A stretch of 64,000 nucleotides of DNA, taken from contig CAZTNI010000001.1 of NCBI GenBank assembly GCA_964615415.1, positions 25,290 to 89,289 on the forward strand, written 5' to 3'. Of the stretch, positions 1 to 64,000 are shown piece by piece. Within the stretch, counting starts at the first letter, position 1; each line of letters begins with the position of its first letter. This DNA is from an uncultured Candidatus Saccharibacteria bacterium. Lineage in GTDB: Bacteria; Patescibacteriota; Minisyncoccia; Phycocordibacterales; SBAW01. The notes below the pieces were generated by a model. The model was not told where the DNA came from, ran no database searches, and was given only the letters and a program-made list of their open reading frames with translations. The translations under genes and the position numbers were made by a program.

Positions 1-1938
1 TGATGCTGGCTGTGAGCCTGCAGTTACAGAAAGTGAGCCAGCCTTCACCGTCATGGTGTTCATGTCGAACGTACCAGTTGAGATGGTGATGCTGTTACCT
101 GAAGTCTGACCAACTGGTGATGACCAGCTAGACGGAACGGTAGTAGCGTAGATCGTTGCGTTGTTTGAAGCAGTAGATGGGAGCTTACCCTTGATGGTGT
201 AAACCTTGCGACCTACTGGGAAGGTAACTGAGTCAGTGAAGGTTGCAGTCATAACACCTGATGACCAAGTGGTATCAACTGGACCTGCAACAACTGCACC
301 ATTCGAGTCAACAATAGTAACTGAAGTCAAAAGACCAGTTGCTGCTGTTGAAGTTGAGAAGGTAACAGTCATGCCTGAAACAGCAACTGCCTCACCTGCG
401 AAGTTAGTTGCGAAACCGCCGAGAGGCTGGTTAGCAACACCCGGAGCGATGTTCTGAGAAGCAACCTCCGTAGCCTTGCCGATAAGAGTTACTGTACCTG
501 GGTTGATGGTAACAGTGTACGCATCATACCAAGGAGTGTACGTACCTGATGGAGCTACACCATAGTTGTAGGTCTGACCAACAAAGTATACATCTGTAAC
601 TTTGTCGATATCAAACGCAACAGTGCGTGATGCGCTGTTTGAACCAGTGAGGTCACCCTGTACGTATACGTCAACTGAGTTGCCCTTGAGGATTGTTACA
701 CCGCCTGGGAACGTAGTTGTGTAGTAACGACCTGTTGCATCGATAGTTGCAGGATATGCAGTACCGTTTACATAGGTCATGATGTTGCTGATGTCAGCTG
801 CTGAAGCTGTACCAACCTGGCGCCAGCGGATGCTGAAGAGCTTAAGATCCTCTGCTGATCCTGCTGTGAAGCGGATACCAGAGAAGCGGACAGCTGTGTC
901 ACCGAGGTTCTTGTTCGTGTTTGCACCTGGGTCATACGAAGATGACGTAGTAGAAACTGAACCAAGAGACAACGTTGTGTTGATCGTGTGAGATGCGCCT
1001 GTGATCGGGAGAGAGCCTGCTACCGGGACAGTTGCAGCTACTGCAACAACCTGGAGAGAAACAATCTGGCCCGAAACGTTTGAAGCTGATGCAATGTTAC
1101 CTGCAACAGTGAGAGTCTTAGTCTCGCCAGGGTTGATGGTGAATGAATCACCGATCGTTGCCTGGTGGTTACTGTTGAGAGTCTTTGCAGTACCGAGCTG
1201 AACGCTGTTTGCTGCATCGATGAGCACAATGCCACCGAAGTTTGAGTCAACGCCGAGACCTGTGCGTTCAACTGTAATACCGTTAACCGTTGCTACGCTG
1301 CCAGAATTATTCTTGAGCGTAATAGTGGTGAACGGAACGCGTGCTGCACCCTGTGGTGCAAGAGCGTTAGCAGGCTGTGCACCTGCCATAACAGTGATAC
1401 CAGGACCAGTTACAACTGGGCCAGTAGAACCACCACCGCAGACAAGGGCTGCCTGAGCGCGGCTCTTAGCACCGAAGTAACCAGCGACCGGGGTAAGACC
1501 GTACTTGGTCTGGAACTTCATAACTGCGGCCTTTGTTGCAGGACCGAAGGTTGAAGTCTCGTTACCAGGAGAACCTGCACCAGTTGCTGCAACCATAGTT
1601 GCTGCATCACCGTTGAGGAACTTCTGGAGCGCCATTACATCTGCACCCGTAGAACCCTGTTGAAGGTCGCGAGTGTAGGTGTAGCACGTACCGCCAGTAG
1701 ACGGAGTTGAAGGATTGCCTGAAGTAGGCTGACCGCGGAGCGATGCGTTGACGTTGTTGATCGTCGTCTGATCAGCTCCGAACGATGAGAGGAGAGAAAG
1801 GATCGATGAGATCTGGCTCTCCGTCAAAGCCGCGCGAGCTGGTGCTGCAAAGCTGCCGAAGGCAACTGAAGCAACCAACGCTGCGCCGACCGCCAATGCG
1901 ATGAGGCGCGTAGAACTGTTAGTAAGGCTGATATTCAT
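1..1938 (-). CDS. secreted surface protein with N-terminal peptidoglycan-binding (PG_binding_1-like) domain followed by a long Thr/Ser/Gly-rich beta-rich region; partial, the 3' end runs off the window start
   Basis: ATG complement at 1936-1938. Hand translation of the complement strand is uninterrupted to position 1. It gives MNISLTNSSTRLIALAVGAALVASVAFGSFAAPARA (signal peptide), then GSTGADVMALQKFLNGD...FGPATKAAVMKFQTKYGL (PG-binding signature). It is absent from the ORF track because there is no stop inside the window. Confidence 0.7.
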   Translation of the reverse strand, partial: MNISLTNSSTRLIALAVGAALVASVAFGSFAAPARAALTESQISSILSLLSSFGADQTTINNVNASLRGQPTSGNPSTPSTGGTCYTYTRDLQQGSTGADVMALQKFLNGDAATMVAATGAGSPGNETSTFGPATKAAVMKFQTKYGLTPVAGYFGAKSRAQAALVCGGGSTGPVVTGPGITVMAGAQPANALAPQGAARVPFTTITLKNNSGSVATVNGITVERTGLGVDSNFGGIVLIDAANSVQLGTAKTLNSNHQATIGDSFTINPGETKTLTVAGNIASASNVSGQIVSLQVVAVAATVPVAGSLPITGASHTINTTLSLGSVSTTSSSYDPGANTNKNLGDTAVRFSGIRFTAGSAEDLKLFSIRWRQVGTASAADISNIMTYVNGTAYPATIDATGRYYTTTFPGGVTILKGNSVDVYVQGDLTGSNSASRTVAFDIDKVTDVYFVGQTYNYGVAPSGTYTPWYDAYTVTINPGTVTLIGKATEVASQNIAPGVANQPLGGFATNFAGEAVAVSGMTVTFSTSTAATGLLTSVTIVDSNGAVVAGPVDTTWSSGVMTATFTDSVTFPVGRKVYTIKGKLPSTASNNATIYATTVPSSWSSPVGQTSGNSITISTGTFDMNTMTVKAGSLSVTAGSQPAS

Positions 1939-2443
1939 AATTAACTAATTCGAACTTCTAATAATTACTTGTAATCACTTATAAAGCGAACAATTCTACC
2001 TGCCTTCAAACCCCCCGCATCGCTCCTATTAAAGGAGGGGGAGGCACGAAGTGTTTGGTAGCAAAAATAGGATGTGGAATTTCTGTCGTGCAATCGTAAC
2101 GGGACAAGGTAATTTCTGGAGAACACAAATACTGACGCTCTAAGCAATAATTGCTTACAACGTCTTCATGTAACATTTCGCGAACGCATCGCGTATTAAA
2201 TTGTCAACGAACCATCATGCAGACTTCACACCATCTTTACAGATATGCGGAATGACAGCCACTCGCACCATTATATAGGGCGCGTGAAGGTGCCTGCAAA
2301 AAAGCCGTGTGGATAAACACTTTCGTGCTCATCTGACGAGCGGTCGACAAGAACGGTAATAAGCCCCCAGAGGGGCCGTTTCGTCGTTGTTTTCCGCCCA
2401 CAGAACATACACTAATTGGGCGCTAGAGTCAATCAATACACTC

Positions 2444-3184
2444 CTAGGCAGTGGGGGTGGCAAAATAGAGACTCCAGCGACGTTCACCCTCTCGCCGTAC
2501 AAGACCCTTATCTATAAGGCTTCCGAGCTCCCGCTGGACCGTTTTAGGGCTACAATTGCGCACCACAGCCGTTATGTCCTTTATGGAAACACCGTTGTTT
2601 TTCCTGACTATTTCGAGTATTAAGGACGTTCGTTCTCCTGGCTCTTCTGGAGTGGCCGGAGTAGGCTTTTCTTTCTTAGAAAAGTGTCCTTTTTGAGTGT
2701 CTTTAACAGTAACTGGCACACCCGACAAAGACTCAAACTCTGAGTGTATGGTCGGCGCTGCAGACTGGAGGTACAGGCTCTCCGGAACTGCAAAATCTTC
2801 AACCGATATAAACGGCGATGGGTGGCTACGTCCTGTTATCTTAGCCACCAACTGCTCATATTCGTTAATTAAAATAAGGCCAGTTTCTTTTCCTATAAGC
2901 CCTCGAGTGCCGAGGAGCCGCAACAGTGACAACAGTGCAAATAGCTCTCCCAAGAGCACCTGTACCGATACGCTTCCTGCCACCATGCGCACTATAAGAG
3001 AAGGAAGGGAAGAGGAGAGGGAAGTCAGAGCCTTAAAGTCAGAGTCGTCTGACGTATCAGACTTTTGCACCAACATTATAAGGACATGCGCAATTTTTTC
3101 TGACTTCAAATAGCAAAAGTACCAGTCGCTTTGACCTTTAAAAAGATCTGAATTTAATGCTGTTTTATGAAAGTCATTTTTCAT
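2444..3184 (-). CDS. hypothetical protein with hydrophobic segment and C-terminal winged helix-turn-helix DNA-binding domain (putative transcription regulator)
   Basis: 246-aa ORF. C-terminal LILEIVRKNNGVSIKDITAVVRNCSPKTVQRELGSLIDKGLVRREGERRWSLY is a typical wHTH. Phased TGTCCT repeats lie upstream. Confidence 0.5.
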   Translation of the reverse strand: MKNDFHKTALNSDLFKGQSDWYFCYLKSEKIAHVLIMLVQKSDTSDDSDFKALTSLSSSLPSLIVRMVAGSVSVQVLLGELFALLSLLRLLGTRGLIGKETGLILINEYEQLVAKITGRSHPSPFISVEDFAVPESLYLQSAAPTIHSEFESLSGVPVTVKDTQKGHFSKKEKPTPATPEEPGERTSLILEIVRKNNGVSIKDITAVVRNCSPKTVQRELGSLIDKGLVRREGERRWSLYFATPTA

Positions 3185-3196
3185 GCCGAGATTTTA

Positions 3197-3262
3197 TGTC
3201 CTATACCCTGTCCTATCTAATGTCCTTTAAAAAGTTATCCACAATCAAGGACATCTGTGTCT
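3197..3262. promoter_or_regulatory. candidate operator: three direct TGTCCTWT repeats at exact 12-nt phasing plus one inverted copy, in the divergent promoter region between the wHTH gene and ftsK
   Basis: tgtcctata at 3197-3205, tgtcctatc at 3209-3217 and tgtccttta at 3221-3229. Inverted aggaca at 3248-3253. Confidence 0.35.
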
Positions 3263-3315
3263 TTAATCGTAGCTCTCGTTTCCTTTAAGCGCAATCTAGA
3301 AAGAGCCGTGATACT

Positions 3316-5559
3316 ATGGTGTGCATGGCGCGCAAGAGTAGTAAACGAGAAAGTCGGTTTAATCCCCTTGCCTCTCTCCCTACCGACACAAAAAAATCCG
3401 TTATTGTTGTGCTCTTCATTATTGTTGGCATGTTCTTAACCCTCGCCGCGTTTGGATACGCTGGCGTTGTTGGTACTGATGCGTACCAGTTCTTTGTGTA
3501 TCTATTAGGGGTTGGTTACTTCCTCCTCCCTCTCCTCTTTTTCCTTCTTGCAGGTAACATGTTCCGAGCCGAGGATTCTGCCTCAGGCCTTTCCCCTTTC
3601 AAAATTATCGCGAGCGCTGTGTTTATTTTTGCCGGCTTGGGCTTTGTAACTATTGTGAGTGGAGACGGTGGCCTCGTAGGGTCTTCTATTGCTGACCCGT
3701 TGGTTGAATTGTTCGACATGTACGTCGCCATGATCGCTTTAGGAGGAGTATCTCTTATTTCACTCCTTATACTGCTTGAGGGGCGCATCTCACTAGAGCC
3801 GTTTGCATTTTTCAAACACCTCATCACCTTCCCTGCGCAACTATATAGAAAGCTCTTTAAGCGCTCTGACGCAGGAGAAGATACGGAACTACTTGTAAAC
3901 GGTGCGCCTATAGAAGACGAAGAGGAGGGGGCGCAAGACGAGGAGCCTCAAACGTACACCAAACAGGCTCCCGAACCTGCCAAGGCTCAAAAAGCTGCCG
4001 AGGCGCAACCAGCACAGACTGGCGGCGGACTCTTCTCTACTCTTGAAGGGTTGCTTGGAGAATACACACCCCCGCCACTTTCTTTGCTTGAGAGAGACAA
4101 GGGCCGCCCAGGCGTGGGAGACATAAAAGCAAACGCAAATATCATTAAGCGCACGCTCGCTAACTTCGGTATTGTTGTAGAGCTCGACGAGATTTCTATA
4201 GGACCGTCAGTTACCCGCTACGCGATTAAACCCGCAGAAGGAGTTCGCCTTTCAAAGATTGTTGCTCTGCAACAAAACTTAGCGCTTGCGCTTGCAGCAA
4301 AGGGCGGTATCCGTATCGAAGCTCCAATTCCAGGCAAATCGCTCGTCGGTATTGAAGTGCCAAACACCGCAAAAGTGACTGTAGGCCTTGGTACCTTGCT
4401 CGACTCGAAAGATTTTTCTGATTCACCGAAACCACTTCTTGTGGCGCTTGGGCGCGATATTACCGGCAACTCAATCTTTTCAAATATCGCGAAGATGCCG
4501 CACGCGCTTGTTGCAGGTGCAACAGGCTCAGGCAAGTCGGTAACGATCCACGCCATAATTAACTCGCTCCTGTTCCGCTGCGGTCCACAACAGCTCCGCT
4601 TCCTCATGATCGACCCAAAGCGTGTTGAATTGACGCTCTACAACGCAATCCCACACCAACTCACTCCTGTAATTACTGATCCTAAGAAAGCTATTGCTGC
4701 TTTGCGCTGGGCCGGCAAGGAAATGGATCGTCGCTACAATATCTTGCAAGAAAATCGCGTTCGCGACATTGGGTCATATCACGAAAACATTCTTGCACCC
4801 GCGCTTGAAAAACTCCGCAAGAAAGGCGCACCAGATGAAGGTGAAACTGTGCCGGAAGCAATGCCATACATTGTCATTATTATCGATGAGTTGGCGGATA
4901 TTATGCAGACCTTCCCTCGCGAACTTGAAGCAGCGATCGTGCGCCTTGCACAGATGAGCCGTGCGGTCGGTATACATCTTGTCCTTTCAACACAGCGTCC
5001 GTCTGTAAATGTTATTACCGGTCTTATTAAAGCCAACGTTCCAACACGCGTTGCGCTGCAAGTAGCTTCACAAATAGACTCCCGCACTATCCTTGACCAG
5101 GGCGGCGCAGAAAGCCTGCTCGGCGCGGGCGACATGCTCTACCTTTCTACCGACATGAATAAACCGACGCGCTTGCAAAGCGCATTCATTAGCGAAAACG
5201 AGGTTAAAAAAGTTGTCGACTTTATTACAGAAAACAACGAAGCGGAGTTGCCTATCGATATCGGCGCGACACAAAGCAGCTCAGGTGGTAGCAGTGGTGG
5301 CGGATTCGATAGTGAAGGTGGTGACGATGTTGATGATGATATGTATGAAGCAGCGCGTGCTGCGGTGATTGAAGCTGGCAAAGCTTCTACGTCGTATATC
5401 CAGCGCAAACTCCGTGTAGGATACGCTCGCGCTGCGCGCCTTATGGATATTCTTGAGGAACGAGGTGTAATTGGTCCTGCAGACGGCGCAAAACCACGTG
5501 AGGTGCTCGACAAAGGCGGCACGGCTCCTGCCGAAGCAGGCCAATCCGGCGAACTATGA
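3316..5559 (+). CDS. ftsK: DNA translocase FtsK/SpoIIIE
   Basis: N-terminal TM helices. Walker A GATGSGKSV and Walker B IVIIIDELAD. C-terminal winged-helix gamma domain SYIQRKLRVGYARAARLMDILEERGVIGP. Confidence 0.9.
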   Translation: MVCMARKSSKRESRFNPLASLPTDTKKSVIVVLFIIVGMFLTLAAFGYAGVVGTDAYQFFVYLLGVGYFLLPLLFFLLAGNMFRAEDSASGLSPFKIIASAVFIFAGLGFVTIVSGDGGLVGSSIADPLVELFDMYVAMIALGGVSLISLLILLEGRISLEPFAFFKHLITFPAQLYRKLFKRSDAGEDTELLVNGAPIEDEEEGAQDEEPQTYTKQAPEPAKAQKAAEAQPAQTGGGLFSTLEGLLGEYTPPPLSLLERDKGRPGVGDIKANANIIKRTLANFGIVVELDEISIGPSVTRYAIKPAEGVRLSKIVALQQNLALALAAKGGIRIEAPIPGKSLVGIEVPNTAKVTVGLGTLLDSKDFSDSPKPLLVALGRDITGNSIFSNIAKMPHALVAGATGSGKSVTIHAIINSLLFRCGPQQLRFLMIDPKRVELTLYNAIPHQLTPVITDPKKAIAALRWAGKEMDRRYNILQENRVRDIGSYHENILAPALEKLRKKGAPDEGETVPEAMPYIVIIIDELADIMQTFPRELEAAIVRLAQMSRAVGIHLVLSTQRPSVNVITGLIKANVPTRVALQVASQIDSRTILDQGGAESLLGAGDMLYLSTDMNKPTRLQSAFISENEVKKVVDFITENNEAELPIDIGATQSSSGGSSGGGFDSEGGDDVDDDMYEAARAAVIEAGKASTSYIQRKLRVGYARAARLMDILEERGVIGPADGAKPREVLDKGGTAPAEAGQSGEL

Positions 5560-5933
5560 GAACCACGCCCACGCTGCGACGCGCACTCTTTGGTATAGGC
5601 AGTGTTTTCCTTGTTGTTGGTATCGTCGGGTACGGTTTCTTTGAAGCGCGGAGACTTGTGCAAGGTCCGATAATCACTATACTTGCCCCAGTGGACGGAA
5701 GCGCCACTTCTTCCCCCACCGTCACTATTTCAGGTATCGCAGAAAACGTTTCGTTCTTAAGCATCAACGATCGCGCAATTTTAACTGACGAGCAGGGCCA
5801 TTTTTTAGAACACATTGCCCTGCCTCAAGGAGTGTCCGTGCTTTCTGTCGCAGCAAAAGATCGGTTTGGTCGCAGTACTTCACGTCTGATCCACATTACT
5901 ATCGTAACCTACTGTCCATTGGGCTCGGCATAA
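5556..5933 (+). CDS. hypothetical membrane-anchored protein
   Basis: 125-aa ORF overlapping the ftsK stop by 4 nt (ATGA). Single N-terminal TM ([16 protein letters not shown]). Confidence 0.45.
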
Positions 5934-5952
5934 ACAGCTCACCTACACATAT

Positions 5953-7035
5953 ATGGCAAAATTTGGCAAAGATAAGGAAAAGAAAGCTCCTCGCAGCGAA
6001 CGAGACAACAGCTCAATTGAAGCAGCTATCCGCGAGATCCAGACCAAGTTCGGTGACGAAGCGATTATGAAGCTAGGTGACGCTCCAAAGGTGGACGTCG
6101 ATGTTATTCCTTCAGGCTCTATTGGTCTCGACTGGGCACTTGGCATTGGTGGCTACCCTCGCGGCCGCATTATCGAAATTTTTGGTCCAGAATCATCAGG
6201 CAAGACTACCCTCACCCTGCACGCCATCGCTGAGGCTCAGAAAAAAGGCGGCGTATGCGCATTTATCGACGCAGAACATGCGCTCGACCCAGACTATGCA
6301 CAAAAAATTGGCGTAAACATCAACAACCTCCTTGTGTCACAGCCAGATACAGGCGAACAAGCACTCGAGATCGTTGAGTCGCTCGTACGCTCCGGCAAAC
6401 TCGACATTATTGTTGTCGACTCCGTAGCTGCTCTTACACCGAAAGACGAGATTGAGGGCGAAATGGGCCAAAGCCATGTAGGTAAACAGGCTCGCCTCAT
6501 GTCTCAAGCACTTCGCAAGTTGACCGGTATCGTCTCGCGCTCAAAGACGGTAGTTATTTTCATCAACCAGATCCGCATGCAGATCGGCGTTATGTTTGGC
6601 AACCCAGAAACAACACCGGGCGGCAAGGCACTGAAGTTCTATACCTCAGTACGCCTTGATATCCGCCGCATTGCACAGATTAAAAAAGGTGAAGAAGTCG
6701 TTGGCGGACGCCACCGCGTAAAGGTTGTTAAAAACAAAGTTGCGGCTCCCTTCCGCACCACTGAATTTGACCTCATGTACAACGAGGGTATCTCAACCGA
6801 AGGCGAACTGCTTGCACTTGGCGAACGCCTTGGCGCAATACAGAAAAGCGGCTCTTCGTACAGCTTTGGCGAAGAAAAACTCGGCCGTGGCTACGACGCA
6901 GCACGCACATACCTTCGAGAAAATAAAAAGGTGTCTAACGACCTCCTGAAAGCAATCAGAAAAGGTCTTGAGGAAAACGCCTCAAGCGGTAGCAACGCGG
7001 GTAGTGGTGAAGGATCGAGCGACTCGGACGAATAG
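5953..7035 (+). CDS. recA: recombinase RecA
   Basis: [39 protein letters not shown] and the downstream RecA core are conserved. Acidic C-terminal tail. Confidence 0.95.
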
Positions 7036-7308
7036 AGAAAGCAGCGCAGCGCCTCCCACAAGTAGCCACACTTGCACCACAAGTGTGGTACTTACTATCG
7101 CAGAAACCACAAAGGTGGCGACCCCTGTCATGCCCCCATTAGTCACCGCAAGAAAGTTTTGCGCTACGTTTGGCACTGACACAAACGTACTAATGCCAAT
7201 TATCGACGCAACAAGTGCGTAGCACTGCAGCGCGAACGGGTTCGTAAGTTTACGTACGGTATATATAAGCCCGACAGAGGCCATTACTTTTTTCTCGAGA
7301 GTGGTCAT
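6982..7308 (-). CDS. putative anti-sigma factor (small multi-TM membrane protein) translationally coupled to the ECF sigma factor
   Basis: Its start ATG overlaps the stop of the upstream sigma gene (ATGA at 7305-7308). 108 aa with hydrophobic helices. Its 3' end overlaps the recA 3' end by 54 nt (convergent). Confidence 0.4.
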
Positions 7309-7910
7309 GGTGTGTTGTTGATGGAATTATAAACCCGTTTGAATTCTTGTTTTGCTCGATGTACACGTGTCTTGATGGCCCCCACAGACACTCCTTCAGT
7401 AGCGGCTATTTCTTCCTGCGACTTCCCTTCTATAAAAAAGGCTGCGAGCGCGTTTGCAAACATGTCAGGCATTCGTTTCAATACTGAGGCAACTACGTCT
7501 GAAAGTTCTTTCTTGCCAAACTGCTCAACACTCTTGTCCGGAATCAGTTCCAAAATTTCTGGCTCAAGGTCGGCACGCACTCCCCGCTCCCTCTTCCCTT
7601 TCATGTAGTGCGTAAGCGCCGTGTTAACCAAGATGCGATACCCCCAGGACGAGAATGTAGCCCCCTCCACCTTCTTAAACTTCTTTGCATTAAGGTAAAT
7701 CTTGGTGAAAGCTTCTTGGACCACGTCTTCAGCCTCTTCTTTACCACGCACAATGCTGAGTGCTTTGCGCAAGAAAGGCGCTTCATACTTGCGTACGAGA
7801 TGTACAAAGAGCGAAGGATGCGTAACTGAAGCCGCCAGCAACTCTTCGTCGCTATATGCCCCAATATCCTCGTCTTCTAGATACTTCCCCATGGTTACAG
7901 GATATATCAT
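7305..7910 (-). CDS. RNA polymerase sigma factor, ECF (sigma-70 region 2/4) family
   Basis: 201 aa. Region 2-like ...DVVQEAFTKIYLNAKKF.. and region 4 HTH ..SQEEIAATEGVSVGAIKTRVHRAKQEF.. Confidence 0.8.
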   Translation of the reverse strand: MIYPVTMGKYLEDEDIGAYSDEELLAASVTHPSLFVHLVRKYEAPFLRKALSIVRGKEEAEDVVQEAFTKIYLNAKKFKKVEGATFSSWGYRILVNTALTHYMKGKRERGVRADLEPEILELIPDKSVEQFGKKELSDVVASVLKRMPDMFANALAAFFIEGKSQEEIAATEGVSVGAIKTRVHRAKQEFKRVYNSINNTP

Positions 7911-8001
7911 AGGCTACTCCTTACAACTCTTGTGGATGGAAGAAGTTTCAAGTACACTGCCAGTATTGCCCGCCAGAACCGGCGGATTTTAATTTAAAAA
8001 T

Positions 8002-8571
8002 ATGTTGGAATATAACGAAATTCTCCCTAAAAAGGTTATTTTACTCGACGGCGAACCGTACGAAGTGCTTGACGCACACGTCTTCCGCAAGCAGCAGCGC
8101 AAGCCGGTTAACCAGACCAAGCTTCGCCACCTTATTACCGGCAAGGTAACTGAACAGGCGTTCCATGTATCTGAAAAGGTTGAAGAGGCTGAACTCTCGA
8201 GCAAGGAGGTAAAGTACCTCTTTACCAACCGCGGCGAGTTCTGGTTCTGCGACCCAAGCAATCCTGCAGATCGCTTTAAGCTCGACGCTGCAGTAATCGG
8301 TTCACAGTCTGCGTTCATGAAAGTAAACTCAACAGCCGAGGCGATTATCTTTGATGAAAAAATTATCGGCTTACGTATGCCTATTAAGGTTGATCTTGTT
8401 GTAAAAGAAGCTCCTCCTGCGGTACGCGGCAACACCGCACAAGGCGGCACCAAGCAGATTGTGCTTGAAACAGGCGCCACAGTGAACGCTCCCCTCTTCG
8501 TAAACGAAGGAGATATTGTACGCATCAACACACAAGAAGGAGTCTACGTTGAGCGCGTCGACAAGAAGTAA
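8002..8571 (+). CDS. efp: elongation factor P
   Basis: 189 aa. KVILLDGEPYEVLDAHVFRKQQRKPVNQTKLRHLITGKV is a typical EF-P N-terminal KOW domain. Confidence 0.9.
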   Translation: MLEYNEILPKKVILLDGEPYEVLDAHVFRKQQRKPVNQTKLRHLITGKVTEQAFHVSEKVEEAELSSKEVKYLFTNRGEFWFCDPSNPADRFKLDAAVIGSQSAFMKVNSTAEAIIFDEKIIGLRMPIKVDLVVKEAPPAVRGNTAQGGTKQIVLETGATVNAPLFVNEGDIVRINTQEGVYVERVDKK

Positions 8572-8579
8572 CAAGGGCA

Positions 8580-8649
8580 CAAACTAAAAATACCCCTGTG
8601 CTCCGGAGAGATATACCTCACTCCTGCACACAGGGGTATTTTTAGTTTG
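8580..8649. terminator. bidirectional terminator-like hairpin (21-bp perfect stem) with a conserved 28-nt loop; copy 1 of a repeated structured element
   Basis: caaactaaaaatacccctgtg [ctccggagagatatacctcactcctgca] cacaggggtatttttagtttg. Lies between convergent efp and rpsR. The loop is 24/28 identical to the loop at 30830-30857. Confidence 0.6.
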
Positions 8650-8660
8650 CGAGTACGCTA

Positions 8661-8852
8661 CTAGCGAACGATAAACGGCATGAGCGCCATGAAGCGTGCG
8701 CGTTTAATCGCCTGAGAAAGTTCACGCTGTGCTGCCGCAGTAAGACCAGTGCGGCGACGTGGCATGATTTTGCCATGTGGATTAACGAACTTCTTCAAAG
8801 TCTCGATGTCTTTGTAATCAATATGTTGGATTTGTGTGTATTCTTTTTGCAT
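8661..8852 (-). CDS. rpsR: 30S ribosomal protein S18
   Basis: 63 aa. [29 protein letters not shown]. Confidence 0.9.
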
Positions 8853-8872
8853 AAACGTGTGTTGATGAAACT

Positions 8873-9328
8873 TTAGAACGGAATATCGTCTGGGTTAATG
8901 TCCTCTTCTGGGTAGTCGATCGTGTCTTCTTTAGGAGCTTTCTGTGGAGCTTCTGCGTCGCTTTCGCGATTAAATGAACCTCCTTGAGCGCTACCGCCTC
9001 CGGTACTGCGAGGACCAAACTGTACGCGCTCAGCAATAATTTCAGTGCGGTACTGCTTCCCCTTCTCGCCTTCCCATGAGCGAGTCTGCAAGCGGCCTTC
9101 TACCAACACTGCGCTTCCCTTTTTAAGATACTGCGCAATAATGTCTGCCTGGCGACCAAAGACCACAACATTGTGGAACTCTACTGCCTCTTGCTTCGTG
9201 CCGTCTGCTTTTTTAAAGACCCGATTCGTTGCAACGCTGAAGGACGCTACTTGTCCACCCGACGGAAGTGCTCGGACCTCAGGGTCGCGAGTCAGATTTC
9301 CGTAGATCATTGCCTTGTTGATATACAT
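8873..9328 (-). CDS. ssb: single-stranded DNA-binding protein
   Basis: OB-fold N-terminus ([32 protein letters not shown]), Gly-rich linker, C-terminal DIPF tail. Confidence 0.9.
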
Positions 9329-9334
9329 GGGGGT

Positions 9335-9862
9335 TTAGGAAACGAGCGCGTCAATACTTTTGTCGAGCTCTTCTTCAGAAACCACTGTCTTTGCTTCTGG
9401 CTCAGCAGCTGGCTTCTTAATGGTTTCGCCTTCAAGGCGGTCAGAGGTAAACACAGCGCGACGTGGCGCAACCGTTACGTCTTCGCGAACCGTCTCGATA
9501 AGGAGATGACGGAAGATTTCGTTCGTATTGCGGAGGTACGACTCGAACGCTGGAATAGACTCCTTCTCAACTGCAAACTTTACCCAACCAAAGTATGATT
9601 CGTTATACTTTTCGCGCTTACCGGTAGCTGCACGCTCAACGGTGTACGCAAGCACAAATTTTTCTGGAGCACCTTCACTAATAATTTCTGCACCACCTTT
9701 AGCGAGTTCAGAACGAAGGCCCTCCACTGCTGAAGCAACTGCTACTTCATCAAGAGTAGGTACGAGATGGTACCCAATCTCGTAGATCGGGCGGCCATCG
9801 GCCTGCTTATTCGCTTGGGTTAAGGAATCCTTAGATTCCTGCGACTTTTCTGCCATGAACAC
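9335..9862 (-). CDS. rpsF: 30S ribosomal protein S6 (with N-terminal extension)
   Basis: YEIGYHLVPTLDE...KFVLAYTVE S6 core. Classical rpsF-ssb-rpsR order. Confidence 0.8.
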   Translation of the reverse strand: MFMAEKSQESKDSLTQANKQADGRPIYEIGYHLVPTLDEVAVASAVEGLRSELAKGGAEIISEGAPEKFVLAYTVERAATGKREKYNESYFGWVKFAVEKESIPAFESYLRNTNEIFRHLLIETVREDVTVAPRRAVFTSDRLEGETIKKPAAEPEAKTVVSEEELDKSIDALVS

Positions 9863-9908
9863 ACCTTATCACACCCCAAGAGACTTGTAAATAAAAAGCG
9901 CTCCGGGG

Positions 9909-10478
9909 TTACCGTAGCGCTTTTTCGGCAGGGAGCGCGTCCCAGACGAAATAGTTATTCTTGTCCTTTTGATGCTCGACATACCCTTCTAGCTTGTACC
10001 ACCGATCAGGGAGATAAACGTCGAACACATACATATGGAACTGGCTGTACACGCCAGGGAACGAGGTCGAAGGAAGTGGCCCCTTAACAAACCCTGGCTG
10101 CGGACTGAGCGGCAGCCGCTCAGTAATTCCCAACTCTTCTCTCAGAGCGCGGTATGCCGCTTCAATCGGATCCTCACCAGGCACCATCTTCTCTCCAACA
10201 CTCATGAGAAGATCTGCTCGGACCTTCTCCCGACCATCTTCGAAAACCTGTTTCTCTTCGCGCAGCCGGAGTGTGCGCCCGTTCTCAACATGGTAAATGT
10301 TGAGGCAGGCTCCCGTCCCGATCTTGAGCAGACGGCCGTGTTCTGACGCCAGCGTCGATTCTCCAGAGTTGAGTTCGGAGAGCAAATGCTCGATCGTCTT
10401 GGCCGAACCAGTTCCCCATAGTTCGAGAGGAACGCTCCGAGCCCGCAGATAGGCCCGGAGTTCTTCGATAGTTTTCAC
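9909..10478 (-). CDS. NUDIX hydrolase
   Basis: NUDIX box GEDPIEAAYRALREELGITE. GTG start preceded by AAAGGAG. Confidence 0.75.
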   Translation of the reverse strand: MKTIEELRAYLRARSVPLELWGTGSAKTIEHLLSELNSGESTLASEHGRLLKIGTGACLNIYHVENGRTLRLREEKQVFEDGREKVRADLLMSVGEKMVPGEDPIEAAYRALREELGITERLPLSPQPGFVKGPLPSTSFPGVYSQFHMYVFDVYLPDRWYKLEGYVEHQKDKNNYFVWDALPAEKALR

Positions 10479-10535
10479 CGGACTCTCCTTTCTCTGTTTC
10501 CAATGATCCTAATTTTAATTATACACCCTTTTTAG

Positions 10536-11327
10536 TTATTTGTCAATAGAAAATACCCGTTGTGAATTAAGGAGAATGTGCGCTGCCACATCGTCTACAG
10601 CAAGATTTTTTATTGCGGCGATTTTAACGACTACATGTTCTACATAGACCGGTTCGTTGCGCTTGCCGCGGTACGGCACCGGTGCTGCGAATGGAGAGTC
10701 AGTTTCTGAAAGAATACGGTCCATAGGCGCAACGCGAATAGACTCGTCATACATGTCGGTGTAGGTAATCGGCCCAGGGAAAGACAGGTAGCAGCCGAGG
10801 TTTAAGTACTGCTGCGCAAGTTCCCCGCTACCGGTAAAGAAATGGATAATAACTGGCACCGAGACTTTTTTCTCGCTTAAAATCTGCAACATGTCGTCGT
10901 GCGCGTTGCGGCAGTGAATGATGAGTGGCTTCCCTACTCGCTCCGCAAGCGCCACCTGCACTTCAAACCGCTCTTTTTGCGCAGCCTTTTCTTCTGCTGT
11001 GCCGCCGCTTCTAAAGTAGTCGAGGCCGCACTCGCCTATTGCTACGACCTTAGGGTCTCTCGCCAAGGCTTCGTACTTTTCGACATCAAAAACTTCTTCT
11101 TTATTGTCATTTGGATGCAGTCCAACTGCGGCCCACAAAAAGTCGTGCTGTTGCGCAAGAGTAAGCCCCGCCTCACTTTCTTTCAGGTCAGTCCCTACAA
11201 CTATTCCTCCCACCCCCTTTTCTTGCATGCGCGTAAACATAGCCTCTCGGTCGGCATCAAACTGCGAAAGCTGCGGATGGCAATGTGCGTCAAAAAATTT
11301 CATACTATCGTTTTGCAAGATCAGCAT
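10536..11327 (-). CDS. tatD: TatD-family metal-dependent hydrolase (DNase)
   Basis: FFDAHCHP, GLHP, AIGECGLDY, PLIIHCR and ETDSPF motifs. Likely start at internal MKFFDAHCH. Confidence 0.85.
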   Translation of the reverse strand: MLILQNDSMKFFDAHCHPQLSQFDADREAMFTRMQEKGVGGIVVGTDLKESEAGLTLAQQHDFLWAAVGLHPNDNKEEVFDVEKYEALARDPKVVAIGECGLDYFRSGGTAEEKAAQKERFEVQVALAERVGKPLIIHCRNAHDDMLQILSEKKVSVPVIIHFFTGSGELAQQYLNLGCYLSFPGPITYTDMYDESIRVAPMDRILSETDSPFAAPVPYRGKRNEPVYVEHVVVKIAAIKNLAVDDVAAHILLNSQRVFSIDK

Positions 11328-11832
11328 TAGATCCTTTTATTACTTTTCCTAGATAAGGTAGTAATTGTTTTTTATATTCTGCAAAAGTTTTTTCATCTTC
11401 AGCCGTGAGTTTTCCTATTTTTTGAAGCTCAATTTCAAATACATTTCCAACTCCTTTCACCGTGTCTAAATTAAAAACCGTATTCCCTTTTTTCCAAAGT
11501 TCCCGAGTTTTTTCTACCACTGAAAAAACTCCCAACACCTGCTCAAGGTATGGCAGCAAATCCTTATCTTTTATCGAGTAGAGTTTTACTTCTGCAACCG
11601 TGCCCTTCTTGTCTCCAAACGCGGGGCGTGTGTAATACACTGCGGTTTGAGTACTATTCTCGAGTCTAATTTTTAATCGAGCAGGCACACCAGACCGTTT
11701 CGGCAGGTTAAAAAAGTAATCTTTTTGTTTTTTAACTTCCTGCCTTTGAGCGCCTAGCTCTTTCAAGATTTTCCTCAGTGGAACGAAATCCTCACAAAAA
11801 TGTTTGAGTTCGAGATTGGTTTTTGATTGCAT
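11305..11832 (-). CDS. CYTH-like (CyaB/thiamine-triphosphatase-like) domain protein
   Basis: 175 aa with ELK (LELKHF), RLKIRLEN and VFEIELQ motif pattern suggestive of CYTH. Weak. Confidence 0.4.
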   Translation of the reverse strand: MQSKTNLELKHFCEDFVPLRKILKELGAQRQEVKKQKDYFFNLPKRSGVPARLKIRLENSTQTAVYYTRPAFGDKKGTVAEVKLYSIKDKDLLPYLEQVLGVFSVVEKTRELWKKGNTVFNLDTVKGVGNVFEIELQKIGKLTAEDEKTFAEYKKQLLPYLGKVIKGSNADLAKR

Positions 11833-11835
11833 GAT

Positions 11836-13269
11836 TTAGTCTTTGCGGGGGAATAAGTTTTCTGGCTTTTTGTTTGCTGCAATTGCTGCGAGAATTTTTT
11901 CTGAAGTTTCTGGCAGGAATGGCGAGAGTAATTGCGCTGCAGCGCCAAGTTCATGCACCAGGTTTACAATAAGCTCCTTCCCTTTTTCTTTATCAGTCTT
12001 TATTACCTTAAATGGTTCGGTTCGTGTAATTTCCTGGTCGATAGCTTGAACACGTCGGAACACTTCAGATATCGCCTCGTTTACTTGATAATTCTTAAAT
12101 GCAGCAGTATACGCCTCAGGATATACAACTTTTTCTATCACAACAGGAGCATCGAGATGTGTTTGCGCAAGCTGCATAATGCGTGCAGCCAAGTTACCAA
12201 GACCGTTCGCCAGGTTTGCGTTATAAAGCTCTTTAAATTGCTCCATCGTAAAGTCGCTGTCTTCAAACGGGTGGATATGGCGCACCAGGTAATAACGAAG
12301 TGCGTCCGTGCCATAGTCCTTCGCTACTGCAATTGGGTCAATAACATTGCCGAGCGATTTACTCATCTTTTGTCCCCCACTCGTAATGAAGCCGTGGTAG
12401 ACCACTTTGTCGGTATTTTTTACTCCACCCGACATGAGCATTGCTTGCCAGATAATAGACTGGAAGCGCACCTGGTCTTTACCAGCCACCTGTACAACCT
12501 CTCCATCCTCCCAGAACTTTTTAAAGTTCCCCTCTTTGTCGTCTGGCCAGCCTAACGTAGAGATGTAGTTCGTAAGCGCATCGAACCACACGTACATCAC
12601 CTGCGTCTCATCATCCGGCACCGGAATACCCCAACTCATGCGAGCTTTCTCGCGAGAAATACTGAAATCTTCAAGCCCTGCTTCTATAAAATTAATTGCT
12701 TCTTCGCGACGCCAGTCCGGCAGCACCACCTCTTCATTTGCAAGATAGGCAAGCAACTTATCTTTGTATGCACTCAAGCGGAAGAAATAATTCTCTTCTT
12801 CGATTTCCTGAAGCTCCATGTTCGGATGGTTTGGGCATTTTCCGTCTACCACATCGCTCTCGCGCAAAAAAGCTTCATCGCCTACGCAGTACAGACCCTT
12901 ATACTTCTTTTTGTAAATATCTCCCGCCACAGCGCAGCGCTTCCAGAGTTCTTGTGCGGCGTATATATGCAACGGGTCAGTGGTGCGAATAAATGCGTTA
13001 TAGGAAAGATTGAGAGCATCTTTCAATTTGGCAACCTCGCCTGCATAAAAATCTACATATGCCTGCACTTCCTCGCCTGCTTCGGTTGCTTTTTGGAAGA
13101 TTTTCTGTCCGTGTTCATCGGTCCCCGTAGTAAAAAACACTTCGCGTCCCAAGAGTCGCTGATACCGCGCAATAGCATCTGCCTGCACTATTTCCAGCGC
13201 AAAACCAATATGCGGAGCTGTGTTCACATACGGGAGCGTCGTGGTGAGGTAAAAAGGCTTGTTTTCCAT
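11836..13269 (-). CDS. metG: methionyl-tRNA synthetase (short form, no C-terminal tRNA-binding domain)
   Basis: TTLPYVNTAPHIGFALEIVQADAIARYQRL, TGTDEHGQKI and KMSKSLGNVIDP. The HIGH motif reads HIGF, verified codon by codon. Confidence 0.85.
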   Translation of the reverse strand: MENKPFYLTTTLPYVNTAPHIGFALEIVQADAIARYQRLLGREVFFTTGTDEHGQKIFQKATEAGEEVQAYVDFYAGEVAKLKDALNLSYNAFIRTTDPLHIYAAQELWKRCAVAGDIYKKKYKGLYCVGDEAFLRESDVVDGKCPNHPNMELQEIEEENYFFRLSAYKDKLLAYLANEEVVLPDWRREEAINFIEAGLEDFSISREKARMSWGIPVPDDETQVMYVWFDALTNYISTLGWPDDKEGNFKKFWEDGEVVQVAGKDQVRFQSIIWQAMLMSGGVKNTDKVVYHGFITSGGQKMSKSLGNVIDPIAVAKDYGTDALRYYLVRHIHPFEDSDFTMEQFKELYNANLANGLGNLAARIMQLAQTHLDAPVVIEKVVYPEAYTAAFKNYQVNEAISEVFRRVQAIDQEITRTEPFKVIKTDKEKGKELIVNLVHELGAAAQLLSPFLPETSEKILAAIAANKKPENLFPRKD

Positions 13270-13278
13270 GAATCAAAC

Positions 13279-14349
13279 CTACCCTTCCTGGCCTTCTTTC
13301 GCAAGGTGCTCGCCGTGAGCAAGTGCGTGTGTTTTGCGCTTATTAATGTCTGAAACGAGTTCTTGGATGGCGCCCGCGATAGGCACCGACAGAAGTACTC
13401 CAAGGAACCCAAGGAGTTTATACCCTACCAAGAGGGCCAAAATAACAAGAAGAGGCGGCACCCCGACAACCTTTTTAACTACGACAGGGTAAATAAGATG
13501 TGCTTCAAACTGCTGTACCACCAGGTACAAACCAGCCACTAACCCTGCTTCGGTCACTCCTCCGGCAACAAAGGCAATAGCAATCGCGGGCACAGCGGCA
13601 ATAAACTGCCCGAACACAGGAATCAGTTCCATAAGACCAGCCAAGACCGCCAACAAGAGCGCATAGGGTACGCCAAGAATTGTAAGACCCAAGTAGAGCA
13701 AAATACCGACAATGACACCAAGCACGAGCTGCCCTTGCATCCACTTCCCTATTTTGTCTTGCGAGCGTTTCCAGAGGTCTAAGACATATGCCTGGTGCTT
13801 CACCGGTGTGACAACGCGCAAGAAGTCATCAACACCCGTTTCTTGTACTGAAAAATAAAAAGAAAAGACGACGATAAGCACAAACGAGGTAATACCGCCG
13901 AAGAATGCTGAAAAGGTGGTAAACACTCCTCCGGTTGTATCGGTAAGCGTTTTAGAAATACTATCGAGCAGCTGGGCCGAAGATACAGAATTCCCAATAC
14001 TTGAAGGAAGCCATCCTGGCGCAAGTGACGAGAAGTTGAGTGACGCGAGTGTCTCAGGTAAGCGACTAAGGAATATCGCTGCTTCGTCCAAAATTGGCGG
14101 CACAAACGCGACCAAGAGTCCGAAAAAAGTCCCCAGTACCAGCAAGTAGCTGACTATAACACCCCAAATACGCGGCACTCCGCGCTTCGTAAACGCATGC
14201 ACCGCAGGCTCAATTGAGGACGCAATCACAATTGCCGTAAGCACAATTAACACGAGGTCGCGCAGGTAAAAGAGCAATCCCACCAACAGCACCAGTAAAA
14301 TGGCAACAAAGATGCTGCCTGCTGAAATAGTTATCGAGAGAGGTTTCAT
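13279..14349 (-). CDS. AI-2E family transporter (PerM/UPF0118)
   Basis: 356 aa, multi-TM, typical AI-2E topology. Confidence 0.8.
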   Translation of the reverse strand: MKPLSITISAGSIFVAILLVLLVGLLFYLRDLVLIVLTAIVIASSIEPAVHAFTKRGVPRIWGVIVSYLLVLGTFFGLLVAFVPPILDEAAIFLSRLPETLASLNFSSLAPGWLPSSIGNSVSSAQLLDSISKTLTDTTGGVFTTFSAFFGGITSFVLIVVFSFYFSVQETGVDDFLRVVTPVKHQAYVLDLWKRSQDKIGKWMQGQLVLGVIVGILLYLGLTILGVPYALLLAVLAGLMELIPVFGQFIAAVPAIAIAFVAGGVTEAGLVAGLYLVVQQFEAHLIYPVVVKKVVGVPPLLVILALLVGYKLLGFLGVLLSVPIAGAIQELVSDINKRKTHALAHGEHLAKEGQEG

Positions 14350-14354
14350 TACCT

Positions 14355-15764
14355 CTATAGTACCACTTCCAGTTGTGAGGAAAGGAGGGAGGAGAGTTCG
14401 CTTACCGGAACACGCTTTTGTTCACCCGTATCGCGGTCACGCACCGTTACTGTGTCTTTCAGTTCTGGCGTCTCGCCCAATGTGTCAAAATCGATCGTGA
14501 TGCACCACGGCGTACCAATTTCGTCCTGGCGGCGGTAACGCTTCCCTACGTTGCCGTTGTCGTCCCACATAATCTGCGGGATTTTTTTCTTAAGATCTGT
14601 GTAAATTTCGCGCGCCTTCGCCACAAGTTCCGGTTTGTTTTTAAGGAGTGGAAATACTGCAGCTTTAATAGGTGCAAGGTGCGGCGGAAGTTTCAATACC
14701 GTGCGCACTTCCCCACCCAACTCGTCTTCAGTGTAGGCCTTTGCAAGCACCGCGAGCACATGACGACCGAGACCAAACGTAGGTTCAAGCACATGCGGCA
14801 CGAGTTTTTCGTTCGTTGTTGGATCGAGGTATGACAAATCCACCTCACTGTTTGTAATATGATTCTTTAAATCGAAGTCTGTGCGGTACGCAAGACCGCC
14901 GATTTCATCAAACTTGTGGGGGTATTTAAAGTGAAAGTCGACCGTGCGCTTACTGTAGTGAGCACGCTCGCCGTCTGGAATCTCGATCTCTTTTATATCT
15001 TCTTTTGCAAAGCCGAGTGCCGCAAACCATGTACGCATTTGTGAGAGCCAGTATTCAAACTTTTCTTGCCACTCTGCTTCTTTAAAGAAGTATTCGAACT
15101 CCATGATCTCAAGCTCGCGCACACGGAAGATAAAGTCGCGCGGCGCGATTTCGTTGCGGAAGTTGCGGCCAATTTGCGCGATACCGAACGGGAGCTTTGG
15201 ATGGTACGAGTCGAGGATGTTTTTAAAATTTACAAACATACCCTGTGCAGTTTCAGGACGCAAATAGACGGTCGTGTCCGCACCATCAACAGAACCGACA
15301 GTCGTTCGGAACATCATATTAAACTGCTGCGGCGCGGTCAGTTCATTACCGTCAGGGCTTTTAATTCCCTTTTCTTTAATAACCTCGCCCATTTGCGCGA
15401 GTGTCATCCCGGTTGGGTTTACTCCCACTTCCTCAAGCAAGTGGTCTGCACGGTAGCGCTTTTTTGTCTTAACATCTGCAACCAGCGGGTCCGCAAAACC
15501 AGCAACGTGGCCAGACGCCTCCCACACCTTCGGATTCATTAAGATAGCCGAGTCGAGGCCGTACATGTCGTCGCGAGAGTCGACAAACATCCTCCACCAC
15601 AAATTTTCGATATTTTTCTTCAGCGCCACGCCAAGCGGTCCGTAATCCCAGGTACCCGCAAGGCCGCCATAGATCTCCGAACCTTGGTATACGAACCCTC
15701 GCCGTTTTGCGAGAGAGACGATTTTCTCCATAGTTGATTCAGATTGAGACATAACTGTCATCAT
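14355..15764 (-). CDS. glyQS: glycyl-tRNA synthetase (dimeric class II type)
   Basis: RRGFVYQGSEIYGGLAGTWDYGPLGV and the class II core. True start possibly at the internal MEKIVSLAK. Confidence 0.9.
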   Translation of the reverse strand: MMTVMSQSESTMEKIVSLAKRRGFVYQGSEIYGGLAGTWDYGPLGVALKKNIENLWWRMFVDSRDDMYGLDSAILMNPKVWEASGHVAGFADPLVADVKTKKRYRADHLLEEVGVNPTGMTLAQMGEVIKEKGIKSPDGNELTAPQQFNMMFRTTVGSVDGADTTVYLRPETAQGMFVNFKNILDSYHPKLPFGIAQIGRNFRNEIAPRDFIFRVRELEIMEFEYFFKEAEWQEKFEYWLSQMRTWFAALGFAKEDIKEIEIPDGERAHYSKRTVDFHFKYPHKFDEIGGLAYRTDFDLKNHITNSEVDLSYLDPTTNEKLVPHVLEPTFGLGRHVLAVLAKAYTEDELGGEVRTVLKLPPHLAPIKAAVFPLLKNKPELVAKAREIYTDLKKKIPQIMWDDNGNVGKRYRRQDEIGTPWCITIDFDTLGETPELKDTVTVRDRDTGEQKRVPVSELSSLLSSQLEVVL

Positions 15765-15786
15765 GGCATATTGTCGCTTTTAGCTC

Positions 15787-15828
15787 AAATAAAAAGAAGG
15801 CCGCCGCACCCTAGAAGGGGTGCGGCGG
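15787..15828 (-). terminator. rho-independent terminator
   Basis: ccgccgcaccc/ggggtgcggcgg stem, followed on the minus strand by ttctttttattt. Confidence 0.6.
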
Positions 15829-15853
15829 ATACAAAGGAATATAGCCCCAGGCG

Positions 15854-16384
15854 CTACATGCGATGACGAAAAATGATCCCGTCATCGAGAGCACGAGGAT
15901 AGGAATTCCTAGCCCAAGGAGCAGAGAGCCACAACCCGCCATTACTATGCCGACTAAGCAGAAACACACATGGCTGGTCATGAGACGAAAATATCTGCTT
16001 CATAGCGACGACTAACTTGTCGCGAAGGGGCTGATCCTTGAGAACCAGTCGGATTGCAGGACCATCGCCGGGCTTACAGAGGGAATGGCCAAGTTCAAGG
16101 ATGCGCGCCCAGATATTGGCAATCGTTGGATTTTCGGTGAAGCCGAGTTCACCTACCGTAACACGAGAAAACTTCACCCTCTCCCGCTCACCCGGCTCCC
16201 AACCACGTCTGGACATAATGTCCTCTATGCAGTCATCAGGCATAATAATACTCTCAGATTTCAACTCCCCAAGGAGTTGTTCTTTAGACTTCCCCCCAAC
16301 TTCGATGTCCAAATAGACTGGAAAGATCGAACTCTGCTGTGATATGTCCAAGTCAGTTTGCTTTGGAGTAGTTGTTGCTGTCAT
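15854..16384 (-). CDS. hypothetical protein
   Basis: ATG at 16382-16384 preceded by AGGGAG SD (6-nt spacer). The ORF-track version starts at an upstream GTG (16429). Confidence 0.45.
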   Translation of the reverse strand: MTATTTPKQTDLDISQQSSIFPVYLDIEVGGKSKEQLLGELKSESIIMPDDCIEDIMSRRGWEPGERERVKFSRVTVGELGFTENPTIANIWARILELGHSLCKPGDGPAIRLVLKDQPLRDKLVVAMKQIFSSHDQPCVFLLSRHSNGGLWLSAPWARNSYPRALDDGIIFRHRM

Positions 16385-16511
16385 CGTTATCTCCCTGAAA
16401 CAGTTGACTCGTAAATCCGAGACGAACACCTAGATCCCTGATCTGACGACACTAGAACATAATTTATTTTGCAATGCAAATATCTTAAAGAAGGTCGCAG
16501 GTAAAGCTAGA

Positions 16512-18455
16512 TTATTTTGGCGCAACAATGTCCACTCCACCAGGACCACTGTCTCCTACTAGGCGTGTTGTCGACGGATTTGCCGTAGCGCGTACCGGCA
16601 CCTGCACAAAACGATCTTGGCCGGTTAACACTACTTCGCTTGTTAAGTCTGGCGACTTACCCACCTGGCTCGTACTTGGCACAATCGTTACCTGGAAGGC
16701 AGCCTGTAGTGCTGCTTGGGTGTACCCTACACCCGCTTTAATGTCACCAATGTTCCATCGCACAGTGCGACTTGCTGCGTCGTAGGTTATGCCGCTTCCT
16801 GAAGGACTCGACATAAATTGTACATAAGACGGCAGCGTTGCAGAGACAGACGCATTCGCAACGGTGTTTGCAGAGTTTTTCACTCCCCAGACAATCGTGT
16901 ACGAAGTCGCTTGTTCGGCGCGCGGCGGCATTGGTCCGATATTTTGGAAACCGCCCGTGTAGTGCAGCGTTTTTACATCAAGCGTTGCTTGGGACGCAAG
17001 CTGCACTCGCGCGGTCGCCGCAGATGCAACCGATTCCGGCGCCCCGCCACCTCCCTGACGCACACCGCGCACCTGTAAATTAAGTTCGATAGTTGGGTTT
17101 GTAATAAGCACGCCTGCTTCTCCGGGCTTCAGTGTACTAAATGAGAAGTGGAAGGTTCCTGTTTCGCCTGGCTGTACCGTCGCAAGAGAATTGTTTTGAT
17201 CTTTAGACCAAATAATCGCAGTTTGTGCGGATTGGTAAAATCCATTTCCGGCACTAATAGCATTTTTGTTAAGAGCAGGACCAGCAAATGACAAAATTAA
17301 CTCCACGTTTGAGACCGGATCAGGGAGATTGTTCTTCCACGTCACCGTACCTTCGAGCTGCTCGCCCGCAGCAACAGAGATAGTTTTTCCTGTTTGCCCC
17401 TCGACTGCGATCGTTGCAGAAATAAACGGCTGCCGCACGGTAACAGTCTGCGGCATGATAAGGAACGGGACTTTAATTTTTGTATCGGTCTGGTCGCTGT
17501 TTGACCCCGCAAAGAAGCGGAAGACGCGTTCATCACCATCTTGTCCTTCAAGGGCACCGGTAATTTTAATAGTGCGCGATGCGCCCGGCTGTAGTGTCCC
17601 TAGTCGCCAAAACGTACCCCCTGCATCTGCCTGTGGCTGTGTTGTTCCGACCGTAAATCCAAATGGATACTGTCCTTGCAGCACTAAATTCTCGACAGGC
17701 GTTGTTGCATTAGAACGCACGGTCACGTCCATAGAAATCTCACCCCCCGTTGTTGTGTCAGTTGGCGCAGATACAGTAATTGAAACGGGAGAGGAGCCTA
17801 TCGTGTACGTCGTTTCCGTTTGCTTTTGGAAAACTGCGTTTGAATTTTTAACACTATATTCAAGCGTTGCACGGATTGTTTGCGTTTCCCCTTCTTGTCC
17901 AAACACAAGAGCAGAAGCTGTTTGTTTTATTTGTTCACCTGCAGGAATCGTGCCAATAGTGTGACGGTCGTACGTCAGCTCCTGCGCTGGGTTAGCAGCA
18001 CTGCGCGTGCCATCCGGGTACGTCAAAATAAGATCCGCAAGCTCGAGGTCAGTTTGGTTGCGGTTGGTAATAATAAACTGGAATGTTGCTTCCTTTCCTC
18101 CATCAATCAAAGACGGTGCCACTATTTCAATATCGATGTTCTGTGGAGAGATAGTATTCACTCCTCCTAAAATCATATAAGCGGCGGCGGCAAGTGACAG
18201 GAAGAAGAACGCGGCCGAACCGAGCAAAAATTTAGTAGCCATAGACATACGAGATTTGGTTTGTAGTGGTTGTGACGGCTGAGGTACACCACTTGTTACA
18301 CCTTCCGGCGTTGCAGCAGGTTCCCAAGCACGAGGAGCATCTGCAGTGCTCGGACTAAGGCTCGAGCGGTCTTCTGCAGGCGGTTTAATATCACTTTGAC
18401 GAGCATAGAGCGCGCGTTTAAGCTTCTCTACCCCGCTTTTCTCTTCGGGAACCAT
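16512..18455 (-). CDS. hypothetical membrane-anchored protein with large Thr/Ser-rich extracytoplasmic domain
   Basis: 647 aa. ~70-aa cytoplasmic N-terminus, one TM (FLLGSAAFFFLSLAAAAYMIL), then an all-beta-like extracellular region. Confidence 0.55.
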   Translation of the reverse strand: MVPEEKSGVEKLKRALYARQSDIKPPAEDRSSLSPSTADAPRAWEPAATPEGVTSGVPQPSQPLQTKSRMSMATKFLLGSAAFFFLSLAAAAYMILGGVNTISPQNIDIEIVAPSLIDGGKEATFQFIITNRNQTDLELADLILTYPDGTRSAANPAQELTYDRHTIGTIPAGEQIKQTASALVFGQEGETQTIRATLEYSVKNSNAVFQKQTETTYTIGSSPVSITVSAPTDTTTGGEISMDVTVRSNATTPVENLVLQGQYPFGFTVGTTQPQADAGGTFWRLGTLQPGASRTIKITGALEGQDGDERVFRFFAGSNSDQTDTKIKVPFLIMPQTVTVRQPFISATIAVEGQTGKTISVAAGEQLEGTVTWKNNLPDPVSNVELILSFAGPALNKNAISAGNGFYQSAQTAIIWSKDQNNSLATVQPGETGTFHFSFSTLKPGEAGVLITNPTIELNLQVRGVRQGGGGAPESVASAATARVQLASQATLDVKTLHYTGGFQNIGPMPPRAEQATSYTIVWGVKNSANTVANASVSATLPSYVQFMSSPSGSGITYDAASRTVRWNIGDIKAGVGYTQAALQAAFQVTIVPSTSQVGKSPDLTSEVVLTGQDRFVQVPVRATANPSTTRLVGDSGPGGVDIVAPK

Positions 18456-18469
18456 ATCTCTAAAGTATA

Positions 18470-19051
18470 CTACAGGTGCGTCGCAGCCAAAGATTCATTG
18501 ATCGTGCGGATTAAAAAGCCCTTTACTACCTGAGCCTGGAGCGCAAGCTCCTCAGTAATATTCTCTTCACCTACAAATGGTGCAAGTTCAGAGATGCGTG
18601 GCACGTACCCCAGCTGGGACAATATACGCAACACAAGTACCCACTCGGCGCTTTCAATCTCTTCCTTCGTGTGAGACGCTGCAAAAAATGAAAACCCTTG
18701 GCGTACGGCGACGTACAGTTTGTCTCCCCGCTCTTCACCATGAATCAGACGAAGCAGGAGTCGCGAGACTCTCCCCACTGCAACTTTCCCCTCACGCGTC
18801 GAAGGTACAAGATCACGAGAAATAGTTTCTACTCCGGTCACTTTCCACTCATGCTTACCGCGCACAAATGAAAACCGTCCTTCGGTAAGCACCTCAAGGC
18901 CGTAGCGTAATTTAGATTTTCCTAAGCGAGCACTACGTGCAGTAGCGCGGATCAATCCGAGCTCTTTCGTAAAAATTGCAACTTGTGTATTAGCCTCTCC
19001 TACTCCACGTTTCGCTAACACCACTCCGTCGCTGACATGGATTTTATGCAT
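18470..19051 (-). CDS. recO: DNA repair protein RecO (short form)
   Basis: N-terminal OB-like DGVVLAKRGVGEANTQVAIFTKELGLIRATARSAR...EWKV. Central AEWVLVLRILSQLGY resembles the RecO helical domain. Confidence 0.6.
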   Translation of the reverse strand: MHKIHVSDGVVLAKRGVGEANTQVAIFTKELGLIRATARSARLGKSKLRYGLEVLTEGRFSFVRGKHEWKVTGVETISRDLVPSTREGKVAVGRVSRLLLRLIHGEERGDKLYVAVRQGFSFFAASHTKEEIESAEWVLVLRILSQLGYVPRISELAPFVGEENITEELALQAQVVKGFLIRTINESLAATHL

Positions 19052-19053
19052 AC

Positions 19054-22000
19054 CTATCCCTTCAGGGTAATACCCTGCACCAGTGCTGCCGCTGCAGCGT
19101 CTCCGACTTCTACCTCAAGTGCTGCAAGGCCGGTTTCTTCCATAATCTCTGATTTATATTTCACCACCAAAGCCTCGCCTTCAAGATTCGTCTGCATACT
19201 GACTTGAGGGCGATCACCGATTGAAAGATTCGCCTGCTTGCGGAATTCTTGCACGGCCCGAATCGTGTCACGCAAAAGTCCCTCTTCTTTCAATTCTGGA
19301 GTTAGAGTCGTATCAAGCAAGACTTCTCCTTCCATAGACGCGTCTTGGGTAAGCGCCTTAACATTAAGCTCGTCTTTGAGTATCTCTTGCACTTGTAGAT
19401 TCGTCGGCAGAACTTTCACCGCCATAGACGCAAGAGGTTGACGCACTTTAATCCCCGCCTTGTCACGCGCCTGGAGACCAAGCGACGCGAGCTTGCGTGT
19501 TGTTTCCATTTGCTCAATAAGCAACGTGTCAACATTTCCTGCAGTAGGCCACGACGTAAGGTGCACACTTTCCGCATCGCCGCCAACATCTTTATACAAA
19601 CGCTCTGCAATGAACGGCATAAGAGGAGCACTAAGCTGTGCGAGTGTCAGAAGCACATAACGCTGTGTTGCAAGCGCATACTGTTTGTCTTCTGCATCCT
19701 TCCCCTTCACGCGGTCACGCGAGCGGCGTACATACCACGTAGAATAATCATCAATGAACGATCGCAGCGCGCGGCAAGCACCCGGGGTGTCGTACGCATC
19801 AAGCGCAGCAGTGATCGAAGAAGTGGTTTGATTAAGACGCGACAGTACCCAACGGTCGAGTACATGCGTACTGTTTGCTGCTTGTGTTGAGCCATCATAC
19901 TCCGCCTTGTAGAGCTCGAAAAACTTATAGCAATTCCAGAGCATCTGCACGACGCGATTATGTACCTCGCGCACTTCCTCGTCGCGGAAACTAAAGTCCT
20001 CTGCCTGCATCACCACACTGTTCATGAGGTAAAAGCGCATCGCATCCGCACCAAACATGTCCATCACCAAAAGCGGGTCGGTGTAGTTACCCTTCGACTT
20101 CGACATCTTCGAGCCGTCATTAGCAAGAATATTGCCCGTGGTCACAACGTTACGGAACGACAACTTATTAAACAGGAGTACGCCCATAGCGTGCATGTAG
20201 TAAAACCAGGTGCGCGTCTGTGCAATATACTCGGCAATAAAGTCTGCCGGGTATGCTTTCGGACGCAATCCAAAGAAGCGCTCCGGATTCACCACATCTT
20301 TTTTCATCGGGTAGTGCTCGGATGCAAACGGCATAGCGCCGGACTCCACCCAACAGTCGATGACTTCCGGAATGCGTTCATACTGTCTCCCCTTCTCGTC
20401 TACGAGCGTAATCGCGTCTATGTATGGTCGATGCAAGTCGAGATCGTACTGTTTTGTGTGTGGAAACGGCACAAAGTCGATCGGGCGGATTTCTCCATTA
20501 CGCAAAAACACTACGTCTCCAGCGCCTGCAATACACTCCGCAATAGTTTTACGCTCGACAATCGTGTTAAGAAGCCACGCCGGGCGCTCATGTGTCACGA
20601 TCAAAATATTTTTCCCCGCATAGCGACGCTCAATTTCAAAAATAAAGTCGCCGACACGCTCGCGGATCTGGGTATATGTCTCTGCGCCATCAGTCACGGT
20701 AGTAAATGGATCGCCATGGCTGTTAAACGACGCGCGCCACTCGATAACCGGCTTTCCGTTAAATATACCTACGTCGATTTCTCGCAGACGCTCATCAACC
20801 ATTACTGCCGAGTCCGACACACCAAGGACCTTTTGTGCGATCTTTGCTGTCTCGCGCGTACGTACCAGGGGCGACATGATAATGAGGTCGATTTTATTTT
20901 TTTGCGCAAATGTTTTTACTTGCGCTTCGACTCCTGCCTTCCCCTCTTCAGTCAGGTGGTTATTCGGGTCGCCCTTAGAGTCGAAAATCTGGTCGACATT
21001 GCTCTTCGCCTGACCATGACGCATCACAAAATATTTGTTGCCCGAGCGTTTTGTCTTTTTTGTCAGCTCGTCGATGCTACCCACCACCATAACCTTGTCA
21101 CCTTTCTTTTCCTTCCAAATAGGAAGTGGCGACGCCCAAAAACGATTGCGGGAAATGGTCCAGTCCGGCGCATTCTCCAGATTATTCTTAAAGCGGCCAT
21201 GCTTTAGGTGTTCAGGCACCCAGGTGATTTTTTCGTTTTCAGAAAGCATCTTTGCCTTCACCTTTTGGATATTGATGAACCAAGACCCGACCGCGTTGTA
21301 AATAAGTGGCGTGCCGCAGCGGTAGCAGTGTGGGTACGAGTGCGTATGCGGCTCTTTTTTATAGAGCAGCCCGCGCTTTTCTAGATCTTCTTTAATAAAT
21401 TTCTCTCCTTTTTTAAGATACTGACCACGCAGTGCTTCTGGAACAAGATCGTTATACGTCCCGTTTGCATTCAAAAGCTGCACCATCGGCAACTTTTCTT
21501 TCTGTCCGAGCGCAAAGTCGTCTTCACCGTACATTGGCGCAATGTGCACGATACCAGTACCGTCTGCAGTCGTTACAAAGTCTCCTGCAACTACGACGTA
21601 CTTTTTCCCTTTTACTCCTGCGATAGCAGGCACAGCAAAGAGAGGCTCGTATTCAACTCCAAGCAGTTCTGCACCCATGAGCGCCTTCACTACTTTTGAA
21701 CCTTCCGGCATGCGCTCTGCGGCCATGAGCAAATGCTCAACGCCTTCTTGTACCACTACGTACGAAATATCTTTTCCTACCGCAAGCGCTACATTACCCG
21801 GCAAGGTCCACGGCGTTGTCGTCCACGCAACGATAGATGTGTTTTGCGGCAGACCAGACTTCTCAGGATTTTTTATTTTAAATTTTACGTACGCGGTTTC
21901 TTCCGTAATATCTTTGTACGTGTTGTCCATCGCGATCTCCGCCTTTGCAAGCGGTGTTTCGCAGTGCGTACAGTACATCAAGACCTTGCGACCTTCGTAG

Positions 22001-22506
22001 AGCAGCTTCTTGCTATCCAAACGCTTAAGCGCCCACCAGACAGACTCGATGTACGAGTTGTCCATCGTCTTGTAGGAGTTTTTAAAGTCGACAAAGCGAC
22101 CAACACGGTCGACATACTTCTCCCAGTCGTCCACGTAGCGCAGCACCATCGAGCGTGCGGTTTCATTAAACACATCGATGCCGATATTGAGAATATCTTT
22201 CTTGCTCTTAAGCTCGAGCTTCTTCTCGACCATGCTTTCGATAGGTAGACCGTGCGTGTCCCAACCCCACCGGCGTGGAACATGGTAGCCGCGCATCGTT
22301 TTATAGCGCGGAATTACGTCTTTAATGACAGAAGAAAGGAGCGACCCCGAGTGCGGCAAGCCGGTCGCAAATGGTGGACCATCATAAAAAATAAACTCGC
22401 CCTTTGGAGACTTCTTTTGGAGCGACTTTTCAAAAATATGATTCTCTTTCCAGAAGGCAAGCACTTCCTCCTCGCGCTTGGCAACTTCCGACTTCCCGGT
22501 CGACAT
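19054..22506 (-). CDS. ileS: isoleucyl-tRNA synthetase, type 2 (eukaryote-like), carrying an inserted histidine-phosphatase-like domain
   Basis: FYDGPPFATGLPHSGS...RRWGWDTHGLPIE, TTPWTLPGN editing domain, KMSKSKGN. Residues ~491-690 match His_Phos_1 motifs (MRHGQAKSN, SPLVRTRETA, IVTHE). Confidence 0.9.
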   Translation of the reverse strand: MSTGKSEVAKREEEVLAFWKENHIFEKSLQKKSPKGEFIFYDGPPFATGLPHSGSLLSSVIKDVIPRYKTMRGYHVPRRWGWDTHGLPIESMVEKKLELKSKKDILNIGIDVFNETARSMVLRYVDDWEKYVDRVGRFVDFKNSYKTMDNSYIESVWWALKRLDSKKLLYEGRKVLMYCTHCETPLAKAEIAMDNTYKDITEETAYVKFKIKNPEKSGLPQNTSIVAWTTTPWTLPGNVALAVGKDISYVVVQEGVEHLLMAAERMPEGSKVVKALMGAELLGVEYEPLFAVPAIAGVKGKKYVVVAGDFVTTADGTGIVHIAPMYGEDDFALGQKEKLPMVQLLNANGTYNDLVPEALRGQYLKKGEKFIKEDLEKRGLLYKKEPHTHSYPHCYRCGTPLIYNAVGSWFINIQKVKAKMLSENEKITWVPEHLKHGRFKNNLENAPDWTISRNRFWASPLPIWKEKKGDKVMVVGSIDELTKKTKRSGNKYFVMRHGQAKSNVDQIFDSKGDPNNHLTEEGKAGVEAQVKTFAQKNKIDLIIMSPLVRTRETAKIAQKVLGVSDSAVMVDERLREIDVGIFNGKPVIEWRASFNSHGDPFTTVTDGAETYTQIRERVGDFIFEIERRYAGKNILIVTHERPAWLLNTIVERKTIAECIAGAGDVVFLRNGEIRPIDFVPFPHTKQYDLDLHRPYIDAITLVDEKGRQYERIPEVIDCWVESGAMPFASEHYPMKKDVVNPERFFGLRPKAYPADFIAEYIAQTRTWFYYMHAMGVLLFNKLSFRNVVTTGNILANDGSKMSKSKGNYTDPLLVMDMFGADAMRFYLMNSVVMQAEDFSFRDEEVREVHNRVVQMLWNCYKFFELYKAEYDGSTQAANSTHVLDRWVLSRLNQTTSSITAALDAYDTPGACRALRSFIDDYSTWYVRRSRDRVKGKDAEDKQYALATQRYVLLTLAQLSAPLMPFIAERLYKDVGGDAESVHLTSWPTAGNVDTLLIEQMETTRKLASLGLQARDKAGIKVRQPLASMAVKVLPTNLQVQEILKDELNVKALTQDASMEGEVLLDTTLTPELKEEGLLRDTIRAVQEFRKQANLSIGDRPQVSMQTNLEGEALVVKYKSEIMEETGLAALEVEVGDAAAAALVQGITLKG

Positions 22507-22528
22507 AAAGCAAAATATAGCACTTTTG

Positions 22529-24214
22529 CTACATTTTTTCAGGTGCTGGAATACCTAATACATGGAGACCCTTCGCGAGCGTTTGCTCCACCGCTTCCGT
22601 AAGCAAGACACCATAGTGCGGATTACTGCCCCCTATTACTCGTTCGTTTGCATACCAACTGTTAAATGCTGCGGCGAGTTCGGTTATATACGTCGTTACA
22701 TAGTGTGGCTCAAGTTCTTTCGCAGCACGCTCAACTGCGTCTGGGAAATGCAGCAGCGTTTTTTCAAGCACCGAGGCAGTAAGAGGAGCATCACTTGTAT
22801 TCCCTACTATCCCCGCCTCCTTGGCAGCATTCATGAGAGAGAGTGCTCGCGTGTGTGCGTACTGTATATACGGACCAGAATCTCCTTCGAGCGAGAGCGA
22901 CTTTGCCGGATCGAAAATAATATCTTTGCCGCTCCCCTGCTTTAACACTTCGTACTTAATACCTCCCACGGCAACCTCTTCTGCAATCTTGTCAGCATCA
23001 GGAAGGTTTCGGTCGCGCATTTTTTCCTTCGCGTCTTCCGTAAGCTCAGCAATGAGCGACTCGCCGGTAATAACGTTCCCCTTGCGAGACGACATTTTCC
23101 CCGAGGCAAAACGCATCATGCCGTGCGTGACGTGTTTTGTTTTTGCAGCAATGTCTGCAATTGCGGGAATCTGCTTCGCGGCAGCAAGCACCACTTTAAA
23201 ATAATCTTTCTGCTCGCTTGCAGTTACTGTAATAGACTCATCCACGCTCACTGTCTCTTGTTTGAGCTGCAAAAGCCCGAGGTCTTTTGCCTCGTATGTT
23301 GGCAACCCCTGCGACGTTATGAAAACGCGCGTATGCTCGCCATGAAAAACAATCGCTCCTTCGCTTTCCTCAAACACATTTTTATTCTCGTTTACTAACT
23401 GAAGCGCGATCGGCGCTGTCTGACTTTCAAAAAAGTAATGGTCAAACTTTGTACCTAACACTTTGTACAACTCTTCAAAATGCTCGAGTGATTCCTTGCG
23501 GCCCTGGTCATAGAGCGCGCTCACCGTAGCGTCGCTCTTGTCGTACACTTTTTTATTTATCGCATCGATCTCCTCTTTATGTGCCTCGTACTCGTTGTTT
23601 CCATAGACATACGCCTCGCCCCAGCGGAGTTCTGGTTTTTGCATCCTGCCCCAGATTGCCTTCGCCACATGCTGCCCCACATCACCTTGGTAGTTAGCCC
23701 GAATTACTTGCGCACCACCGCGCTCGAGCAAGCGTGCAACACTTTCCCCTATTGTGTTGCTCATGAGATGACCAATATGAAACTCTTTAAAAGGGTTCGG
23801 GTCGGTAAATTCAACCATTATTTTCTTGCCGGCATAGACGCTATTCTTCCCCCACGGCTCTTTTGTTGCAGCCTCTACCTCGCTCGTTATCGCATCGCGC
23901 GAGAGAAAGAAGTTTATAAAACCTGCACCTGCAACTTCAATTTTTTCTATTGACGAAAGCGACGAACCGCCAAACAGCTTCACTAAAAGTCCTGCAGATT
24001 TAGTTTTAGAAAATTTCGTTTTCAAGATTTCACTCAACTGTTCCGCGACTTCACGCGGATTTTTCTTCAAAGACTTTGCTGCCGCAAGAGCGGCGTTTGT
24101 AGAATAGTCACCATGCGCCATGTCCCCGGGCCGCTCCACAACAAAAGACACATCCCCCGCTTGTAGGCTTTGGAGGGCTTCTTTTACTGCCGCTTCTATA
24201 GACTCTCGTATCAC
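22529..24214 (-). CDS. argS: arginyl-tRNA synthetase
   Basis: NPFKEFHIGHLMSNTIGE (HIGH), add-1 N-terminal domain, DALR-like C-terminus. Start assigned to in-frame GTG at 24212-24214 (alternative ATG at 24121). The ORF-track extension to 24754 runs through the high-GC island and an upstream terminator and is low-complexity Arg/Ser sequence. Confidence 0.8.
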   Translation of the reverse strand: MIRESIEAAVKEALQSLQAGDVSFVVERPGDMAHGDYSTNAALAAAKSLKKNPREVAEQLSEILKTKFSKTKSAGLLVKLFGGSSLSSIEKIEVAGAGFINFFLSRDAITSEVEAATKEPWGKNSVYAGKKIMVEFTDPNPFKEFHIGHLMSNTIGESVARLLERGGAQVIRANYQGDVGQHVAKAIWGRMQKPELRWGEAYVYGNNEYEAHKEEIDAINKKVYDKSDATVSALYDQGRKESLEHFEELYKVLGTKFDHYFFESQTAPIALQLVNENKNVFEESEGAIVFHGEHTRVFITSQGLPTYEAKDLGLLQLKQETVSVDESITVTASEQKDYFKVVLAAAKQIPAIADIAAKTKHVTHGMMRFASGKMSSRKGNVITGESLIAELTEDAKEKMRDRNLPDADKIAEEVAVGGIKYEVLKQGSGKDIIFDPAKSLSLEGDSGPYIQYAHTRALSLMNAAKEAGIVGNTSDAPLTASVLEKTLLHFPDAVERAAKELEPHYVTTYITELAAAFNSWYANERVIGGSNPHYGVLLTEAVEQTLAKGLHVLGIPAPEKM

Positions 24215-24242
24215 GTATATAACACTAGCATTTGTAGGCTGT

Positions 24243-24282
24243 ATAAAAAAGAAAGAGCCGGTTCCATTTCTGGAACCGGCTC
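24243..24282 (-). terminator. rho-independent terminator for the island gene
   Basis: gagccggttcc agaaat ggaaccggctc followed by tttcttttttatac on the minus strand. Confidence 0.7.
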
Positions 24283-24311
24283 GAATCGAACTCGGGTGTA
24301 CTTGCTCGGTG

Positions 24312-25358
24312 TTAGCCGAGCGGCAAGAAGGTGCCGACGGTGTCGACACGGTCCGAGAAGACCTTGTACACCTGCACCTGGCCGTTCTGCTCGACTCGGT
24401 CGAGAGCCACGAACGTCCCACCGTTGAGGCCGGCCTTCCGGGCCTCCTGCACGGTCTCCATGCTGGGGTAGATCTGCACGTCGTGCACATCATCCCCGAT
24501 CTCCATGAGAACCGTACGAAGCGGCTTCGGCGCGGACGCCGAGACCATGCCGCGAAGAACGGGCTGCGGCGTAACGACCGCCTTCCCGACCTTCTTGGCA
24601 CCCTGGCCGCGAGGCTTCTCGATCTTGAACGCTTCGAGGAGCTTGCCGACCGTCTTGGTTTCCTCGTCGAAGGACTCGACGAGGATGACGGTCGTTCCGT
24701 GCGGCAACACCATCCACTCGGACGTGGTGACGGGAATGCCCCGCCGCCGCGCACCCTGCGCGTCGAAGCCGAAGATCACGTCGCGCGCGAGAAGCCGGTC
24801 GATCTTCGCCTGCTTCTGCGCCTGACGAGCAGCAACTTCCGCCGCACGCTGTGCATCCTCGGCAGCATTGCGCTGCCGGGCCGCCTCACGCGCAGCAGCC
24901 TCGTCCTTGGAGAAGACGAGCCTCTCCTTGTCGTTGAGGACAAAGCCCCGGCCGAGATACTCGGCAGCAGCCTCCTTGAGCAGGATCCGCTTCCGGATCC
25001 CCGAAGGCTCGTTGTTGACGAACGACGCAAGCGTGCGAACCTTTTCGATCCGCCCTTCACGACCCTTGCCAACGAGGGCGATGACCGGAGTGTCTCCCGC
25101 CATCGCCAGGATGCCGACACCGTCGAAGTCTTCCATGCCGGCGACGGCCTGGAAGGACCAGACCAGCTCGTCATCGATCGAGATCTTCGCGAGCACGAAG
25201 TTGAAGTGCTCCGGCAGATCCTTCTTGCGAAGAAGCTCGAGTTCGAGGGTCTTCCCCTCGACTTCGATCGTGCCGATCTCGACGTAGTGAGTCGAAGTGT
25301 CCTTGTTCTCGATGGTCACGAAACCAGGGAAGGAAATGCGGGAAACAATAGCGGTCAT
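24312..25358 (-). CDS. hypothetical two-domain protein with central Ala/Arg/Gln coiled coil, encoded in a high-GC island
   Basis: 348 aa of normal complexity. AGGAGG SD 6 nt upstream of ATG. GC3-rich codons (gtc gac acg gtc cga gaa gac...). The antisense ORFs here (430 aa on the plus strand and others) are low-complexity artifacts. Confidence 0.6.
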   Translation of the reverse strand: MTAIVSRISFPGFVTIENKDTSTHYVEIGTIEVEGKTLELELLRKKDLPEHFNFVLAKISIDDELVWSFQAVAGMEDFDGVGILAMAGDTPVIALVGKGREGRIEKVRTLASFVNNEPSGIRKRILLKEAAAEYLGRGFVLNDKERLVFSKDEAAAREAARQRNAAEDAQRAAEVAARQAQKQAKIDRLLARDVIFGFDAQGARRRGIPVTTSEWMVLPHGTTVILVESFDEETKTVGKLLEAFKIEKPRGQGAKKVGKAVVTPQPVLRGMVSASAPKPLRTVLMEIGDDVHDVQIYPSMETVQEARKAGLNGGTFVALDRVEQNGQVQVYKVFSDRVDTVGTFLPLG

Positions 25359-25481
25359 TGGTGTCCTCCTGGGACAGTGAGTGAATTTTCAAGATACCCC
25401 TACAGCTTGTAGAGGCAGGTTCTACCATTTACTATTGTATCACCTTTCGGCCAAAAAGTCAAGGTCTATTAGGGGCCTTAT

Positions 25482-26603
25482 TTAAAGGGTTTTTATGAGG
25501 AGGTTATCGGGCGACTTGCTCCCATCGACTGTAAATGTGTTGCGGCCGATAAGGGCGCCGTTTTCAGTTTCCACGTTACAGCGCCACTTTCCCTCTCCTA
25601 CAAGTAGGCTGCTGTAGCCGCGAAAGCCGCCTTGCCTGCCGCCACTAATTTCAAATGAGGTGCGGAACACGTCCTTCCACTTCCCTGCTTCCGCATCATA
25701 CTTTTCCCATCGATGATAAATCGGTGCCATGAGTCCTGTCGGTGCAAAGACAGACGAATAACACGTCGCTTTGTCAGTCGCATCAGTGATGTGATACGTC
25801 GAACTCGTACTGCGCCAAAATACAAACCACGATGCTGGTTCGTACACCGCCCGGTAAATTGCATCATCAATAGGTGCAGGGAGCCGCTCGAGCGTGTGAT
25901 ATACCCCGATCTCTTTTAAGGAAAGTGGCACCGGCGGAATGATCCGCATAAAATAGAGACTCGTAAACAACACAAACACAAACCCGACCAAGAACGAAAC
26001 TTCGTAGAGTTGATGTGCGCGCTCCCTGCCGCGCAACACAAGCCAATACACGAGCCCAAGGAACCCTGCGATAATAACCAGGCTAATTACTCCAGTCGCA
26101 AGAAAAACGAGCGTGCCTACGGAATGGAATACAAATGTTGGCAGCGCGATAATAAGATACGTAAACAACAAGGTGTAGTAGACCGCGATGTTAAATCGCA
26201 ACTGTGCGTAGCGCGTTTTTAGAAACTCATTACCTATCAGCATGGCGCCGAGCATGCACAGAAAGAGCGCCGAACTCGCAAAGGTCCCACTCCTGCCGTA
26301 GAGCACAAGCATGTTACTTGCCAGACCTCCGAAGCAAAACTGGAGAATGAATATCAGAAAGAGCGGCTGGTACTCGGGGTGCGTTTCCTCGCGCCTAATC
26401 GTACGTAAGTTAAGAAAGATGATGAGTGCACCCGCAATGCCCAAGTACGACAGCAAAATAAGATTGTTGGTAGGACTATCCGGTCGATCAGCAATAAACA
26501 AATCGAAAATAAAGCCGGTTAAAATACCGACGATCATGATCCGCCGCTCGTAGCGGCGCCACAGTTCAACAGACTTCGACACACGCGATCGAAACCACTC
26601 CAT
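25482..26603 (-). CDS. hypothetical integral membrane protein (N-terminal multi-TM, C-terminal soluble domain)
   Basis: 373 aa, ~6 TM helices, then ~140-aa soluble domain. Confidence 0.5.
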   Translation of the reverse strand: MEWFRSRVSKSVELWRRYERRIMIVGILTGFIFDLFIADRPDSPTNNLILLSYLGIAGALIIFLNLRTIRREETHPEYQPLFLIFILQFCFGGLASNMLVLYGRSGTFASSALFLCMLGAMLIGNEFLKTRYAQLRFNIAVYYTLLFTYLIIALPTFVFHSVGTLVFLATGVISLVIIAGFLGLVYWLVLRGRERAHQLYEVSFLVGFVFVLFTSLYFMRIIPPVPLSLKEIGVYHTLERLPAPIDDAIYRAVYEPASWFVFWRSTSSTYHITDATDKATCYSSVFAPTGLMAPIYHRWEKYDAEAGKWKDVFRTSFEISGGRQGGFRGYSSLLVGEGKWRCNVETENGALIGRNTFTVDGSKSPDNLLIKTL

Positions 26604-26623
26604 GCTTCTATTTTACTCCCTCG

Positions 26624-27892
26624 CTAGACAAACGACTCGGGTATAGGAAAACGTGTGCAGAGCGCCTTAATTTCGGTTTTGATACTTTCAAGCTTCACTA
26701 GGTCAGTTTTATTTTTGAGCGCCTCGAGCATCAGCTCTGCAATACGGGCACTTTCTGCTTCTTTAAAGCCACGCGTGGTAATTGCGGGCGTACCGAAGCG
26801 AATACCAGAGGGGTCCATCGGTCCGCGCGTATCGTCTGCGATAGTGTTTTTATTAAGCGTCATACCTACCGTATCGAGGAGCGCCTCTGCTTCCTTACCA
26901 GGAATACCGAGTGAACCGAAGACATCCGCGAGTATGAGATGGTTCGATGTGCCACCGCCAAGCATGCGAATGTTGTGTGTGCGGAATACTTCTTCCATCG
27001 CCTTTGCGTTTTTAAGCACCTGTGCTGCGTAGGTTTTAAATGATGGATGGAGCGCCTCACCAAACGCGACTGCTTTTGCAGCAATAACATGCATAAGCGG
27101 ACCGCCCTGGAGTCCTGGGAAGACTGCCTTGTCTACTTTTTTTGCAATCTCTTCGCTGTCGCGAGTTAGGATGATGCCGCCGCGCGGGCCGCGTAGTGTT
27201 TTGTGCGTCGTCGAGGTCATGACATCAAACCCATAGTCGAACGGATTCTTAACAACACCCGCCGCAATAAGTCCTGCAATGTGTGCAATGTCGATAACTG
27301 CATACGCCCCCACTTCCCGAGCAATAGACACAAACTTTTCGTAATCGAGTTCGCGAGAGTATGCAGAAAATCCTGCAAGGACAATTTTTGGCTTTGCCTC
27401 GATCGCAACACGGCGCATGTCGTCGTAGTCGATTTCGCCCGTGTCAGGGTTCTTCATCTTGTAACGCACAAAGTTGAAGAACTTTGTGATGTAGGTAACC
27501 GGATGGCCGTGCGTTAAGTGGCCACCGTGTGAGAGGTCCATACCAAGCACGGTATCCCCTGGCTGCAGGAGTGCCATATACATTGCGATGTTTGCGTTAG
27601 CGCCTGAGTGTGGCTGCACATTCGCAAACTTTGCACCAAAGAGTTTTTTTGCACGCTCAATAGCAAGTGTCTCTACAACGTCAGTAAACTGCTGCCCGCC
27701 GTAGTAGCGCTTGCCTGGGTAGCCTTCGGAATACTTGTTCGTAAAAATCGAGCCCTGCGCCTCACGCACCGCTTTTGAAACGTAATTTTCAGACGGAATA
27801 AGCTCTAAGCCTTCGCGTTCACGCTGCTCTTCGCCCTCAAGGGCTGCAAATACTTCTGTATCTTGTTTTTGAATAGATTCGTATAGGTTCAT
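26624..27892 (-). CDS. glyA: serine hydroxymethyltransferase
   Basis: LELIPSENYVSKAV..., GYPGKRYYGG, THKTLRGPRGG. Confidence 0.95.
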   Translation of the reverse strand: MNLYESIQKQDTEVFAALEGEEQREREGLELIPSENYVSKAVREAQGSIFTNKYSEGYPGKRYYGGQQFTDVVETLAIERAKKLFGAKFANVQPHSGANANIAMYMALLQPGDTVLGMDLSHGGHLTHGHPVTYITKFFNFVRYKMKNPDTGEIDYDDMRRVAIEAKPKIVLAGFSAYSRELDYEKFVSIAREVGAYAVIDIAHIAGLIAAGVVKNPFDYGFDVMTSTTHKTLRGPRGGIILTRDSEEIAKKVDKAVFPGLQGGPLMHVIAAKAVAFGEALHPSFKTYAAQVLKNAKAMEEVFRTHNIRMLGGGTSNHLILADVFGSLGIPGKEAEALLDTVGMTLNKNTIADDTRGPMDPSGIRFGTPAITTRGFKEAESARIAELMLEALKNKTDLVKLESIKTEIKALCTRFPIPESFV

Positions 27893-27951
27893 GGTAAAAG
27901 CCGTTAGTAGAATAATGCTCCCGTTTGTTGAATCCCTACACCATGACCCTA

Positions 27952-28593
27952 CTATACCATTTTTAAAAGTCGTACTTCTTCTATTGTTTTGAGTACCTTC
28001 TCCAGCACCACCTCCTTTGGTTCGCCCGCGTCTATGACTCGGTGCGGCGCCACATGCGTAAATTCTTTAAAACCGTCGCGAACGCGGTTGTGGAAGTCGA
28101 GCTCGCGCTCGTCGAAGTGCGTCTGCTTCCCTACCCGGCGCTTTGCACGCGCGAGCGCAATAGAGGGCGCAACATCGAGGATTATGTAGCGGTCTGGAAT
28201 AAATCCTTGCAAATAATGCGCGCGCATCGCCCAAAACAGGTCAATCAGCTGACGCTGCTCCTGAGCACAAATCTGGTACGCCCAGGTTGAAGAATCGAAG
28301 CGATCTGAAATAACCACCATCCCCTGCTTGAGTGCTGGGATCACTGTTTGGTTTAAGTGGTCGCGCCGTGCTGCCCAAAAGAGGCCGAACATAGTCTCTG
28401 CATCCGCATGTTTTGCATCGTCCGAAAGGATAAGTTCGCGGATCTTTTCGGCATATGGCGAGCCGCCCGGTTCCCTGGTCCAAAGGGCAGGAATACGCAG
28501 CTGCTCTAAGGCGGCAACAGCATCCTTCGACATAGTAGTAGTGCCCGTTCCCTCTCCGCCGTCGATCACAATGAATGTTCCAGAAGTAGTCAT
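27952..28593 (-). CDS. tmk: thymidylate kinase
   Basis: FIVIDGGEGTGTTT (P-loop), TREPGG, DRF. Confidence 0.85.
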   Translation of the reverse strand: MTTSGTFIVIDGGEGTGTTTMSKDAVAALEQLRIPALWTREPGGSPYAEKIRELILSDDAKHADAETMFGLFWAARRDHLNQTVIPALKQGMVVISDRFDSSTWAYQICAQEQRQLIDLFWAMRAHYLQGFIPDRYIILDVAPSIALARAKRRVGKQTHFDERELDFHNRVRDGFKEFTHVAPHRVIDAGEPKEVVLEKVLKTIEEVRLLKMV

Positions 28594-28689
28594 AGCAGTA
28601 ATTACCGTGTGTTCGCGGCAACTATACCTTGCGATATAAAAATGTACAGATCTTGCAGAGCGTCCTGGGGTGGTATACTTCTTTGCGAT

Positions 28690-29364
28690 ATGGCGCTGTC
28701 TGACCGAAAGATTCTGGAAGCAATGGAGGAAGGTTCTGTAGTTATTGAACCTTTTAAGCGCGAAAACCTGGCAACTTCAAGCTACGACGTTACCTTGGGC
28801 GAATACTTTTTTGCTGAACAGCCGCCGAAACATTTTGAAAACCTCTACAATATTTACGACAAAAAACACGTAGAGCGTGTCTGGGGCACCGAGCCACACA
28901 AGGCAAAAACTGCAAAAGAAGTACTTAAGGATTATAAATTTGATTTCACAGGCATTTCTCCTGACGACAAAATTATTTTGCTTGCACCGGGCGAAACTAT
29001 TTTAGGTCACACGAACGAGTTTATTGGCGGCCGGGAGCATATTACCACCATGATGAAGGCGCGCTCCAGCTTGGGCCGCAGCTTTATAGAGGTCTGTAAA
29101 TGCGCAGGTTGGGGGGACGTCGGCTACATCAACCGCTGGACTATGGAAATTACCAACAACTCTTCCCACTACTACATTCCGCTTGTGGTTGGTCGTCGCA
29201 TTGCCCAAATTATTTTCTACGAAACAGGTCCTATTTTGGAAAACGACTACGCAAAGAGTGGTAAATATCAAACTACTGGCTCGGTTGCACAGCTCAAAAA
29301 ACAGTGGAAGCCGGAGAGCATGCTCCCTCGCCTCTATTTGGATCGTGATATAAAAAAGAAATAA
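28690..29364 (+). CDS. dcd: dCTP deaminase (dUTPase superfamily)
   Basis: MALSDRKILEAM...IEPF...ENLATSSYDVTLG, typical Dcd N-terminus. Start taken at ATG 28690 (the ORF track starts at 28609). Confidence 0.7.
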   Translation: MALSDRKILEAMEEGSVVIEPFKRENLATSSYDVTLGEYFFAEQPPKHFENLYNIYDKKHVERVWGTEPHKAKTAKEVLKDYKFDFTGISPDDKIILLAPGETILGHTNEFIGGREHITTMMKARSSLGRSFIEVCKCAGWGDVGYINRWTMEITNNSSHYYIPLVVGRRIAQIIFYETGPILENDYAKSGKYQTTGSVAQLKKQWKPESMLPRLYLDRDIKKK

Positions 29365-29420
29365 TTCACTATGATCTAACGCGCTACGTACATATTTACT
29401 CGATTGACTGAAATACCTCT

Positions 29421-30806
29421 ATGCAATTTGAAGATCTGAAACATGTACGTCGCCCCCTCTCGGGCAATGGCAAAGTAGTAGTACTCGACACCGGCGCGCT
29501 CATAACGCCAGAAGCAAGCGCTATGCTCCAAGCGCTCCACTCGCGCTCGATCGGCGGAGTCGACTCCCACCTCGTAAAGCTCGCACAAAAAGGTGCTAAA
29601 AACTTCATGGACACGTACTACGTGGGGTACGGCGATAAGTCTATTGGCGACTGTGGCACGACAACCATCTTCGTTGAAGGAGTGTCCATGCTCGTTGCGA
29701 AAGCGATCCAGGACTCCCAACTTTATAACGGGCAGGAATCTTCGACACGCTACATCGACTTTACCTTCCAACCATTTGCAAACCCTGCAGGCACGCAAAA
29801 AGGCGCAGAAACATTAGAGTCACTCCGCACGTTTTACCTCCACGGTTTAGACGTAATGAAAGCCGAGCTCGCCAAGCGCCACCCGAAAGGCGCCGAGGAA
29901 GACGAGAAGGTGTGGCAAAAAGCAATTAACGCCCGCGCATTCGACATCATGCGCTCGTTCCTCCCTGCAGGTGCCGCAACAAACCTCGCATGGCATACCG
30001 AGCTGCGTCATGCTGCAGACCAGCTTGCACGTCTACGTAACCACCCACTTCCGGAAGTACGTGAAGTCGCTGCAGCGGTTACCGAAGCGCTTGACGAAGC
30101 GTACCCGAGTTCGTTTAAACAAAAACGCTACCCTGCTACCGAGGAATACACCCACAAGTGGATGGAAAGCTCGTACTACTACAACGACAATCCAGGAAGC
30201 GGCGCGAGCCTTGCTTCGACCGTACTCCACGGCATTACGCTCGAGAGAAACGCTATAGACTACAACTTACTGCGTTCGTATAAAACAATTCTTGAAACAC
30301 GCCCCGTCAAAACCGAACCGCCGAAGTTTCTTGCAGAAGCTGGCACTATGCGCTTCTCCTTCTTGCTCGACTTCGGATCATTCCGCGACTTGCAGCGCCA
30401 CCGCTCGCTCGTGCAGCGCATGCCGCTTTTAACCGACAAGCGCGGGTTCCACTTGTGGTACCTCGAGCAGATGCCGGAAACACTCAAGCAGGAAGCTATT
30501 GGCTTCCTTGCTCGTTACAGCAATGCAGTTGATGCACTTAAGCTTTCGTCGGTACTCACGCAGTACTACATTCCGATGGGCTACCAGGTGAGCTTGCGTA
30601 TGACGGGAGACCTCCCTGCACTTATGTGGGTTGTGGAACTTCGCTCAGGTATTTCCGTCCACCCAACGCTCCGCATCGCTGCACAGCACATTGGACAGCT
30701 CATGCTTGAGCAGCTCGGCGGCGCAGGCTTAAAACTCTACATAGACGAAAGCGAAGACCGCTTTAACTACAAGCGCGGCACGCAAGACATAGTCGAGAAA
30801 CAGTAG
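29421..30806 (+). CDS. thyX: flavin-dependent thymidylate synthase ThyX-like, apparent fused tandem duplication
   Basis: C-terminal half has FRDLQRHRSLVQRMP (ThyX RHR motif). N-terminal half has a degenerate copy (TTIFVEGVSMLVAKAIQDSQLYNGQESSTRY vs consensus fTF.ie.sRav.rQlvRHR..s.sqqSqRY). 461 aa, about twice a normal ThyX. Confidence 0.6.
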   Translation: MQFEDLKHVRRPLSGNGKVVVLDTGALITPEASAMLQALHSRSIGGVDSHLVKLAQKGAKNFMDTYYVGYGDKSIGDCGTTTIFVEGVSMLVAKAIQDSQLYNGQESSTRYIDFTFQPFANPAGTQKGAETLESLRTFYLHGLDVMKAELAKRHPKGAEEDEKVWQKAINARAFDIMRSFLPAGAATNLAWHTELRHAADQLARLRNHPLPEVREVAAAVTEALDEAYPSSFKQKRYPATEEYTHKWMESSYYYNDNPGSGASLASTVLHGITLERNAIDYNLLRSYKTILETRPVKTEPPKFLAEAGTMRFSFLLDFGSFRDLQRHRSLVQRMPLLTDKRGFHLWYLEQMPETLKQEAIGFLARYSNAVDALKLSSVLTQYYIPMGYQVSLRMTGDLPALMWVVELRSGISVHPTLRIAAQHIGQLMLEQLGGAGLKLYIDESEDRFNYKRGTQDIVEKQ

Positions 30807-30809
30807 AAA

Positions 30810-30877
30810 GTAAAAAATAAAAGCCCGTGCTTTGGAGAGATATACCTCACTCCGACACACGGGCTTTTATTTTTTAC
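30810..30877. terminator. bidirectional terminator-like hairpin (20-bp stem) with conserved 28-nt loop; copy 2 of the repeated element
   Basis: gtaaaaaataaaagcccgtg [ctttggagagatatacctcactccgaca] cacgggcttttattttttac. Lies between convergent thyX and rplK. Confidence 0.6.
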
Positions 30878-30887
30878 TTCAGTTTAA

Positions 30888-31310
30888 TTATTTTACATCA
30901 ACACCCATTGAGCGGGCAGAACCAGCAACAACTTTCATTGCTTGCTCCATCGTGTGCGCATTGAGGTCTGGCATTTTGCGCTCTGCGATAGCCTGTACCT
31001 GCGCCTTTGTAAGCGTACCGATCTTTGCAGTATTTGGCTTACCACTTCCCTTCTCTTTACCGAGGGCCTTAAGGATAAGACCAGAAACCGGAGGAGTCTT
31101 GAGGATAAATGAGTAGGTGCGATCCTCGTATACAGAAATCTCTGCAGGGATCATGTCGCCACGCATGTCTTTAGATGCCTCGTTGAATTTCTTGATGAAT
31201 TCACCGATGTTGATGCCGGCAGGACCGAGCACCTGACCCATGGCAGGGGTCATAGCCGCAGCGCCACCCGCCGCAACAATCTTGATTTTCTTGACTATCT
31301 TCTTTGCCAT
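30888..31310 (-). CDS. rplK: 50S ribosomal protein L11
   Basis: KIVKKIKIVAAGGAAAMTPAMGQVLGPAGINIGEF.... Confidence 0.95.
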   Translation of the reverse strand: MAKKIVKKIKIVAAGGAAAMTPAMGQVLGPAGINIGEFIKKFNEASKDMRGDMIPAEISVYEDRTYSFILKTPPVSGLILKALGKEKGSGKPNTAKIGTLTKAQVQAIAERKMPDLNAHTMEQAMKVVAGSARSMGVDVK

Positions 31311-31328
31311 ATGCCGAGTGATATTACC

Positions 31329-31880
31329 TTATATACGTTTGATTTGCAAAAAGTCCAATTCTACCGGGGTTTCGCGGCCAAACATAGCCACAAGGACCTT
31401 TACCTTGCCACGACTCTCGTCCACTTCACCCACCTTACCATCGAGGTCTTTAAACGGACCATCGACAATAACAACCGAGTCTCCAACCGTAAGGTCAATA
31501 GCATGTTTTACTGAACCCTCTGCAGCCTGCATGCGGCCCAAGAGCTCATCCACCTCCTTTTGCTGGAGCGGCACTGGGTTTACACCAGAACCAACGAAAC
31601 CGGTTACGCGCGGCGTGTTGCGTACGACGAACCACGACTGGTCGTCTACGATCATCTCCACAAGCACGTAGCCTGGGTAGATCTTTTCATCTTCCTCGAC
31701 GCGGCGACCGCCTTTAATTTTGACCGTGTGTTCTGTTGGTACAACCACGTTGAAAATCTTCTCTTGAAGACCGAGAGATTCGATGCGCTGCTTCAGGTTG
31801 CGAGCAACTGCGTTTTCATACCCTGCATAGGTGTGAATCGCATACCATGCCCGACCGAGACTAGAGTCTTGTTTTGCCAT
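31329..31880 (-). CDS. nusG: transcription termination/antitermination factor NusG
   Basis: WYAIHTYAGYENAV (NGN domain), C-terminal KOW GDSVVIVDGPFKDLDGKVGEVD. Confidence 0.9.
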   Translation of the reverse strand: MAKQDSSLGRAWYAIHTYAGYENAVARNLKQRIESLGLQEKIFNVVVPTEHTVKIKGGRRVEEDEKIYPGYVLVEMIVDDQSWFVVRNTPRVTGFVGSGVNPVPLQQKEVDELLGRMQAAEGSVKHAIDLTVGDSVVIVDGPFKDLDGKVGEVDESRGKVKVLVAMFGRETPVELDFLQIKRI

Positions 31881-31900
31881 AGCTACAATGAAAAAAGTGA

Positions 31901-32072
31901 ACTAAATAATGCGCTTAAGGATTGCTGAGAAGAGGTAGTCCAAAAGACCGAGGTATACCGCTACTGCGAGCGACAAACCGATAACAACAAGACTGTATGC
32001 GATTACTTGTGCACGAGTAGGCCACGATACATGCTTGAGCTCGCCCCGAACGTCTTTAATGTAGTTAAACAT
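31901..32072 (-). CDS. secE: preprotein translocase subunit SecE
   Basis: Hand-translated 56 aa: MFNYIKDVRGELKHVSWPTRAQVIAYSLVVIGLSLAVAVYLGLLDYLFSAILKRII. Below the ORF-track size cutoff. Canonical secE-nusG-rplK order. Confidence 0.7.
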
Positions 32073-32090
32073 AGGGTTATTTTTGCCTAA

Positions 32091-32116
32091 GAAAAAAGGC
32101 CTCGGCGGCCTTTATT
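32091..32116 (-). terminator. rho-independent terminator
   Basis: aaaggcc tcggc ggccttt flanked by an A-run and a T-run. Downstream of the SIMPL gene stop on the minus strand. Confidence 0.5.
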
Positions 32117-32165
32117 TCTCCCCTATCGTACCCCTTGTTGAAGGGGGTTGTCAAGAGTGGGATAT

Positions 32166-32984
32166 TTAGCGAATTTCGTAGGTAACAGTAACGTATGAGG
32201 TGATTTTATTCTCTCCTGTTGAGATATCTGGAGCCTTAGACTGAGTTACTGCATTTTCAGCACCTCCCATGCCGTACGCTACATCACGAGCGTACATTGG
32301 CACTGGATAGCCACCAGTACTTTCGTTAAATGACACGACGCGTACCAAGTGCACCCCGAGTTGCTTCGCAAGGACATCTGCTTTTTCCTTTGCATCAGCG
32401 ATAGCCTTGTTGCGTGCTTCGTCCTGAACCATATTTGGGTCATCGAAGGTGAACGTAAGACTGCTTACTTCAGTTGCACCTTTTGTGCCAACTCCTGCAA
32501 GCAGGTCACCTGCTTTCGCAGTATCACGAACTTTCACGGTAGTAGTCTGGCGCACCTCGTAGCCGCGAAGTACCTGACGACCACCTGGACAGTACGTACC
32601 AACAGCACACGTTACAGTCTCGTAATCGTATTGCGGATAAATATTGTAGCCAGTAGTGCGGATGTCCTTTTCAGCAATACCTGCGTCTTTCAGGTACGCA
32701 GACACTGCGTTCATTTTCGTCGTTGCATCTTCTTGTGCAGCGGCGACTGTCGGCTTAAGCGACGTAACCGAGAATGTAAACTCTGCAATATCTGGCACAG
32801 CAAACATTTCCCCCTCCCCACTAATGGTGATCGTATTGGCCGGCATAACACCTGCTCCTACATAGCGAAGCTCCATCATGGCTGCAACACTGCGAATACC
32901 CAAAAACACGGCAAGGATCACTACGGTAGCAAAAATTGCCACGCGCAGTCGCGAGCCCTGAGTTCCTTCAAACAACGGATTCAT
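32166..32984 (-). CDS. SIMPL-domain (DUF541) secreted protein
   Basis: Signal/TM at the N-terminus. ITISGEGEMFAVPDIAEFTFSVTS resembles the SIMPL N-terminal motif. Confidence 0.65.
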   Translation of the reverse strand: MNPLFEGTQGSRLRVAIFATVVILAVFLGIRSVAAMMELRYVGAGVMPANTITISGEGEMFAVPDIAEFTFSVTSLKPTVAAAQEDATTKMNAVSAYLKDAGIAEKDIRTTGYNIYPQYDYETVTCAVGTYCPGGRQVLRGYEVRQTTTVKVRDTAKAGDLLAGVGTKGATEVSSLTFTFDDPNMVQDEARNKAIADAKEKADVLAKQLGVHLVRVVSFNESTGGYPVPMYARDVAYGMGGAENAVTQSKAPDISTGENKITSYVTVTYEIR

Positions 32985-33020
32985 AGTTTATAAAACTAGT
33001 AAATAATTAATAACTCACTG

Positions 33021-33800
33021 TTACTGACGAGCTTGGACCTGTCTTATTACAGCCATAATGCTTTCGTACGGAAGTGCGCCAGAAATAGGCACCTGCACAC
33101 CATTACCCGCAACGATGGTGAAGGGTGTGCCTTGGCCACCATTTTGCATAGCATCCGCTGTTTCTGTATCTATTTTAGAACCAAATTTTTCACTCGAAAC
33201 ACAAGATGCAAACGTCTGTGCATTAGCACCAAACTGCGTTGCAAGCTGGGCGTAGTATGCAGGACTCATCTTGCCTTGGTTACTCATAACAGCGTCGGTG
33301 AATTTCCAAAAGCCGTTATTGCCAAGCTGGTCCGCGATACATTCTGCGGCGAGTGCCGAAGGACGCGCCTGCGGATGAATACTTTCGAGTGGGAAATTGC
33401 GGTGTACCCAGGCGATCTGTCCGTTTGATTCTTCAGCAATGCGCTTGAGTGTCGGATAAATGCGGGCGCAGTACGGACACTGAAAATCCGAGTATTCAAT
33501 AAGCATGATTGGCGCATCAGGAGAACCTACGATGTGGTCCTTGTCGGAGACAGGAGGCACATTAGTAGTTACCTGCTGTTCATTCGTGTTTACTGTAGGC
33601 ACTGCTCCTGCAGACGCCGGTCCTGGAAAATAATTTGTAAATAATATTGCAGCGGCGATCAGAGCACCCGAGGCAAGAATAGCCATAGCGGGAGAAAATT
33701 CTACTTTTTTTGTTTCTGGCATAGTACTTGTAGTGAGGATAATCGAACTACTCAAGGCTACCGTCCTTCTTCTCTTTAAGCAAATCACGAATTTCTTCAA
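33021..33800 (-). CDS. DsbA-like thiol:disulfide oxidoreductase (thioredoxin fold, CPYC)
   Basis: EYSDFQCPYCARIYP active-site motif. N-terminal membrane anchor. Start may be the internal MPETKK (33722) because the track start overlaps mscL. Confidence 0.75.
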   Translation of the reverse strand: MKKFVICLKRRRTVALSSSIILTTSTMPETKKVEFSPAMAILASGALIAAAILFTNYFPGPASAGAVPTVNTNEQQVTTNVPPVSDKDHIVGSPDAPIMLIEYSDFQCPYCARIYPTLKRIAEESNGQIAWVHRNFPLESIHPQARPSALAAECIADQLGNNGFWKFTDAVMSNQGKMSPAYYAQLATQFGANAQTFASCVSSEKFGSKIDTETADAMQNGGQGTPFTIVAGNGVQVPISGALPYESIMAVIRQVQARQ

Positions 33801-34188
33801 GCAAGCGCTCTTGTGCCGGCTTGTCGTGTGCAGGAACAGACTTCTCCCCTTCCCTAATCATGCGCTTACGTGCAGCAGAAAGGATTTTGAATACAATAAA
33901 GATCGAGAACGATACAAGAAGAAAGTTTATAAGCGCCTGAATAAACGAACCGTACTTTAGAACCACATCAGGCCGCACTGCAAACGAGAGCGTCTTAAAG
34001 TCCACGTTATTAGTAAGCAACCCAAGAAGCGGTGTGATCAAGTCTGCCACGAGCGAATTTACTACCGCAGTAAACGCAGTACCGATGATGACCGCAAATG
34101 CGAGCTCAAGCGCATTCCCTTTTACTGCAAAATTACGAAATTCTTTAAAAAACCCTTGTGTTGCTCCGATAATTTTTTCTTTTGCCAT
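33748..34188 (-). CDS. mscL: large-conductance mechanosensitive channel
   Basis: FKEFRNFAVKGNALELAFAVIIGTAFTAVVNSLVADLITP.... Confidence 0.9.
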   Translation of the reverse strand: MAKEKIIGATQGFFKEFRNFAVKGNALELAFAVIIGTAFTAVVNSLVADLITPLLGLLTNNVDFKTLSFAVRPDVVLKYGSFIQALINFLLVSFSIFIVFKILSAARKRMIREGEKSVPAHDKPAQERLLEEIRDLLKEKKDGSLE

Positions 34189-34193
34189 TGTAA

Positions 34194-34667
34194 TTAGCGC
34201 TTGGTTTGCAAACGCTCAATATCGCCTAGTAATTTTTGTAATCGGTCTTGAATCTCAACAAGCGTGATTTCCTGCGCTATCCCCTTTTCGCGTAGCCGCT
34301 CTTCTTCAGTAATACCCTCAACATCTTCCTGAATTTCGTCGACATCCTCTTGAATCTCATCAACGTCTTCCTGAATTTCGTCGATATCTTCCTGGATCTC
34401 GTCGATATCGTGCTCAACCACCTCCAAACTCTCGGTCGTTTGGTTAATACTCATTTGGATAAAAATCGCGAGATAAATTGCCTCAAGCGACACCAAGGTA
34501 GTAAGCACAAGCAGCATGCGGTCAAAAGAAACAACATGGAAAAATGCTGCTCCAAAGCAGCTGACGAAAACCAAAGTATGAAACAAGATTGAAGATGGTG
34601 AACCTATCCACCGAGTCATGCGCGCAGATGCAGCATGTATCGCTTTTGACGTCCGACGTTCTCCCAT
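34194..34667 (-). CDS. DUF1003-like two-TM membrane protein with C-terminal acidic heptad repeats
   Basis: WIGSPSSILFHTLVF...FDRMLLVLTTLVSLEAIYLAIFIQMSINQ matches the DUF1003 core pattern. The C-terminus is DIDEIQEDIDEIQEDVDEIQEDVDEIQEDVEG. Confidence 0.55.
   Translation of the reverse strand: MGERRTSKAIHAASARMTRWIGSPSSILFHTLVFVSCFGAAFFHVVSFDRMLLVLTTLVSLEAIYLAIFIQMSINQTTESLEVVEHDIDEIQEDIDEIQEDVDEIQEDVDEIQEDVEGITEEERLREKGIAQEITLVEIQDRLQKLLGDIERLQTKR
34320..34410. repeat. tandem 21-nt (heptad-encoding) repeat, ~4.5 copies
   Basis: atcttcctgaatttcgtcgac / atcctcttgaatctcatcaac / gtcttcctgaatttcgtcgat / atcttcctggatctcgtcgat on the plus strand. Encodes (D/E)EIQED(V/I) repeats. Confidence 0.7.
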
Positions 34668-34708
34668 ACAAAAAATTGTAACACTAACGCACTTTCTTCC
34701 CTATCTTT

Positions 34709-34781
34709 GGGTGCCTACTGGGAATCGAACCCAGATTGCGAGTTCCACAAACTCGAGTGTTAACCGTTACACCATAGGCAC
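34709..34781 (-). tRNA. tRNA-His (anticodon GTG) with G-1:C73
   Basis: Hand-folded. 8-bp acceptor GGTGCCTA/TAGGCACC. Anticodon loop TTGTGGA. T-arm CTGGGTTCGATTCCCAG. Confidence 0.85.
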
Positions 34782-34845
34782 CATATCTAGCACGCTCATG
34801 TTACAGCCGCGCACCATGTAGCTAACTATATATCAGAGTGCGCAC

Positions 34846-35841
34846 TTATGCGCCAGGCTCCGAAGAAGTTTCTTTTGGTTTAAATGGGTATGCACTGCCC
34901 GTAATAGGAGCAGGCTTGATAACAAGACTTAACACGACAGACGCCACCAACACGGTAAGCGTAATACTGAGTGACAACACGGTTGGGATCTTAAAGATAT
35001 CCATGAGCAGCATTTTTGTACCGATAAACCCGAGGATAATTGCAAGACCATAGGAGAGCAGGTGGAAGCGTTCATGTAAGCCTGCGAGCAAGAAATACAG
35101 AGCACGAAGTCCTAAAATCGCAAATATATTTGAGGTAAGCACAATGAACGGATCTGTGGTGACTGCGAAGATTGCAGGGATTGAATCGACCGCAAAGAGA
35201 ATGTCGACAAGACCTATCATAATAACCGCGGCAAGGAGCGGTGTCGCTGCTTTGGCACCATTGTGTAGGGTAAAAAATTTCTCCCCTTCTAGCTTTGGAG
35301 CAATTTTAAGCCCGCGCCGCAGGAGTTTCATTGCAACACTACTTTCCAAGTCGGGCTCTTTGCCGATAGAGCGCCAAATTTTGATACCCGTATAGACCAA
35401 GAATCCGCCGAATATGTAGAGCACCCAGTGAAATTCTGAAATGAGCCACGCGCCGACAAATATCATAATTGCGCGGAGTACGATCGCAAACAAAATACCG
35501 AACATAAGGAGCCGCTTTTGAAATTCTGCAGGCACCGCAAAGAACGTAAATACGAGCAAGAATACGAAAATATTATCGACAGCGAGCGCCTTTTCGATCA
35601 AGTAGCCGGTAATAAACTCGAGCGACTTCTGGTTTGCAATCGCCTGTGCTGCAGGGTCAGCGCTCGCGCCTCCTAAGTACCACCACAGCCACCCCACAAA
35701 CACGAAGGATAGGAAGACCCATGCCACAGACCATATCCCCGCTTCTTTAAGCGACACTTTGTGCGCCCCTTGTTTGCGCATGGCAAAAAAGTCGACACAA
35801 AGAGCAATCGTAACAAACACAATAAAGATTATCCAAACCAT
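34846..35841 (-). CDS. TerC-family integral membrane protein
   Basis: KALAVDNIFVFLLVF signature. Multi-TM. Confidence 0.85.
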   Translation of the reverse strand: MVWIIFIVFVTIALCVDFFAMRKQGAHKVSLKEAGIWSVAWVFLSFVFVGWLWWYLGGASADPAAQAIANQKSLEFITGYLIEKALAVDNIFVFLLVFTFFAVPAEFQKRLLMFGILFAIVLRAIMIFVGAWLISEFHWVLYIFGGFLVYTGIKIWRSIGKEPDLESSVAMKLLRRGLKIAPKLEGEKFFTLHNGAKAATPLLAAVIMIGLVDILFAVDSIPAIFAVTTDPFIVLTSNIFAILGLRALYFLLAGLHERFHLLSYGLAIILGFIGTKMLLMDIFKIPTVLSLSITLTVLVASVVLSLVIKPAPITGSAYPFKPKETSSEPGA

Positions 35842-35848
35842 ACAATGT

Positions 35849-35933
35849 GTGGTGCCCAGGAGAGGACTCGAACCTCCAAGCCTTGCGGCATATGCACCTC
35901 AAGCATACGCGTATACCAATTCCGCCACCTGGG
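35849..35933 (-). tRNA. tRNA-Leu (anticodon GAG), long variable arm, CCA encoded
   Basis: GCCCAGG acceptor. Anticodon arm TATGC-TTGAGGT-GCATA. Variable arm TGCCGCAAGGC. T-arm GGAGGTTCGAGTCCTCC. Confidence 0.85.
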
Positions 35934-35974
35934 CATGTAGAACACTATATACCAAAAAGCGCGTTGTCGCGCTT

Positions 35975-36403
35975 TTACTCCTGCACAGGAGCTGCTTCTG
36001 GAGCCGACGCAACTTCCTCTGAGGTTGAAGGAGTCTCGCGAGCCTCGACTGTCTCCTGCTTGCGCATCTGACGTTTTACATCGCGAGCAGCCTTGCGACG
36101 AATAAAGTACAGTTTTGAGCGGCGCGTACGAGTACGGCGCAACACTTCAACAGACTCGATTGCAGGAGAATAGAGCGGGAAGATTTTCTCTACCCCTACC
36201 CCGCTTGCAACGCGACGTACGGTAAACATTGCACCTGCTTCGGTGCCATGTTTAACCGCCAAAACAAGGCCCTCGAACGCCTGACGGCGGCTCTTGCCCT
36301 TCTCGACGATCTTCTGCCATACGCGGACAGTGTCGCCACTACGAAGCTCGAGCGCTGCGCGCTCCTTCATGTCGACTGGGGATGTTTTAACCGCTGATTT
36401 CAT
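35975..36403 (-). CDS. rplS: 50S ribosomal protein L19 (with C-terminal extension)
   Basis: LRSGDTVRVWQKIVEKGKSRRQAFEGLVLAVKHGTEAGAMFTVRRVASGVGVEKIFPLYSP. Confidence 0.9.
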   Translation of the reverse strand: MKSAVKTSPVDMKERAALELRSGDTVRVWQKIVEKGKSRRQAFEGLVLAVKHGTEAGAMFTVRRVASGVGVEKIFPLYSPAIESVEVLRRTRTRRSKLYFIRRKAARDVKRQMRKQETVEARETPSTSEEVASAPEAAPVQE

Positions 36404-36497
36404 GTGGAAACTACTTTAGCACGGAGACATACGTCTGTCTAGAAAATGGTCTGGCCCGAGAGGTTCCAAGCCGATACGGGAGAACCGAGGACCTTTT

Positions 36498-37232
36498 CTA
36501 GGCAGATGTTGTCGCAGATGATAAACGCTGCTCTGCCTCTACAAAATCTTTAGGCAACGGGGCCTCAAAAAGTACTTCCTCCCCTGTTTCCGGGTGCCTA
36601 AAGGTAAGCGAGAGCGCATGGAGTGCGAGGCGCTCAAAACCAAGGATAGCTGGCCGCCCTGGCGCATACATAGAGTCTGCAACGATAGGATGTTGGATAG
36701 AAGCAAAGTGTACACGGATCTGGTGTGTACGGCCTGTCTTTGGAAACACTTCTGTATATGACGCTTCTTTAGTGCGGGCAATAACCCGAAATGCGGTTTG
36801 TGCGTCTCGCAACGTACCCTTCGCATCGCGCTTTGCCGTACGTGGACCTTTTCCGCCTCGACCTGAACCGATTGGTTTGTCGATTATGCCGCGTTCATCT
36901 TTAAGCTCGCCGTAAACAAACGCGCGGTACGCTTTCTTCACTTCTCGATTTTGAAATTGCGCTTTAAGCACATCGAACGCTTCCTGTGTGCGTGCCGCCA
37001 CCAACACACCCGACGTTTCGCGGTCGATGCGGTGCACAATACCCGGACGCTCAATAAGCGAACCGTCTTGGAGTCGCTGCTCTTCCCCTACTCCCTTTAT
37101 TTCTGGATATTCGGCAACAAGCCAGTCGACAAGAGTCTTCCAGTCATGTTTACCGTCGGCATGTACAGCAAGACCTGCAGGTTTATTAAGTACCAAGATG
37201 GAATCGTCTGCGTAGATGACTGTCGGCTGCAT
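36498..37232 (-). CDS. RluA-family pseudouridine synthase
   Basis: GIVHRIDRETSGVLVAART catalytic motif. Start set at the internal MQPTVIYADD because the longer track ORF overlaps tRNA-Val. Confidence 0.8.
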   Translation of the reverse strand: MQPTVIYADDSILVLNKPAGLAVHADGKHDWKTLVDWLVAEYPEIKGVGEEQRLQDGSLIERPGIVHRIDRETSGVLVAARTQEAFDVLKAQFQNREVKKAYRAFVYGELKDERGIIDKPIGSGRGGKGPRTAKRDAKGTLRDAQTAFRVIARTKEASYTEVFPKTGRTHQIRVHFASIQHPIVADSMYAPGRPAILGFERLALHALSLTFRHPETGEEVLFEAPLPKDFVEAEQRLSSATTSA

Positions 37233-37243
37233 TGTTTCTTTTG

Positions 37244-37316
37244 TGGGCGATACAGGACTCGAACCTGTGACCTTCTCTGTGTAAAAGAGTTGCTCTACCA
37301 ACTGAGCTAATCGCCC
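37244..37316 (-). tRNA. tRNA-Val (anticodon TAC)
   Basis: GGGCGAT/ATCGCCC acceptor. D-arm GCTCAGTTGGTAGAGC. Anticodon loop TTTACAC. T-arm CAGGTTCGAGTCCTG. Confidence 0.85.
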
Positions 37317-37442
37317 GTTCCATGCACAATACCAAGTTTATATCTGGGTCACAAGTCGAATTTTCTCGTCAGAAAATTCGCTCGCGACCCCGGCTCGCGG
37401 TTTCGCAAAACGCGAAACATCGCTACGCCCGACCAACGTATC

Positions 37443-37466
37443 AGAAAAACTGCCTCAAGGCAGTTC
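37443..37466 (-). terminator. rho-independent terminator downstream of tRNA-Arg(TCT)
   Basis: ctgccttgaggcag followed by tttttctga on the minus strand. Confidence 0.5.
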
Positions 37467-37476
37467 TTTCTGTCGT

Positions 37477-37551
37477 TGGTCCCCCCGGAGGGAATCGAAC
37501 CCCCATAACCGGCTTAGAAGTCCGGTGTTCTATCCATTGAACTACGAGGGG
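37477..37551 (-). tRNA. tRNA-Arg (anticodon TCT), C1:G72, CCA encoded
   Basis: CCCCTCG/CGGGGGG acceptor. D-stem GTTC/GAAC. Anticodon loop CTTCTAA. T-arm GGGGGTTCGATTCCCTC. Confidence 0.75.
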
Positions 37552-38159
37552 AGGAGGTGCAAGTAGAGGGTACCATACGCAACAAAAATCGCGAGAACAA
37601 CGAACGCAAACCAGAGGAAATATTTATTTACAACGGCAATAATTTGCGGACCGAATTTATACGAAAAGTAGCCGACAATCCAGATGCGCGCCGCGCGTCC
37701 TAAAAACATACCCGCCGCATATCCAATAAACGAAATTCCTAAAAATCCGGCAAGATACGTAAACGGCTTGTCTGGCAATAACGTAAACGCGATAAAAAAC
37801 ATAACAAAGAAAATGTTCCCATCGAGCAGTTGCTGTGTTACCTGGTGCGCCTCCCCTGCTCCTGTCCACTGCAGGAGGGCCTCGCCAAAGCCCTTAAACA
37901 TGAACATGCCGATAAGGTAGCCGGTGATACCGCCAAGGAAGGTAAAGATAGTCGTGAGCACCATGTAGAATTTCCACTTCTCGCGACGCGCCAAAATCAT
38001 CGCAGTCATAAGCGCTTCCGGCACTATCGGAGAAATAAAAGGCTCGAGGTACGACAGAAAACACAGCCAAAAAATGCCGTGCGGACCCTGCGCACGCGCA
38101 GCAAACCACGCCCACGACTTTTCCTTAATAGTCGTGATGTGCTCGAAGATAACGTGCAT
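37542..38159 (-). CDS. DedA/VTT-domain family membrane protein
   Basis: 205 aa, multi-TM, with a LLxG...GRAARI-like DedA pattern. The last 3 codons overlap the 5' end of tRNA-Arg(TCT). Confidence 0.5.
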   Translation of the reverse strand: MHVIFEHITTIKEKSWAWFAARAQGPHGIFWLCFLSYLEPFISPIVPEALMTAMILARREKWKFYMVLTTIFTFLGGITGYLIGMFMFKGFGEALLQWTGAGEAHQVTQQLLDGNIFFVMFFIAFTLLPDKPFTYLAGFLGISFIGYAAGMFLGRAARIWIVGYFSYKFGPQIIAVVNKYFLWFAFVVLAIFVAYGTLYLHLLPS

Positions 38160-38170
38160 GCGAAAAATAG

Positions 38171-38497
38171 TTAGCGAACCGTAGAGCCTGGCGTTGCAGT
38201 CGTTTCAAATAGGGACAGCGGTTCTTCCCCGCCCCCAGTTGCAAGGATCATTGCCTGACTCTCCATACCCATCATCATGCGTGGCGCAAGATTTGTTACA
38301 AACGGACAACGCTTTCCTACCAACACTGTAGGGTCTGGAAAATATGCCGCAATGCCTGAGAGCACTTGGCGATCCTCGTTACCAAAATTAACCTGCAATT
38401 TAAGCAGCTTGTCGCTCCCTTCAATCTTTTCCGCAGACTTAATTTCTCCGATGCGGATCTCTACCTTCTTAAAATCATCAATTGAAATTTGTTCCAT
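38171..38497 (-). CDS. free-standing tRNA-binding domain protein (CsaA/Trbp111/EMAP-like; MetRS C-terminal-domain homolog)
   Basis: FKKVEIRIGEIKSAEKIEGSDKLLKLQVNFGNEDRQVLSGIA is an OB-fold tRNA-binding motif. The MetRS in this window lacks this domain. Confidence 0.7.
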   Translation of the reverse strand: MEQISIDDFKKVEIRIGEIKSAEKIEGSDKLLKLQVNFGNEDRQVLSGIAAYFPDPTVLVGKRCPFVTNLAPRMMMGMESQAMILATGGGEEPLSLFETTATPGSTVR

Positions 38498-38525
38498 ATA
38501 TTCTTCAGTAAAACGTTCTTTGATC

Positions 38526-38942
38526 TTACTCCTTATTGCGATTACGGTCGAGATAACTCTGGAGTATGACTGCCGCCGCAGCTGCGTCTAACTTATCTTG
38601 CGAGGGATTTTGCTTACGAGACCCATCTGGCGCATATTGCCTAGCTGCGGCTGCGCTCGACATAAACTCAGCTTCATACACCACTTCTTTTCCGGTTAGT
38701 TCATGAAGATCTTTCTTAAATTGCTCAATATCTTCCATGACCAAGTTCGGCTCGTTCTGAAAATTGCGCGACTCGCCAAGGATAATTTTTTCCGCACCAC
38801 TTTTTTGCACCTCTTCAGCAACGTTCGCCAAAGCCTCCTTCCCTGCCTCAACTACAGCAAGCGGAAATGCGAGACTGCCTGTGTCGTCGGACACTGCAAG
38901 TCCGATACGCTTCGTCCCATAATCAATGCCTATGTACTTCAT
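38526..38942 (-). CDS. ruvX: Holliday junction resolvase-like RuvX/YqgF
   Basis: MKYIGIDYGTKRIGLAVSD. Start at the internal ATG because the track ORF N-terminus overlaps tRNA-Ser. Confidence 0.8.
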   Translation of the reverse strand: MKYIGIDYGTKRIGLAVSDDTGSLAFPLAVVEAGKEALANVAEEVQKSGAEKIILGESRNFQNEPNLVMEDIEQFKKDLHELTGKEVVYEAEFMSSAAAARQYAPDGSRKQNPSQDKLDAAAAAVILQSYLDRNRNKE

Positions 38943-38948
38943 CTGTGC

Positions 38949-39033
38949 GGAGGGGGTGAGATTCGAACTCACGGTACCTTGCGGTACTCCTGTTTTCAAG
39001 ACAGGTGCGATAGACCACTCTGCCACCCCTCCA
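38949..39033 (-). tRNA. tRNA-Ser (anticodon TGA), long variable arm
   Basis: GGAGGGG/CCCCTCC acceptor. Anticodon arm CCTGT-CTTGAAA-ACAGG. T-arm GTGAGTTCGAATCTCAC. Confidence 0.85.
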
Positions 39034-39080
39034 ATGCAACACACAATAACCTATAAAAGTCTGGGTGTATACTAGTAGCA

Positions 39081-39554
39081 ATGAACCCTGGAGAAGACAA
39101 GGAGTTTTCTTGGAGTACACAAACGCATGAACACCGAGAGCATAGTACCGACTGGTACTGGACATTTATTGTGGGAGCCTTGGCGCTCGCAGGCTTCGCT
39201 GTCTTTCTTGGAAATATTCTTTTTGCGATTATCGTTGTGATGGGTATTGGATCCATCCTCTTCCTTGCAGCACGCGGCCCTCGCGAGCATGTTATCCGTA
39301 TTGATGAGCGCGGTGTGTCAGTCGACGGAACTCGCTATCCGTTTAACGCAATCCACTCATTTTGGATCGAGCGTGGTGTCGAAACACCTCGTCTATTTAT
39401 AACCATGAACGGAGTCCTTTCTCCCCACCTGTCGATCCCTCTCTCAAACAAAGAAGAGGCTCTTAAAGTACAGCAACTGCTCAGCCGCGTTCTGACAGAA
39501 GAAGAGCAAGGACCTCATTTTGGAGAGAACTTGGCCCGCCTTATCGGGCTCTAG
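39081..39554 (+). CDS. hypothetical two-TM membrane protein
   Basis: 157-aa ORF divergent from tRNA-Ser. Confidence 0.45.
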   Translation: MNPGEDKEFSWSTQTHEHREHSTDWYWTFIVGALALAGFAVFLGNILFAIIVVMGIGSILFLAARGPREHVIRIDERGVSVDGTRYPFNAIHSFWIERGVETPRLFITMNGVLSPHLSIPLSNKEEALKVQQLLSRVLTEEEQGPHFGENLARLIGL

Positions 39555-39597
39555 AAATTTCCTCTATTTCGTTGTATTCTCAACATTGCTTCCTTAT

Positions 39598-39669
39598 GCC
39601 CTTGTCGTTCAATGGATAGGACGGCAGCTTGCGGAGCTGCTGATGTAGGTTCGATTCCTACCAGGGGCA
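39598..39669 (+). tRNA. tRNA-Arg (anticodon GCG)
   Basis: GCCCTTG/CAGGGGC acceptor. Anticodon arm GCAGC-TTGCGGA-GCTGC (G37). T-arm GTAGGTTCGATTCCTAC. Confidence 0.7.
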
Positions 39670-39675
39670 CACGAT

Positions 39676-39708
39676 ACAAATAAACCCGGCTTAAGCCGGG
39701 TTTATTTG
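39676..39708 (+). terminator. rho-independent terminator (14-bp perfect stem)
   Basis: caaataaacccggc ttaa gccgggtttatttg followed by ttcg. Confidence 0.7.
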
Positions 39709-39856
39709 TTCGCACGTGATCGCCGGGGGCGAAATCGAAAGCCGGAGCGCGACGGCGCGAGGCAGGGTCGTGCGAATTTTCACCAGAAAATTACGCCTGA
39801 CCGATTCCTACTTTGAGTTGTGGGCCACACACATGACCACAAGAGTGTCTGTTTAT

Positions 39857-41452
39857 CTATATCTCCTCAAACGTCGGGATAATATTTGCCGTTACCGACT
39901 GAGTCAGTTGCGAGGTCGTGCGACCGCGATCGATCGTACAGGTAAGTGTGTAGACCGTTTCTGCAGTAATAACCTGCGCGATACTTCCCTGCGAACCAGT
40001 GCCAATTTGAGTGCCGTTTGCTTTGACTGTACATGAACGAGCGTTATTAACACTCCACGCAACGGTTACATTGCTTCCGGTGCGCACTGACGTCGCAGGA
40101 TAGTTACCGTTTACGGTGATTGAAGATGAGACCGGGAGGCACTGGTTGCCTACAACCGCGTATCCGGTATTAGCAGAACAGGATCCGTCGGTTTCCTGGT
40201 GACAATTTGCTGGAACTGAAGTCTGTGCACCTGCAAAGTTTGAACAAAGGTCGCTCGGTACACACTGATTTCCTGAAACTGTATAACCCACATTCGCATC
40301 ACAAGTTCCATTTTGATTGCGATGACAATTGTTTGGCACCGTAAGTTGAGTACCGGAGAAGTTTGAACAGAGGTCCTCTGTTGCTGGAACACACGAACTT
40401 CCCTGGAGCACATACCCTGTTGGACATGACGACACACAAACGCCACTACTATTCATCACTTGTCCACCAGGACATGCCGAGACGCACTGCCCGTTTTGAG
40501 ATACGTAGCCAAACGGCACGGTTCCTTGTTGACCGGAGATATTTGGGCACACATCGCTTTGCGTAGCGACACAGCTATTGTTTTGATACATGTATCCTGC
40601 AGGACAGCCACAGGTCTGAGGATTTCCTTTACCGTTACTGGTACAGTCCGGAGCAGGTACACACTGACCACCCTGCATTACTTGACCATTCGGACATTCT
40701 TGAATCTCTTGGCATTGTGAAGATGCTGACTGTACCCCAGGAACATTCGGACAGTGGTCGGTTGGTCCCGTATTGTTGTCATTTCCTCCCTCTCCACCGC
40801 TGCATTCATTTTCAGGAATAGTCGTATGCACTTCGAGCTGGCTGCTTTCGTAATACTCTACGTAGTAGCCGCAAGGCTCCCCGTCGCCATAGGTCAACAC
40901 GTTCCATTCACGATGACACCCGCTGCTATCACATTGCACTCCTCCTACATATGAATCCCCTAGTCTTTCACACTCCAAACCTCCACTCGTATTGCAGTCT
41001 CCTTGGTTTGCAATCCTATCTGCGTCTCTCCATGCCGCTGCTTCAGCGCTAGACAAACAGCGTCCATCGAGAACCATTGTTGAGCACGTGTCGCCGCTTC
41101 CTCCTCCGCCCCCGGAAGAACTGCAATATTCTGTATACCCATGTGAACACCAATATTCCGCAGAGTAGCAGTTACCATCAGAGCCTAGTGTTTCTCCTCC
41201 GCTACATGCCTGAGACCCGCCACCTGAACCACTGCAGTAACTTGAGTATCCTTGACTGCACCAATAGTCAGCATCGCTGTTCGCACTACTTCCCTCGTAG
41301 TAGTTACCATCCGGTCCTTGGTAACAAGTTACTGTTGCTCCTGAACTTGTTTGGCAAGTAGCCGCATTTGCAGGTGTAGGAACAAAAAATGACAGAGCTG
41401 CAAGGAAGAAAAATCCAAGAATGAGTGCACCGCGTTTTATAGATAGAGTCAT
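39857..41452 (-). CDS. secreted cysteine-rich repeat protein with conserved C-terminal domain and IPTFEEI tail
   Basis: Signal peptide MTLSIKRGALILGFFFLAALSFFVPTPANA. Many CPxGxVxQGxxCV-type repeats. C-terminal domain ...TVYTLTCT...SVTANIIPTFEEI. Confidence 0.7.
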   Translation of the reverse strand: MTLSIKRGALILGFFFLAALSFFVPTPANAATCQTSSGATVTCYQGPDGNYYEGSSANSDADYWCSQGYSSYCSGSGGGSQACSGGETLGSDGNCYSAEYWCSHGYTEYCSSSGGGGGSGDTCSTMVLDGRCLSSAEAAAWRDADRIANQGDCNTSGGLECERLGDSYVGGVQCDSSGCHREWNVLTYGDGEPCGYYVEYYESSQLEVHTTIPENECSGGEGGNDNNTGPTDHCPNVPGVQSASSQCQEIQECPNGQVMQGGQCVPAPDCTSNGKGNPQTCGCPAGYMYQNNSCVATQSDVCPNISGQQGTVPFGYVSQNGQCVSACPGGQVMNSSGVCVSSCPTGYVLQGSSCVPATEDLCSNFSGTQLTVPNNCHRNQNGTCDANVGYTVSGNQCVPSDLCSNFAGAQTSVPANCHQETDGSCSANTGYAVVGNQCLPVSSSITVNGNYPATSVRTGSNVTVAWSVNNARSCTVKANGTQIGTGSQGSIAQVITAETVYTLTCTIDRGRTTSQLTQSVTANIIPTFEEI

Positions 41453-41456
41453 AAAA

Positions 41457-41810
41457 TTACTGGTTAGCTGCGGGAGGAAGCACTTGTGTTGGAGGTGTAT
41501 TGTCTGAAGGTATTGGCATCGGTATTACCGGAAACACTGGTGTTTCTGTTTGAGGTTCAACTTCTGATATTTCATAGAGCACGTACCATGCGGCACCTGC
41601 CCCTCCACACAAAAGAGCGACAATAAATACCCCGAGCAATATCCACAAGGTTTTTTTATGACCTAACTCAGGTGGAAGAGTAGAAACAGGAGCAGACACA
41701 GGAGACGTTTTCATATTTTCTGAAGCCATACTTCTTTTAGTATAGCTCCCCTCTGTAGCTATCCACATAAAACACTGTCGTGTGTGGATAAAAGAAAAAG
41801 GGCCACGCAT
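41457..41810 (-). CDS. small Pro-rich single-TM membrane protein
   Basis: 4 nt upstream of the Cys-rich gene. TM segment LWILLGVFIVALLCGGAGAAWYVL. Confidence 0.4.
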   Translation of the reverse strand: MRGPFSFIHTRQCFMWIATEGSYTKRSMASENMKTSPVSAPVSTLPPELGHKKTLWILLGVFIVALLCGGAGAAWYVLYEISEVEPQTETPVFPVIPMPIPSDNTPPTQVLPPAANQ

Positions 41811-41825
41811 GTGATTGCGTGACCC
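41787..41825 (-). terminator. rho-independent terminator
   Basis: gggtcacgca atcaca tgcgtggccc followed by tttttctttta on the minus strand. Confidence 0.65.
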
Positions 41826-41859
41826 TATAAGTCGTTCACCCCCATGAGACCTCGCGATC

Positions 41860-42225
41860 TCAGTTGGTGAAATAGACGTGGATGAGCCCCTGCTCTCCGT
41901 CCTGGATCGTGCCGCCGAAGCGGTACGGACCCGGGCCGTAGAAGAGATTCACTTCCGAATACCGGATAGCGAAGCGAGGTCCGGCGTCGTGAGCTCCCAG
42001 CATGACATGCTGGATACAAGGCGCCAGAAGCTGAGCATTGAGCACCTGCACTTGGACCCCCTCGAAAGAGTAGGTCTGGGTGTCGCAGTTGTAGCTGTCA
42101 GCTCCAACCGTGGTGACTCGACCCAGGGTCTCGATGACCTGAGAGTTAGTCAGGTCAGCCGCCGCCACCGAAGTGGCGAACAGCGCAGCGGCCAGCGAGG
42201 CTGCCGCCAGAATCTTCCGTCTCAT
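41860..42225 (-). CDS. small secreted 2-Cys protein (high-GC island gene A)
   Basis: Signal peptide MRRKILAAASLAAALFATSVAAA. SD ACGGAGGG upstream. GC-rich codons. Confidence 0.6.
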   Translation of the reverse strand: MRRKILAAASLAAALFATSVAAADLTNSQVIETLGRVTTVGADSYNCDTQTYSFEGVQVQVLNAQLLAPCIQHVMLGAHDAGPRFAIRYSEVNLFYGPGPYRFGGTIQDGEQGLIHVYFTN

Positions 42226-42240
42226 CGGGATGACCCTCCG

Positions 42241-42582
42241 TTACGTCGTCGCCGGGCAAGCCGGGCTGATGAACTCGACCCATTCGGTGGGGCGAGCCGT
42301 CACAACGCCATCACCGCAACGAAGCCAGGCTTCGTAGTTGGTGTAGACCTTGATGACAGTGCTCCCGACGATCGGAACGAGAATTCCGATCTGCCCAGCG
42401 AGCAGCAGATTGTACTGCTCGTTGTAGGGCTGATAGGTCGAGCCCGGCGCGTTGAAGAAGTCGATCCAACCACCGGCGTAAAACGCCTCGGTCAGACGGA
42501 CTTCCTGTTCCTGCGCCGACGCCACCGAAGTGGCACCGAAAGCAAGCAGCGCGGCAGTAGCCGCGATGACGATTTTCTTCAT
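42241..42582 (-). CDS. small secreted 2-Cys protein (high-GC island gene B)
   Basis: ATG at 42580-42582 with AAAGGAGGG SD. Signal peptide MKKIVIAATAALLAFGATSVASA. Confidence 0.6.
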   Translation of the reverse strand: MKKIVIAATAALLAFGATSVASAQEQEVRLTEAFYAGGWIDFFNAPGSTYQPYNEQYNLLLAGQIGILVPIVGSTVIKVYTNYEAWLRCGDGVVTARPTEWVEFISPACPATT

Positions 42583-42614
42583 ATGAATGGCCCTCCTTTC
42601 GCGGCCATTTTCGC

Positions 42615-42636
42615 GAGAGCGCACCGTTGCGCTCTC
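42615..42636. promoter_or_regulatory. perfect 9-bp-arm palindrome upstream of island gene B (operator or 5'-UTR hairpin)
   Basis: gagagcgca ccgt tgcgctctc. Confidence 0.35.
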
Positions 42637-42660
42637 AGGTTGACACCTGGCCAGATCCTA

Positions 42661-44211
42661 TCACAGGACCGACCTTTTGTCAAGCCTCCCTACTCTCTGG
42701 CCAAAAAAGCCTGAAAAGACAACCAAAAGTGCACCTATGGGAAAGAACGTACCGAACACCTGGTAAGGAGTGGAGTCGGTACGCAGAGGTACGTCTTCCT
42801 CCACTACACTAGAGAGATCCCATGAAGTCTCTGTGACAACCATACCACGATTGTCGAGCATGTACGCTGGGGACATGTTGCCGGATTGCACGTACCACCT
42901 CCCCTCCTCCACTGCGCGCACTTTCGCTATCGATTGCATCTGTGCAAAAACGGTACGCGACCCATGGAACCAGCTGTAGGAGGAAACATTTGCGAGTACT
43001 GACGCTCCCTTTTCTACATCACGAGCATATAAGTACGGACTCATAACTTCGTCACAAAAACGTACTGCCATATTCCCACTCCCCACCTGTGCAAGTTTTG
43101 TGTGTGTCCCACTTACGTACGAACGTGTATTTCGCACTTGTTCTTGAAACGCCTTATTCCCTACCAACGCGAGCACTCCGTGCGATATATACGGCACGTA
43201 CTCACCAAGTGGAAGGATAAATTGTTTGTCACTCGTTTCAATACGACCATCGCGATACACAAAGATACTTCGCGCGTGCGTGTTGCCGTCATTGCTTCTC
43301 ACACTTTCTGCATCTATGAATAGCGGAACTTGCGGCACCATGTTCGCATCGCGCGCATACCGTGCAAATGCCGCACTCTCTGGAAGTAGCAGTGCTTCCG
43401 CAGTTACATGTGGCGCAACAAGTGTTGCAAGTGTATCTATACGAGTTTCCGCTTCGCCCGGAAGGAAGTGAAGTTGTGGCGGGAAGTACGTACTTACTGC
43501 AGCGACGCGAATAGTTTCTTCACTCGTCGTAATATTTCCAAACAACGACCACGCTCCATACCCGCTCACACAGCACACAACGACAATACTTACGCCGACA
43601 TAGATGTTGCGCTCGATGTTCTTCGTTGTAATGACTCTATATATAAGAACATTCACGAGTATCACTGTTGCGCTCAACAGGTATACACCGCCAACGGACG
43701 CAAGTTGCAACAACAACGCATTATTCGCGAGCACGTATCCCAAGTGACCTAAGGTAAAGTGCGCACCCAGGAGCGATCCGTTTCCTGCAAACACAAATGC
43801 AAAGACGTGCGCATGCAACCATTCCCCCACTACCCATGCAGACGGAATGCATACAAGCACGGTGTATCGATACGAAAGAAAATACTGCAGCACCACTGCA
43901 AACACCGCTGTTCCAAGCGAGAGTACGCAGACTGAAAAAATCCAGTGTGTGCCGACTGCAAGTATTTGGAGTAGTGGGTGTTCAATCCCAAACCAATCTA
44001 TCGGCAGTGTGTGCCAAAAAATTGCCCACAATGCTAACCCATACAAAGGGAGTCCGAGTAAAAAACCTCTGAACGCTTGAGTGGAAAGACCGACTGGTCG
44101 TTTTGTCGTTATAAAAAGAAATGGCAAAAACCCTACCAGTGCAAGTGGCCACAGGGCAGGGACAACAAATCCCACACCAAGAAAAATGCCGGAAACGAAA
44201 GATGCTATCAA
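42661..44211 (-). CDS. lnt: apolipoprotein N-acyltransferase-like (N-terminal multi-TM + CN-hydrolase domain)
   Basis: Catalytic-triad contexts LLLPESAAF (Glu), SDKQFILPLGEYVPY (Lys), VRFCDEVMSP (Cys). C-terminal TM. Confidence 0.7.
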   Translation of the reverse strand: MIASFVSGIFLGVGFVVPALWPLALVGFLPFLFITTKRPVGLSTQAFRGFLLGLPLYGLALWAIFWHTLPIDWFGIEHPLLQILAVGTHWIFSVCVLSLGTAVFAVVLQYFLSYRYTVLVCIPSAWVVGEWLHAHVFAFVFAGNGSLLGAHFTLGHLGYVLANNALLLQLASVGGVYLLSATVILVNVLIYRVITTKNIERNIYVGVSIVVVCCVSGYGAWSLFGNITTSEETIRVAAVSTYFPPQLHFLPGEAETRIDTLATLVAPHVTAEALLLPESAAFARYARDANMVPQVPLFIDAESVRSNDGNTHARSIFVYRDGRIETSDKQFILPLGEYVPYISHGVLALVGNKAFQEQVRNTRSYVSGTHTKLAQVGSGNMAVRFCDEVMSPYLYARDVEKGASVLANVSSYSWFHGSRTVFAQMQSIAKVRAVEEGRWYVQSGNMSPAYMLDNRGMVVTETSWDLSSVVEEDVPLRTDSTPYQVFGTFFPIGALLVVFSGFFGQRVGRLDKRSVL

Positions 44212-46551
44212 TTAGATTTCCTGAAACGCTGGCAACAGCGTAATCGTTGCGGTCGCACTTACACTTGTCTCACCATTGCTACAGGTAAGCGTATAGCGTT
44301 TTGTCTGTGTAATAGCAGTTGTTGAAACAGTACCCGTGGTGCTGGTAACGCTGTATGTACCAGTGTCATCTGTCGGGTCTGGAGAGATAGTGCAGGTAAG
44401 ACCTGTGATTGAACTGAGTGTCCAGCGGAGTGTCGAGGCTACGCCACGGCGAACTTTGTCGCCATAGAACGAGGAAATACTTGGCAAGTTAGCAACACAC
44501 TGTGTACCACTCCAGCTAAATCCTGATGGAATACAGCTGCCAGTAGGACCTGGGTTTGGCGCACTGCAGCCCGTTGGAACAGACGCCTGTCCGCCAATGA
44601 TGTCGGTACAAATATCGAGTGAACATTGGCTCCCCGTCCAGTAGTATCCTGACGGAATACATACACCTGATGGGCTTGGAGTTGGACCGGCGCAGCCCGT
44701 TGGAAGTGATGATTGCGAACCACCAACATCCGTACACACATCCGCTGGTCCAACGGTTACGGTAACCGTGTCTACCGCACTACTCCCTCCTGCTCCTGTG
44801 CACGTCAATGTATACGTGTACGTGCCGAGTGTAGAAAATGGGCCAACAGTGCGCTCTACGCCACTCGTACCCGTCGTAGATCCAGTCCACGGCGCAGCAG
44901 CATCTTTAGTGAGGGTGCAGTCGCTCGAGTTAGTAGACGACCAACTAAACGGAAGAGACGAACCTTGTGTTGTCGACACTGTGTCATCCGCTTCATTATT
45001 TCCAAGCAAGTCTGCAGTAGTGGCTGGGTTTACAGTTAGCGTTGTAGAACACGTGCCGCTGCCACCTGGTCCGGTTACGGTGCCGGTGTACGTAGTTGTC
45101 GTACTTGGCCCAACTGAAGTAGAACCTGCGCCCGGAGGAGTAGACACAGTCCCAACACTGGTTATTGAAAATGAGGTTGCCGCTGTTGAAGACCAGGTGA
45201 GCGTAGACGAACCACCACTATTTATAGTGCTTGGGCTAAGACTCAAGGTACACGTTGGTGTTGTAGCAGCAGTCCACGTAACGCGAACTTCTCCAAGACC
45301 ACCATAACTACCATCAACTTCTCTGTTCGGACCTCCGGTGCCTGTACTACCGCGTGCACCTACAGTAACTGCAATTGATGAGTCTTGGGTTAGTTCTCCA
45401 AAAGAAAATGTTTTGGTCGCATAGCCACCACCACCGCCTCCACCACCGTCGTTACTTAAACCACGACTGCCTCCACCTCCACCGCCGCCTGGCGACTTTC
45501 CGTAGTTTCCAAAAATAATGCCGGGACCGACAGCGCCGCCGCCATCACCCCCTGGTCCGCCCGCATCACCTCCACTACCACTCCAGTTGCCGGTCGGGTA
45601 TCCAGCATTATTACCGTCCTCTCCGTCTTGACTACCAGAACCTCCTCCCGAAGTCGATCCGCCGTCTCCACCAGGACCATTTCCTCCACAACAATAACTA
45701 GATGCGCGCCCCTTTTCTCCTCCATTAGCAATAACAGGGGTCGGAGAATTAAATTTACTTTGACCGCCGTTGGTTGCGTCGTCTTGCGACCACCATCCTG
45801 CCGAGCCACCACCGCCACCACCTCCCCACACTTCTACCGTCAAAGAGTCATATGCCGGAACAGTGAAAGTACCTGAAGACGTAAAGTGTTGTGTACCGCC
45901 GGTAGCGTCTATCCAGGTAATGCGTACCTCTCCGCGCGCGCCGTCACCTCCATCAGGGCTACCACTTGTAGCACCCGAGCCCCCAGACCCTACTGTTACG
46001 CTTATGTTAGACCCTGCTGTAAGCTCACCGCTTGTGTACGTTCTTGTTGCGTATGCTCCTCCTCCGCCGCCACCATAGTTTTTATAATATCCTGAAAAGT
46101 ATTCTGAATAGGAACTACTGCCTCCTCCCCCAGGAATCATACCGTTTGCCCCGTTGTCAGTGAGTGTATTAGGCGCCCCTTTACCACCGGCAGCCCCTCC
46201 TGCATTACCGCCCGCGCCTCCGCTCGCGCCACTCTGGCCCGCACTACCATTTGCACCTGAAGTTGCCCCAGAGTATGTACCTCCAGAACCTGCAGTACCA
46301 TTGTTATCGCCCCTACTTCCGCCATTCGCTATAAGCGGCGTGGGTGCATTAAATTTACTTTGCCCACCGTTACTACCATCAGCGTTGGAATTAGCGCCTC
46401 CTCCTCCACCGCCCCACACCTCCACTGTTATAGATGTATAGCCCGTAGGTACAGTAAAAGTGCCCGAACTTGTAAATGTTTGAGAGCCTGCAAACACAAG
46501 CTGTGGAAGAAATAAGAGTACACTGGCGAGAAGTAATTTTTTCATGATCAT
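44212..46551 (-). CDS. secreted glycine-rich protein with ~200-aa internal tandem duplication and conserved C-terminal domain/LPAFQEI tail
   Basis: Signal peptide MIMKKLLLASVLLFLPQLVFA. Two copies of QxFTSSGTFTVP..TVEVWGGGGGG...NGGQSKFN.PTP.IANGG...GEVR.TW. C-terminus ...KRYTLTCSNGETSVSATATITLLPAFQEI. Confidence 0.7.
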   Translation of the reverse strand: MIMKKLLLASVLLFLPQLVFAGSQTFTSSGTFTVPTGYTSITVEVWGGGGGGANSNADGSNGGQSKFNAPTPLIANGGSRGDNNGTAGSGGTYSGATSGANGSAGQSGASGGAGGNAGGAAGGKGAPNTLTDNGANGMIPGGGGSSSYSEYFSGYYKNYGGGGGGAYATRTYTSGELTAGSNISVTVGSGGSGATSGSPDGGDGARGEVRITWIDATGGTQHFTSSGTFTVPAYDSLTVEVWGGGGGGGSAGWWSQDDATNGGQSKFNSPTPVIANGGEKGRASSYCCGGNGPGGDGGSTSGGGSGSQDGEDGNNAGYPTGNWSGSGGDAGGPGGDGGGAVGPGIIFGNYGKSPGGGGGGGSRGLSNDGGGGGGGGYATKTFSFGELTQDSSIAVTVGARGSTGTGGPNREVDGSYGGLGEVRVTWTAATTPTCTLSLSPSTINSGGSSTLTWSSTAATSFSITSVGTVSTPPGAGSTSVGPSTTTTYTGTVTGPGGSGTCSTTLTVNPATTADLLGNNEADDTVSTTQGSSLPFSWSSTNSSDCTLTKDAAAPWTGSTTGTSGVERTVGPFSTLGTYTYTLTCTGAGGSSAVDTVTVTVGPADVCTDVGGSQSSLPTGCAGPTPSPSGVCIPSGYYWTGSQCSLDICTDIIGGQASVPTGCSAPNPGPTGSCIPSGFSWSGTQCVANLPSISSFYGDKVRRGVASTLRWTLSSITGLTCTISPDPTDDTGTYSVTSTTGTVSTTAITQTKRYTLTCSNGETSVSATATITLLPAFQEI

Positions 46552-47009
46552 TGACCTACATATACAACACCGACTTGCTTGCCACTTTTGTTATGGAACA
46601 GCCAGGTACCTTGCTCTTTAAATTTAAATTCCCAAAATTCTCCTGATGAAAGATTTTTGCACGAGTTAAATGCAGACTCGCCACACTCCCCTTCTTCTGG
46701 GTACGGAGGATTATCGATCGAAGAAACTCCTTCGAGCCACAGCTTCCCACCCGAGTTGTTTATAAATCGGATTGTGTCACCTGCGCGCACACGCACTTCC
46801 GACGGCTCAAAACGCGCATCGGAAAGAGAGACCAGATGTTCAAACCCGCCTTGACTTGAAGCAGGATTAGACGGCAACTCCGTTGTGATATTTTCCTCTT
46901 CCACAGGCAAAGGAGTAAGACTCGGCAAAAATATCCACGCAACAAAAAATGCAACACCTCCTAAGACAAGAAGAATGATAAGGGGGAGATATTTTTTAAC
47001 ATCCCACAT
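46548..47009 (-). CDS. hypothetical secreted/anchored protein with cupredoxin-like beta domain; translationally coupled (ATGA) to the Gly-rich gene
   Basis: N-terminal TM YLPLIILLVLGGVAFFVAWIFL. EVRVRAGDTIRFINNSGG pattern. Confidence 0.45.
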   Translation of the reverse strand: MWDVKKYLPLIILLVLGGVAFFVAWIFLPSLTPLPVEEENITTELPSNPASSQGGFEHLVSLSDARFEPSEVRVRAGDTIRFINNSGGKLWLEGVSSIDNPPYPEEGECGESAFNSCKNLSSGEFWEFKFKEQGTWLFHNKSGKQVGVVYVGQ

Positions 47010-47021
47010 GCTTGTTCCATT

Positions 47022-47043
47022 ATGGCACTGTAAAAACCCTCAT
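47022..47043 (-). terminator. rho-independent terminator downstream of tRNA-Arg(CCG)
   Basis: aaaaccctcgtatgagggtttttac on the minus strand. Confidence 0.55.
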
Positions 47044-47074
47044 ACGAGGGTTTTCAACAGTGAGGACACCTATG

Positions 47075-47146
47075 TCCTCTCGGCAAGAATCGAACTTGCA
47101 TCTCCTCCTTCGGAGGGAGGCGTTCTATCCATTGGACTACGAGAGG
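47075..47146 (-). tRNA. tRNA-Arg (anticodon CCG), C1:G72
   Basis: CCTCTCG/CGAGAGG acceptor. Anticodon arm CCTCC-CTCCGAA-GGAGG. T-arm GCAAGTTCGATTCTTGC. Confidence 0.75.
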
Positions 47147-47159
47147 GACCCGTGGAGTC

Positions 47160-47405
47160 TTATTGGGTCTTCAGAAGCCGAGCCACGCCCGCCTTCCGGC
47201 GTGCAGCGGTGTTCTTCTTTATAAGGCCACGCTTCATTGCCTTGTCGATAGCCTGGTATGCAGCTGCGAGTGCAGCGGCGTCCCCTTTGTTTGCAGAGCG
47301 AGCTGTCTTAAGAGCAGTGCGCAATGCAAAACGGCGCGAGTCGTTCATAGACTTGCGGCGGCGGCTTTGGCGGTGTGCCTTCTTTGCTGACTTTGTTATT
47401 GCCAT
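47160..47405 (-). CDS. rpsT: 30S ribosomal protein S20
   Basis: MAITKSAKKAHRQSRRRKSMN.... Start at the internal ATG. Confidence 0.85.
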   Translation of the reverse strand: MAITKSAKKAHRQSRRRKSMNDSRRFALRTALKTARSANKGDAAALAAAYQAIDKAMKRGLIKKNTAARRKAGVARLLKTQ

Positions 47406-47469
47406 GACAGGCAGAATACATTGAAAAGAGGTATTCCGCAAGCCGGCCCCTCCAGATTATAGTTAAGGC

Positions 47470-48060
47470 ATGATCGGGAAGCTTACGGGACGATTTGACG
47501 GCACCACCCCAGACGGCACCGCTCTTATTAATGTACATGGGGTAGGCTACGCCGTCCGGGTACCCGTCGGTTCCCTTCTTGACCTTAAAGCCGCATCCGG
47601 AGAAATCTCTCTCTATATACATACAGCAGTACGGGACGACGCTATCGACCTGTATGGGTTTACTGCAACCGAAGAACTCATATTTTTTAAACAATTAATG
47701 AGTGTCTCGGGTATTGGCCCCAAAACAGCCATCAATATTCTTAATGTGGCTGATGTCACCACCCTCAAAAACTCTGTTGCTCGTGGCGACAGCACGGCCC
47801 TCACTAAAGTGTTCGGTATTGGCAAAAAGAGTGCAGAGCGTATAGTAGTCGAACTGCGAGACAAACTTGCACAGGAAGTAGGAACAGCTGGCATTGGTAT
47901 TCCTGCGGGCGATGATGGCGAAGTTCTTGAAGCCCTCATGTCGCTCGGGTATAAAGCAGACGAAAGTAGAAAGGTATTGAAAGAAATCGGCCCTGCAAAA
48001 GAATTTTCTACTCGCGAGCGCATTGCTCAAGCACTCAAACACTTAGGTTCGCGCATGTAA
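47470..48060 (+). CDS. ruvA: Holliday junction DNA helicase RuvA
   Basis: MIGKLTGRF...VGYAVRVP (OB domain). LMSVSGIGPKTAINIL (HhH). Confidence 0.9.
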   Translation: MIGKLTGRFDGTTPDGTALINVHGVGYAVRVPVGSLLDLKAASGEISLYIHTAVRDDAIDLYGFTATEELIFFKQLMSVSGIGPKTAINILNVADVTTLKNSVARGDSTALTKVFGIGKKSAERIVVELRDKLAQEVGTAGIGIPAGDDGEVLEALMSLGYKADESRKVLKEIGPAKEFSTRERIAQALKHLGSRM

Positions 48061-48065
48061 GTAAT

Positions 48066-49316
48066 ATGAAATCACTACTTAAAAAACTGATCCCCGCTTC
48101 CCTGCTCGACCAGTATCATTTATTTCTTGCAAAGCTTGGCGCACGCATATACCGCCACCCTTCAAAAGAATTACTGGTAATTGGAGTGACTGGCACTAAA
48201 GGAAAATCCACTACCACAGAACTTATTCGGGCTATTTTAGAAGAAGCTGGCCACATGGTCGCTTCAACAAACACCATTCGCTTCGCCATCGGCAAAGAAA
48301 GTCGACCGAACCTTTTTAAAATGTCGATGCCAGGGCGCTTTTTCCTGCAAAAATTTTTACGTGAAGCAGTTACCAAGGGAGCTACCCATGCAGTTATTGA
48401 AATGACGTCTGAAGGCGCAAAGCAGCATCGTCATCGCGGTATCGAGATGGACGCTCTTGTGTTTACCAACCTTGCTCCTGAACACCTCGAGTCGCATGGC
48501 GGCATGGAAGCATATGCAAACGTAAAAATTTCTATCGCAAAACATCTTGCAACATCTTCAAAACGCCCTCGCTACATTGTAGCGAACGCAGACGATAAGT
48601 ACGGAAAACGCTTTTTGGAGGTCGATGTTGAAGAAAAACGCCCCTTCTCTCTGAAAGATGCAGAACCATACAACACGGACGACAAAGCTATTCGGTTTGT
48701 ATGGAAGCGCGAGCTGTTTACTGTTCCCCTGCCCGGCCTCTTTAACTTACAAAATGTGCTCGCCGCATTAACCATGGGAGACGCACTCGGCATCCCGCTT
48801 GAAACCATGAAGCGTGCACTTGAGCATGTATCAACAGTGCCCGGTCGTGCAGAGCGTGTGAACCGCGGCCAGCAATTTACCGTCATTGTCGACTACGCAC
48901 ATACACCAGATTCACTTCGTGCGCTGTACGAAACATTTAAAGGCAAGCGAATTATCGGCGTTATGGGTGCAACCGGCGGTGGCCGCGATCATTGGAAGCG
49001 TCCGGAAATGGGTGCCATTGCTGACGAGTATTGCGACATGGTCATCCTTACCAACGAGGACCCGTACGACGAAGACCCGAACAAAATTATTGCCGATGTT
49101 GCGAAAGGATTTTCTCGCAAAAAGCCGCATGTTATTTTCGATCGTCGCGCAGCTATCCGCGAAGCGCTTCGCGAAGCAAAGCAAGGCGATGCGATACTTA
49201 TAACCGGCAAGGGCACTGACCCGTACATCATGGGCCCACGTGGCACGAAAGAACCATGGAGCGACAAAAAAGTAGCTGAAGAAGAACTTGATAAACTATT
49301 TCCTTCTAAAAAATAG
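48066..49316 (+). CDS. Mur ligase family protein, MurE-like
   Basis: IGVTGTKGKSTT P-loop. VIVDYAHTPDSL (MurE-type DYAHTPD). No recognizable N-terminal UDP-binding domain. Confidence 0.6.
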   Translation: MKSLLKKLIPASLLDQYHLFLAKLGARIYRHPSKELLVIGVTGTKGKSTTTELIRAILEEAGHMVASTNTIRFAIGKESRPNLFKMSMPGRFFLQKFLREAVTKGATHAVIEMTSEGAKQHRHRGIEMDALVFTNLAPEHLESHGGMEAYANVKISIAKHLATSSKRPRYIVANADDKYGKRFLEVDVEEKRPFSLKDAEPYNTDDKAIRFVWKRELFTVPLPGLFNLQNVLAALTMGDALGIPLETMKRALEHVSTVPGRAERVNRGQQFTVIVDYAHTPDSLRALYETFKGKRIIGVMGATGGGRDHWKRPEMGAIADEYCDMVILTNEDPYDEDPNKIIADVAKGFSRKKPHVIFDRRAAIREALREAKQGDAILITGKGTDPYIMGPRGTKEPWSDKKVAEEELDKLFPSKK

Positions 49317-49334
49317 AAGGATACAATACAGCCT

Positions 49335-49544
49335 ATGGCGGACGATCATAAATCAGATCCATTTGCAGAAGCAAAAAACGTCGCGTACTGGGTAGTTGGA
49401 GTTATGTTGGTGCTTTTGGGTGCCTGGTATTTAAGCGGGGGCCCTGAACGCTCAGACCTGCGCGGCATATTCCTTACTCCTATAACGGGCGAGTCATACG
49501 GACCCACTCTTCCAACCGGACCAACGTCGACCCCTAATCGGTAA
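49335..49544 (+). CDS. hypothetical small membrane protein
   Basis: 69 aa, one TM. Confidence 0.3.
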   Translation: MADDHKSDPFAEAKNVAYWVVGVMLVLLGAWYLSGGPERSDLRGIFLTPITGESYGPTLPTGPTSTPNR

Positions 49545-49546
49545 TT

Positions 49547-49945
49547 ATGTTTAATCCATTCCCTGATCTCTTAATGTACGGGTTCTTTGCTCCCACCCTT
49601 CTTCGTTTTGCTGCTGCAACTATCTTTGCCTACCTCGCCTACCGACACTTCGAACACCGAGGAAAAGCGTCTCGCATTGTGTTCCCTATTGTAGGCCGCG
49701 GGGTTTGGATCGTATGGTTTGCAATTCTTGCAGAACTCGCAGTTGCTGCTGCGCTGTTTGCAGGATTTTATACACAAATTGCGGCGCTTGTGGGGGCTAT
49801 TATCGCACTCAAACACATTGTGTGGCGCGGCAAGTATCCAGGATTCTTTTGGATTACCCGCAGCGCAGCATTTGTACTCCTTACTGTTTGTCTTTCTCTT
49901 ATACTAAGTGGCGCCGGCGCCCTTGCTTTTGATCTTCCACTTTAG
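49547..49945 (+). CDS. hypothetical 4-TM membrane protein (DoxX-like)
   Basis: 132 aa, hydrophobic throughout. Confidence 0.4.
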   Translation: MFNPFPDLLMYGFFAPTLLRFAAATIFAYLAYRHFEHRGKASRIVFPIVGRGVWIVWFAILAELAVAAALFAGFYTQIAALVGAIIALKHIVWRGKYPGFFWITRSAAFVLLTVCLSLILSGAGALAFDLPL

Positions 49946-50029
49946 TAGGAATGGGTTAGAGAAATAAGTATTAAAGAGGCTACGCAGGCGCGACGGCGCC
50001 GAGTCTGAGCAAATTTCTAGCAAGAAATT

Positions 50030-50536
50030 ATGCGTACTCTTGAATACTTCATTTCCCAACCTATTCCCATGATTCTCATCCTCCACAACATACGCAGCGT
50101 CCATAACGTTGGATCTATATTCCGCACCGCGGACGCTGCGGGTGTGTCTAAAATATTTTTAACTGGCTACACCCCTACCCCCCTCGATCGCTTTAACCTA
50201 CCCCGCAAAGATTTTGCAAAAGTTTCTTTGGGCGCAGAGAAAACTATTCCCTGGGAATATGCAAAACAATTTGCGCCCGTGGCTAAAAAATTAAAGAAAG
50301 AGGACTACACCATTGCAGCTATTGAACAAGATAAAGACTCTACTTCCCTCTTTGACTACAAACCGCAAGATACAGAAAAACTCGCGCTTGTGTTGGGCAA
50401 CGAAGTGCTTGGTATTTCAAAACTGTCACTCAAACTCTGCGACGTTATTCTAGAGATCCCTATGCGAGGCAAAAAAGAATCCCTCAACGTCTCCGTCGCT
50501 GCAGGCATCGCAATGTTTACTGTTTTGCAAAAATAA
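50030..50536 (+). CDS. SpoU/TrmH-family RNA 2'-O-methyltransferase
   Basis: ILHNIRSVHNVGSIFRTADAAG...LVLGNEVLGIS...IPMRGKKESLNVSVAAGIAMF. Confidence 0.8.
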   Translation: MRTLEYFISQPIPMILILHNIRSVHNVGSIFRTADAAGVSKIFLTGYTPTPLDRFNLPRKDFAKVSLGAEKTIPWEYAKQFAPVAKKLKKEDYTIAAIEQDKDSTSLFDYKPQDTEKLALVLGNEVLGISKLSLKLCDVILEIPMRGKKESLNVSVAAGIAMFTVLQK

Positions 50537-50538
50537 AT

Positions 50539-50567
50539 CCCGCCGCGAATCGCGGCGGGTATTTTTA
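50539..50567. terminator. bidirectional rho-independent terminator
   Basis: cccgccgcg aat cgcggcggg, followed by tattttta (plus strand) and preceded by an A-run (minus strand). Confidence 0.7.
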
Positions 50568-50825
50568 TGAGGATGACTTGGGTGCGTCCGGAAAGAAGTG
50601 ATCTCGAACTGAGTGGAAGACACTGCCCGGAAGAGTCTCTTCGAATGTCCTCACCGGCTCCCGAAGAGGCTCGTTCGGATATTCCCCGAGGTTGAGCCGC
50701 GGCGGCTCCTTGCCCGAGAAAAATGTTTCGACAAGAGTTTCAAAGACGCTCGGGGTCTCCTCGAAGGATCTCACCGGTTCTCTCAGACCTCCGTCTTGAG
50801 GATAGATATCAATTCTGTTTTGCAT
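50565..50825 (-). CDS. hypothetical small protein with internal REPVR(S/T)FEET repeat
   Basis: ATG at 50825 with AAGGGAG SD. Two copies of LREPVRxFEETxP. Confidence 0.4.
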   Translation of the reverse strand: MQNRIDIYPQDGGLREPVRSFEETPSVFETLVETFFSGKEPPRLNLGEYPNEPLREPVRTFEETLPGSVFHSVRDHFFPDAPKSSS

Positions 50826-50937
50826 CAAACACTCCCTTGGTTACCACCAAAGGAACTGTACTCCTTAATGAAGAAACCCGCCAGAGGTCTTGCGACTTGG
50901 CGGGTTAAGCAGGTAGGGCTGCTCAGGCCTACGAGAA

Positions 50938-51279
50938 CTAGAGGTTCGGGAGAACTTCGCGGAGGAACTTCCCTCCGTCATTCGAATGCGGCACGTAGGC
51001 ACCGCGCCGAATATATCCGAAGCTGGTGCCCTGCATCACTTCTCGGAACTTCGCGACAACTGTCTGTTCGTCGAGACTGGGCAGGAAGTTTGCATTGAGG
51101 ACGACCCACGGCTTTCTGTCCTCGTCGTATATCGCGATCACGCCGTTATTGTCGTCGCACGTGAATGGCGACCCTCGGCCGACAAGCTGAGGCTTGCCGT
51201 TCACTGTCTCGGTCGTGCCGAGCGCAGAGAAAAAACCGTAGCCAAGAAGAATCTCTGAAAGCTTCTCATTCGTACCCAT
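50938..51279 (-). CDS. hypothetical protein
   Basis: ATG at 51279 with AGGAGA SD. A canonical promoter lies ~50 nt upstream. Confidence 0.45.
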   Translation of the reverse strand: MGTNEKLSEILLGYGFFSALGTTETVNGKPQLVGRGSPFTCDDNNGVIAIYDEDRKPWVVLNANFLPSLDEQTVVAKFREVMQGTSFGYIRRGAYVPHSNDGGKFLREVLPNL

Positions 51280-51337
51280 CTTGCGTCTCCTAAGACATCT
51301 TGCGGGTAGGCAGAGGCCAATCCTCATACCTAGTACA

Positions 51338-51366
51338 ATTATACACCCAAATTACATATTTGTCAA
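51338..51366 (-). promoter_or_regulatory. canonical sigma-70-type promoter (TTGACA, 17-nt spacer, TATAAT)
   Basis: Minus strand reads TTGACAaatatgtaatttgggtgTATAAT. -35 at 51361-51366, -10 at 51338-51343. Confidence 0.6.
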
Positions 51367-51513
51367 GTATATACAAGCCCCGCGAAAAAGCTTCAAAAAT
51401 AGGCACCATTTTGCTATAGTGTGTCAATTGCGCTCCATATCTGCACTTTGCTTGATATGGACGCGCGTTCGGGGCGAAAAGAAAGCGAGAGGCTTTCTTT
51501 TCTTCCTCACTTT

Positions 51514-51587
51514 GCGCCCATAGCTCAGTTTGGTAGAGCGGCTCCCTTTTAAGGAGAAGGTCCTTGGTTCAAATCCAAGTGGGCGCA
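51514..51587 (+). tRNA. tRNA-Lys (anticodon TTT)
   Basis: GCGCCCA/TGGGCGC acceptor. D-arm GCTCAGTTTGGTAGAGC. Anticodon loop CTTTTAA. T-arm CTTGGTTCAAATCCAAG. Confidence 0.85.
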
Positions 51588-51602
51588 CAAATATCCCTGA
51601 CC

Positions 51603-52163
51603 CTAGAGTTTTAAGGCAAATCGTTCCAGGAGAAGTTCTAGGTCCCCTGCCCCTCTGTGCGAATCGTGGTACAGGAAGGTTAATTCGCGCGAAAGTTTTA
51701 CATCTTGCATCTGCCGCGCCTTCCATGCCAGGAGCCCTGCTACCGCTTCTGCTTTTTCTCCTGCGCGGAGCGCTTCCGTAATCCCGAGCCACAGCTTTTT
51801 CTTATCTCTGGTACCGAGCGCAAAAGTCACTCCAAATGGATCAAATCCCCTCTCCTTTTTTGGTGCTTCTTTTTGTATATCAATGTTTGCACCTGCTTTT
51901 GTCAGGATGTCGGTCGGCCGTTTAAGCAATTTTTCTTCTTTGAAAACGAATGTGTGTTCCGACTCTACAAACACTTCTGCCAAATCTAGAAATTCGTCTT
52001 GCCGTTCACTGTTTATTGCCCCTTCTAAAATAAAAGTGCGTACTCCACCAAAAAGAGCTGTGGTGGATGCAAGCGCGGCAATCTCATCCACCGCCATGTT
52101 CATCCACTTTAATTCTTCCCCTTGCGGAGCCTTGCCTCCGCTGCCAACAATAACGCGCATCAT
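51603..52163 (-). CDS. hypothetical protein (weak resemblance to DNA polymerase III delta C-terminal region)
   Basis: 186 aa. The stop overlaps the polA start (ATGA). Confidence 0.3.
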   Translation of the reverse strand: MMRVIVGSGGKAPQGEELKWMNMAVDEIAALASTTALFGGVRTFILEGAINSERQDEFLDLAEVFVESEHTFVFKEEKLLKRPTDILTKAGANIDIQKEAPKKERGFDPFGVTFALGTRDKKKLWLGITEALRAGEKAEAVAGLLAWKARQMQDVKLSRELTFLYHDSHRGAGDLELLLERFALKL

Positions 52164-54544
52164 ATCTCTAGTTTTTTCATCTCGCCCCAGTTTTTGCCCA
52201 CCTTCCCTTCTGCAATAAATGGAATGCCTCGCGTTTCTTTAATAGAAACAATATTTTCCATAATCTCCTTAATTTTTGGCGCCAAGTAGCCTACCTTTTC
52301 TTCCTCGATCTCAAACACAAGTTCGTCATGTACCTGGAGCAGCAAGTATGCTCCGTCGCGATGCCCTTCTTTTGTAAGCAGTGCGTCAATCTGTATCATC
52401 GCCAGTTTAATAATGTCCGCCTGTGTTCCCTGCATTGGCGCATTAATTGCCATGCGCTCTGATGCTGCACGTACATACGGGATCGGCGACTTAATGCCGT
52501 CAAAATAGCGGCGGCGGCCGAAATACGTCTTTGTGTAGCCCTGGGTTGCTGCGGCAACTTTTACTTCATCTATGTAGGCCGCGAGGCGCGGAAACGCTTC
52601 AAAATATTCGTTATAAAATGCTTGGGCTTCTGCGCGCGTCGTGCCGAGCGCTTCACGCAGCGCATTTACTCCCATGCCGTAGAGGATGCCGAAGTTGATC
52701 ACCTTTGCGCGTCGGCGTTGTTCATACTCCACTTCGCTCGGAGATACATGGAACACTTTTGCCGCAACTTCCGTATGTACGTCGCGCCCATTCTTAAAAA
52801 TTTCTGTAAGCGACTCATCACCCGAAAGAAACGCCGCGATACGAAGTTCGATTTGCGAGTAGTCGAAGGACACTAACTGCATCCCCTGCTCTGCCACAAA
52901 CGCATCACGAATAGCTCGCCCCGCGTCGGTTTTAATTGGAATATTTTGAAGACCCGGATTTTTGGTAGCGATGCGTCCTGTTGCTGCACCCATTTGTATA
53001 AACGTGGTGTGCACGCGACTCTTGTCGTCCAACAATGTAGGCAGGTTATCAATATAGGTCGAGAGTAGTTTCTGTAGTTCGCGATAGCTCAGGATATCCG
53101 CCACGATTGGGTGGAGGTCTTTCATTTTTTCGAGCTCGCTTTCCTTGGTTGAGCGCGCACCTGTTGAGGTCTTCTTTTGGTTTTTTACGATAAGTCCGAG
53201 TTTATCGAACAAAATTTCGCCTAATTGTTTTGGCGAATTGATGTTAAACGTAGTGCCCGCAGCATCATAAATACGTTTTGCAATACTCTCCAACTCTTTA
53301 TGATACTGCTTAGAGAGATCTGTAAGATGATTAGTATCGATAAGCACCCCGCGCTTTTCCATAGCGCGCAATACCGGTACAAGCGGTAGTTCTATTTTTT
53401 CATATACAAACGCAAGCTCTTTCTCTTCTAACTCGGCAAGAATGTTTTTCTTTGCCTCTTCAAATGTTCTGCTGCGACCCACACGATAGATGTCTTCTAT
53501 AGTCGGCTCGGCAATATTCGAGTCGAGTACTGACACTGCTACCGCCATAGCAGCCACCTCTTCCGGAGGTACGTTTTCTTCTATGCCCAACCCCTCGCCC
53601 ATATCTTCAAAGGCATCATCAGCGTCATGCAAACTAAAGAGCCCACGCAGACGCGGAATAAGCGAACGGAACTCGAATTCAGAAAACATAGTAAGCGTCC
53701 TATCTTCGTTAGCGCTGTAGCGCCACTCTTTTTCCGGAAGGACAAACGTAATAGGTACGTCGCGGTGAATCTGTGCCAACGCCTTCGACATCTCTGCCTG
53801 CTCTTTTTGGTCTTTCAATTTTTCTATTATCCCTTTCTTGATCCCCGCCTTCTCTACCCAATCAGGATGCTTTTCGAGTGCTTCGTATACTTTTTCTACT
53901 GATCCAAATTCTTTAATGAGCGTTGTGGCAGTTACTTCGCCAATACCTTTTACACCAGGAATACCGTCTGATGGGTCGCCACGCAAACCTTTGTAGTCAG
54001 GAATCTGCTCGGGACCAAACCCAAAACGCTCTCGTACACCATTCTCGTTATACATAATGGTCTCCGACAAACCCTTTTTAAGGGTGTAGACCATTACACG
54101 GTCGTCATCTACCAGCTGCATCGCATCCATATCGCCCGAAGCAATAATCACTTGCACATCTTTGTGCGTTTTCATGCGCTCCGCGATAGTGCCTAAAATA
54201 TCGTCCGCTTCAAAACCCGGACATTCATACCGATCAATGCCGAACGCATCCAGCACATCGCGGGAACGTTTAATTTGTTCTACCAACGCATCCTCTGCCT
54301 TAGGCCGGTGCGCCTTATATTTTTCGTACGCAATATGACGATGCGTCGGCTGCGGCAAGTCGTAGGCAGCCACAATGTAATCTGGTTTGAGTTCGGTCAT
54401 GATCTTCATGAGCATTGATGCAAGGCCATAGAGCGCTCCGGTTGGCTCGCCCTTACTTGAAGAAAAGTCTGGCAGTGCATGATACGCGCGATGCAAAATT
54501 GCATGCGTATCGAGGACAACTAGTTTTTTTGAAAATTTAGCCAT
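52160..54544 (-). CDS. polA: DNA polymerase I (5'-3' exonuclease + polymerase domains)
   Basis: LVVLDTHAILHRAY...(5' nuclease). RIHTTFIQ...ATGRIATKNPGLQNIP, DYSQIELRI, LQVHDELVFE motifs A/B/C. Confidence 0.9.
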   Translation of the reverse strand: MAKFSKKLVVLDTHAILHRAYHALPDFSSSKGEPTGALYGLASMLMKIMTELKPDYIVAAYDLPQPTHRHIAYEKYKAHRPKAEDALVEQIKRSRDVLDAFGIDRYECPGFEADDILGTIAERMKTHKDVQVIIASGDMDAMQLVDDDRVMVYTLKKGLSETIMYNENGVRERFGFGPEQIPDYKGLRGDPSDGIPGVKGIGEVTATTLIKEFGSVEKVYEALEKHPDWVEKAGIKKGIIEKLKDQKEQAEMSKALAQIHRDVPITFVLPEKEWRYSANEDRTLTMFSEFEFRSLIPRLRGLFSLHDADDAFEDMGEGLGIEENVPPEEVAAMAVAVSVLDSNIAEPTIEDIYRVGRSRTFEEAKKNILAELEEKELAFVYEKIELPLVPVLRAMEKRGVLIDTNHLTDLSKQYHKELESIAKRIYDAAGTTFNINSPKQLGEILFDKLGLIVKNQKKTSTGARSTKESELEKMKDLHPIVADILSYRELQKLLSTYIDNLPTLLDDKSRVHTTFIQMGAATGRIATKNPGLQNIPIKTDAGRAIRDAFVAEQGMQLVSFDYSQIELRIAAFLSGDESLTEIFKNGRDVHTEVAAKVFHVSPSEVEYEQRRRAKVINFGILYGMGVNALREALGTTRAEAQAFYNEYFEAFPRLAAYIDEVKVAAATQGYTKTYFGRRRYFDGIKSPIPYVRAASERMAINAPMQGTQADIIKLAMIQIDALLTKEGHRDGAYLLLQVHDELVFEIEEEKVGYLAPKIKEIMENIVSIKETRGIPFIAEGKVGKNWGEMKKLEI

Positions 54545-54983
54545 GGTTTTTTTCTAGCTCAATATACCGTTCTTTCTCACCCGCTCCTTCCGAAGACAAA
54601 GAGATAACAACGTCGGGCGACGGAAGCATCCCCTCTACCCGCTCCGGCCACTCAATACACACCAAAGCACTTGGATCAGACAAAAAAGTTTCTGGCTTGA
54701 GTGTTCGAAATTCCTCTGGCGTATCTAAACGATACGCATCAATATGCACAAAGGTGCGGAACGGCCTCCACGCAATAGGATATGTTTTCATAAGCACATA
54801 CGTTGGACTTTGTACGGTGTCTGTAATTCCAAGCGAAAGCGCGAGGGCTTGTACGAAGGTGGTTTTCCCTGCTCCCAAGTCTCCCCGAAGTGCTACAATA
54901 ACTGCTTCTTTTTTATCCTGAGGGATACTGTCGAGCAGTGCCGCCGCAACACTCTGTAGTTCGTGCAAAGCCACCTTGGTCAT
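54537..54983 (-). CDS. tsaE: tRNA threonylcarbamoyladenosine biosynthesis ATPase TsaE
   Basis: VIVALRGDLGAGKTTFVQALALSLGI..SPTY.L...Y. Start at the internal MTKVALHELQ. Confidence 0.75.
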   Translation of the reverse strand: MTKVALHELQSVAAALLDSIPQDKKEAVIVALRGDLGAGKTTFVQALALSLGITDTVQSPTYVLMKTYPIAWRPFRTFVHIDAYRLDTPEEFRTLKPETFLSDPSALVCIEWPERVEGMLPSPDVVISLSSEGAGEKERYIELEKNHG

Positions 54984-55011
54984 GTGCCCGTAGTGTACAA
55001 TATATACACGT

Positions 55012-56694
55012 ATGGTGCAGTTCGCTGACACAGAACAAAATCGACGCATCGCTTTCCTTAAAAACCGAGAGGAAGAAGAGCTTGCGCAAATGCTCTCTAA
55101 AAAATATGGGGTTGAGTATGTCGACCTGTCTCTTGTTGCGGTCAACGTGGATGCGTTGCGTGTTTTAAACGAGAAAGAAGCACGAGATGCCGAAGCGGCC
55201 GTATTCGGCAGAGTTGCAAAACGCTTAAGCCTTGCCGTACGCGCACCGGAAAATCCGAAAGTAAAAACCTTGGTGCAAAAGCTGCAAGACGCTGGCTATG
55301 AAGTTGCCGTGTTTATGACCTCCCAAGAAAGCCTGCGACGCGCGTTCGCACGCTACGCCGACCTGTCGTATGCGACAGAAACAAAAGCGGGTGTATTTGA
55401 ACTGTCGAATGAAGAAGTTGAGCAGCTGCTCGCGAAGGTAACGAGTCTTGCGGATATTGGGAAACTCATTACCGAAGCAATTACGCTAAAACATACGTAT
55501 CGTATTACCCGTATTCTGGAAATTATTCTTGCTGGCGGTCTTGCCACTGGCGCGTCGGACGTACACTTTGAACCCGAAGAAGAACATATTCGCCTACGCT
55601 ATCGCCTCGACGGCGTATTGACCGACGTGCTTACGTTCGACCACGACACTTATAAACTCGTACTCTCTCGCCTTAAACTGCTTTCAGGATTAAAACTCAA
55701 TATCGTTGCCGATGCACAAGACGGTCGCTTCAGTATCAAGGTAAAAGGATCCGAAATCGAGCTGCGTACTTCAATACTGCCTGGCAACTATGCGGAAACA
55801 GTGGTGCTTCGTATTCTTAACCCTTCCGCTATTAGCGTACAACTAGAAGAACTTGGATTAGATGATGCGCTGCGGGTGCGTATTGAAAAAGAAGTTGCTA
55901 AACCAAACGGAATGATTTTAACTACCGGACCAACTGGTTCCGGTAAAACCACCACCCTCTACGCATTTTTGCGCAAAATAAATAAACCTGAAACAAAAAT
56001 TATTACGATCGAAGACCCGATCGAATACCACCTGCAAGGGATCGTACAAACACAGGTTGATAAAAAAAATTACACTTTCGCCGCAGGTTTGCGCTCAGCG
56101 CTCCGCCAAGACCCAGACATCATCATGGTGGGAGAAATTCGTGACAGTGAGGTTGCCGAAACTGCAATCAATGCTGCATTGACCGGCCACTTGGTGTTCT
56201 CTACCCTTCACACCAACAATGCGGCCGGGTCCTTCCCCCGCCTCATTGACCTTGGGGTCAGTGAAAAAGTACTTTCATCTGCAGTCAACGTTGCTATGGC
56301 CCAACGCCTGATCCGCAAACTCTGCAAGGTATGTAAAAAAACTCGGCCCGCTACCGCGGAGGAAAAAACACTGATCGATCGAGTTATGGCAGGTGTGCAC
56401 GACCGCTCACTTGTACCGCAAGACACCTCTACTATATATGAGGCTGCAGCCGAAGGGTGTGCCGAGTGCCACGGCCGTGGTTATAAAGGCCGTATTGGTA
56501 TATTTGAGGCCATTTTCATGGACCATGCCATCGAAGAGATTCTTCGCTCTAGACCATCTGAGCGTGAAGTGGCAGAAGCAGCAAAACCGCAAGGCATACC
56601 AACAATGCAGGAGGACGGGATATTAAAAGTATTGCGCGGTGTTACCACTATTGAAGAACTTTCGCGCGTTGTCGATCTTGACGCTCGCACGTAG
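55012..56694 (+). CDS. pilB: type IV pilus / type II secretion assembly ATPase (PilB/GspE family)
   Basis: ILTTGPTGSGKTTTLYA (Walker A). IITIEDPIEY, DPDIIMVGEIRD, STLHTN. C-terminal Cys cluster CKVCKK...CAECHGRGYKGR. Confidence 0.85.
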   Translation: MVQFADTEQNRRIAFLKNREEEELAQMLSKKYGVEYVDLSLVAVNVDALRVLNEKEARDAEAAVFGRVAKRLSLAVRAPENPKVKTLVQKLQDAGYEVAVFMTSQESLRRAFARYADLSYATETKAGVFELSNEEVEQLLAKVTSLADIGKLITEAITLKHTYRITRILEIILAGGLATGASDVHFEPEEEHIRLRYRLDGVLTDVLTFDHDTYKLVLSRLKLLSGLKLNIVADAQDGRFSIKVKGSEIELRTSILPGNYAETVVLRILNPSAISVQLEELGLDDALRVRIEKEVAKPNGMILTTGPTGSGKTTTLYAFLRKINKPETKIITIEDPIEYHLQGIVQTQVDKKNYTFAAGLRSALRQDPDIIMVGEIRDSEVAETAINAALTGHLVFSTLHTNNAAGSFPRLIDLGVSEKVLSSAVNVAMAQRLIRKLCKVCKKTRPATAEEKTLIDRVMAGVHDRSLVPQDTSTIYEAAAEGCAECHGRGYKGRIGIFEAIFMDHAIEEILRSRPSEREVAEAAKPQGIPTMQEDGILKVLRGVTTIEELSRVVDLDART

Positions 56695-56819
56695 GAGTGT
56701 GAAAAGGCGAAAAATTCGATATACACCGTGAAAAAAATATCGGGTCAACGTTGTGGGAGCTACTATTGAGGAGTAGAGTGGGTATGTGCGAGAGAGTCTG
56801 CCTTTCGGTAGACAGGGTT

Positions 56820-56985
56820 CGAGGGAATATATCTCCAAGCAATAACACAATTCGAAATCTATCGAAAAGCGGAGGCCGCTCTTGAGGTGCACCCCCGCCC
56901 ATGCGCAAAGCGTATGAGCCGGATTGTCCTTAGAAAGGTTCCGATACCCGCGGGGGGTCGTATTGCTTGGAGATATGCTCACCCG
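56820..56985. other. non-coding region with long imperfect inverted repeats (candidate structured RNA or miniature inverted-repeat element)
   Basis: ggttcgagggaatatatctccaagcaata (56820-56847) vs reverse complement of tattgcttggagatatgctcacccgaacc (56958-56986). No ORF of 60 aa or more. Confidence 0.3.
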
Positions 56986-57083
56986 AACCAGCAGTACAAA
57001 TAAGTCGTGCGTTGGTTCCTGGAAAAAGAAAAAGCTCCCTAGAAGAAGGAGCGCTAGAGTGATCCTAGCATACTAAAGAACGT

Positions 57084-58106
57084 ATGTCAAGCACACCGGA
57101 TATTACACCAAACGAGGGAGGGTCTCCCCTTTTTCTTGACCAAACCTTGCGTCCAGCGTCATGGAACGACTACGTGGGACAAGAAACCATCAAGAATAAT
57201 CTCCATATTTTAATCTCTGCCGCAAAAGAACGCGGAGCTCCTCCTGAACATATCCTTTTTTATGGTCCGCCGGGGCTTGGTAAGACAACACTTGCGCACT
57301 TAATTGCTCGTGAATTAGGTGGAAGTTTGCGCACAACGTCTGGGCCTGCTATTGAACGTGTCGGCGACTTAGCTGCACTACTTACTAACCTGGCACCGGG
57401 AGATATTTTATTTATCGACGAGATCCACCGCCTTTCTCGTTCTATTGAAGAGGTGCTCTACCCTGCCATGGAGTCGGGAGTGCTTAATATCATTATCGGC
57501 AAAGGCCCATCAGCACGCACGCTCGACCTCCCTCTACCGCCATTCACACTTATTGCCGCAACAACACGCGTTGCCGATCTTTCAGCACCACTACGCTCTC
57601 GCTTTTCTGGTGGTGTGTTCCGTCTTGAGTTTTATTCTGAAGACGATATTGCAAAAATTGTTGAACGCTCAGCGAACATTCTTGGTGTTGAAATAGACAA
57701 AGGCGGCATACAAGAAATTGCTCAACGTAGTCGCTCTACCCCACGTACTGCAAATTATCTTCTGAAGCGTGCACGCGACTACGCACAACTCAAGCGCGCT
57801 CCGCTGGCACAAGCATCTGTTGAAGCCGCGCTTGGCATGCTTGAAGTGGATTCCTTGGGCCTTACTCCGCTTGACCGCAAGTTGCTTACAGTACTTATTG
57901 AGCGCTTTAACGGAGGCCCTGCCGGAGTATCCGCACTTGCTGCAGCGCTTTCAGAAGAACCGGAAACAATTTCAGAAGTGCACGAACCATTCCTTTTGCA
58001 ATTAGGATTAATAGAACGCACCCCGCGCGGCCGTGTGGCGACTAAAAAAGCGTACGAGCATCTAGGAAAAGAAGCACCAGAAAACTTTAACGACAGACTT
58101 TTGTAA
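57084..58106 (+). CDS. ruvB: Holliday junction DNA helicase RuvB
   Basis: [28 protein letters not shown], sensor and winged-helix regions. Confidence 0.95.
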
Positions 58107-58111
58107 AAGAA

Positions 58112-58139
58112 AAAGCTCCGCGCGTAAGCGCGGAGCTTT
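58112..58139. terminator. bidirectional rho-independent terminator
   Basis: aaagctccgcgc gtaa gcgcggagcttt. Confidence 0.7.
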
Positions 58140-58151
58140 ATATACAAATCT

Positions 58152-58553
58152 CTAAGCAGTATCCAGCAAAGGTTGCCACTTCTCTGAAAGACCAGGGAAT
58201 ACTTCGAGCAAGCCGGCAACCAGAACAGGGAGTGCCTCGTGGACTTTATTTACATTTTCCACAGAGATTATTTCTTTCCCTTTTGTGGAAAAACACATGC
58301 GCATTTTTTGCAGGTGATCAGTTTTGCCAACTGACACTTCGCAATAAATCTCATTCGAGCCCGCACTTCCTGCCAAATGCCACCTAATATCTCCCCCATC
58401 CCACAGCATAATGCCGTAAGCTTCCCCTTTTGGAGGACCAGGGGGCAAGAAACCCAGAAGAAGCGTGGTGACTTGGAGTATTTCCTTTCTCTTGCGATCA
58501 ACTTCTGCAGAGGAGCGAATGAGTCGCGCAATGAAATTATTATCAATTTTCAC
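58152..58553 (-). CDS. hypothetical protein
   Basis: 133-aa ORF convergent with ruvB. Confidence 0.35.
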   Translation of the reverse strand: MKIDNNFIARLIRSSAEVDRKRKEILQVTTLLLGFLPPGPPKGEAYGIMLWDGGDIRWHLAGSAGSNEIYCEVSVGKTDHLQKMRMCFSTKGKEIISVENVNKVHEALPVLVAGLLEVFPGLSEKWQPLLDTA

Positions 58554-58699
58554 TGTCTACTCCTATCTCTAGGAAACCCTCTCGGGTTTGCGAATGAGCA
58601 TCTCTGCTCAGGGTTCTACCCACTTCTTATTTTACCATACTTTATTAAAATACGCAAGTATTTCCCTACTCCATTCTTTTAGAGTAAGCTCTTTTACAT

Positions 58700-59227
58700 A
58701 TGGCAGGACATAGTAAATGGGCAAAACTTAAACACCAAAAAGGTAAAACAGACGCACAGAAGAGCAAAACGTTTTCTAAACTTGTGCGTTTTATTGCAGT
58801 AGAAGCTAAAAAAGCTAAAGGAGACCGCACTGCCCCAGGGCTTCGTGCGGCAATAGAAAAAGCTCGCGGAGAAAACATGCCGGCCGACAACATTGACCGC
58901 GCAATTGATAAAGCGTCTGGCAGCAGTGCAGAACTCGAGGCGGTGCAATACGAAGCATACGGCCCAGGCGGCGCAGCAATTATTATCGACGGCTACACGG
59001 ATAGCCGTAACCGCACCGCACAAGAAATAAAACATCTTCTTTCTGAACATGGCGGCACGCTTGCTACTCCGGGCGCTGCTATCTGGGCATTTACGAAAGT
59101 TGATGGCGCACTTGAACCAACCACCACTGTTCCCCTTTCTGAAGAAGATGGGCAAAAATTAGGAACACTCCTCGAAGCGCTCGAAGAACACGATGACGTC
59201 AACGAAGTCTATACCAACGGCGCATAA
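58700..59227 (+). CDS. YebC/PmpR-family transcriptional regulator (short)
   Basis: MAGHSKWAKLKHQKGKTDAQKSKTFSKLVR...LRAAIEKAR. Confidence 0.8.
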   Translation: MAGHSKWAKLKHQKGKTDAQKSKTFSKLVRFIAVEAKKAKGDRTAPGLRAAIEKARGENMPADNIDRAIDKASGSSAELEAVQYEAYGPGGAAIIIDGYTDSRNRTAQEIKHLLSEHGGTLATPGAAIWAFTKVDGALEPTTTVPLSEEDGQKLGTLLEALEEHDDVNEVYTNGA

Positions 59228-59711
59228 TACTCGGGTCCTCGCATTTGACCCGGGGTTTGAGCGTCTTGGTGTTGCAATTGTAGAAAAACAGAGCGGCAAA
59301 GAGATTCTCTTGTATTCAGATTGCATACGCACAAGCAAATCACTTTCTTTTCACGAACGCTTGTACATAGTAGGTGCCACCGCAGTAAAACTAATTGAAG
59401 AATATAAGCCCACTGCGGTTGCGCTTGAAGAGGTCTACTTCTCTAAAAACGAGAAAACTGCTATGAAAATTGCCGAGGTGCGTGGTGTATTAGCGTATGT
59501 AGCCCGCGCAAACCACCTTCCGGTCTATGAATACACGCCCCAGGAAGTAAAAATTGCAGTTACGGGGTACGGAAAGAGCGACAAAACAGCAGTAGCGCTC
59601 ATGGTGCCGAAGTTAGTACAGGTTTCAAAACAAAAACGCTTGGATGATGAGCTAGATGCGATCGCAGTAGGGCTTACGTGTCTCGCGTCTGTACGAAATT
59701 CTCTCTCATAA
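59193..59711 (+). CDS. ruvC: crossover junction endodeoxyribonuclease RuvC
   Basis: VLAFDPGFERLGVAIVE...Y.P..VK..V.GYG...K, C-terminal D..DA.A.A. Overlaps the yebC 3' end. Confidence 0.85.
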   Translation: MTSTKSIPTAHNTRVLAFDPGFERLGVAIVEKQSGKEILLYSDCIRTSKSLSFHERLYIVGATAVKLIEEYKPTAVALEEVYFSKNEKTAMKIAEVRGVLAYVARANHLPVYEYTPQEVKIAVTGYGKSDKTAVALMVPKLVQVSKQKRLDDELDAIAVGLTCLASVRNSLS

Positions 59712-59816
59712 CGTCTTATCCACATGGGTTTTTAGAGGGGAGGGTTGCAAAGATTATTAGGTTTGATACAACTTCTTTCATTGGGGAAAAATTATTAGGT
59801 TAAAGAACACTAGGTA

Positions 59817-59978
59817 TGTACGACGAGTTTGAAATCAATGATCCGTTCCTCAGCCAAGACATGGACGAAGATGAGGACGAGGCTGCTCCAGGAGCAAGCG
59901 AGGATGAGTCTGATGACGACCTCGATGCCGATGAGGAGGGAGATGATCTCTCTGCGGACGACGACGAGGAAGAGTAGC
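59817..59978 (+). CDS. possible small highly acidic protein (53 aa)
   Basis: Hand-translated MYDEFEINDPFLSQDMDEDEDEAAPGASEDESDDDLDADEEGDDLSADDDEEE. Ends immediately before a terminator. Below the ORF-track cutoff. Confidence 0.3.
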
Positions 59979-60010
59979 AAAAACCCCGGCATGCCGGGGT
60001 TTTCTTTTTA
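59979..60010. terminator. bidirectional rho-independent terminator
   Basis: aaaaaccccgg catg ccggggttttt. Confidence 0.7.
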
Positions 60011-61201
60011 CTTCACAACGATTTTTATAAAGCGGTGCTTCCCTACACGAATAGTCATTGATTTCTGAATCGGCGTAGTAATGTCCGTAAATGCCTCCCC
60101 TCCCACTTCACTAACCGCCCCTTGAGCAACCAGGCGGCGCAATTCGCTCTTCGATTCACCAAGAGAGCTCAGTGCCTCGTGGAGAGGAGATCCCTTTGCA
60201 ACGCTCACTTCCGGAGTGTTTTCTGGTACTCCTCCTTCCGTGAAAGCGGCAGTAAAACTCTGCTCGGCTTTTTCTGCGGCTTCCTTGCTGTGATACAGAG
60301 TCACAATCTCTCGCGCAAGACGCATCTTTGCTTCTTTTGGATGGCCGGCAAGAATTTCTTTCACTTCATCCATAGGCACACGCGTACAAAGCTCGAAGTA
60401 CGTTGGCACCTGTGTGTCCGCCATACTCATTACTTTTCCGTACATGTCTTCTGGTTGTGCGGTAAGTGTAATAACGTTTCCGCGACTTGAGCTCATTTTT
60501 GTACCATCCAGACCTTCGATAAGCGGATTGAGCACAATATCCTGTGGACGCTGTTTAAAATGTTCCTGAAGTGGTCGTCCTGCAAGCACATTAAATTTCT
60601 GATCCATCCCTCCCAGTTCTACATCAGCCTTGATGGCTACCGAGTCATACCCTTGCATAAGCGGATAGAGTAATTCGCGCAACGACACTCGCTTCCCTGC
60701 ATCAAGACGACGTTTAATATTGTCGCGAGCAATAAAGTCCGCAACGGAAAAGAGGTTTGCGTGTTCACCGATTTCTCGGTAGTTAAGTTTCGAAAGCCAT
60801 TCGCTGTTATAGCGCATTTCCACTTTTGAAAGATCGAGAATTTTCCCGGCTTGGTCAAAGTACGTTTTTTTGTTTTGTTCGATAACTTCCCGGGACAGCA
60901 TCGGGCGCTCGCTGTCTTTGTCTGACGTGTCACCGATAACTGCCGTAAAATCGCCCACAATAAGTACCACCTGATGCCCTAATGCTTGGAAATCGCGAAG
61001 CTTCAGGAGCGGAATAGCCCGCCCAATATGCAAGTCTGGGCTTGTAGGATCAATACCAAGCTTAATACGTAGGCGTTCCCCGGAAAGGAGTTTGCGCCGC
61101 AGGTCTGCTTTTACGACCACTTCTGACACTCCCCGAGTGAGGAGCTCATCTACTTTTTTCTCATCGGTCGAAACAGGCGCCGTCTTAGAAAACCATCCCA
61201 T
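60008..61201 (-). CDS. tyrS: tyrosyl-tRNA synthetase
   Basis: GIDPTSPDLHIGRAIPLLKL (the HIGH motif reads HIGR), GGMDQKFN, KMSSSRGN. C-terminal S4-like domain. Confidence 0.9.
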   Translation of the reverse strand: MGWFSKTAPVSTDEKKVDELLTRGVSEVVVKADLRRKLLSGERLRIKLGIDPTSPDLHIGRAIPLLKLRDFQALGHQVVLIVGDFTAVIGDTSDKDSERPMLSREVIEQNKKTYFDQAGKILDLSKVEMRYNSEWLSKLNYREIGEHANLFSVADFIARDNIKRRLDAGKRVSLRELLYPLMQGYDSVAIKADVELGGMDQKFNVLAGRPLQEHFKQRPQDIVLNPLIEGLDGTKMSSSRGNVITLTAQPEDMYGKVMSMADTQVPTYFELCTRVPMDEVKEILAGHPKEAKMRLAREIVTLYHSKEAAEKAEQSFTAAFTEGGVPENTPEVSVAKGSPLHEALSSLGESKSELRRLVAQGAVSEVGGEAFTDITTPIQKSMTIRVGKHRFIKIVVK

Positions 61202-61243
61202 ACAAACGATACTGTAGCATAGGATCTATCGTGATAGAATGTA

Positions 61244-63445
61244 ATGGTGAAGCGGGTGTCTCGTCATCTTCGGCATCATATGGGCCTCCTACGCCAACAT
61301 TGGCGAGCAATACTACTATGGGGAACCGTCGCCTTTTTCTTCCTTGGAGGAGCTGCTTTTCTGTGGGCGGCCACGCTTAAGATCCCGGACCTCTCTTCCC
61401 TCGCTAACAGAAAGGTCGAACAGTCGGTTAAAATTTACGACCGCACCGGCGAAGTGCTTTTATACGACCTCCACCAAAACGTACAGCGCACCGTGGTGCC
61501 GCTTGATAAAATTTCTAAAAACGTTCAAAACGCGACTATCGCTATTGAAGATCCTAATTTCTATAACCATTCCGGCATTGAGTTGCGTGCTATTGCTCGT
61601 GTTGCGGTTAACCTGCTCCTCCCGGGCGGTATTTCTCAAGGCGGCTCCACTATTACGCAGCAGGTAGTAAAACTAACAATCCTTACCGGCGACAAAACAC
61701 TAACTCGCAAGTTTAAGGAGTGGGTATTGGCATTAAAGCTCACTAAGGTCTTAACAAAAGACCAGGTCTTGGAGCTGTACCTTAACCAAGTGCCGTATGG
61801 CGGCAGCGTGTATGGCGTAGAAGAGGCCGCACAAAAGTTTTTTGGTAAGTCAGCGTTGGATGTTTCTGTCCCTGAAGCGGCCTACCTCGCAGCGGTGATG
61901 CCTGCTCCTACCTACTATTCCCCGTACGGCAATCATCGCGAGGCACTGGATGCACGTAAAAACTTGGTATTGAGCAAAATGCTTGAACACGGCTACATTA
62001 CACAGAGCGAGTATGAAGAAGCAAAAATTGCACAAGTGGAATTTCAAGCTCCCCGAGATTCTTCTATCCAAGCGCCACACTTTGTTTTTTATGTACGCCA
62101 ATACCTTGAAGACAAGTACGGTGCTGATGCTCTTGAAGAAAGTGGGTGGCGCGTTATCACAACCCTAGACGCCGACATGCAAGCAAAGGCGGAAGACATT
62201 GTATATCGCAACGCGATGGCAAATGTTGAAGCATTTAATGCAAGCAATATGGCTTTAAGCGCGGTAGACCCGCGTAATGGCGAAATACTCGCCATGGTAG
62301 GTTCTCGTGATTACTTCGATGCAGATATCGACGGTGCCTACAACGTTGCAGTATCACATCCAGGCCGCCAGCCAGGTTCTACATTTAAGCCTTTTGCATA
62401 CGCTGAAGCCTTGTTAAAAGGGTACACTCCGGACACGGTATTGTTTGACGTAAAAACGCAGTTCTCTACCGCATGTGCGCCTGATAATTTCTCTAAAGAA
62501 TATCCGTGTTTCTCTCCTGATAATTACGACGGTCAGTTCCGCGGCCCTATGACGTTGCGCAACGCTCTTGCTCAATCAATTAACGTTCCTGCGGTGAAAG
62601 TACTCTATCTAGCAGGCCTTAACGACACACTCTCGTTGGCTAAGTCGATGGGTATTTCTACACTCGGCAATCCAAACCAGTACGGACTTACCCTAGTGCT
62701 CGGCGGTGGTGAAGTAACGCTGCTCGACATGACGAGTGCGTACGGCAGCTTTGCATACGATGGTATTCATGTTCCTACTACTGCAATCTTGCGCATCGAG
62801 GATGCATCAGGAGTTGTTATAGAAGACAACTTCCGTGCTCAAGGAGTACGTGTACTTCCTGCCACTGTTGCACAACAAGTTAACGACATGCTTTCAGACC
62901 CTATTGCGCGCGAACCACTTGGTAACAGTGCTCTTAATTTTCCCGGCTACGATGTAGCGGTTAAAACTGGTACCACGAACAATTACGTAGACGCGTGGAC
63001 CATTGGCTATACACCAAACGTTGTTATGGGTATTTGGGCAGGCAACAATGACAACTCTCCTATGGAAAAACGTGTGTCTGGTCTTATTGTAGGTCCTGCC
63101 TGGAGAGAAATGATGCAGTACATTCTTGCTAATACCCCTCCTACCCCATTCTCTCGTAGTGAAAGCACTCCAACTGGTCTCAAACCAGCGCTACGTGGTA
63201 TATGGCAAGGAAATACCACGTTTACTCAAAACAATATTGAGTATGTTGAGCAATCTGTACACGAAATCCTACACTGGGTATTTAAAAACGATCCAAACGG
63301 CCCAGTACCAACCGAGCCACAAAGTGACTCTCAGTACGCGCTCTGGGAGTACCCTGTCCGTCTCTGGGCGCAACAAAATGGGTATATAGATGGTGCACAG
63401 GTTCCTGTCGGCACAGCACCCTCAACCTCGCCACAATCGTTCTAA
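61244..63445 (+). CDS. bifunctional penicillin-binding protein 1A (glycosyltransferase GT51 + transpeptidase)
   Basis: IAIEDPNFYNHSGIEL, GGSTITQQVVK, STFKPF, SxN (SIN), KTGTT. Confidence 0.9.
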   Translation: MVKRVSRHLRHHMGLLRQHWRAILLWGTVAFFFLGGAAFLWAATLKIPDLSSLANRKVEQSVKIYDRTGEVLLYDLHQNVQRTVVPLDKISKNVQNATIAIEDPNFYNHSGIELRAIARVAVNLLLPGGISQGGSTITQQVVKLTILTGDKTLTRKFKEWVLALKLTKVLTKDQVLELYLNQVPYGGSVYGVEEAAQKFFGKSALDVSVPEAAYLAAVMPAPTYYSPYGNHREALDARKNLVLSKMLEHGYITQSEYEEAKIAQVEFQAPRDSSIQAPHFVFYVRQYLEDKYGADALEESGWRVITTLDADMQAKAEDIVYRNAMANVEAFNASNMALSAVDPRNGEILAMVGSRDYFDADIDGAYNVAVSHPGRQPGSTFKPFAYAEALLKGYTPDTVLFDVKTQFSTACAPDNFSKEYPCFSPDNYDGQFRGPMTLRNALAQSINVPAVKVLYLAGLNDTLSLAKSMGISTLGNPNQYGLTLVLGGGEVTLLDMTSAYGSFAYDGIHVPTTAILRIEDASGVVIEDNFRAQGVRVLPATVAQQVNDMLSDPIAREPLGNSALNFPGYDVAVKTGTTNNYVDAWTIGYTPNVVMGIWAGNNDNSPMEKRVSGLIVGPAWREMMQYILANTPPTPFSRSESTPTGLKPALRGIWQGNTTFTQNNIEYVEQSVHEILHWVFKNDPNGPVPTEPQSDSQYALWEYPVRLWAQQNGYIDGAQVPVGTAPSTSPQSF

Positions 63446-64000
63446 CGATTCATTGGCATCGCCAAATAAAAGAATGATGGGTCGCCTGCATCTTTAATAA
63501 GGATAGGCTTCCCTGCCCCATTTGAATGGATACGCACACTATCTCCAACTATTGCTTGCAAACTATCTGCAAGATATTTCCCATTAAAGTTAAGCGTTAC
63601 TGCTCCTCCTGAAATAGTCGCTCGCACACGCGATGTTTGTTCCCCAACTTCTGGATTACGTGATGAAAGCACAAGAGATTTATCAGAAGGATCTATTGTA
63701 AACGACACCTGCGCAAACTTATCAGCAAACACAGAAAGGGACTTTAGCGCTTGCGCAACATCTTCTCGCAACACTACCACTTCAGTAGAAAACGAAGTAG
63801 GAATAATTTGACGATAATTAGGAAACGCTCCATCAATAAGACGACTCGTGTAGTACACATCGCCAATATGGGTAGAAATTTGATTTTCGTTGTAATACAC
63901 CTCTACATCTCCTGATACGTTTTCAAGAAGACGCATCAACTCAGTAGCGTTTCGGATCGGAATAAGAAGTTGCGGCACACTTCCCCCATTTCGAAGTGAA
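63442..64000 (-). CDS. dnaN: DNA polymerase III beta subunit (sliding clamp), C-terminal part; the 5' end lies beyond the window end
   Basis: ...LIDGAFPNYRQIIP...VTLNFNGKYLADSLQAI...PILIKDAGDPSFFYLAMPMN. The frame is open to the window edge. Confidence 0.85.
   Translation of the reverse strand, partial: SLRNGGSVPQLLIPIRNATELMRLLENVSGDVEVYYNENQISTHIGDVYYTSRLIDGAFPNYRQIIPTSFSTEVVVLREDVAQALKSLSVFADKFAQVSFTIDPSDKSLVLSSRNPEVGEQTSRVRATISGGAVTLNFNGKYLADSLQAIVGDSVRIHSNGAGKPILIKDAGDPSFFYLAMPMNR

Follow-up and report, generated by a model that had tools for sequence, protein, structure and literature searches.

Two long hairpins that fill convergent gene junctions in the analysed stretch of 64,000 nt (the window) are probably copies of a dispersed, selfishly propagated, DNA-level palindromic mini-element of the Patescibacteria (CPR), and within the window both copies would most likely serve as bidirectional terminators. 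The family is present in several lineages, where it is gained and lost at orthologous sites, flips the orientation of its core, occupies both intergenic and in-frame positions, decays, and occurs as variants at hotspots. The inference drawn from these patterns is that the element acts and spreads as DNA rather than as a sequence-specific RNA.

Anatomy and setting of the two window copies

Each copy consists of a perfect stem around a 28-nt centre, with a stem of 21 bp in copy 1 (caaactaaaaatacccctgtg, ctccggagagatatacctcactcctgca and cacaggggtatttttagtttg, in that order) and of 22 bp in copy 2 (aagtaaaaaataaaagcccgtg, ctttggagagatatacctcactccgaca and cacgggcttttattttttactt). The copies, their parts and the flanking genes are as follows.

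8002-8571, plus strand: efp (Pfam EFP_N and Elong-fact-P_C); stop 8 nt ahead of copy 1
8580-8649, plus strand: element copy 1, whole hairpin; covariance model R1, 88.9 bits, E 2.8e-17
8580-8600, plus strand: 5' arm of copy 1, CAAACTAAAAATACCCCTGTG, made up of an A-run, a C-rich run and TG
8601-8628, plus strand: conserved 28-nt core of copy 1, CTCCGGAGAGATATACCTCACTCCTGCA on the plus strand, containing the inner hairpin
8629-8649, plus strand: 3' arm of copy 1, T-run bearing, the exact reverse complement of the 5' arm
8661-8852, minus strand: rpsR (S18), the final gene in rpsF-ssb-rpsR; its end is 11 nt away from copy 1
29421-30806, plus strand: gene for a Thy1 (ThyX)-domain protein of 461 aa (Pfam); ends 1 nt ahead of copy 2
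30808-30879, plus strand: element copy 2, whole hairpin; model R1, 88.2 bits, E 4e-17
30808-30829 and 30858-30879, plus strand: 22-bp arms of copy 2
30830-30857, plus strand: core of copy 2, CTTTGGAGAGATATACCTCACTCCGACA
30888-31310, minus strand: rplK (L11), the final gene in secE-nusG-rplK; its end is 8 nt away from copy 2

The two hairpins and their perfect stems, first proposed in the initial annotation, are real, the second copy having been widened to 30808-30879, and the reported loop identity of 24/28 is borne out by mismatches at 4 of 28 positions between the two centres. The copies are the top two inverted repeats of the window by length, and both strands give folding energies between -40 and -48 kcal/mol (z-scores from -8 to -12). 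The 20-mer GGAGAGATATACCTCACTCC matches the window exactly twice, both times on the plus strand, against a chance expectation of 0.00 (100 shuffles, with up to 3 mismatches allowed). The conserved block is really 34 nt long, GTGCT-YY-core-KR-CACAC, and the core has an 11 + 6 + 11 nt layout in which the near-inverted arms GGAGAGA and TCACTCC surround the asymmetric spacer TATACC. The centre had originally been described as a conserved 28-nt loop; its conservation stands, whereas the open loop does not, the centre being predicted to fold into a small hairpin of its own (GGAG/CUCC, an A.A mismatch, GA/UC and the hexaloop TATACC) that is separated from the long stem by a 4x4 internal loop.

No further copies of the family were detected in the 64-kb window by covariance model R1, which was built from the aligned family copies. 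A segment carrying both core ends (GGAGAGATAGTATTCACTCC, 18145-18164, plus strand, inside a 647-aa ORF) is without a flanking stem, scores 15.6 bits (E 1.3) and was dismissed as a chance match, and the other window inverted repeats with 25-47-nt spacers have centres unrelated to the core. Separately, a 13-bp inverted repeat with a 47-nt GC-rich centre, unrelated to the element family, lies close to a tRNA cluster at 36434-36506, with an L19-like gene on one side and a pseudouridine-synthase-like ORF on the other. The possibility, raised at the outset, that a known Rfam family would explain the element has fallen away: the whole window returned only tRNAs at gathering thresholds, and a permissive scan of 8500-8750 returned only sub-threshold, stem-driven microRNA look-alikes (30.8 bits vs. 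a threshold of 80).

The flanking genes originally named, efp/rpsR and thyX/rplK, and their convergent arrangement agree with Pfam domains and gene positions. The stop codons of the four genes lie 2-12 nt from the stem bases, and the hairpins occupy the whole intergenic gaps. Copy 1 is arranged as ...AAAAATACCCCTGTG[core]CACAGGGGTATTTTT..., and copy 2 as ...AAAAGCCCGTG[core]CACGGGCTTTTATTTTTT..., both with a GC-rich stem and an A-run/T-run on both strands; the AAA/TTT columns are kept in 9 of 10 aligned family copies. The suggestion of bidirectional termination is upheld by convergent junctions that are filled and by a GC-rich inner stem which, on either strand, has an A-run ahead of it and a T-run behind it. 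Judged from this arrangement, both copies most likely act as bidirectional intrinsic terminators, at efp/rpsR and at thyX/rplK, where a GC-rich inner stem followed by a U-run would be formed on either transcript. The short apical loop of a terminator, typically 3-8 nt, is replaced here by a centre of 28 nt that is itself folded, and a consensus terminator scan did not call the full element hairpin. Ordinary short-loop A-run/T-run hairpins occur at other convergent junctions of the window (39676-39709, 58112-58139 and 59980-60003). A terminator role cannot be general to the family, because other copies lie inside genes or between atpE and atpF.

The surroundings of the two copies offered some additional observations. 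The secE-nusG-rplK genes (30888-32072) end at the convergent junction with no rplA (L1) after rplK, unlike the usual rplK-rplA arrangement; some Parcubacteria have been reported to lack L1. In the neighbouring 'thyX' ORF (29421-30806), the Thy1 domain covers residues 56-229 only, and the C-terminal half has no Pfam match. An independently assembled Logan contig from the same organism (L001, 10571-10627) stops exactly at the last base of the core, and the palindrome, or mixed orientations in the population, may act as a breaker of short-read assemblies.

The family in other genomes

A scan for an 18-mer of the core in 185,579 species genomes, a collection that does not include the source genome, gave six matches, of which two are true copies: one between rpmA and typA in the Patescibacteria isolate REEB120 (L010), and one between a sigma-like gene and a small ORF on a contig titled Saccharibacteria (L007). 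The remaining matches (L005, L006, L008 and L009) show no hairpin and were set aside as chance matches. The same scan of JGI metagenomes added L011, L013, L015, L016, L017, L023 and a truncated L024. The core is therefore known at at least nine places beyond the window, in other Patescibacteria contigs, which refutes the proposal that it occurs here by chance, and its recurrence at nine other places with unrelated arms shows that the window pair is no coincidence. The 28-nt cores of L007, L010 and L015 are identical to that of copy 1, and the stems of L007 and L010 are different. Among 11 copies compared by context, six are located between convergent genes (a count that includes L017, whose upstream side is not confirmed), one lies between the co-directional genes atpE and atpF (L011), and four lie inside genes.

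Metagenome matches without a hairpin were rejected, both for L012, L018, L019, L022 and L025 and for L014, L020, L021 and L026, which form one coding-gene group. The 18-mer lies in a conserved coding region common to these last four contigs and the Nitrospirae genome contig L009, and this gene is a recurrent false positive for motif searches with the core. Viral contigs gave no match for the window core type, and their six matches to a related core variant were all due to chance. A literature search for palindromic or MITE-like elements in Patescibacteria/CPR returned nothing relevant, and the family is apparently a so far undescribed small DNA repeat of the Patescibacteria.

The initial annotation emphasized that the two stems differ while remaining fully paired, which is correct for the sequences; as proof of compensatory change, two copies are worth little because the A-run/T-run arms of terminators are complementary by construction. 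The covariation in a ten-copy alignment is convincing, with double changes at 20 of 22 stem pairs and one-sided (G-U) changes at none. Paired cells amount to 94%, vs. 71% in shuffles, with the observed values reached by 0 of 500 shuffles, and G-U pairs are absent from approximately 200 paired cells. The consensus including the closing pairs is YTG-YTYY-GGAGAGATATACCTCACTCC-KNCR-CAR, in which the 20-nt core, the TG...CA closure and 4 further internal-loop positions are invariant, and the core is located at the hairpin apex in every aligned copy. Element length ranges from 55 to 75 nt. When copies from unrelated sites are compared, identity is 60% over the inner 13 nt of the arms (A-run, pyrimidine run and TG) and 32% over the outer 11 nt; the likeness of the inner arms could stem from a preference for certain targets or from a short inner stem carried along with the core. 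No consistent direct repeats were seen next to the copies; in L011 (GCGCGC) and L013 (AGCTAGCT), the tips of the stem are palindromes in themselves, which would allow a reading with or without target-site duplications.

Turnover of the element was captured at the efp/rpsR site itself. The EF-P of the window has matches of about 80% identity to proteins whose sources label them Patescibacteria or Parcubacteria group bacterium. Relatives with 80-86% identical EF-P carry ordinary short-loop terminators after efp (L003 and L004), and in a further relative (P0019) the efp-rpsR spacer is just 1 nt. In L016, the element is present at the orthologous rpsR/efp junction between flanking genes that are 75.5% identical over 1353 nt; its central 44 nt are identical to copy 1 at 43 of 44 positions in inverted form, the orientation of the core relative to rpsR being opposite in the window and in L016, and its outer arms differ from those of copy 1 and are still perfect. 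In L003, the ordinary terminator after efp has a basal stem (ATCCCCCGTG...CACGGGGGAT) similar to the arms of copy 1 (ATACCCCTGTG...CACAGGGGTAT), which fits a core that was set at the apex of a native terminator.

Copies inside genes were in frame and stop-free, in uvrC (L013), in the amylo-1,6-glucosidase (glycogen-debranching) gene at two different positions (L015 and L023), and in tgt (L024); the ORFs are continuous through the element in all four, and homologues exist without the inserts. The L023 product exceeds all homologues by exactly 24 aa, equal to 72 nt or 22 + 28 + 22. For UvrC, 120 homologues with 63-76% identity to the query were aligned (the query's 100% self-match included), and the hotspot corresponds to the linker between RGKEL and FGPFPHG, which is 8-12 residues long in about half of the sequences and has 16-24 or more extra residues, belonging to a few peptide families, in the rest. 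Two of the linker peptides, RDEREPYS and RAPVHLSG, are encoded by opposite strands of one core, and both core orientations are therefore found at the uvrC site. The DNA of four of the UvrC-homologue genomes contains perfect hairpins with related cores. The uvrC core of L028 is CTCCGGAGAGATGAACGGGAGCCCTACTCC, in reverse orientation; that of L030 is GGGGAGATAAACGGCACCCC, with one A-T pair changed to G-C relative to the window core and the A.A mismatch kept; and that of L027 is more distant and ends in CTCACTCC. Decayed remnants are seen in L031 and L029. The uvrC copy of P0123 has the window core type.

A second hotspot, found by an unbiased hairpin scan, is a single tgt position; L027, L028, L030 and L024 carry a hairpin there and L032 does not, with both core orientations represented. 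The third is debranching-enzyme site 1, where related cores are found in other genomes, with inserts such as SGEINTTP and SGEMNATPP. Within L027, L028 and L030, the uvrC and tgt cores of one genome are more alike than the cores at the same site across genomes, and the REEB120 assembly contains at least three core types; overall, the cores vary in the middle and their ends are conserved.

Filled and empty sites were compared at tgt, where the 5' arm of the L027 hairpin encodes EQAPESP vs. the native EQAPEDG in the empty L032 for a net gain of approximately 16 residues, and at uvrC, where the filled/empty pairs P0236/P0217 and P0205/P0189 (88-89% identical) differ by a gain of approximately 17 aa after a common AQxxF or AGQKSF. 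Both comparisons fit an insertion consisting of the core and an inverted duplicate of the flank that is natively found upstream. The whole-hairpin gain of 72 nt in L023 does not fit this pattern of one native arm; there may be more than one insertion route, or later deletions may have blurred the picture.

Another candidate filled/empty pair, L032/L033 (99% nucleotide identity), was rejected since its 93-nt uvrC indel is not a simple hairpin of the family. This in-frame insert in the uvrC linker (L032 10377-10469 vs. L033 4853) includes an internal direct repeat as well as a small hairpin with a T-run and an A-run. In the same contigs, D-Ala-D-Ala ligase is represented by two ORFs (172 and 130 aa) in L032 at 11440-12417 and is intact (325 aa) in L033 at 5823-6800. 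Perfect 16-17-bp hairpins with 18-31-nt centres unrelated to the element core were also seen inside uvrB and uvrA (L028 4787-4836 and 7920-7972; L029 1879-1941), and gene-internal palindromes may be a general feature of these genomes.

Proposed mechanism and alternative explanations

The initial annotation suggested an additional function for the hairpins, such as a protein-binding site, a small-RNA family or a REP-like mobile mini-element. The mini-element is the best fit among these, as the core recurs on unrelated arms elsewhere in the Patescibacteria, occupies some orthologous sites and is missing from others, changes its orientation, and lies in frame in genes. A sequence-specific small RNA or RNA protein-binding loop is not supported. 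Presence and absence, decay, hotspots at permissive sites, and the preference for convergent junctions argue together for a palindrome that propagates at the DNA level.

In the proposed mechanism, the core would land at the apex of A-run/pyrimidine-run hairpins, i.e., native terminators, or alternatively just past an A-run/pyrimidine-run motif within a gene, in which case the native 5' flank would be copied in inverted form to give the 3' arm. The most economical route would be gene conversion from another copy or template switching guided by microhomology, with a structure-specific enzyme as an alternative, and intrastrand template switching of the same kind would keep the arms complementary and flip the centre. 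Gene-internal copies would persist only where a surface insert of 16-24 residues is tolerated. Some results count against the mini-element. Neither the surroundings of the copies nor the unannotated ORFs of the window (ORF inspection, with Pfam on ten) yielded a transposase, recombinase or reverse transcriptase, and the means of spread is purely inferred. The copy number is low (2 in 64 kb, and true copies of the 18-mer in 2 of 185,579 species). Additionally, the identical 28-nt core in the Saccharibacteria-labelled contig and in Paceibacteria-like genomes, and the 43/44 identity at a site with 75% identical flanks, could equally mean strong purifying selection for a host function.

A more far-reaching proposal, to which only a limited probability is assigned, is that the 28-nt core is itself the propagating unit and is written into hairpin apices by a dedicated, structure-specific DNA activity of the Patescibacteria. 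The core would be recognised on extruded hairpins by a nicking or recombining enzyme, or would be a reverse-transcribed or ectopically copied template; the targets would be terminator apices and A-run/pyrimidine-run motifs in genes, and the second arm would be made by fold-back copying of the flank, with the core flipped. If true, sequences would here spread in a new way, with the inverted repeats provided by the target.

The main rival to the selfishly propagated mini-element is a DNA site with a host function, which is kept in play by the extreme conservation of the core. Under this explanation, which is considered unlikely, the core would be the double-stranded or cruciform site of a host protein (a recombinase, a structure-specific nickase, or a chromosome-organisation or DNA-uptake factor) and would be maintained by selection, with the arms aiding extrusion. 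The 11 + 6 + 11 layout, with near-inverted inner arms around an asymmetric spacer, is suggestive of such a site, and its ability to work in either orientation would fit the flips. The core is also conserved far beyond the 75% identity of the flanks and recurs across lineages, and the likeness of the cores at two sites within one genome appears as if they co-evolved with a trans factor. These features must be balanced against copies that sit at seemingly arbitrary permissive spots in housekeeping genes and have decayed in some lineages, close relatives that are without copies at the same sites, and at least three core types that coexist in the REEB120 assembly. Furthermore, Pfam analysis of ten unannotated window ORFs gave no candidate protein, and the right arm of the core is presumably unlike the XerD arm in dif sites.

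An RNA motif recognised by its sequence at the 3' ends of mRNAs, whether a protein-binding or processing hairpin or a small RNA, could co-regulate translation-related operons; in the window, the copies come after efp or thyX when read on one strand and after operons for ribosomal proteins when read on the other, the L010 copy follows rpmA, the folds are very stable, and the inner hairpin is kept, the L030 variant combining a compensatory A-U to G-C change with the retained A.A mismatch. Recognition of an RNA by its sequence is nevertheless quite improbable, because both core orientations occur at the same site (relative to rpsR in the window vs. L016, and inside uvrC and tgt, where there is one mRNA strand only) and G-U pairs are never used in the ten copies; there is also no Rfam match, and in relatives the element is missing from the same 3' ends. 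Only a small chance is given to the core being a scar, or the point of attachment, of some larger mobile element (an insertion sequence, intron or integrative element) that targets hairpin apices, with empty or excised sites being those that are seen. Insertion sequences that target palindrome loops are known, such as IS1397 in REP loops, the invariant TG...CA closure resembles transposon termini, and the core is always found at a hairpin apex; however, approximately 250 kb of related loci contained no interrupted core and no neighbouring mobile-element gene, the viral collection was without a true copy, and the cores vary in the middle and are conserved at the ends, unlike a uniform scar. Practically no weight is left to two ordinary terminators that are alike by chance or local duplication and have no wider meaning. 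The positions and the A-run/T-run arms are typical of bidirectional terminators, and the explanation is refuted by the identical core with unrelated arms at nine other places in independent assemblies; the chance expectation in the window is 0.

Comparison with known palindromic systems

Patescibacteria have tiny genomes and few recognised mobile elements, yet this small palindrome is recurrent across their lineages, where it supplies terminator-shaped hairpins at convergent operon ends and 16-24-residue inserts in UvrC, Tgt and debranching-enzyme hotspots. The combination of an invariant asymmetric centre, free complementary arms and frequent flips points to an uncharacterised hairpin-centred, template-switch-like process of spread or maintenance. 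As a marker, the covariance model can be used for annotating terminators and lineage-specific protein inserts; the hairpin itself may break assemblies (one contig end was observed) and can seed spurious ORFs. The family additionally provides a testable system for the origin and persistence of palindromes inside genes.

Two general processes, as distinct from families of elements, are quasipalindrome template-switch mutagenesis and, in rolling-hairpin replication, the flip/flop inversion of hairpin termini. They would explain the strictly Watson-Crick arms, the conversion of a flank to an inverted copy and the inversion of the centre, and would leave the origin and conservation of the Patescibacteria core unexplained. 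Other systems were set aside. A Xer/dif-type site (28 bp as 11 + 6 + 11, single copy near the terminus) has the layout of the core, but the element has two direct copies 22 kb apart as well as gene-internal copies, and its core arm is presumably unlike the XerD arm consensus. A CRISPR repeat is at odds with two copies only in the window, 22 kb apart and without an array, and a bulge-helix-bulge intron, a k-turn and ribosomal bypass were discarded on anatomy (a symmetric internal loop, and in-frame, stop-free read-through).

The closest likeness at convergent gene ends is to SPRITE, a small interspersed repeat resembling an oversized terminator with an 18-bp duplex and AAAA/TTTT ends, which is strongly enriched between convergent genes near their 3' ends, has no known transposase or recognised target duplication, and was suggested by its authors to be co-opted as a terminator (2011, PMC3049150). 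SPRITE is confined to S. pneumoniae and S. mitis, and in-frame copies in genes are not reported (PMC3049150). Both are dispersed terminator-like palindromes at convergent gene ends; SPRITE copies are alike over their whole sequence, whereas the Patescibacteria element is alike only in its 28-nt apex and has site-specific stems, and the two have no sequence relationship.

For copies inside genes, the Rickettsia palindromic elements (RPE; Ogata et al. 2000) provide a parallel. RPE are described as lying in frame in unrelated housekeeping genes of a reduced-genome bacterium, with peptides compatible with protein function and a mobilising mechanism that is unknown (summarised in PMC10969869). The Patescibacteria element is likewise a palindrome in frame in protein-coding genes that is read through, as seen in L013, L015, L023 and L024. 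Compared by description only, RPE are approximately 100-150 bp long and conserved along their length, while the Patescibacteria element is 55-75 nt long, is conserved only at its centre and belongs to a different phylum; its intergenic copies also double as terminator-like hairpins, unlike RPE as described.

REP/REPIN sequences share with the element their character as short extragenic palindromes, often at convergent ends, that persist at orthologous sites and vary in concert within a genome. In REP/REPIN the arms are conserved (5' GTAG), the loop is free, copies number in the hundreds, and a RAYT gene is present; in the Patescibacteria element the arms are free and the centre is conserved, GTAG is absent, and no Y1 transposase match was obtained among the window ORFs tested. 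MITEs have conserved terminal inverted repeats, whereas the outer arms of the element are 32% identical, the inner arms 60%, and only the centre is invariant. The description as REP-like holds only in the sense of a dispersed palindrome, and the conservation pattern is the reverse of that of REP, REPIN and MITE.

Follow-up and report, generated by a model that had tools for sequence, protein, structure and literature searches.

In this study, we have analysed a 64,000-nucleotide stretch of patescibacterial DNA (hereafter the window) in which the gene for isoleucyl-tRNA synthetase (IleRS) encodes, within a surface loop of the enzyme, a complete branch-1 histidine phosphatase. Within Patescibacteria the subfamily to which this domain belongs is dedicated to IleRS, its members being nested in the CP3 subdomain of the synthetase or else encoded by a separate gene adjoining ileS; of this mutually exclusive linkage of a phosphatase and IleRS, in cis or in trans, we found no published description. 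Based on our results, we give about even odds (roughly 0.5) to the reading that the domain is an active phosphomonoesterase serving as an accessory of IleRS, whether in cis, nested in CP3, or in trans, with a substrate likely tied to the charging of tRNA(Ile).

A type-2 IleRS interrupted in CP3

The ileS gene of the window is a single uninterrupted ORF, from ATG to stop, encoding 1150 amino acids. Its landmarks, all on the minus strand, are the following; the limits of the CP3 subdomain were taken from published work (PMC7955072, PMC7191050).

19054..22506, minus strand: ileS, 1150-aa type-2 IleRS with the nested phosphatase (TIGR00392, Pfam, AF2)
22342..22353, minus strand: HIGH signature, reading H52-S-G-S55, non-canonical at the fourth position
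21328..21918, minus strand: CP1 editing domain, aa 197-393, matching the isolated T. thermophilus (Tth) CP1 domains 1wk8 and 1wny
21055..21132, minus strand: N-terminal half of CP3, aa 459-484, SPLPIWKEKKGDKVMVVGSIDELTKK, aligned to Tth 454-479 and to ScIleRS up to 492
20443..21054, minus strand: whole insert, aa 485-688, from the alignment break against 1ile and comparison with the insert-less Minisyncoccus IleRS
20359..20442, minus strand: C-terminal half of CP3, aa 689-716, aligning from Tth 488 onward
20095..20109, minus strand: KMSKS signature, aa 800-804

Against the NCBIfam model for ileS (TIGR00392) the protein scores 836.2 bits (cut-off 621.4), despite the match being split by the insert, and Pfam reports on the whole ORF a split tRNA-synt_1 together with His_Phos_1, Anticodon_1 and DUF5915 (PF19302). 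The initial annotation had called the host a type-2 (eukaryote-like) enzyme, and our comparisons bear out a type-2 (Thermus/eukaryote-like) host. Sequence search and Foldseek gave 1ile, 8c8u and yeast IleRS as the closest solved structures; the type-2 enzymes 1ile and 8c8u scored 691 and 656 bits as against 316 and 301 for the type-1 enzymes 8c9e and 1ffy, the Foldseek ranking agreed with this, and the C-terminal domain is of the DUF5915 type, not the zinc-binding domain of type-1 enzymes. The E-value was 2.5e-206 against 1ile in the sequence search and 1e-79 to 1e-64 against solved type-2 structures in Foldseek, and the AF2 model of the whole protein has a pLDDT of 86.8 and a pTM of 0.76.

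Like type-2 IleRS in general (1ILE, Priestia megaterium IleRS2 8C8U, the eukaryotic cytosolic enzymes), the window protein is built of a Rossmann fold, the CP core and a CP1 editing domain, followed by CP2, CP3, anticodon-binding and DUF5915-type C-terminal domains. KMSKS and the editing motifs are present: the K, S, K and S of KMSKS are invariant in 120 of 120 homologues, and CP1 keeps WTTTPWT, GTGIVH and the conserved Asp, with W228-T234, G316, G318, H321 and D330 invariant among 57 sequences. Unlike these enzymes it carries about 200 residues in the CP3 loop and reads HSGS at the HIGH signature, and unlike the T. thermophilus enzyme it lacks the CP3 zinc cysteines. The fourth position of HIGH is Ser in 104 of the 120 close homologues; a tie between the HSGS variant and the phosphatase was considered and rejected, HSGS being confined to the window's own clade while other lineages with a nested or adjacent phosphatase have HYGH. 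Scores against the models for the mupirocin-resistance enzymes MupA and MupB (NF000257/8) stayed at 667 and 652 bits (cut-off 1900), and that against the IleRS-GNAT family NF040702 at 321.6 bits (cut-off 1999), with no GNAT match in Pfam. In its patescibacterial (Paceibacteria/Parcubacteria) genome, the window protein serves as the type-2 housekeeping IleRS.

The insert lies, as had been proposed, between the editing domain and KMSKS, at a point where the flanks are contiguous in type-2 IleRS: residue 484 corresponds to Tth 479 and residue 689 to Tth 488, and the insert takes the place of the eight-residue CP3 loop Tth 480-487. The complete domain of about 200 residues that had been placed at aa 491-690 (20437..21036) could be refined to aa 485-688, made up of an N-terminal linker (TKRSG), the phosphatase core and a C-terminal linker (DFVPFPHTKQYD). 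Conserved linker residues (S488-G489-N490, F678 and P682) and a pLDDT of about 90 over the linkers suggest, as far as the model goes, a fixed orientation of the domain on the synthetase. The insert is less conserved than the IleRS core (34-58% as against 58-68% identity) and evolves faster.

The insert is a histidine phosphatase with a conserved catalytic set

The phosphatase core and its catalytic residues are located as follows.

20479..21039, minus strand: His_Phos_1 core, aa 490-676, from PF00300 and end-to-end alignment with free-standing homologues
21016..21021, minus strand: R496-H497 of the RHG motif, catalytic Arg and nucleophilic His
20998..21000, minus strand: N503 of RHGxxxxN
20860..20862, minus strand: R549 of SPLxR, second phosphate-binding Arg
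20779..20781, minus strand: E576, general acid
20590..20592, minus strand: H639, second catalytic His

The initial annotation had recognised these branch-1 motifs (R496-H497-G, N503, S545-P-L-V-R549, E576, H639) and had suggested a PF00300 scan, a fold prediction and a survey of orthologous ileS genes as checks on them; all three agree with it. The match to PF00300 (His_Phos_1) spans aa 493-646 with E-values of 1.1e-28 to 7e-30 and 100.6-104.6 bits against a threshold of 21.7. The insert is modelled by AF2 at pLDDT 97.1, and Foldseek matches it at probability 1.00 and TM 0.76-0.78 to PspA (4ij6), PhoE (1h2e) and HFP (9mmh). Score, catalytic set and alpha/beta fold all place the domain in branch 1 of the histidine phosphatases. 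In structure it comes closest to small phosphatases (PspA, PhoE, GpgP, CobC, HFP) and not to the long-tailed mutases, and the domain itself has no C-terminal mutase tail, ending after about 187 residues where the chain is tied back into IleRS. With PspA (4IJ5/4IJ6), PhoE/YhfR (1H2E), GpgP Rv2419c (4PZ9), CobC (6E4B), HFP (9MMH) and TIGAR it shares the fold (TM 0.68-0.78), a size of about 190-200 residues and the R-H-N-R-E-H catalytic set, but it differs from them in sequence (20-24% identity only) and in having both ends tethered to IleRS.

Conservation of the catalytic residues was counted in the 120 closest homologues and, separately, in 64 nested and 37 free-standing domains. R496 is found in 119 of the 120 closest homologues and in 63 of the 64 nested domains, H497 in all 120 and all 64, and both in 36 of the 37 free-standing ones, where the exception is a gap. 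N503 is present in 118/120; R549 is invariant throughout (120/120, 64/64 and 37/37); position 576 is Glu in 120/120 and Glu or Asp in all 101 domains; and H639 is kept in 119/120 and in every nested domain (64/64). Where two copies stand in tandem, both retain the catalytic residues. From this conservation we infer that the domain is catalytically competent and acts as a phosphomonoesterase.

To no named family could the domain be assigned at the model cut-offs: it reached 69-72 bits for dPGM_arch (cut-off 225), 39-43 for GpmB (261), 48-52 for PspA (350), 59-63 for CobC (163) and 37-40 for SixA (74.5), while the top phosphatase-type NCBIfam match, NF005567, gave 85 bits against a cut-off of 326. 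The free-standing phosphatase of Minisyncoccus also stays below the named-family cut-offs. Two features set the subfamily apart: N-x-Y ahead of strand 1, and the motif H-x-x-P-x-W-L-L. With a net charge of about zero the domain has no obvious RNA-binding surface, although the charge as such is uninformative about RNA binding.

Nested and free-standing forms are mutually exclusive

All of the best 120 homologues (57-67% identity) have the nested architecture, and in species-representative genomes about 50 loci from many Paceibacteria lineages have the domain inserted in the same position. The nested domain is single in the window IleRS, occurs as two tandem copies in Peregrinibacteria and reaches up to four copies elsewhere. 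An apparent remnant of the insert at one locus (L058) proved to be a stretch masked with N in the public sequence and not a decayed domain.

Lineages whose IleRS has no insert, among them the cultured Minisyncoccus archaeiphilus, encode the same phosphatase subfamily as a 190-aa gene adjoining the start of ileS. This gene lies directly upstream of the insert-less ileS in nine of ten informative cases, and in the complete genome of M. archaeiphilus it overlaps ileS by 4 nt; there, in NZ_AP038758.1, the phosphatase gene occupies 3983-4570 and ileS 4567-7527 of locus L043. One free-standing member is located away from ileS. The free-standing homologues measure 187-213 aa, and the nested core aligns with them end to end. 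The two forms were found together in 0 of 65 loci. The position of the phosphatase gene directly before ileS in these relatives indicates that the two proteins probably work together.

The neighbours of ileS in the window are:

22529..24349, minus strand: argS, 606 aa, directly upstream of ileS (gene call, Pfam)
18470..19051, minus strand: recO-like gene (RecO_N), directly downstream of ileS, part of a conserved synteny

argS is also directly upstream in 21 of the 41 nested loci with enough flanking sequence, and five loci with the free-standing form (L031, L060, L065, L066 and L067) have the order argS-phosphatase-ileS, with the phosphatase gene between the two synthetase genes. A recO gene follows ileS in 25 of 51 nested loci, an order shared by L060 and L065. 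In neighbour-joining trees, which were star-like, the ileS-adjacent free-standing genes of checked context form one clade of the domain tree, and the other sequences scored as free-standing, some of which may be fragments, lie dispersed among nested sequences. The nested and free-standing states require 2-5 switches on the IleRS tree in 100/100 bootstraps. The two states possibly originated through several relocations, or through reciprocal loss after an ancient duplication.

Discussion

Architecture, insertion site, fold, conservation of the catalytic residues, gene linkage and mutual exclusivity of the two forms are established by our data; we infer that the phosphatase is active, that it cooperates with IleRS, and what type of substrate it has. 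The domain is a branch-1 histidine phosphatase of about 190 residues, nested in the CP3 surface loop via two short conserved linkers, in which His497 would attack a phosphomonoester with the phosphate bound by Arg496, Arg549 and Asn503, Glu576 would protonate the leaving group, and His639 would assist. As an IleRS accessory, acting in cis in the window enzyme and in trans in sister lineages, it would probably target a phosphate linked to tRNA or to a nucleotide and tied to the charging of tRNA(Ile). Among candidates we favour a phosphate or pyrophosphate at the 2'/3' terminus of tRNA, or a phosphomonoester of nucleotide type, that would have to go before or during aminoacylation.

The main rival, possible but on balance doubtful, is that the domain is a metabolic phosphatase that rides on IleRS. 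A small-molecule enzyme of phosphoserine, sugar-phosphate or nucleotide type, needed for reasons unrelated to IleRS, would have moved from the conserved argS-ileS operon into a permissive loop of the synthetase in a streamlined genome, with IleRS as the carrier that guarantees its expression. Several observations favour this possibility and, in part, count against an accessory role: among solved structures its closest relatives are metabolite phosphatases and the nearest characterised ones act on small metabolites, the net charge is neutral, one free-standing member stands away from ileS, CP3 is a variable surface module, and IleRS and TsaC are fused to so many other domains as to suggest promiscuous fusion. 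Operons elsewhere in which unrelated genes stand beside ileS, such as ribF-ileS-lspA of Escherichia coli, also count against the accessory role. A mere passenger is, however, difficult to reconcile with a linkage to ileS kept in two mutually exclusive physical forms across deep lineages, with the retention of the catalytic residues in all tandem copies, and with the fact that no named metabolic equivalog model is matched at its cut-off. In addition, the other fusion partner, TsaC, is again an adenylate-forming enzyme of a tRNA pathway.

This second partner was found in rare fusions of the same phosphatase subfamily to TsaC/Sua5, which acts in t6A synthesis; the gene of the TsaC fusion adjoins those of the CCA-adding enzyme, TGT and TruD, a tRNA-centred neighbourhood. 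A P-loop kinase or a 2H cyclic phosphodiesterase is found in further IleRS and TsaC proteins of Patescibacteria; these are the other chemistries of RNA end healing, and they were counted in favour of the accessory reading. Patescibacterial IleRS also hosts GNAT, P-loop kinase and RAYT-like domains, and TsaC is also fused to Ogt, MPG, NUDIX and GNAT domains; of these, the GNAT, Ogt, MPG and RAYT-like domains are apparently unrelated, and fusion in Patescibacteria may for this reason not always mean a shared mechanism. One IleRS (P0222) has both a histidine phosphatase and a GNAT domain. The nested P-loop kinase of another protein (P0254) matches PDB entries no more than marginally (APS kinase, shikimate kinase and Pnkp1, E about 0.02-0.06) and so offers no functional lead. 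The PADLOC defence models matched neither the insert nor its free-standing homologue, P0254 or P0222.

Two variants of the accessory idea, which we hold to be rather improbable, give the phosphatase another task. Both IleRS and TsaC form an acyl-adenylate and release PPi, and the domain might hydrolyse this PPi, or the AMP released, and so pull the reaction forward; this gives no reason why IleRS alone among some 20 synthetases should need such clearance. Alternatively, it might be a protein phosphatase and relieve IleRS of an inhibitory phosphate put there by a kinase. Kinases acting on synthetases are known, HipA phosphorylating GltX and HipT phosphorylating TrpS, and the histidine phosphatases include protein phosphatases (SixA, PGAM5, Sts-1) as well as members that cleave phosphoanhydrides. 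SixA is among the weak NCBIfam matches, but like the other named models it falls far short of its cut-off, and no kinase partner was seen within the window.

That the module is catalytically silent, acting as a structural spacer or as a ligand-sensing pseudo-enzyme that modulates IleRS, is very unlikely. The initial annotation had left room for an inactive structural module, and the insert is overall less conserved than the IleRS core; yet five catalytic residues and N503 are near-invariant over more than 100 copies diverged to 30-58% identity, every tandem copy included, and free-standing orthologues exist. The likelihood of an artefact (chimeric assembly, frameshifted gene pair, intein or mobile element) is negligible, since the ORF is continuous, independent assemblies contain the identical protein (on contigs of at least two sequencing runs, and in an NCBI record whose contig measures 316 kb), the same junctions recur in over 170 homologous genes, GC is flat over insert and flanks (0.49-0.52), neither a Hint nor an intein domain is matched in Pfam, and the junctions (TKRSGN... 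and ...PHTKQYDLD) are not intein-like.

Full-text searches on IleRS or other aminoacyl-tRNA synthetases with a histidine phosphatase or phosphoglycerate mutase, and on CPR/Parcubacteria, returned nothing relevant, in line with the initial annotation, which knew of no described precedent. A parallel in arrangement is the INS editing domain of bacterial ProRS with YbaK/ProX and AlaX, where an auxiliary catalytic module sits within the catalytic domain of the synthetase in some lineages and in others is a protein of its own. These modules deacylate aminoacyl-tRNA, whereas that of the window is a putative phosphomonoesterase, a chemistry that we do not know among accessory modules of the synthetases. 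NF040702, in which IleRS carries an N-acetyltransferase domain, is a curated precedent for an extra catalytic domain, there a GNAT and here a phosphatase. Phosphoesterases coupled to tRNA or RNA enzymes are known from the HD phosphatase/2',3'-cyclic phosphodiesterase of the CCA-adding enzyme and from T4 Pnkp, and from the RNase H/acid phosphatase Rv2228c (NF005567), a nucleic-acid enzyme fused to a phosphatase. The HD and Pnkp folds (HD/HAD) differ from the histidine phosphatase of the window, and the likeness to such RNA end-healing enzymes is one of analogy and genomic context. We know of no histidine phosphatase of this clade with demonstrated activity on RNA ends, and we consider it unlikely, if attractive, that the nested domain is the first enzyme of this fold to act on tRNA.

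Aminoacyl-tRNA synthetases are among the best-studied enzymes, and to our knowledge the modules added to them serve editing, tRNA binding or protein interaction. A conserved nested phosphatase with an intact catalytic set that is interchangeable with an operon partner implies a phosphate-removal step tied to the formation of isoleucyl-tRNA, for which current schemes provide no place. Patescibacteria, most of them uncultured, make up a very large radiation of minimal genomes, and the genes that they keep or fuse to essential genes tell what is indispensable. If the substrate is tRNA, the finding would add a new RNA-repair chemistry to the histidine-phosphatase fold, with a synthetase that repairs and charges its substrate in a single encounter; this would be a new kind of synthetase quality control, possibly a counter-measure against tRNA-targeting toxins. 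If the substrate is a metabolite, the same architecture would clearly exemplify how an essential gene of a reduced genome can capture a domain neutrally.

Results

The isoleucyl-tRNA synthetase (IleRS) gene of the window is one continuous frame whose product matches the class-I synthetase catalytic domain in two halves, together with Anticodon_1 and DUF5915. It scores 836 bits against TIGR00392, the NCBIfam ileS equivalog (cut-off 621), its interruption notwithstanding, and GC content is flat along the gene (0.49-0.52).

Features of ileS
19054..22506, minus strand: ileS, single uninterrupted ORF, 1150 aa
22342..22353, minus strand: H-S-G-S (aa 52-55), the HIGH signature
21016..21021, minus strand: R496-H497, re-translated
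20095..20109, minus strand: KMSKS, re-translated

Between the catalytic halves, aa 493-646 match PF00300 (His_Phos_1) at 100.6 bits (E=1.1e-28), over a gathering score of 21.7. This Pfam scan bears out the initial annotation, which had read a histidine-phosphatase domain in frame inside ileS; the catalytic residues that it quoted were all found on re-translation, N503, R549, E576 and H639 included. The alignment with Thermus thermophilus (Tth) IleRS (1ile) breaks off at query 484/Tth 479 and restarts at query 689/Tth 488, so that aa 485-688 stand in place of an eight-residue loop and the flanks are, as proposed, contiguous in Tth IleRS. Comparison with an insert-less patescibacterial IleRS gave identical junctions, after ...GSI and before DLHRP.... 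The domain limits of the yeast and Candida enzymes put the site in the middle of CP3, a surface module whose topology varies among IleRS (PMC7955072, PMC7191050). Modelled by itself (pLDDT 97.1), the insert superposes on small histidine phosphatases, namely PspA (4ij6, TM 0.78), PhoE (1h2e), mycobacterial GpgP, CobC, the riboflavin-pathway HFP (9mmh) and TIGAR. It is a PF00300 member, and among the named phosphatase and mutase equivalogs of NCBIfam none came near its curated cut-off, with dPGM, PspA, CobC and SixA all under theirs.

The host is a type-2 IleRS, as first annotated: 1ile is the closest solved structure (E=2.5e-206), followed by Priestia megaterium IleRS2 and then by the yeast, Candida and human cytosolic enzymes, and type-1 structures reach less than half the score of type-2. 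The fold ranking of the full-length AF2 model (pLDDT 86.8, pTM 0.76) agrees with the sequence ranking. Tested against MupA/B and against the GNAT-bearing IleRS family, the protein fell under both cut-offs. Because the CP1 editing-site signatures and KMSKS are invariant among homologues, it looks like a working synthetase. Among 120 close homologues, the fourth position of HIGH, normally a His contacting ATP, holds Ser in 104, Asn in 8 and His in 7, and HYGH is retained in other patescibacterial IleRS with or without a nested phosphatase; the non-canonical active-site motif H-S-G-S is confined to one clade and unrelated to the phosphatase. At another locus (L067, 1248..1502), an ileS downstream of a free-standing phosphatase carries a swapped signature, G-V-H-H and not H-x-G-H, which resembles the altered HIGH reported for mupirocin hyper-resistant IleRS2 (cf. 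PDB 8c8w).

The survey of related ileS genes found the architecture to be widespread. All of the best 120 database homologues (57-67% identity, 1007-1205 aa) combine PF00300 with IleRS domains; their named sources are Paceibacterota, Adlerbacteria, Kaiserbacteria, Parcubacteria and Minisyncoccia, with Adlerbacteria and Kaiserbacteria closest to the window (about 60% identity). Scanning a single genome from each species gave at least 57 loci. In at least about 50 of them an IleRS gene has the domain at this site (DWxISR, about 47 aa, RHG ... HRPY); their labels are Taylor-, Nomura-, Zambryski-, Wolfe-, Giovannonibacteria and others. Some public taxon labels are doubtful, 'Saccharibacteria' coming from automated bins. 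One nested-phosphatase IleRS lies on a contig labelled 'Spirochaetia bacterium' (L005, QYPD01000003.1), where the domain groups with a Wolfebacteria sequence; this is probably a mis-binned patescibacterial contig. Public databases call these proteins 'class I tRNA ligase family protein', 'isoleucyl-tRNA synthetase' or 'hypothetical protein'.

Sequence identity is lower over the insert (34-58%) than over the synthetase core (58-68%). R496, H497, R549, E576 (E or D) and H639 are nevertheless essentially invariant in the 120 close homologues, and the catalytic set is equally so in 64 nested and 37 free-standing domains; judged by these alignments, it is under purifying selection. Both linkers are conserved (S488-G489-N490; F678, P682) and confidently modelled, which suggests that the phosphatase is held in a fixed rather than a floppy attachment.

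Additional copies and domains occur in other patescibacterial IleRS. Peregrinibacteria/Peribacteria enzymes (1465-1490 aa; loci L045, L049-L054) bear two tandem phosphatase domains at the CP3 site. Among the multi-copy proteins examined (P0155, P0187, P0249), the metagenomic P0187 has at least four copies, and P0155 has one displaced to after KMSKS. Every tandem copy keeps its catalytic residues. In the domain tree, first copies cluster with first and second with second, and the duplication is therefore old. A second insertion hotspot lies between SG(A/S)MPYA and FPADFI. Single metagenomic representatives carry there a P-loop kinase (AAA_18/AAA_33; P0254, aa 737-869, besides the CP3 phosphatase) or a GNAT domain (P0222, aa 935-1063, which also has a RAYT/IS200-like Y1 transposase domain within CP1, aa 326-472). 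The curated NCBIfam model 'ileS with GNAT' is a prior case of an IleRS with an extra domain.

A search with the insert alone against 1.84 billion cluster representatives returned 560 proteins at E<=1e-10. The best 150 of these are mostly IleRS or fragments of it; some 40 are free-standing, 185-213 aa long, and can be aligned with the nested domain over their whole length. Common to both are the subfamily-specific N-x-Y ahead of strand 1 and a G-E-(I/V)-R strand at the end. On contigs long enough to show neighbours, the stand-alone histidine phosphatase (HP) gene immediately precedes a type-2 ileS that lacks the insert in 9 of 10 cases, usually between argS and ileS.

Gene order around stand-alone HP genes
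Minisyncoccus archaeiphilus PMX.108, complete genome: HP-ileS, 4-nt overlap; ileS 866 bits on TIGR00392
Two Staskawiczbacteria MAGs and UBA4067: HP immediately before ileS
P0166: argS-HP-ileS-x-recO-CLIPPER
P0157: argS-NUDIX-x-HP-ileS-x-recO
P0217: argS-HP-ileS
P0206, P0231: HP then ileS
P0154: HP away from ileS, the lone exception of the 10

The window has the same gene frame, argS-ileS-recO-CLIPPER-like, with the phosphatase within ileS and not before it. Of 41 loci with sufficient flank around a nested ileS, 21 have argS directly upstream. None of 65 loci has both forms, and the window has no second copy. HP is thus genomically coupled to ileS, in cis or in trans. In distance-based neighbour-joining trees of the domain, the context-checked ileS-adjacent genes form one clade, and further sequences that counted as stand-alone, fragments perhaps among them, lie dispersed. 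The IleRS tree requires 2-5 switches between the two states in 100 of 100 bootstraps; these could reflect either repeated relocation or an old duplication with reciprocal loss, trees of this type not ordering the states.

Surroundings of ileS in the window
16512..18455, minus strand: CLIPPER-like protein (weak match), 647 aa, next after recO
24312..25358, minus strand: ORF, 348 aa, no Pfam match, Ala/Arg/Glu-rich middle
34709..39670; 47074..47146; 51514..51588: tRNA genes

The argS-ileS-recO-CLIPPER-like order is recurrent in relatives. A perfect 7-bp inverted repeat (AGCAAAA-N8-TTTTGCT, 22509..22530) fills the 22-nt gap from the argS stop to the ileS ATG and could form a small hairpin acting on translational coupling or transcript processing. 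A 741-aa GTG frame for argS (22529..24754) was rejected as an over-extension, the gene call of the identical contig being 606 aa. The 348-aa ORF shares 38 nt with the start of argS, and within this ORF GC climbs from about 0.49 to 0.57-0.66 (24200..24950). Of the eight tRNA genes in the window (His, Leu, Val, Arg x3, Ser, Lys), five fall within 5 kb; tRNA-Ile is absent.

In four clusters, a phosphatase of the same subfamily forms the C-terminal part of a fusion with TsaC/Sua5, which makes threonylcarbamoyl-AMP in t6A biosynthesis; one such gene adjoins those for CCA-adding enzyme, TGT, queuosine salvage and TruD. Across the fusion set (proteins P0230, P0271-P0387; loci L068-L070), the C-terminal partners of patescibacterial TsaC are Ogt-type DNA_binding_1 (the commonest), TruB, His_Phos_1, 2H cyclic phosphodiesterase/LigT, methylpurine glycosylase (MPG), GNAT and NUDIX.

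Discussion

The conserved residues make it likely that the nested domain is an active phosphomonoesterase with the mechanism of its family. His497 would form the phospho-enzyme, with the phosphate held by Arg496, Arg549 and Asn503, while Glu576 would serve as general acid and His639 would assist. We favour, with a probability of roughly 0.5-0.6, a phosphatase that is an accessory of IleRS rather than an unrelated enzyme, because its partners (IleRS, TsaC) and neighbours (argS, CCA enzyme, TGT, TruD) are all tRNA enzymes and because the interchange between cis and trans parallels that of ProRS-INS and YbaK. The main alternative, in which an essential gene has captured a metabolic phosphatase, is less likely. 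The fusions cut both ways here, as many small enzymes are fused to essential translation genes in this phylum, yet the partners centre on tRNA and take in the other end-healing chemistries as well. Clearance of PPi or AMP for adenylate-forming enzymes and dephosphorylation of IleRS itself are minor possibilities. A silent module, which the initial annotation had entertained as an inactive structural element, is disfavoured by catalytic residues that hardly vary in nested and free-standing copies alike.

As to the substrate of an accessory phosphatase, a terminal phosphate on tRNA(Ile) is a tentative and rather improbable candidate, proposed by analogy. Aminoacylation is blocked by 2',3'-cyclic or 3'-phosphate tRNA ends, as it is by the pyrophosphorylated CCA ends that toxSAS toxins produce, and a precedent exists in the bacterial CCA-adding enzyme, which works on the tRNA 3' end and has a healing phosphatase in its HD domain. 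However, the nearest characterised relatives act on small nucleotide-like or metabolite substrates, and the domain is electrically neutral.

A full-text literature search, of incomplete coverage, returned no description of this architecture and no link between a phosphatase and IleRS, in line with the initial annotation, which knew of no described precedent for such an insertion in IleRS. The acquisition of extra domains by synthetases is already known; what is unusual here is the chemistry that is added, its nesting in the catalytic body, and the duality of its cis and trans forms.

Follow-up and report, generated by a model that had tools for sequence, protein, structure and literature searches.

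What is the long hairpin that separates the convergent thyX-like and rplK genes, and why does its loop recur at a second gene junction of the same window (by which we mean the whole 64-kb stretch of DNA that was analysed)? A preliminary description had drawn a stem with the arms GTAAAAAATAAAAGCCCGTG at 30810-30829 and CACGGGCTTTTATTTTTTAC at 30858-30877 around the loop CTTTGGAGAGATATACCTCACTCCGACA at 30830-30857, and had taken the whole for the second copy of a repeated intergenic element, the first being at 8580-8649. The stem and loop are as drawn; perfect pairing runs two bases further on each side, giving a 22-bp inverted repeat (30808-30829 / 30858-30879). On the + strand this palindrome is composed of three parts: the 5' arm AAGTAAAAAATAAAAGCCCGTG (30808-30829), with an A-tract and the GC-rich stem base GCCCGT; a 28-nt loop module (30830-30857) reading CTTT GGAGAGATATACCTCACTCC GACA, which is the CTTT...GACA variant of what we term family A; and the 3' arm CACGGGCTTTTATTTTTTACTT (30858-30879), with the stem base ACGGGC and a T-tract. 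The central 20 nt of the loop, GGAGAGATATACCTCACTCC (30834-30853), form an invariant core that exactly repeats 8605-8624.

A recurrent loop at two convergent gene junctions

The palindrome begins 1 nt after the TAG stop codon (30804-30806) of the upstream gene, a member of the Thy1/ThyX family (29421-30806, + strand; 461 aa; PF02511, 60 bits), and ends 8 nt before the stop codon of rplK, which codes for ribosomal protein L11 (30888-31310, - strand; PF00298, PF03946) and is the final gene of secE-nusG-rplK. The placement between convergent genes that had been described is hence correct. The first copy (8580-8649, + strand), with the arms CAAACTAAAAATACCCCTGTG and CACAGGGGTATTTTTAGTTTG around the loop CTCCGGAGAGATATACCTCACTCCTGCA (8601-8628), has as its neighbours efp (8002-8571, + strand) and rpsR (8661-8852, - strand). 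Together these hairpins are the two longest inverted repeats of the window.

In the window there are exactly two occurrences of the core, at 8605 and 30834, on the + strand both times; in 100 dinucleotide shuffles it was matched not once, even with 3 mismatches permitted. When every position of the window was scored with a covariance model built from 10 copies, these same two copies were recovered with 82 and 79 bits, and the remaining matches, at 21 bits or less, were ordinary short terminators. A third copy was found neither by patterns with up to 5 mismatches nor by the unfiltered covariance model. The hairpin is thus indeed a second copy of the one at 8580-8649, with a conserved loop on differing stems. 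An independent Logan assembly from a different read set (L010) has the identical sequence at the thyX/rplK junction, which shows that the hairpin is not an assembly artefact.

Several simpler identities were tried and set aside. A known RNA family was rejected: with Rfam, tRNAs alone pass the gathering threshold across the whole window, and at E <= 10 the best matches at the locus are ohsC (29.3 vs 50 bits) and Thr_leader (25.4 vs 55 bits), both of them generic terminator or hairpin matches. A small TTG-started ORF of 94 aa (30832-31116) is owed to the CTTT variant alone and overlaps rplK in antisense. The other long-loop inverted repeats of the window (I3, I7, I11, I14, I24) are unrelated. 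A match to 16 of the 20 core bases at 18145-18164 (GGAGAGATAGTATTCACTCC) lies, without arms, inside a long ORF (16512-18455, - strand) and is probably a chance occurrence.

Predicted terminator arms with a substituted apex

In several respects the thyX/rplK hairpin resembles an intrinsic terminator serving both strands. Its GC-rich stem GCCCGTG/CACGGGC is flanked by AAAAAATAAAA and TTTTATTTTTT, which provide a U-tract on either transcript; it lies directly 3' of the convergent stop codons; and the folds predicted for both strands are stable (-40.3 kcal/mol, z = -10.0 for the + strand; -43.1 kcal/mol, z = -8.7 for the - strand). The loop, however, measures 28 nt rather than the ~3-8 nt expected of a terminator. 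Intrinsic terminators do not usually have loops of this length, and a simple consensus terminator scan does not call the hairpin.

The orthologous junctions of relatives locate the difference. In L033-L036, whose ThyX is 74% identical, the thyX/rplK junction reads aaaaacaacGCCCGTCGCG-aat-CGCGACGGGCggtttttatttcttac, as against taaaaaataaaaGCCCGTG-[28 nt]-CACGGGCttttattttttac in the window. The stem base GCCCGT/ACGGGC aligns between the window and these relatives, as do the A- and T-tracts and the flank leading into rplK, and the apex alone differs: L033 keeps TAAAAAA-AA-GCCCGT, its orthologous terminator has a 3-nt loop in the apex CGCG-aat-CGCG, and the 3' arm of the window is orthologous to the tail of that terminator, TTTTTATTTCTTAC. 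Ordinary short-loop terminators also stand 3' of thyX in L031 (87%) and L032 (76%). Neither the orthologous junction of L033-L036 nor the thyX terminator of L031 or L032 contains the 28-nt module. As the short-loop terminator of the relatives has the same base and flanks, the arms are ancestral and the 28-mer is a lineage-specific insertion at their tip. Plain bidirectional terminators of the same design stand at other gene ends of the window, with a GC stem and a loop of 0-5 nt between an A-tract and a T-tract.

The efp/rpsR copy repeats this pattern of filled and empty sites, its relatives having ordinary terminators 3' of efp: CCCCCGTGCGCC-ttg-GGCGCACGGGGG in L015 and AAAACCCCGCC-acc-GGCGGGGTTTT in L011. 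In L012 (3955-3957), and also in L013 and L014, the convergent efp and rpsR coding regions are 1 base apart, leaving no space for a terminator hairpin.

On these comparisons the stems are ancestral (predicted) terminators, and what repeats is the tip of ~28 nt, which comes to 32 nt when the invariant TG...CA around it is included. Of the element as originally described, the apex is what repeats, and the stem drops out of the unit at this locus. We consider it probable that the hairpin is a predicted shared bidirectional Rho-independent terminator of thyX and rplK that bears a selfish repeat at its tip. The original short apex would have been swapped for the family A module, and transcripts of both genes would be expected to terminate here. 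At this junction the module would be a passenger that leaves the predicted terminator function intact, since its inner mini-hairpin (see below) would merely lengthen the stem. Hence, the locus is better annotated as a thyX/rplK terminator carrying a repeat than as a new regulatory RNA.

Dispersal of the module and conservation of its core

Genome and metagenome collections were scanned once each for exact matches to the 20-mer, so that identity of the core among the external copies is partly built in. Two genome and seven metagenome loci were found, all on Patescibacteria-type or soil contigs, clade affiliation being taken from the names of the best homologues (Patescibacteria, Paceibacterota, Parcubacteria). 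At 8 of these 9 loci the 4+20+4 loop is set within long, perfect, locus-specific arms; at the ninth (L009) the same 28-mer is present and the contig ends 11 nt past it. An origin from phages or plasmids was rejected, as exact core matches numbered zero in viral contigs for family A and for the related family A' (see below), and blastn matches numbered zero in plasmids.

The loci are diverse. The module is found between rpmA and a convergent typA-like gene (L002); between the co-directional atpE and atpF, inside their operon (L003); downstream of a 16S rRNA gene (L007); in frame inside uvrC, as ...VRGKE[LAAESPLLWRDIPHSVTKDFPQLAK]TFGPFPHG (L004); at two separate positions of a GDE_C/MGH1-like glycosidase gene (L005, L008); and adjoining or within tgt, where it is probably intragenic (L009). 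A position at convergent gene junctions, which had been suggested for every copy, therefore holds for both copies in the window and fails for L003, L004, L005, L008 and probably L009. The copies in frame in uvrC, in the glycosidase gene and probably in tgt further show that an intergenic location, which had been part of the definition of the element, is not a defining property of the module.

The L008 insert corresponds to a clean 24-aa (72-nt) gap in the L005 homologue, which is the length of the entire palindrome. In uvrC the palindrome takes up the full length of the linker, and the insert there may have included all or part of the arms. Intragenic copies use three different reading frames, and a direct reading of the sequence shows that five of the six frames through the 28-mer are open. 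An insertion unit made up of the loop and one inverted flank copy would agree with the codon arithmetic of some intragenic copies but not of all. At the loop positions 4 and 1', on either side of the core (8604/8625 and 30833/30854 in the window, and their counterparts at other loci), there is perfect co-variation (n=11), with C...T in 7 cases and T...G in 4. Family A thus seems to fall into two sub-lineages, CTCC...TGCA and CTCT/CTTT...GNCA, of which the window would hold one each.

The main weakness of the selfish reading is the core itself, which is much better conserved than that of a neutral passenger should be. Between the two window copies the core has no differences, while 4 of the 8 flanking loop bases differ; and at the efp/rpsR junction of L006, where the loop is inverted relative to the window, it is 27/28 identical once flipped, despite 77.5% identity over 1309 nt of flanks. 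A spread in the very recent past would fit such conservation, and so would a sequence-specific function under selection. The latter is the chief rival, though in our estimate an unlikely one: the 28-nt module would be a selected cis-acting site, displayed by a stable hairpin to a conserved protein or RNA that recognises it, and would act at the RNA level in 3'-end stability, processing or regulated termination, or at the DNA level as a binding site on the duplex or extruded hairpin. Consistent with this, the core can be folded into a small inner hairpin, GGAG-A-GA-UAUACC-UC-A-CUCC, predicted at -11.3 kcal/mol (z = -2.8), whose 4+2 bp within the 28-nt loop leave an internal loop of 4x4 and an apical one of 6 nt; and several copies of the window type follow genes of translation, namely efp, rpsR, rplK, rpmA and 16S rRNA. 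It sits poorly, however, with the fact that the module can face either way with respect to its neighbouring genes, orthologous sites included, whereby the RNA of one and the same gene would carry the sense loop in one case and the antisense loop in another. Nor would a selected site be expected within unrelated coding regions, in three frames, or to be dispensable to close relatives, which do well with the same gene pair and no module. The Rfam searches offer it no match either.

Arms as probable products of a DNA-level process

The TG...CA around the loop is invariant in all 10 full copies; of the 14 arm pairs compared among them, 12 vary, TG...CA alone being invariant. Over these pairs (n=14, 10 copies) double changes number 35, one-sided changes and G-U pairs are absent, and 96% of the arm cells are paired. 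As every change is from one Watson-Crick pair to another with no G-U stage, a DNA-level process is indicated. The arms bear the mark of DNA palindromes that are made or corrected by copying, as opposed to RNA stems that drift via wobble. Taken with the intragenic copies and the two orientations, this pattern points to a module propagated and constrained at the level of DNA and argues against a strand-specific RNA signal.

Related loop families and their decay

Family A is accompanied by at least two further loop families with the same ends: A', reading CTCCGGAGAGATGAACGGGAGCCCTACTCC..., and B, reading CTCCGTTCCCCTTGGC...TCGCAGCGCTCAC.... One and the same site in tgt holds A, A' or B depending on the genome, and the MAG JAGWIT01 (L002 and L025) has all three at separate sites. 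The linker of uvrC is likewise occupied in different ways: by family A in the sense orientation in L004 and as a decayed A-like antisense copy in L028, and by family A' in sense in L027 and in antisense in L029.

To survey this linker, 120 UvrC homologues were aligned. About 45% of them have inserts at the one site, of 15-25 aa and sometimes of more than 60 aa, in which certain peptides recur: RDIPHS, RDEREPY, R[AS]PVHLSG, HLGSSQR and AAGRRGD. These are a few loop types translated in either orientation, and the DNA of four of the genomes with such inserts contains perfect or decaying palindromes with related loops. The arms are imperfect in L027; in L028 they are gone, part of the core is lost and the rest is mutated, yet it would still be translated. 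Copies thus decay after insertion, which is a further point against a selected cis-acting site, as is the fold predicted for the A' and B loops, in which the inner hairpin is not preserved.

The distribution of loop families also bears on whether movement is needed at all. The hairpins could in principle be ancient and vertically inherited, with loops that are sometimes flipped by recombination between the arms and with a loss of the module in the relatives that lack it. Inversion of loops between inverted arms is known from plastid hairpins, and the occupation of the uvrC and tgt sites in many lineages would be in keeping with long residence. Nevertheless, we regard this explanation as very improbable: the same 28-mer stands at many non-orthologous sites, and copying is therefore needed at some stage; the thyX/rplK apex of the relatives is complete and different (CGCG-aat-CGCG) and not a deletion scar; and three loop families stand at separate sites in a single MAG.

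Some further hairpins were seen in the genomes that carry these families. Relative to L025, L029 has more perfect in-frame hairpin inserts, two in uvrB (4787-4836, 5424-5500) and one in uvrA (7920-7972), which encode peptides of the SGQRGD/SGRRGD type. At an intergenic junction where L025 has an A' copy, L029 (321-418) has a hairpin with 23-bp arms and a 52-nt loop. In both L025 (16416-16511) and L027 (3812-3911) a perfect palindrome of 20-22 bp encloses a tRNA-Pro(CGG) gene, and in this palindrome leader and trailer pair for 13-15 bp past the 7-bp acceptor stem; the sequences of these extensions differ between the two, a layout of variable perfect arms and a conserved centre that matches that of the module hairpins.

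Comparison with known mobile and recombinogenic elements

The lifestyle of the module appears closest to that of three kinds of element: the Rickettsia palindromic elements (RPEs), SPRITE-like terminator repeats and organellar hairpin-forming elements. RPEs are dispersed palindromic repeats that occur between genes and in frame in unrelated housekeeping genes, to whose proteins they add surface peptides on translation, and the mechanism of their spread is unknown (PMC10969869). The module resembles them in being dispersed, palindromic and present both between genes and in frame, with the proviso that its in-gene copies are from related genomes and not from the window. It differs in that RPEs are ~100-150 bp long and conserved over their full length, whereas here the 28-32-nt apex alone is conserved and the arms are locus-specific, and ancestral where they belong to predicted terminators. 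The host phylum is also different, and it is by length and extent of conservation that the module is set apart from RPE-1 to RPE-10. SPRITE is a small repeated element in which a hairpin and T-tract resemble, and probably act as, an intrinsic terminator (PMC10969869); there the entire terminator-like unit is repeated, whereas here it is the tip alone, in a pre-existing terminator. In mitochondria, perfect inverted repeats that include translated sequence have been reported as the RHEs of sponges (PMC2800124) and the coding palindromes of Nematomorpha (PMC6649704). These too are perfect inverted repeats that invade or arise in genomes and are maintained as DNA palindromes, but they are organellar, no shared conserved loop module has been reported for them, and in Nematomorpha the arms encode conserved regions of proteins rather than inserted linkers.

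Two other classes are more distant. REP/BIME elements are short palindromic repeats at gene ends, often convergent ones, for which roles in termination and mRNA stability have been proposed (PMC3733652). They have a conserved stem, a GTAG/CGTC head and a high copy number, in contrast to the variable stem, conserved loop, lack of such a head and low copy number of the module; the RAYT gene of REP systems was not seen in the 64 kb of the source genome, which is partly annotated. MITEs are small, non-coding, hairpin-forming elements that are sometimes found in frame within genes (PMC10969869); the module has neither the conserved terminal inverted repeats nor the target-site duplications that define them.

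Another reading is that the module is non-autonomous and depends for its movement on a dedicated transposase whose gene lies at some other place in the genome. The candidates would be a single-stranded-DNA HUH/Y1 enzyme of the REP/RAYT kind or a relative of IS200/IS605, or else a DDE enzyme that acts on the TG...CA ends and prefers hairpin tips. Some IS3-family elements (IS1397, ISKpn1) do insert into the loops of REP palindromes, and the enzyme would find invariant TG...CA bounds in all 10 copies, a module that on direct reading is itself an imperfect 13-6-13 palindrome, and hairpin tips at non-orthologous sites. We nonetheless hold this improbable, more so than a selected site. The bases flanking the module are complementary and not direct repeats, so there is no target-site duplication; no transposase gene was seen adjoining any copy; the GTAG/CGTC head of REPs is missing and the arms are unconserved, unlike the terminal repeats of MITEs; and known transposase substrates are far longer than the 32 nt of the module.

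Three sites of another nature were considered and rejected. The dif sites of Xer recombination have an 11-6-11 structure with conserved inner arm bases and occur once per replicon; attC sites have conserved R and L boxes and a variable centre. The module can be written as 11-6-11, but symmetry extends to only 7 of the 11 arm bases, the 64 kb contain two copies, and the spacing is altered in the related A' loops; its conservation pattern is the reverse of that of attC. Mimicry of the anti-Shine-Dalgarno tail of 16S rRNA (ACCUCAC) lacked supporting context, and the 16S rRNA of L007 is without the CCUCC end. Its 3' end (~990-1040, - strand), the sole 16S 3' end recovered in the clade, reads ...GGTCGTGGATTGATTCAAAAG, without the usual CCTCC anti-Shine-Dalgarno tail.

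A possible mode of movement and its consequences

We return to the reading preferred above, a predicted terminator with a selfish tip. Under it, family A would be a dispersed module, restricted to a Patescibacteria group with Paceibacteria-like best matches, that sits at the tips of DNA palindromes with locus-specific arms, some of them terminators and some translated in frame; it would be selfish DNA of the copy-and-paste kind, passing at the level of DNA from one hairpin tip to another, whichever way round. Observed are the gain of the module relative to orthologous sites, its recurrence at non-orthologous ones, its in-frame copies within genes, its two orientations, the DNA-palindrome behaviour of the arms and the decayed copies; the manner of movement is inferred. 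The route we favour would be a break at the tip of a hairpin or cruciform, followed by templated repair from another module-bearing hairpin by way of short arm homology; the arms being palindromic, such repair could place the module either way round. Perfect arms would then be created or maintained by fold-back or template-switch synthesis. Synthesis of this kind is known to produce perfect hairpins and short inverted duplications beside breaks (PMC8794818, PMC5453318, PMC11724301). It would explain the perfect arms, the two-sided changes and the want of a G-U stage; it is, however, a mutational mechanism and not an element, and does not by itself explain a loop that is shared between loci. 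Against the passenger reading stand the small number of copies per genome, two in the 64 kb, and the fact that the loci compared yielded neither a transposase nor a target-site duplication nor a donor copy.

More speculatively, these modules might constitute an undescribed kind of mobile DNA in Patescibacteria: modules of 28-38 nt (A, A', B and others) that propagate specifically at hairpin tips, free of orientation and of target duplication, and coupled to the making or perfecting of locus-specific arms. We put this forward tentatively, as a possibility less likely than not. A literature search, itself incomplete, found no description of such elements in Patescibacteria. Were it true, the architecture would be the mirror image of that of MITEs, REPs and RPEs, with the loop conserved and the arms variable, and the modules would time and again supply new peptide segments to core proteins such as UvrA, UvrB, UvrC and Tgt.

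The observations have several implications. In uncultivated bacteria with small genomes, tiny modules at hairpin tips are found both in predicted terminators and as in-frame inserts, which would be translated, in enzymes of DNA repair and tRNA modification. They parallel the long-unexplained Rickettsia palindromic elements, with the additions of clean filled and empty orthologous sites and of a reversed conservation pattern. They may hence offer a tractable system for the questions of how such elements move and how new segments of proteins are seeded. The modules could also be used as strain or lineage markers in metagenomes.

Flanking genes and the surrounding window

Some features of the surroundings are recorded here. 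The two module copies of the window share their orientation, n=2 being too few for a test of strand bias. GC skew is negative in each 8-kb bin of the window (1-64000), which would probably place the window within one replichore. The cluster secE-nusG-rplK (30888-32072) ends at the hairpin, with no rplA after rplK. In L032 (2964-5579) three additional genes lie between thyX and rplK. The ThyX-family protein (29421-30806), at 461 aa, is about twice the usual length, and its Pfam Thy1 match covers residues 56-229 only; ThyX homologues of 450-475 aa are common in the clade.
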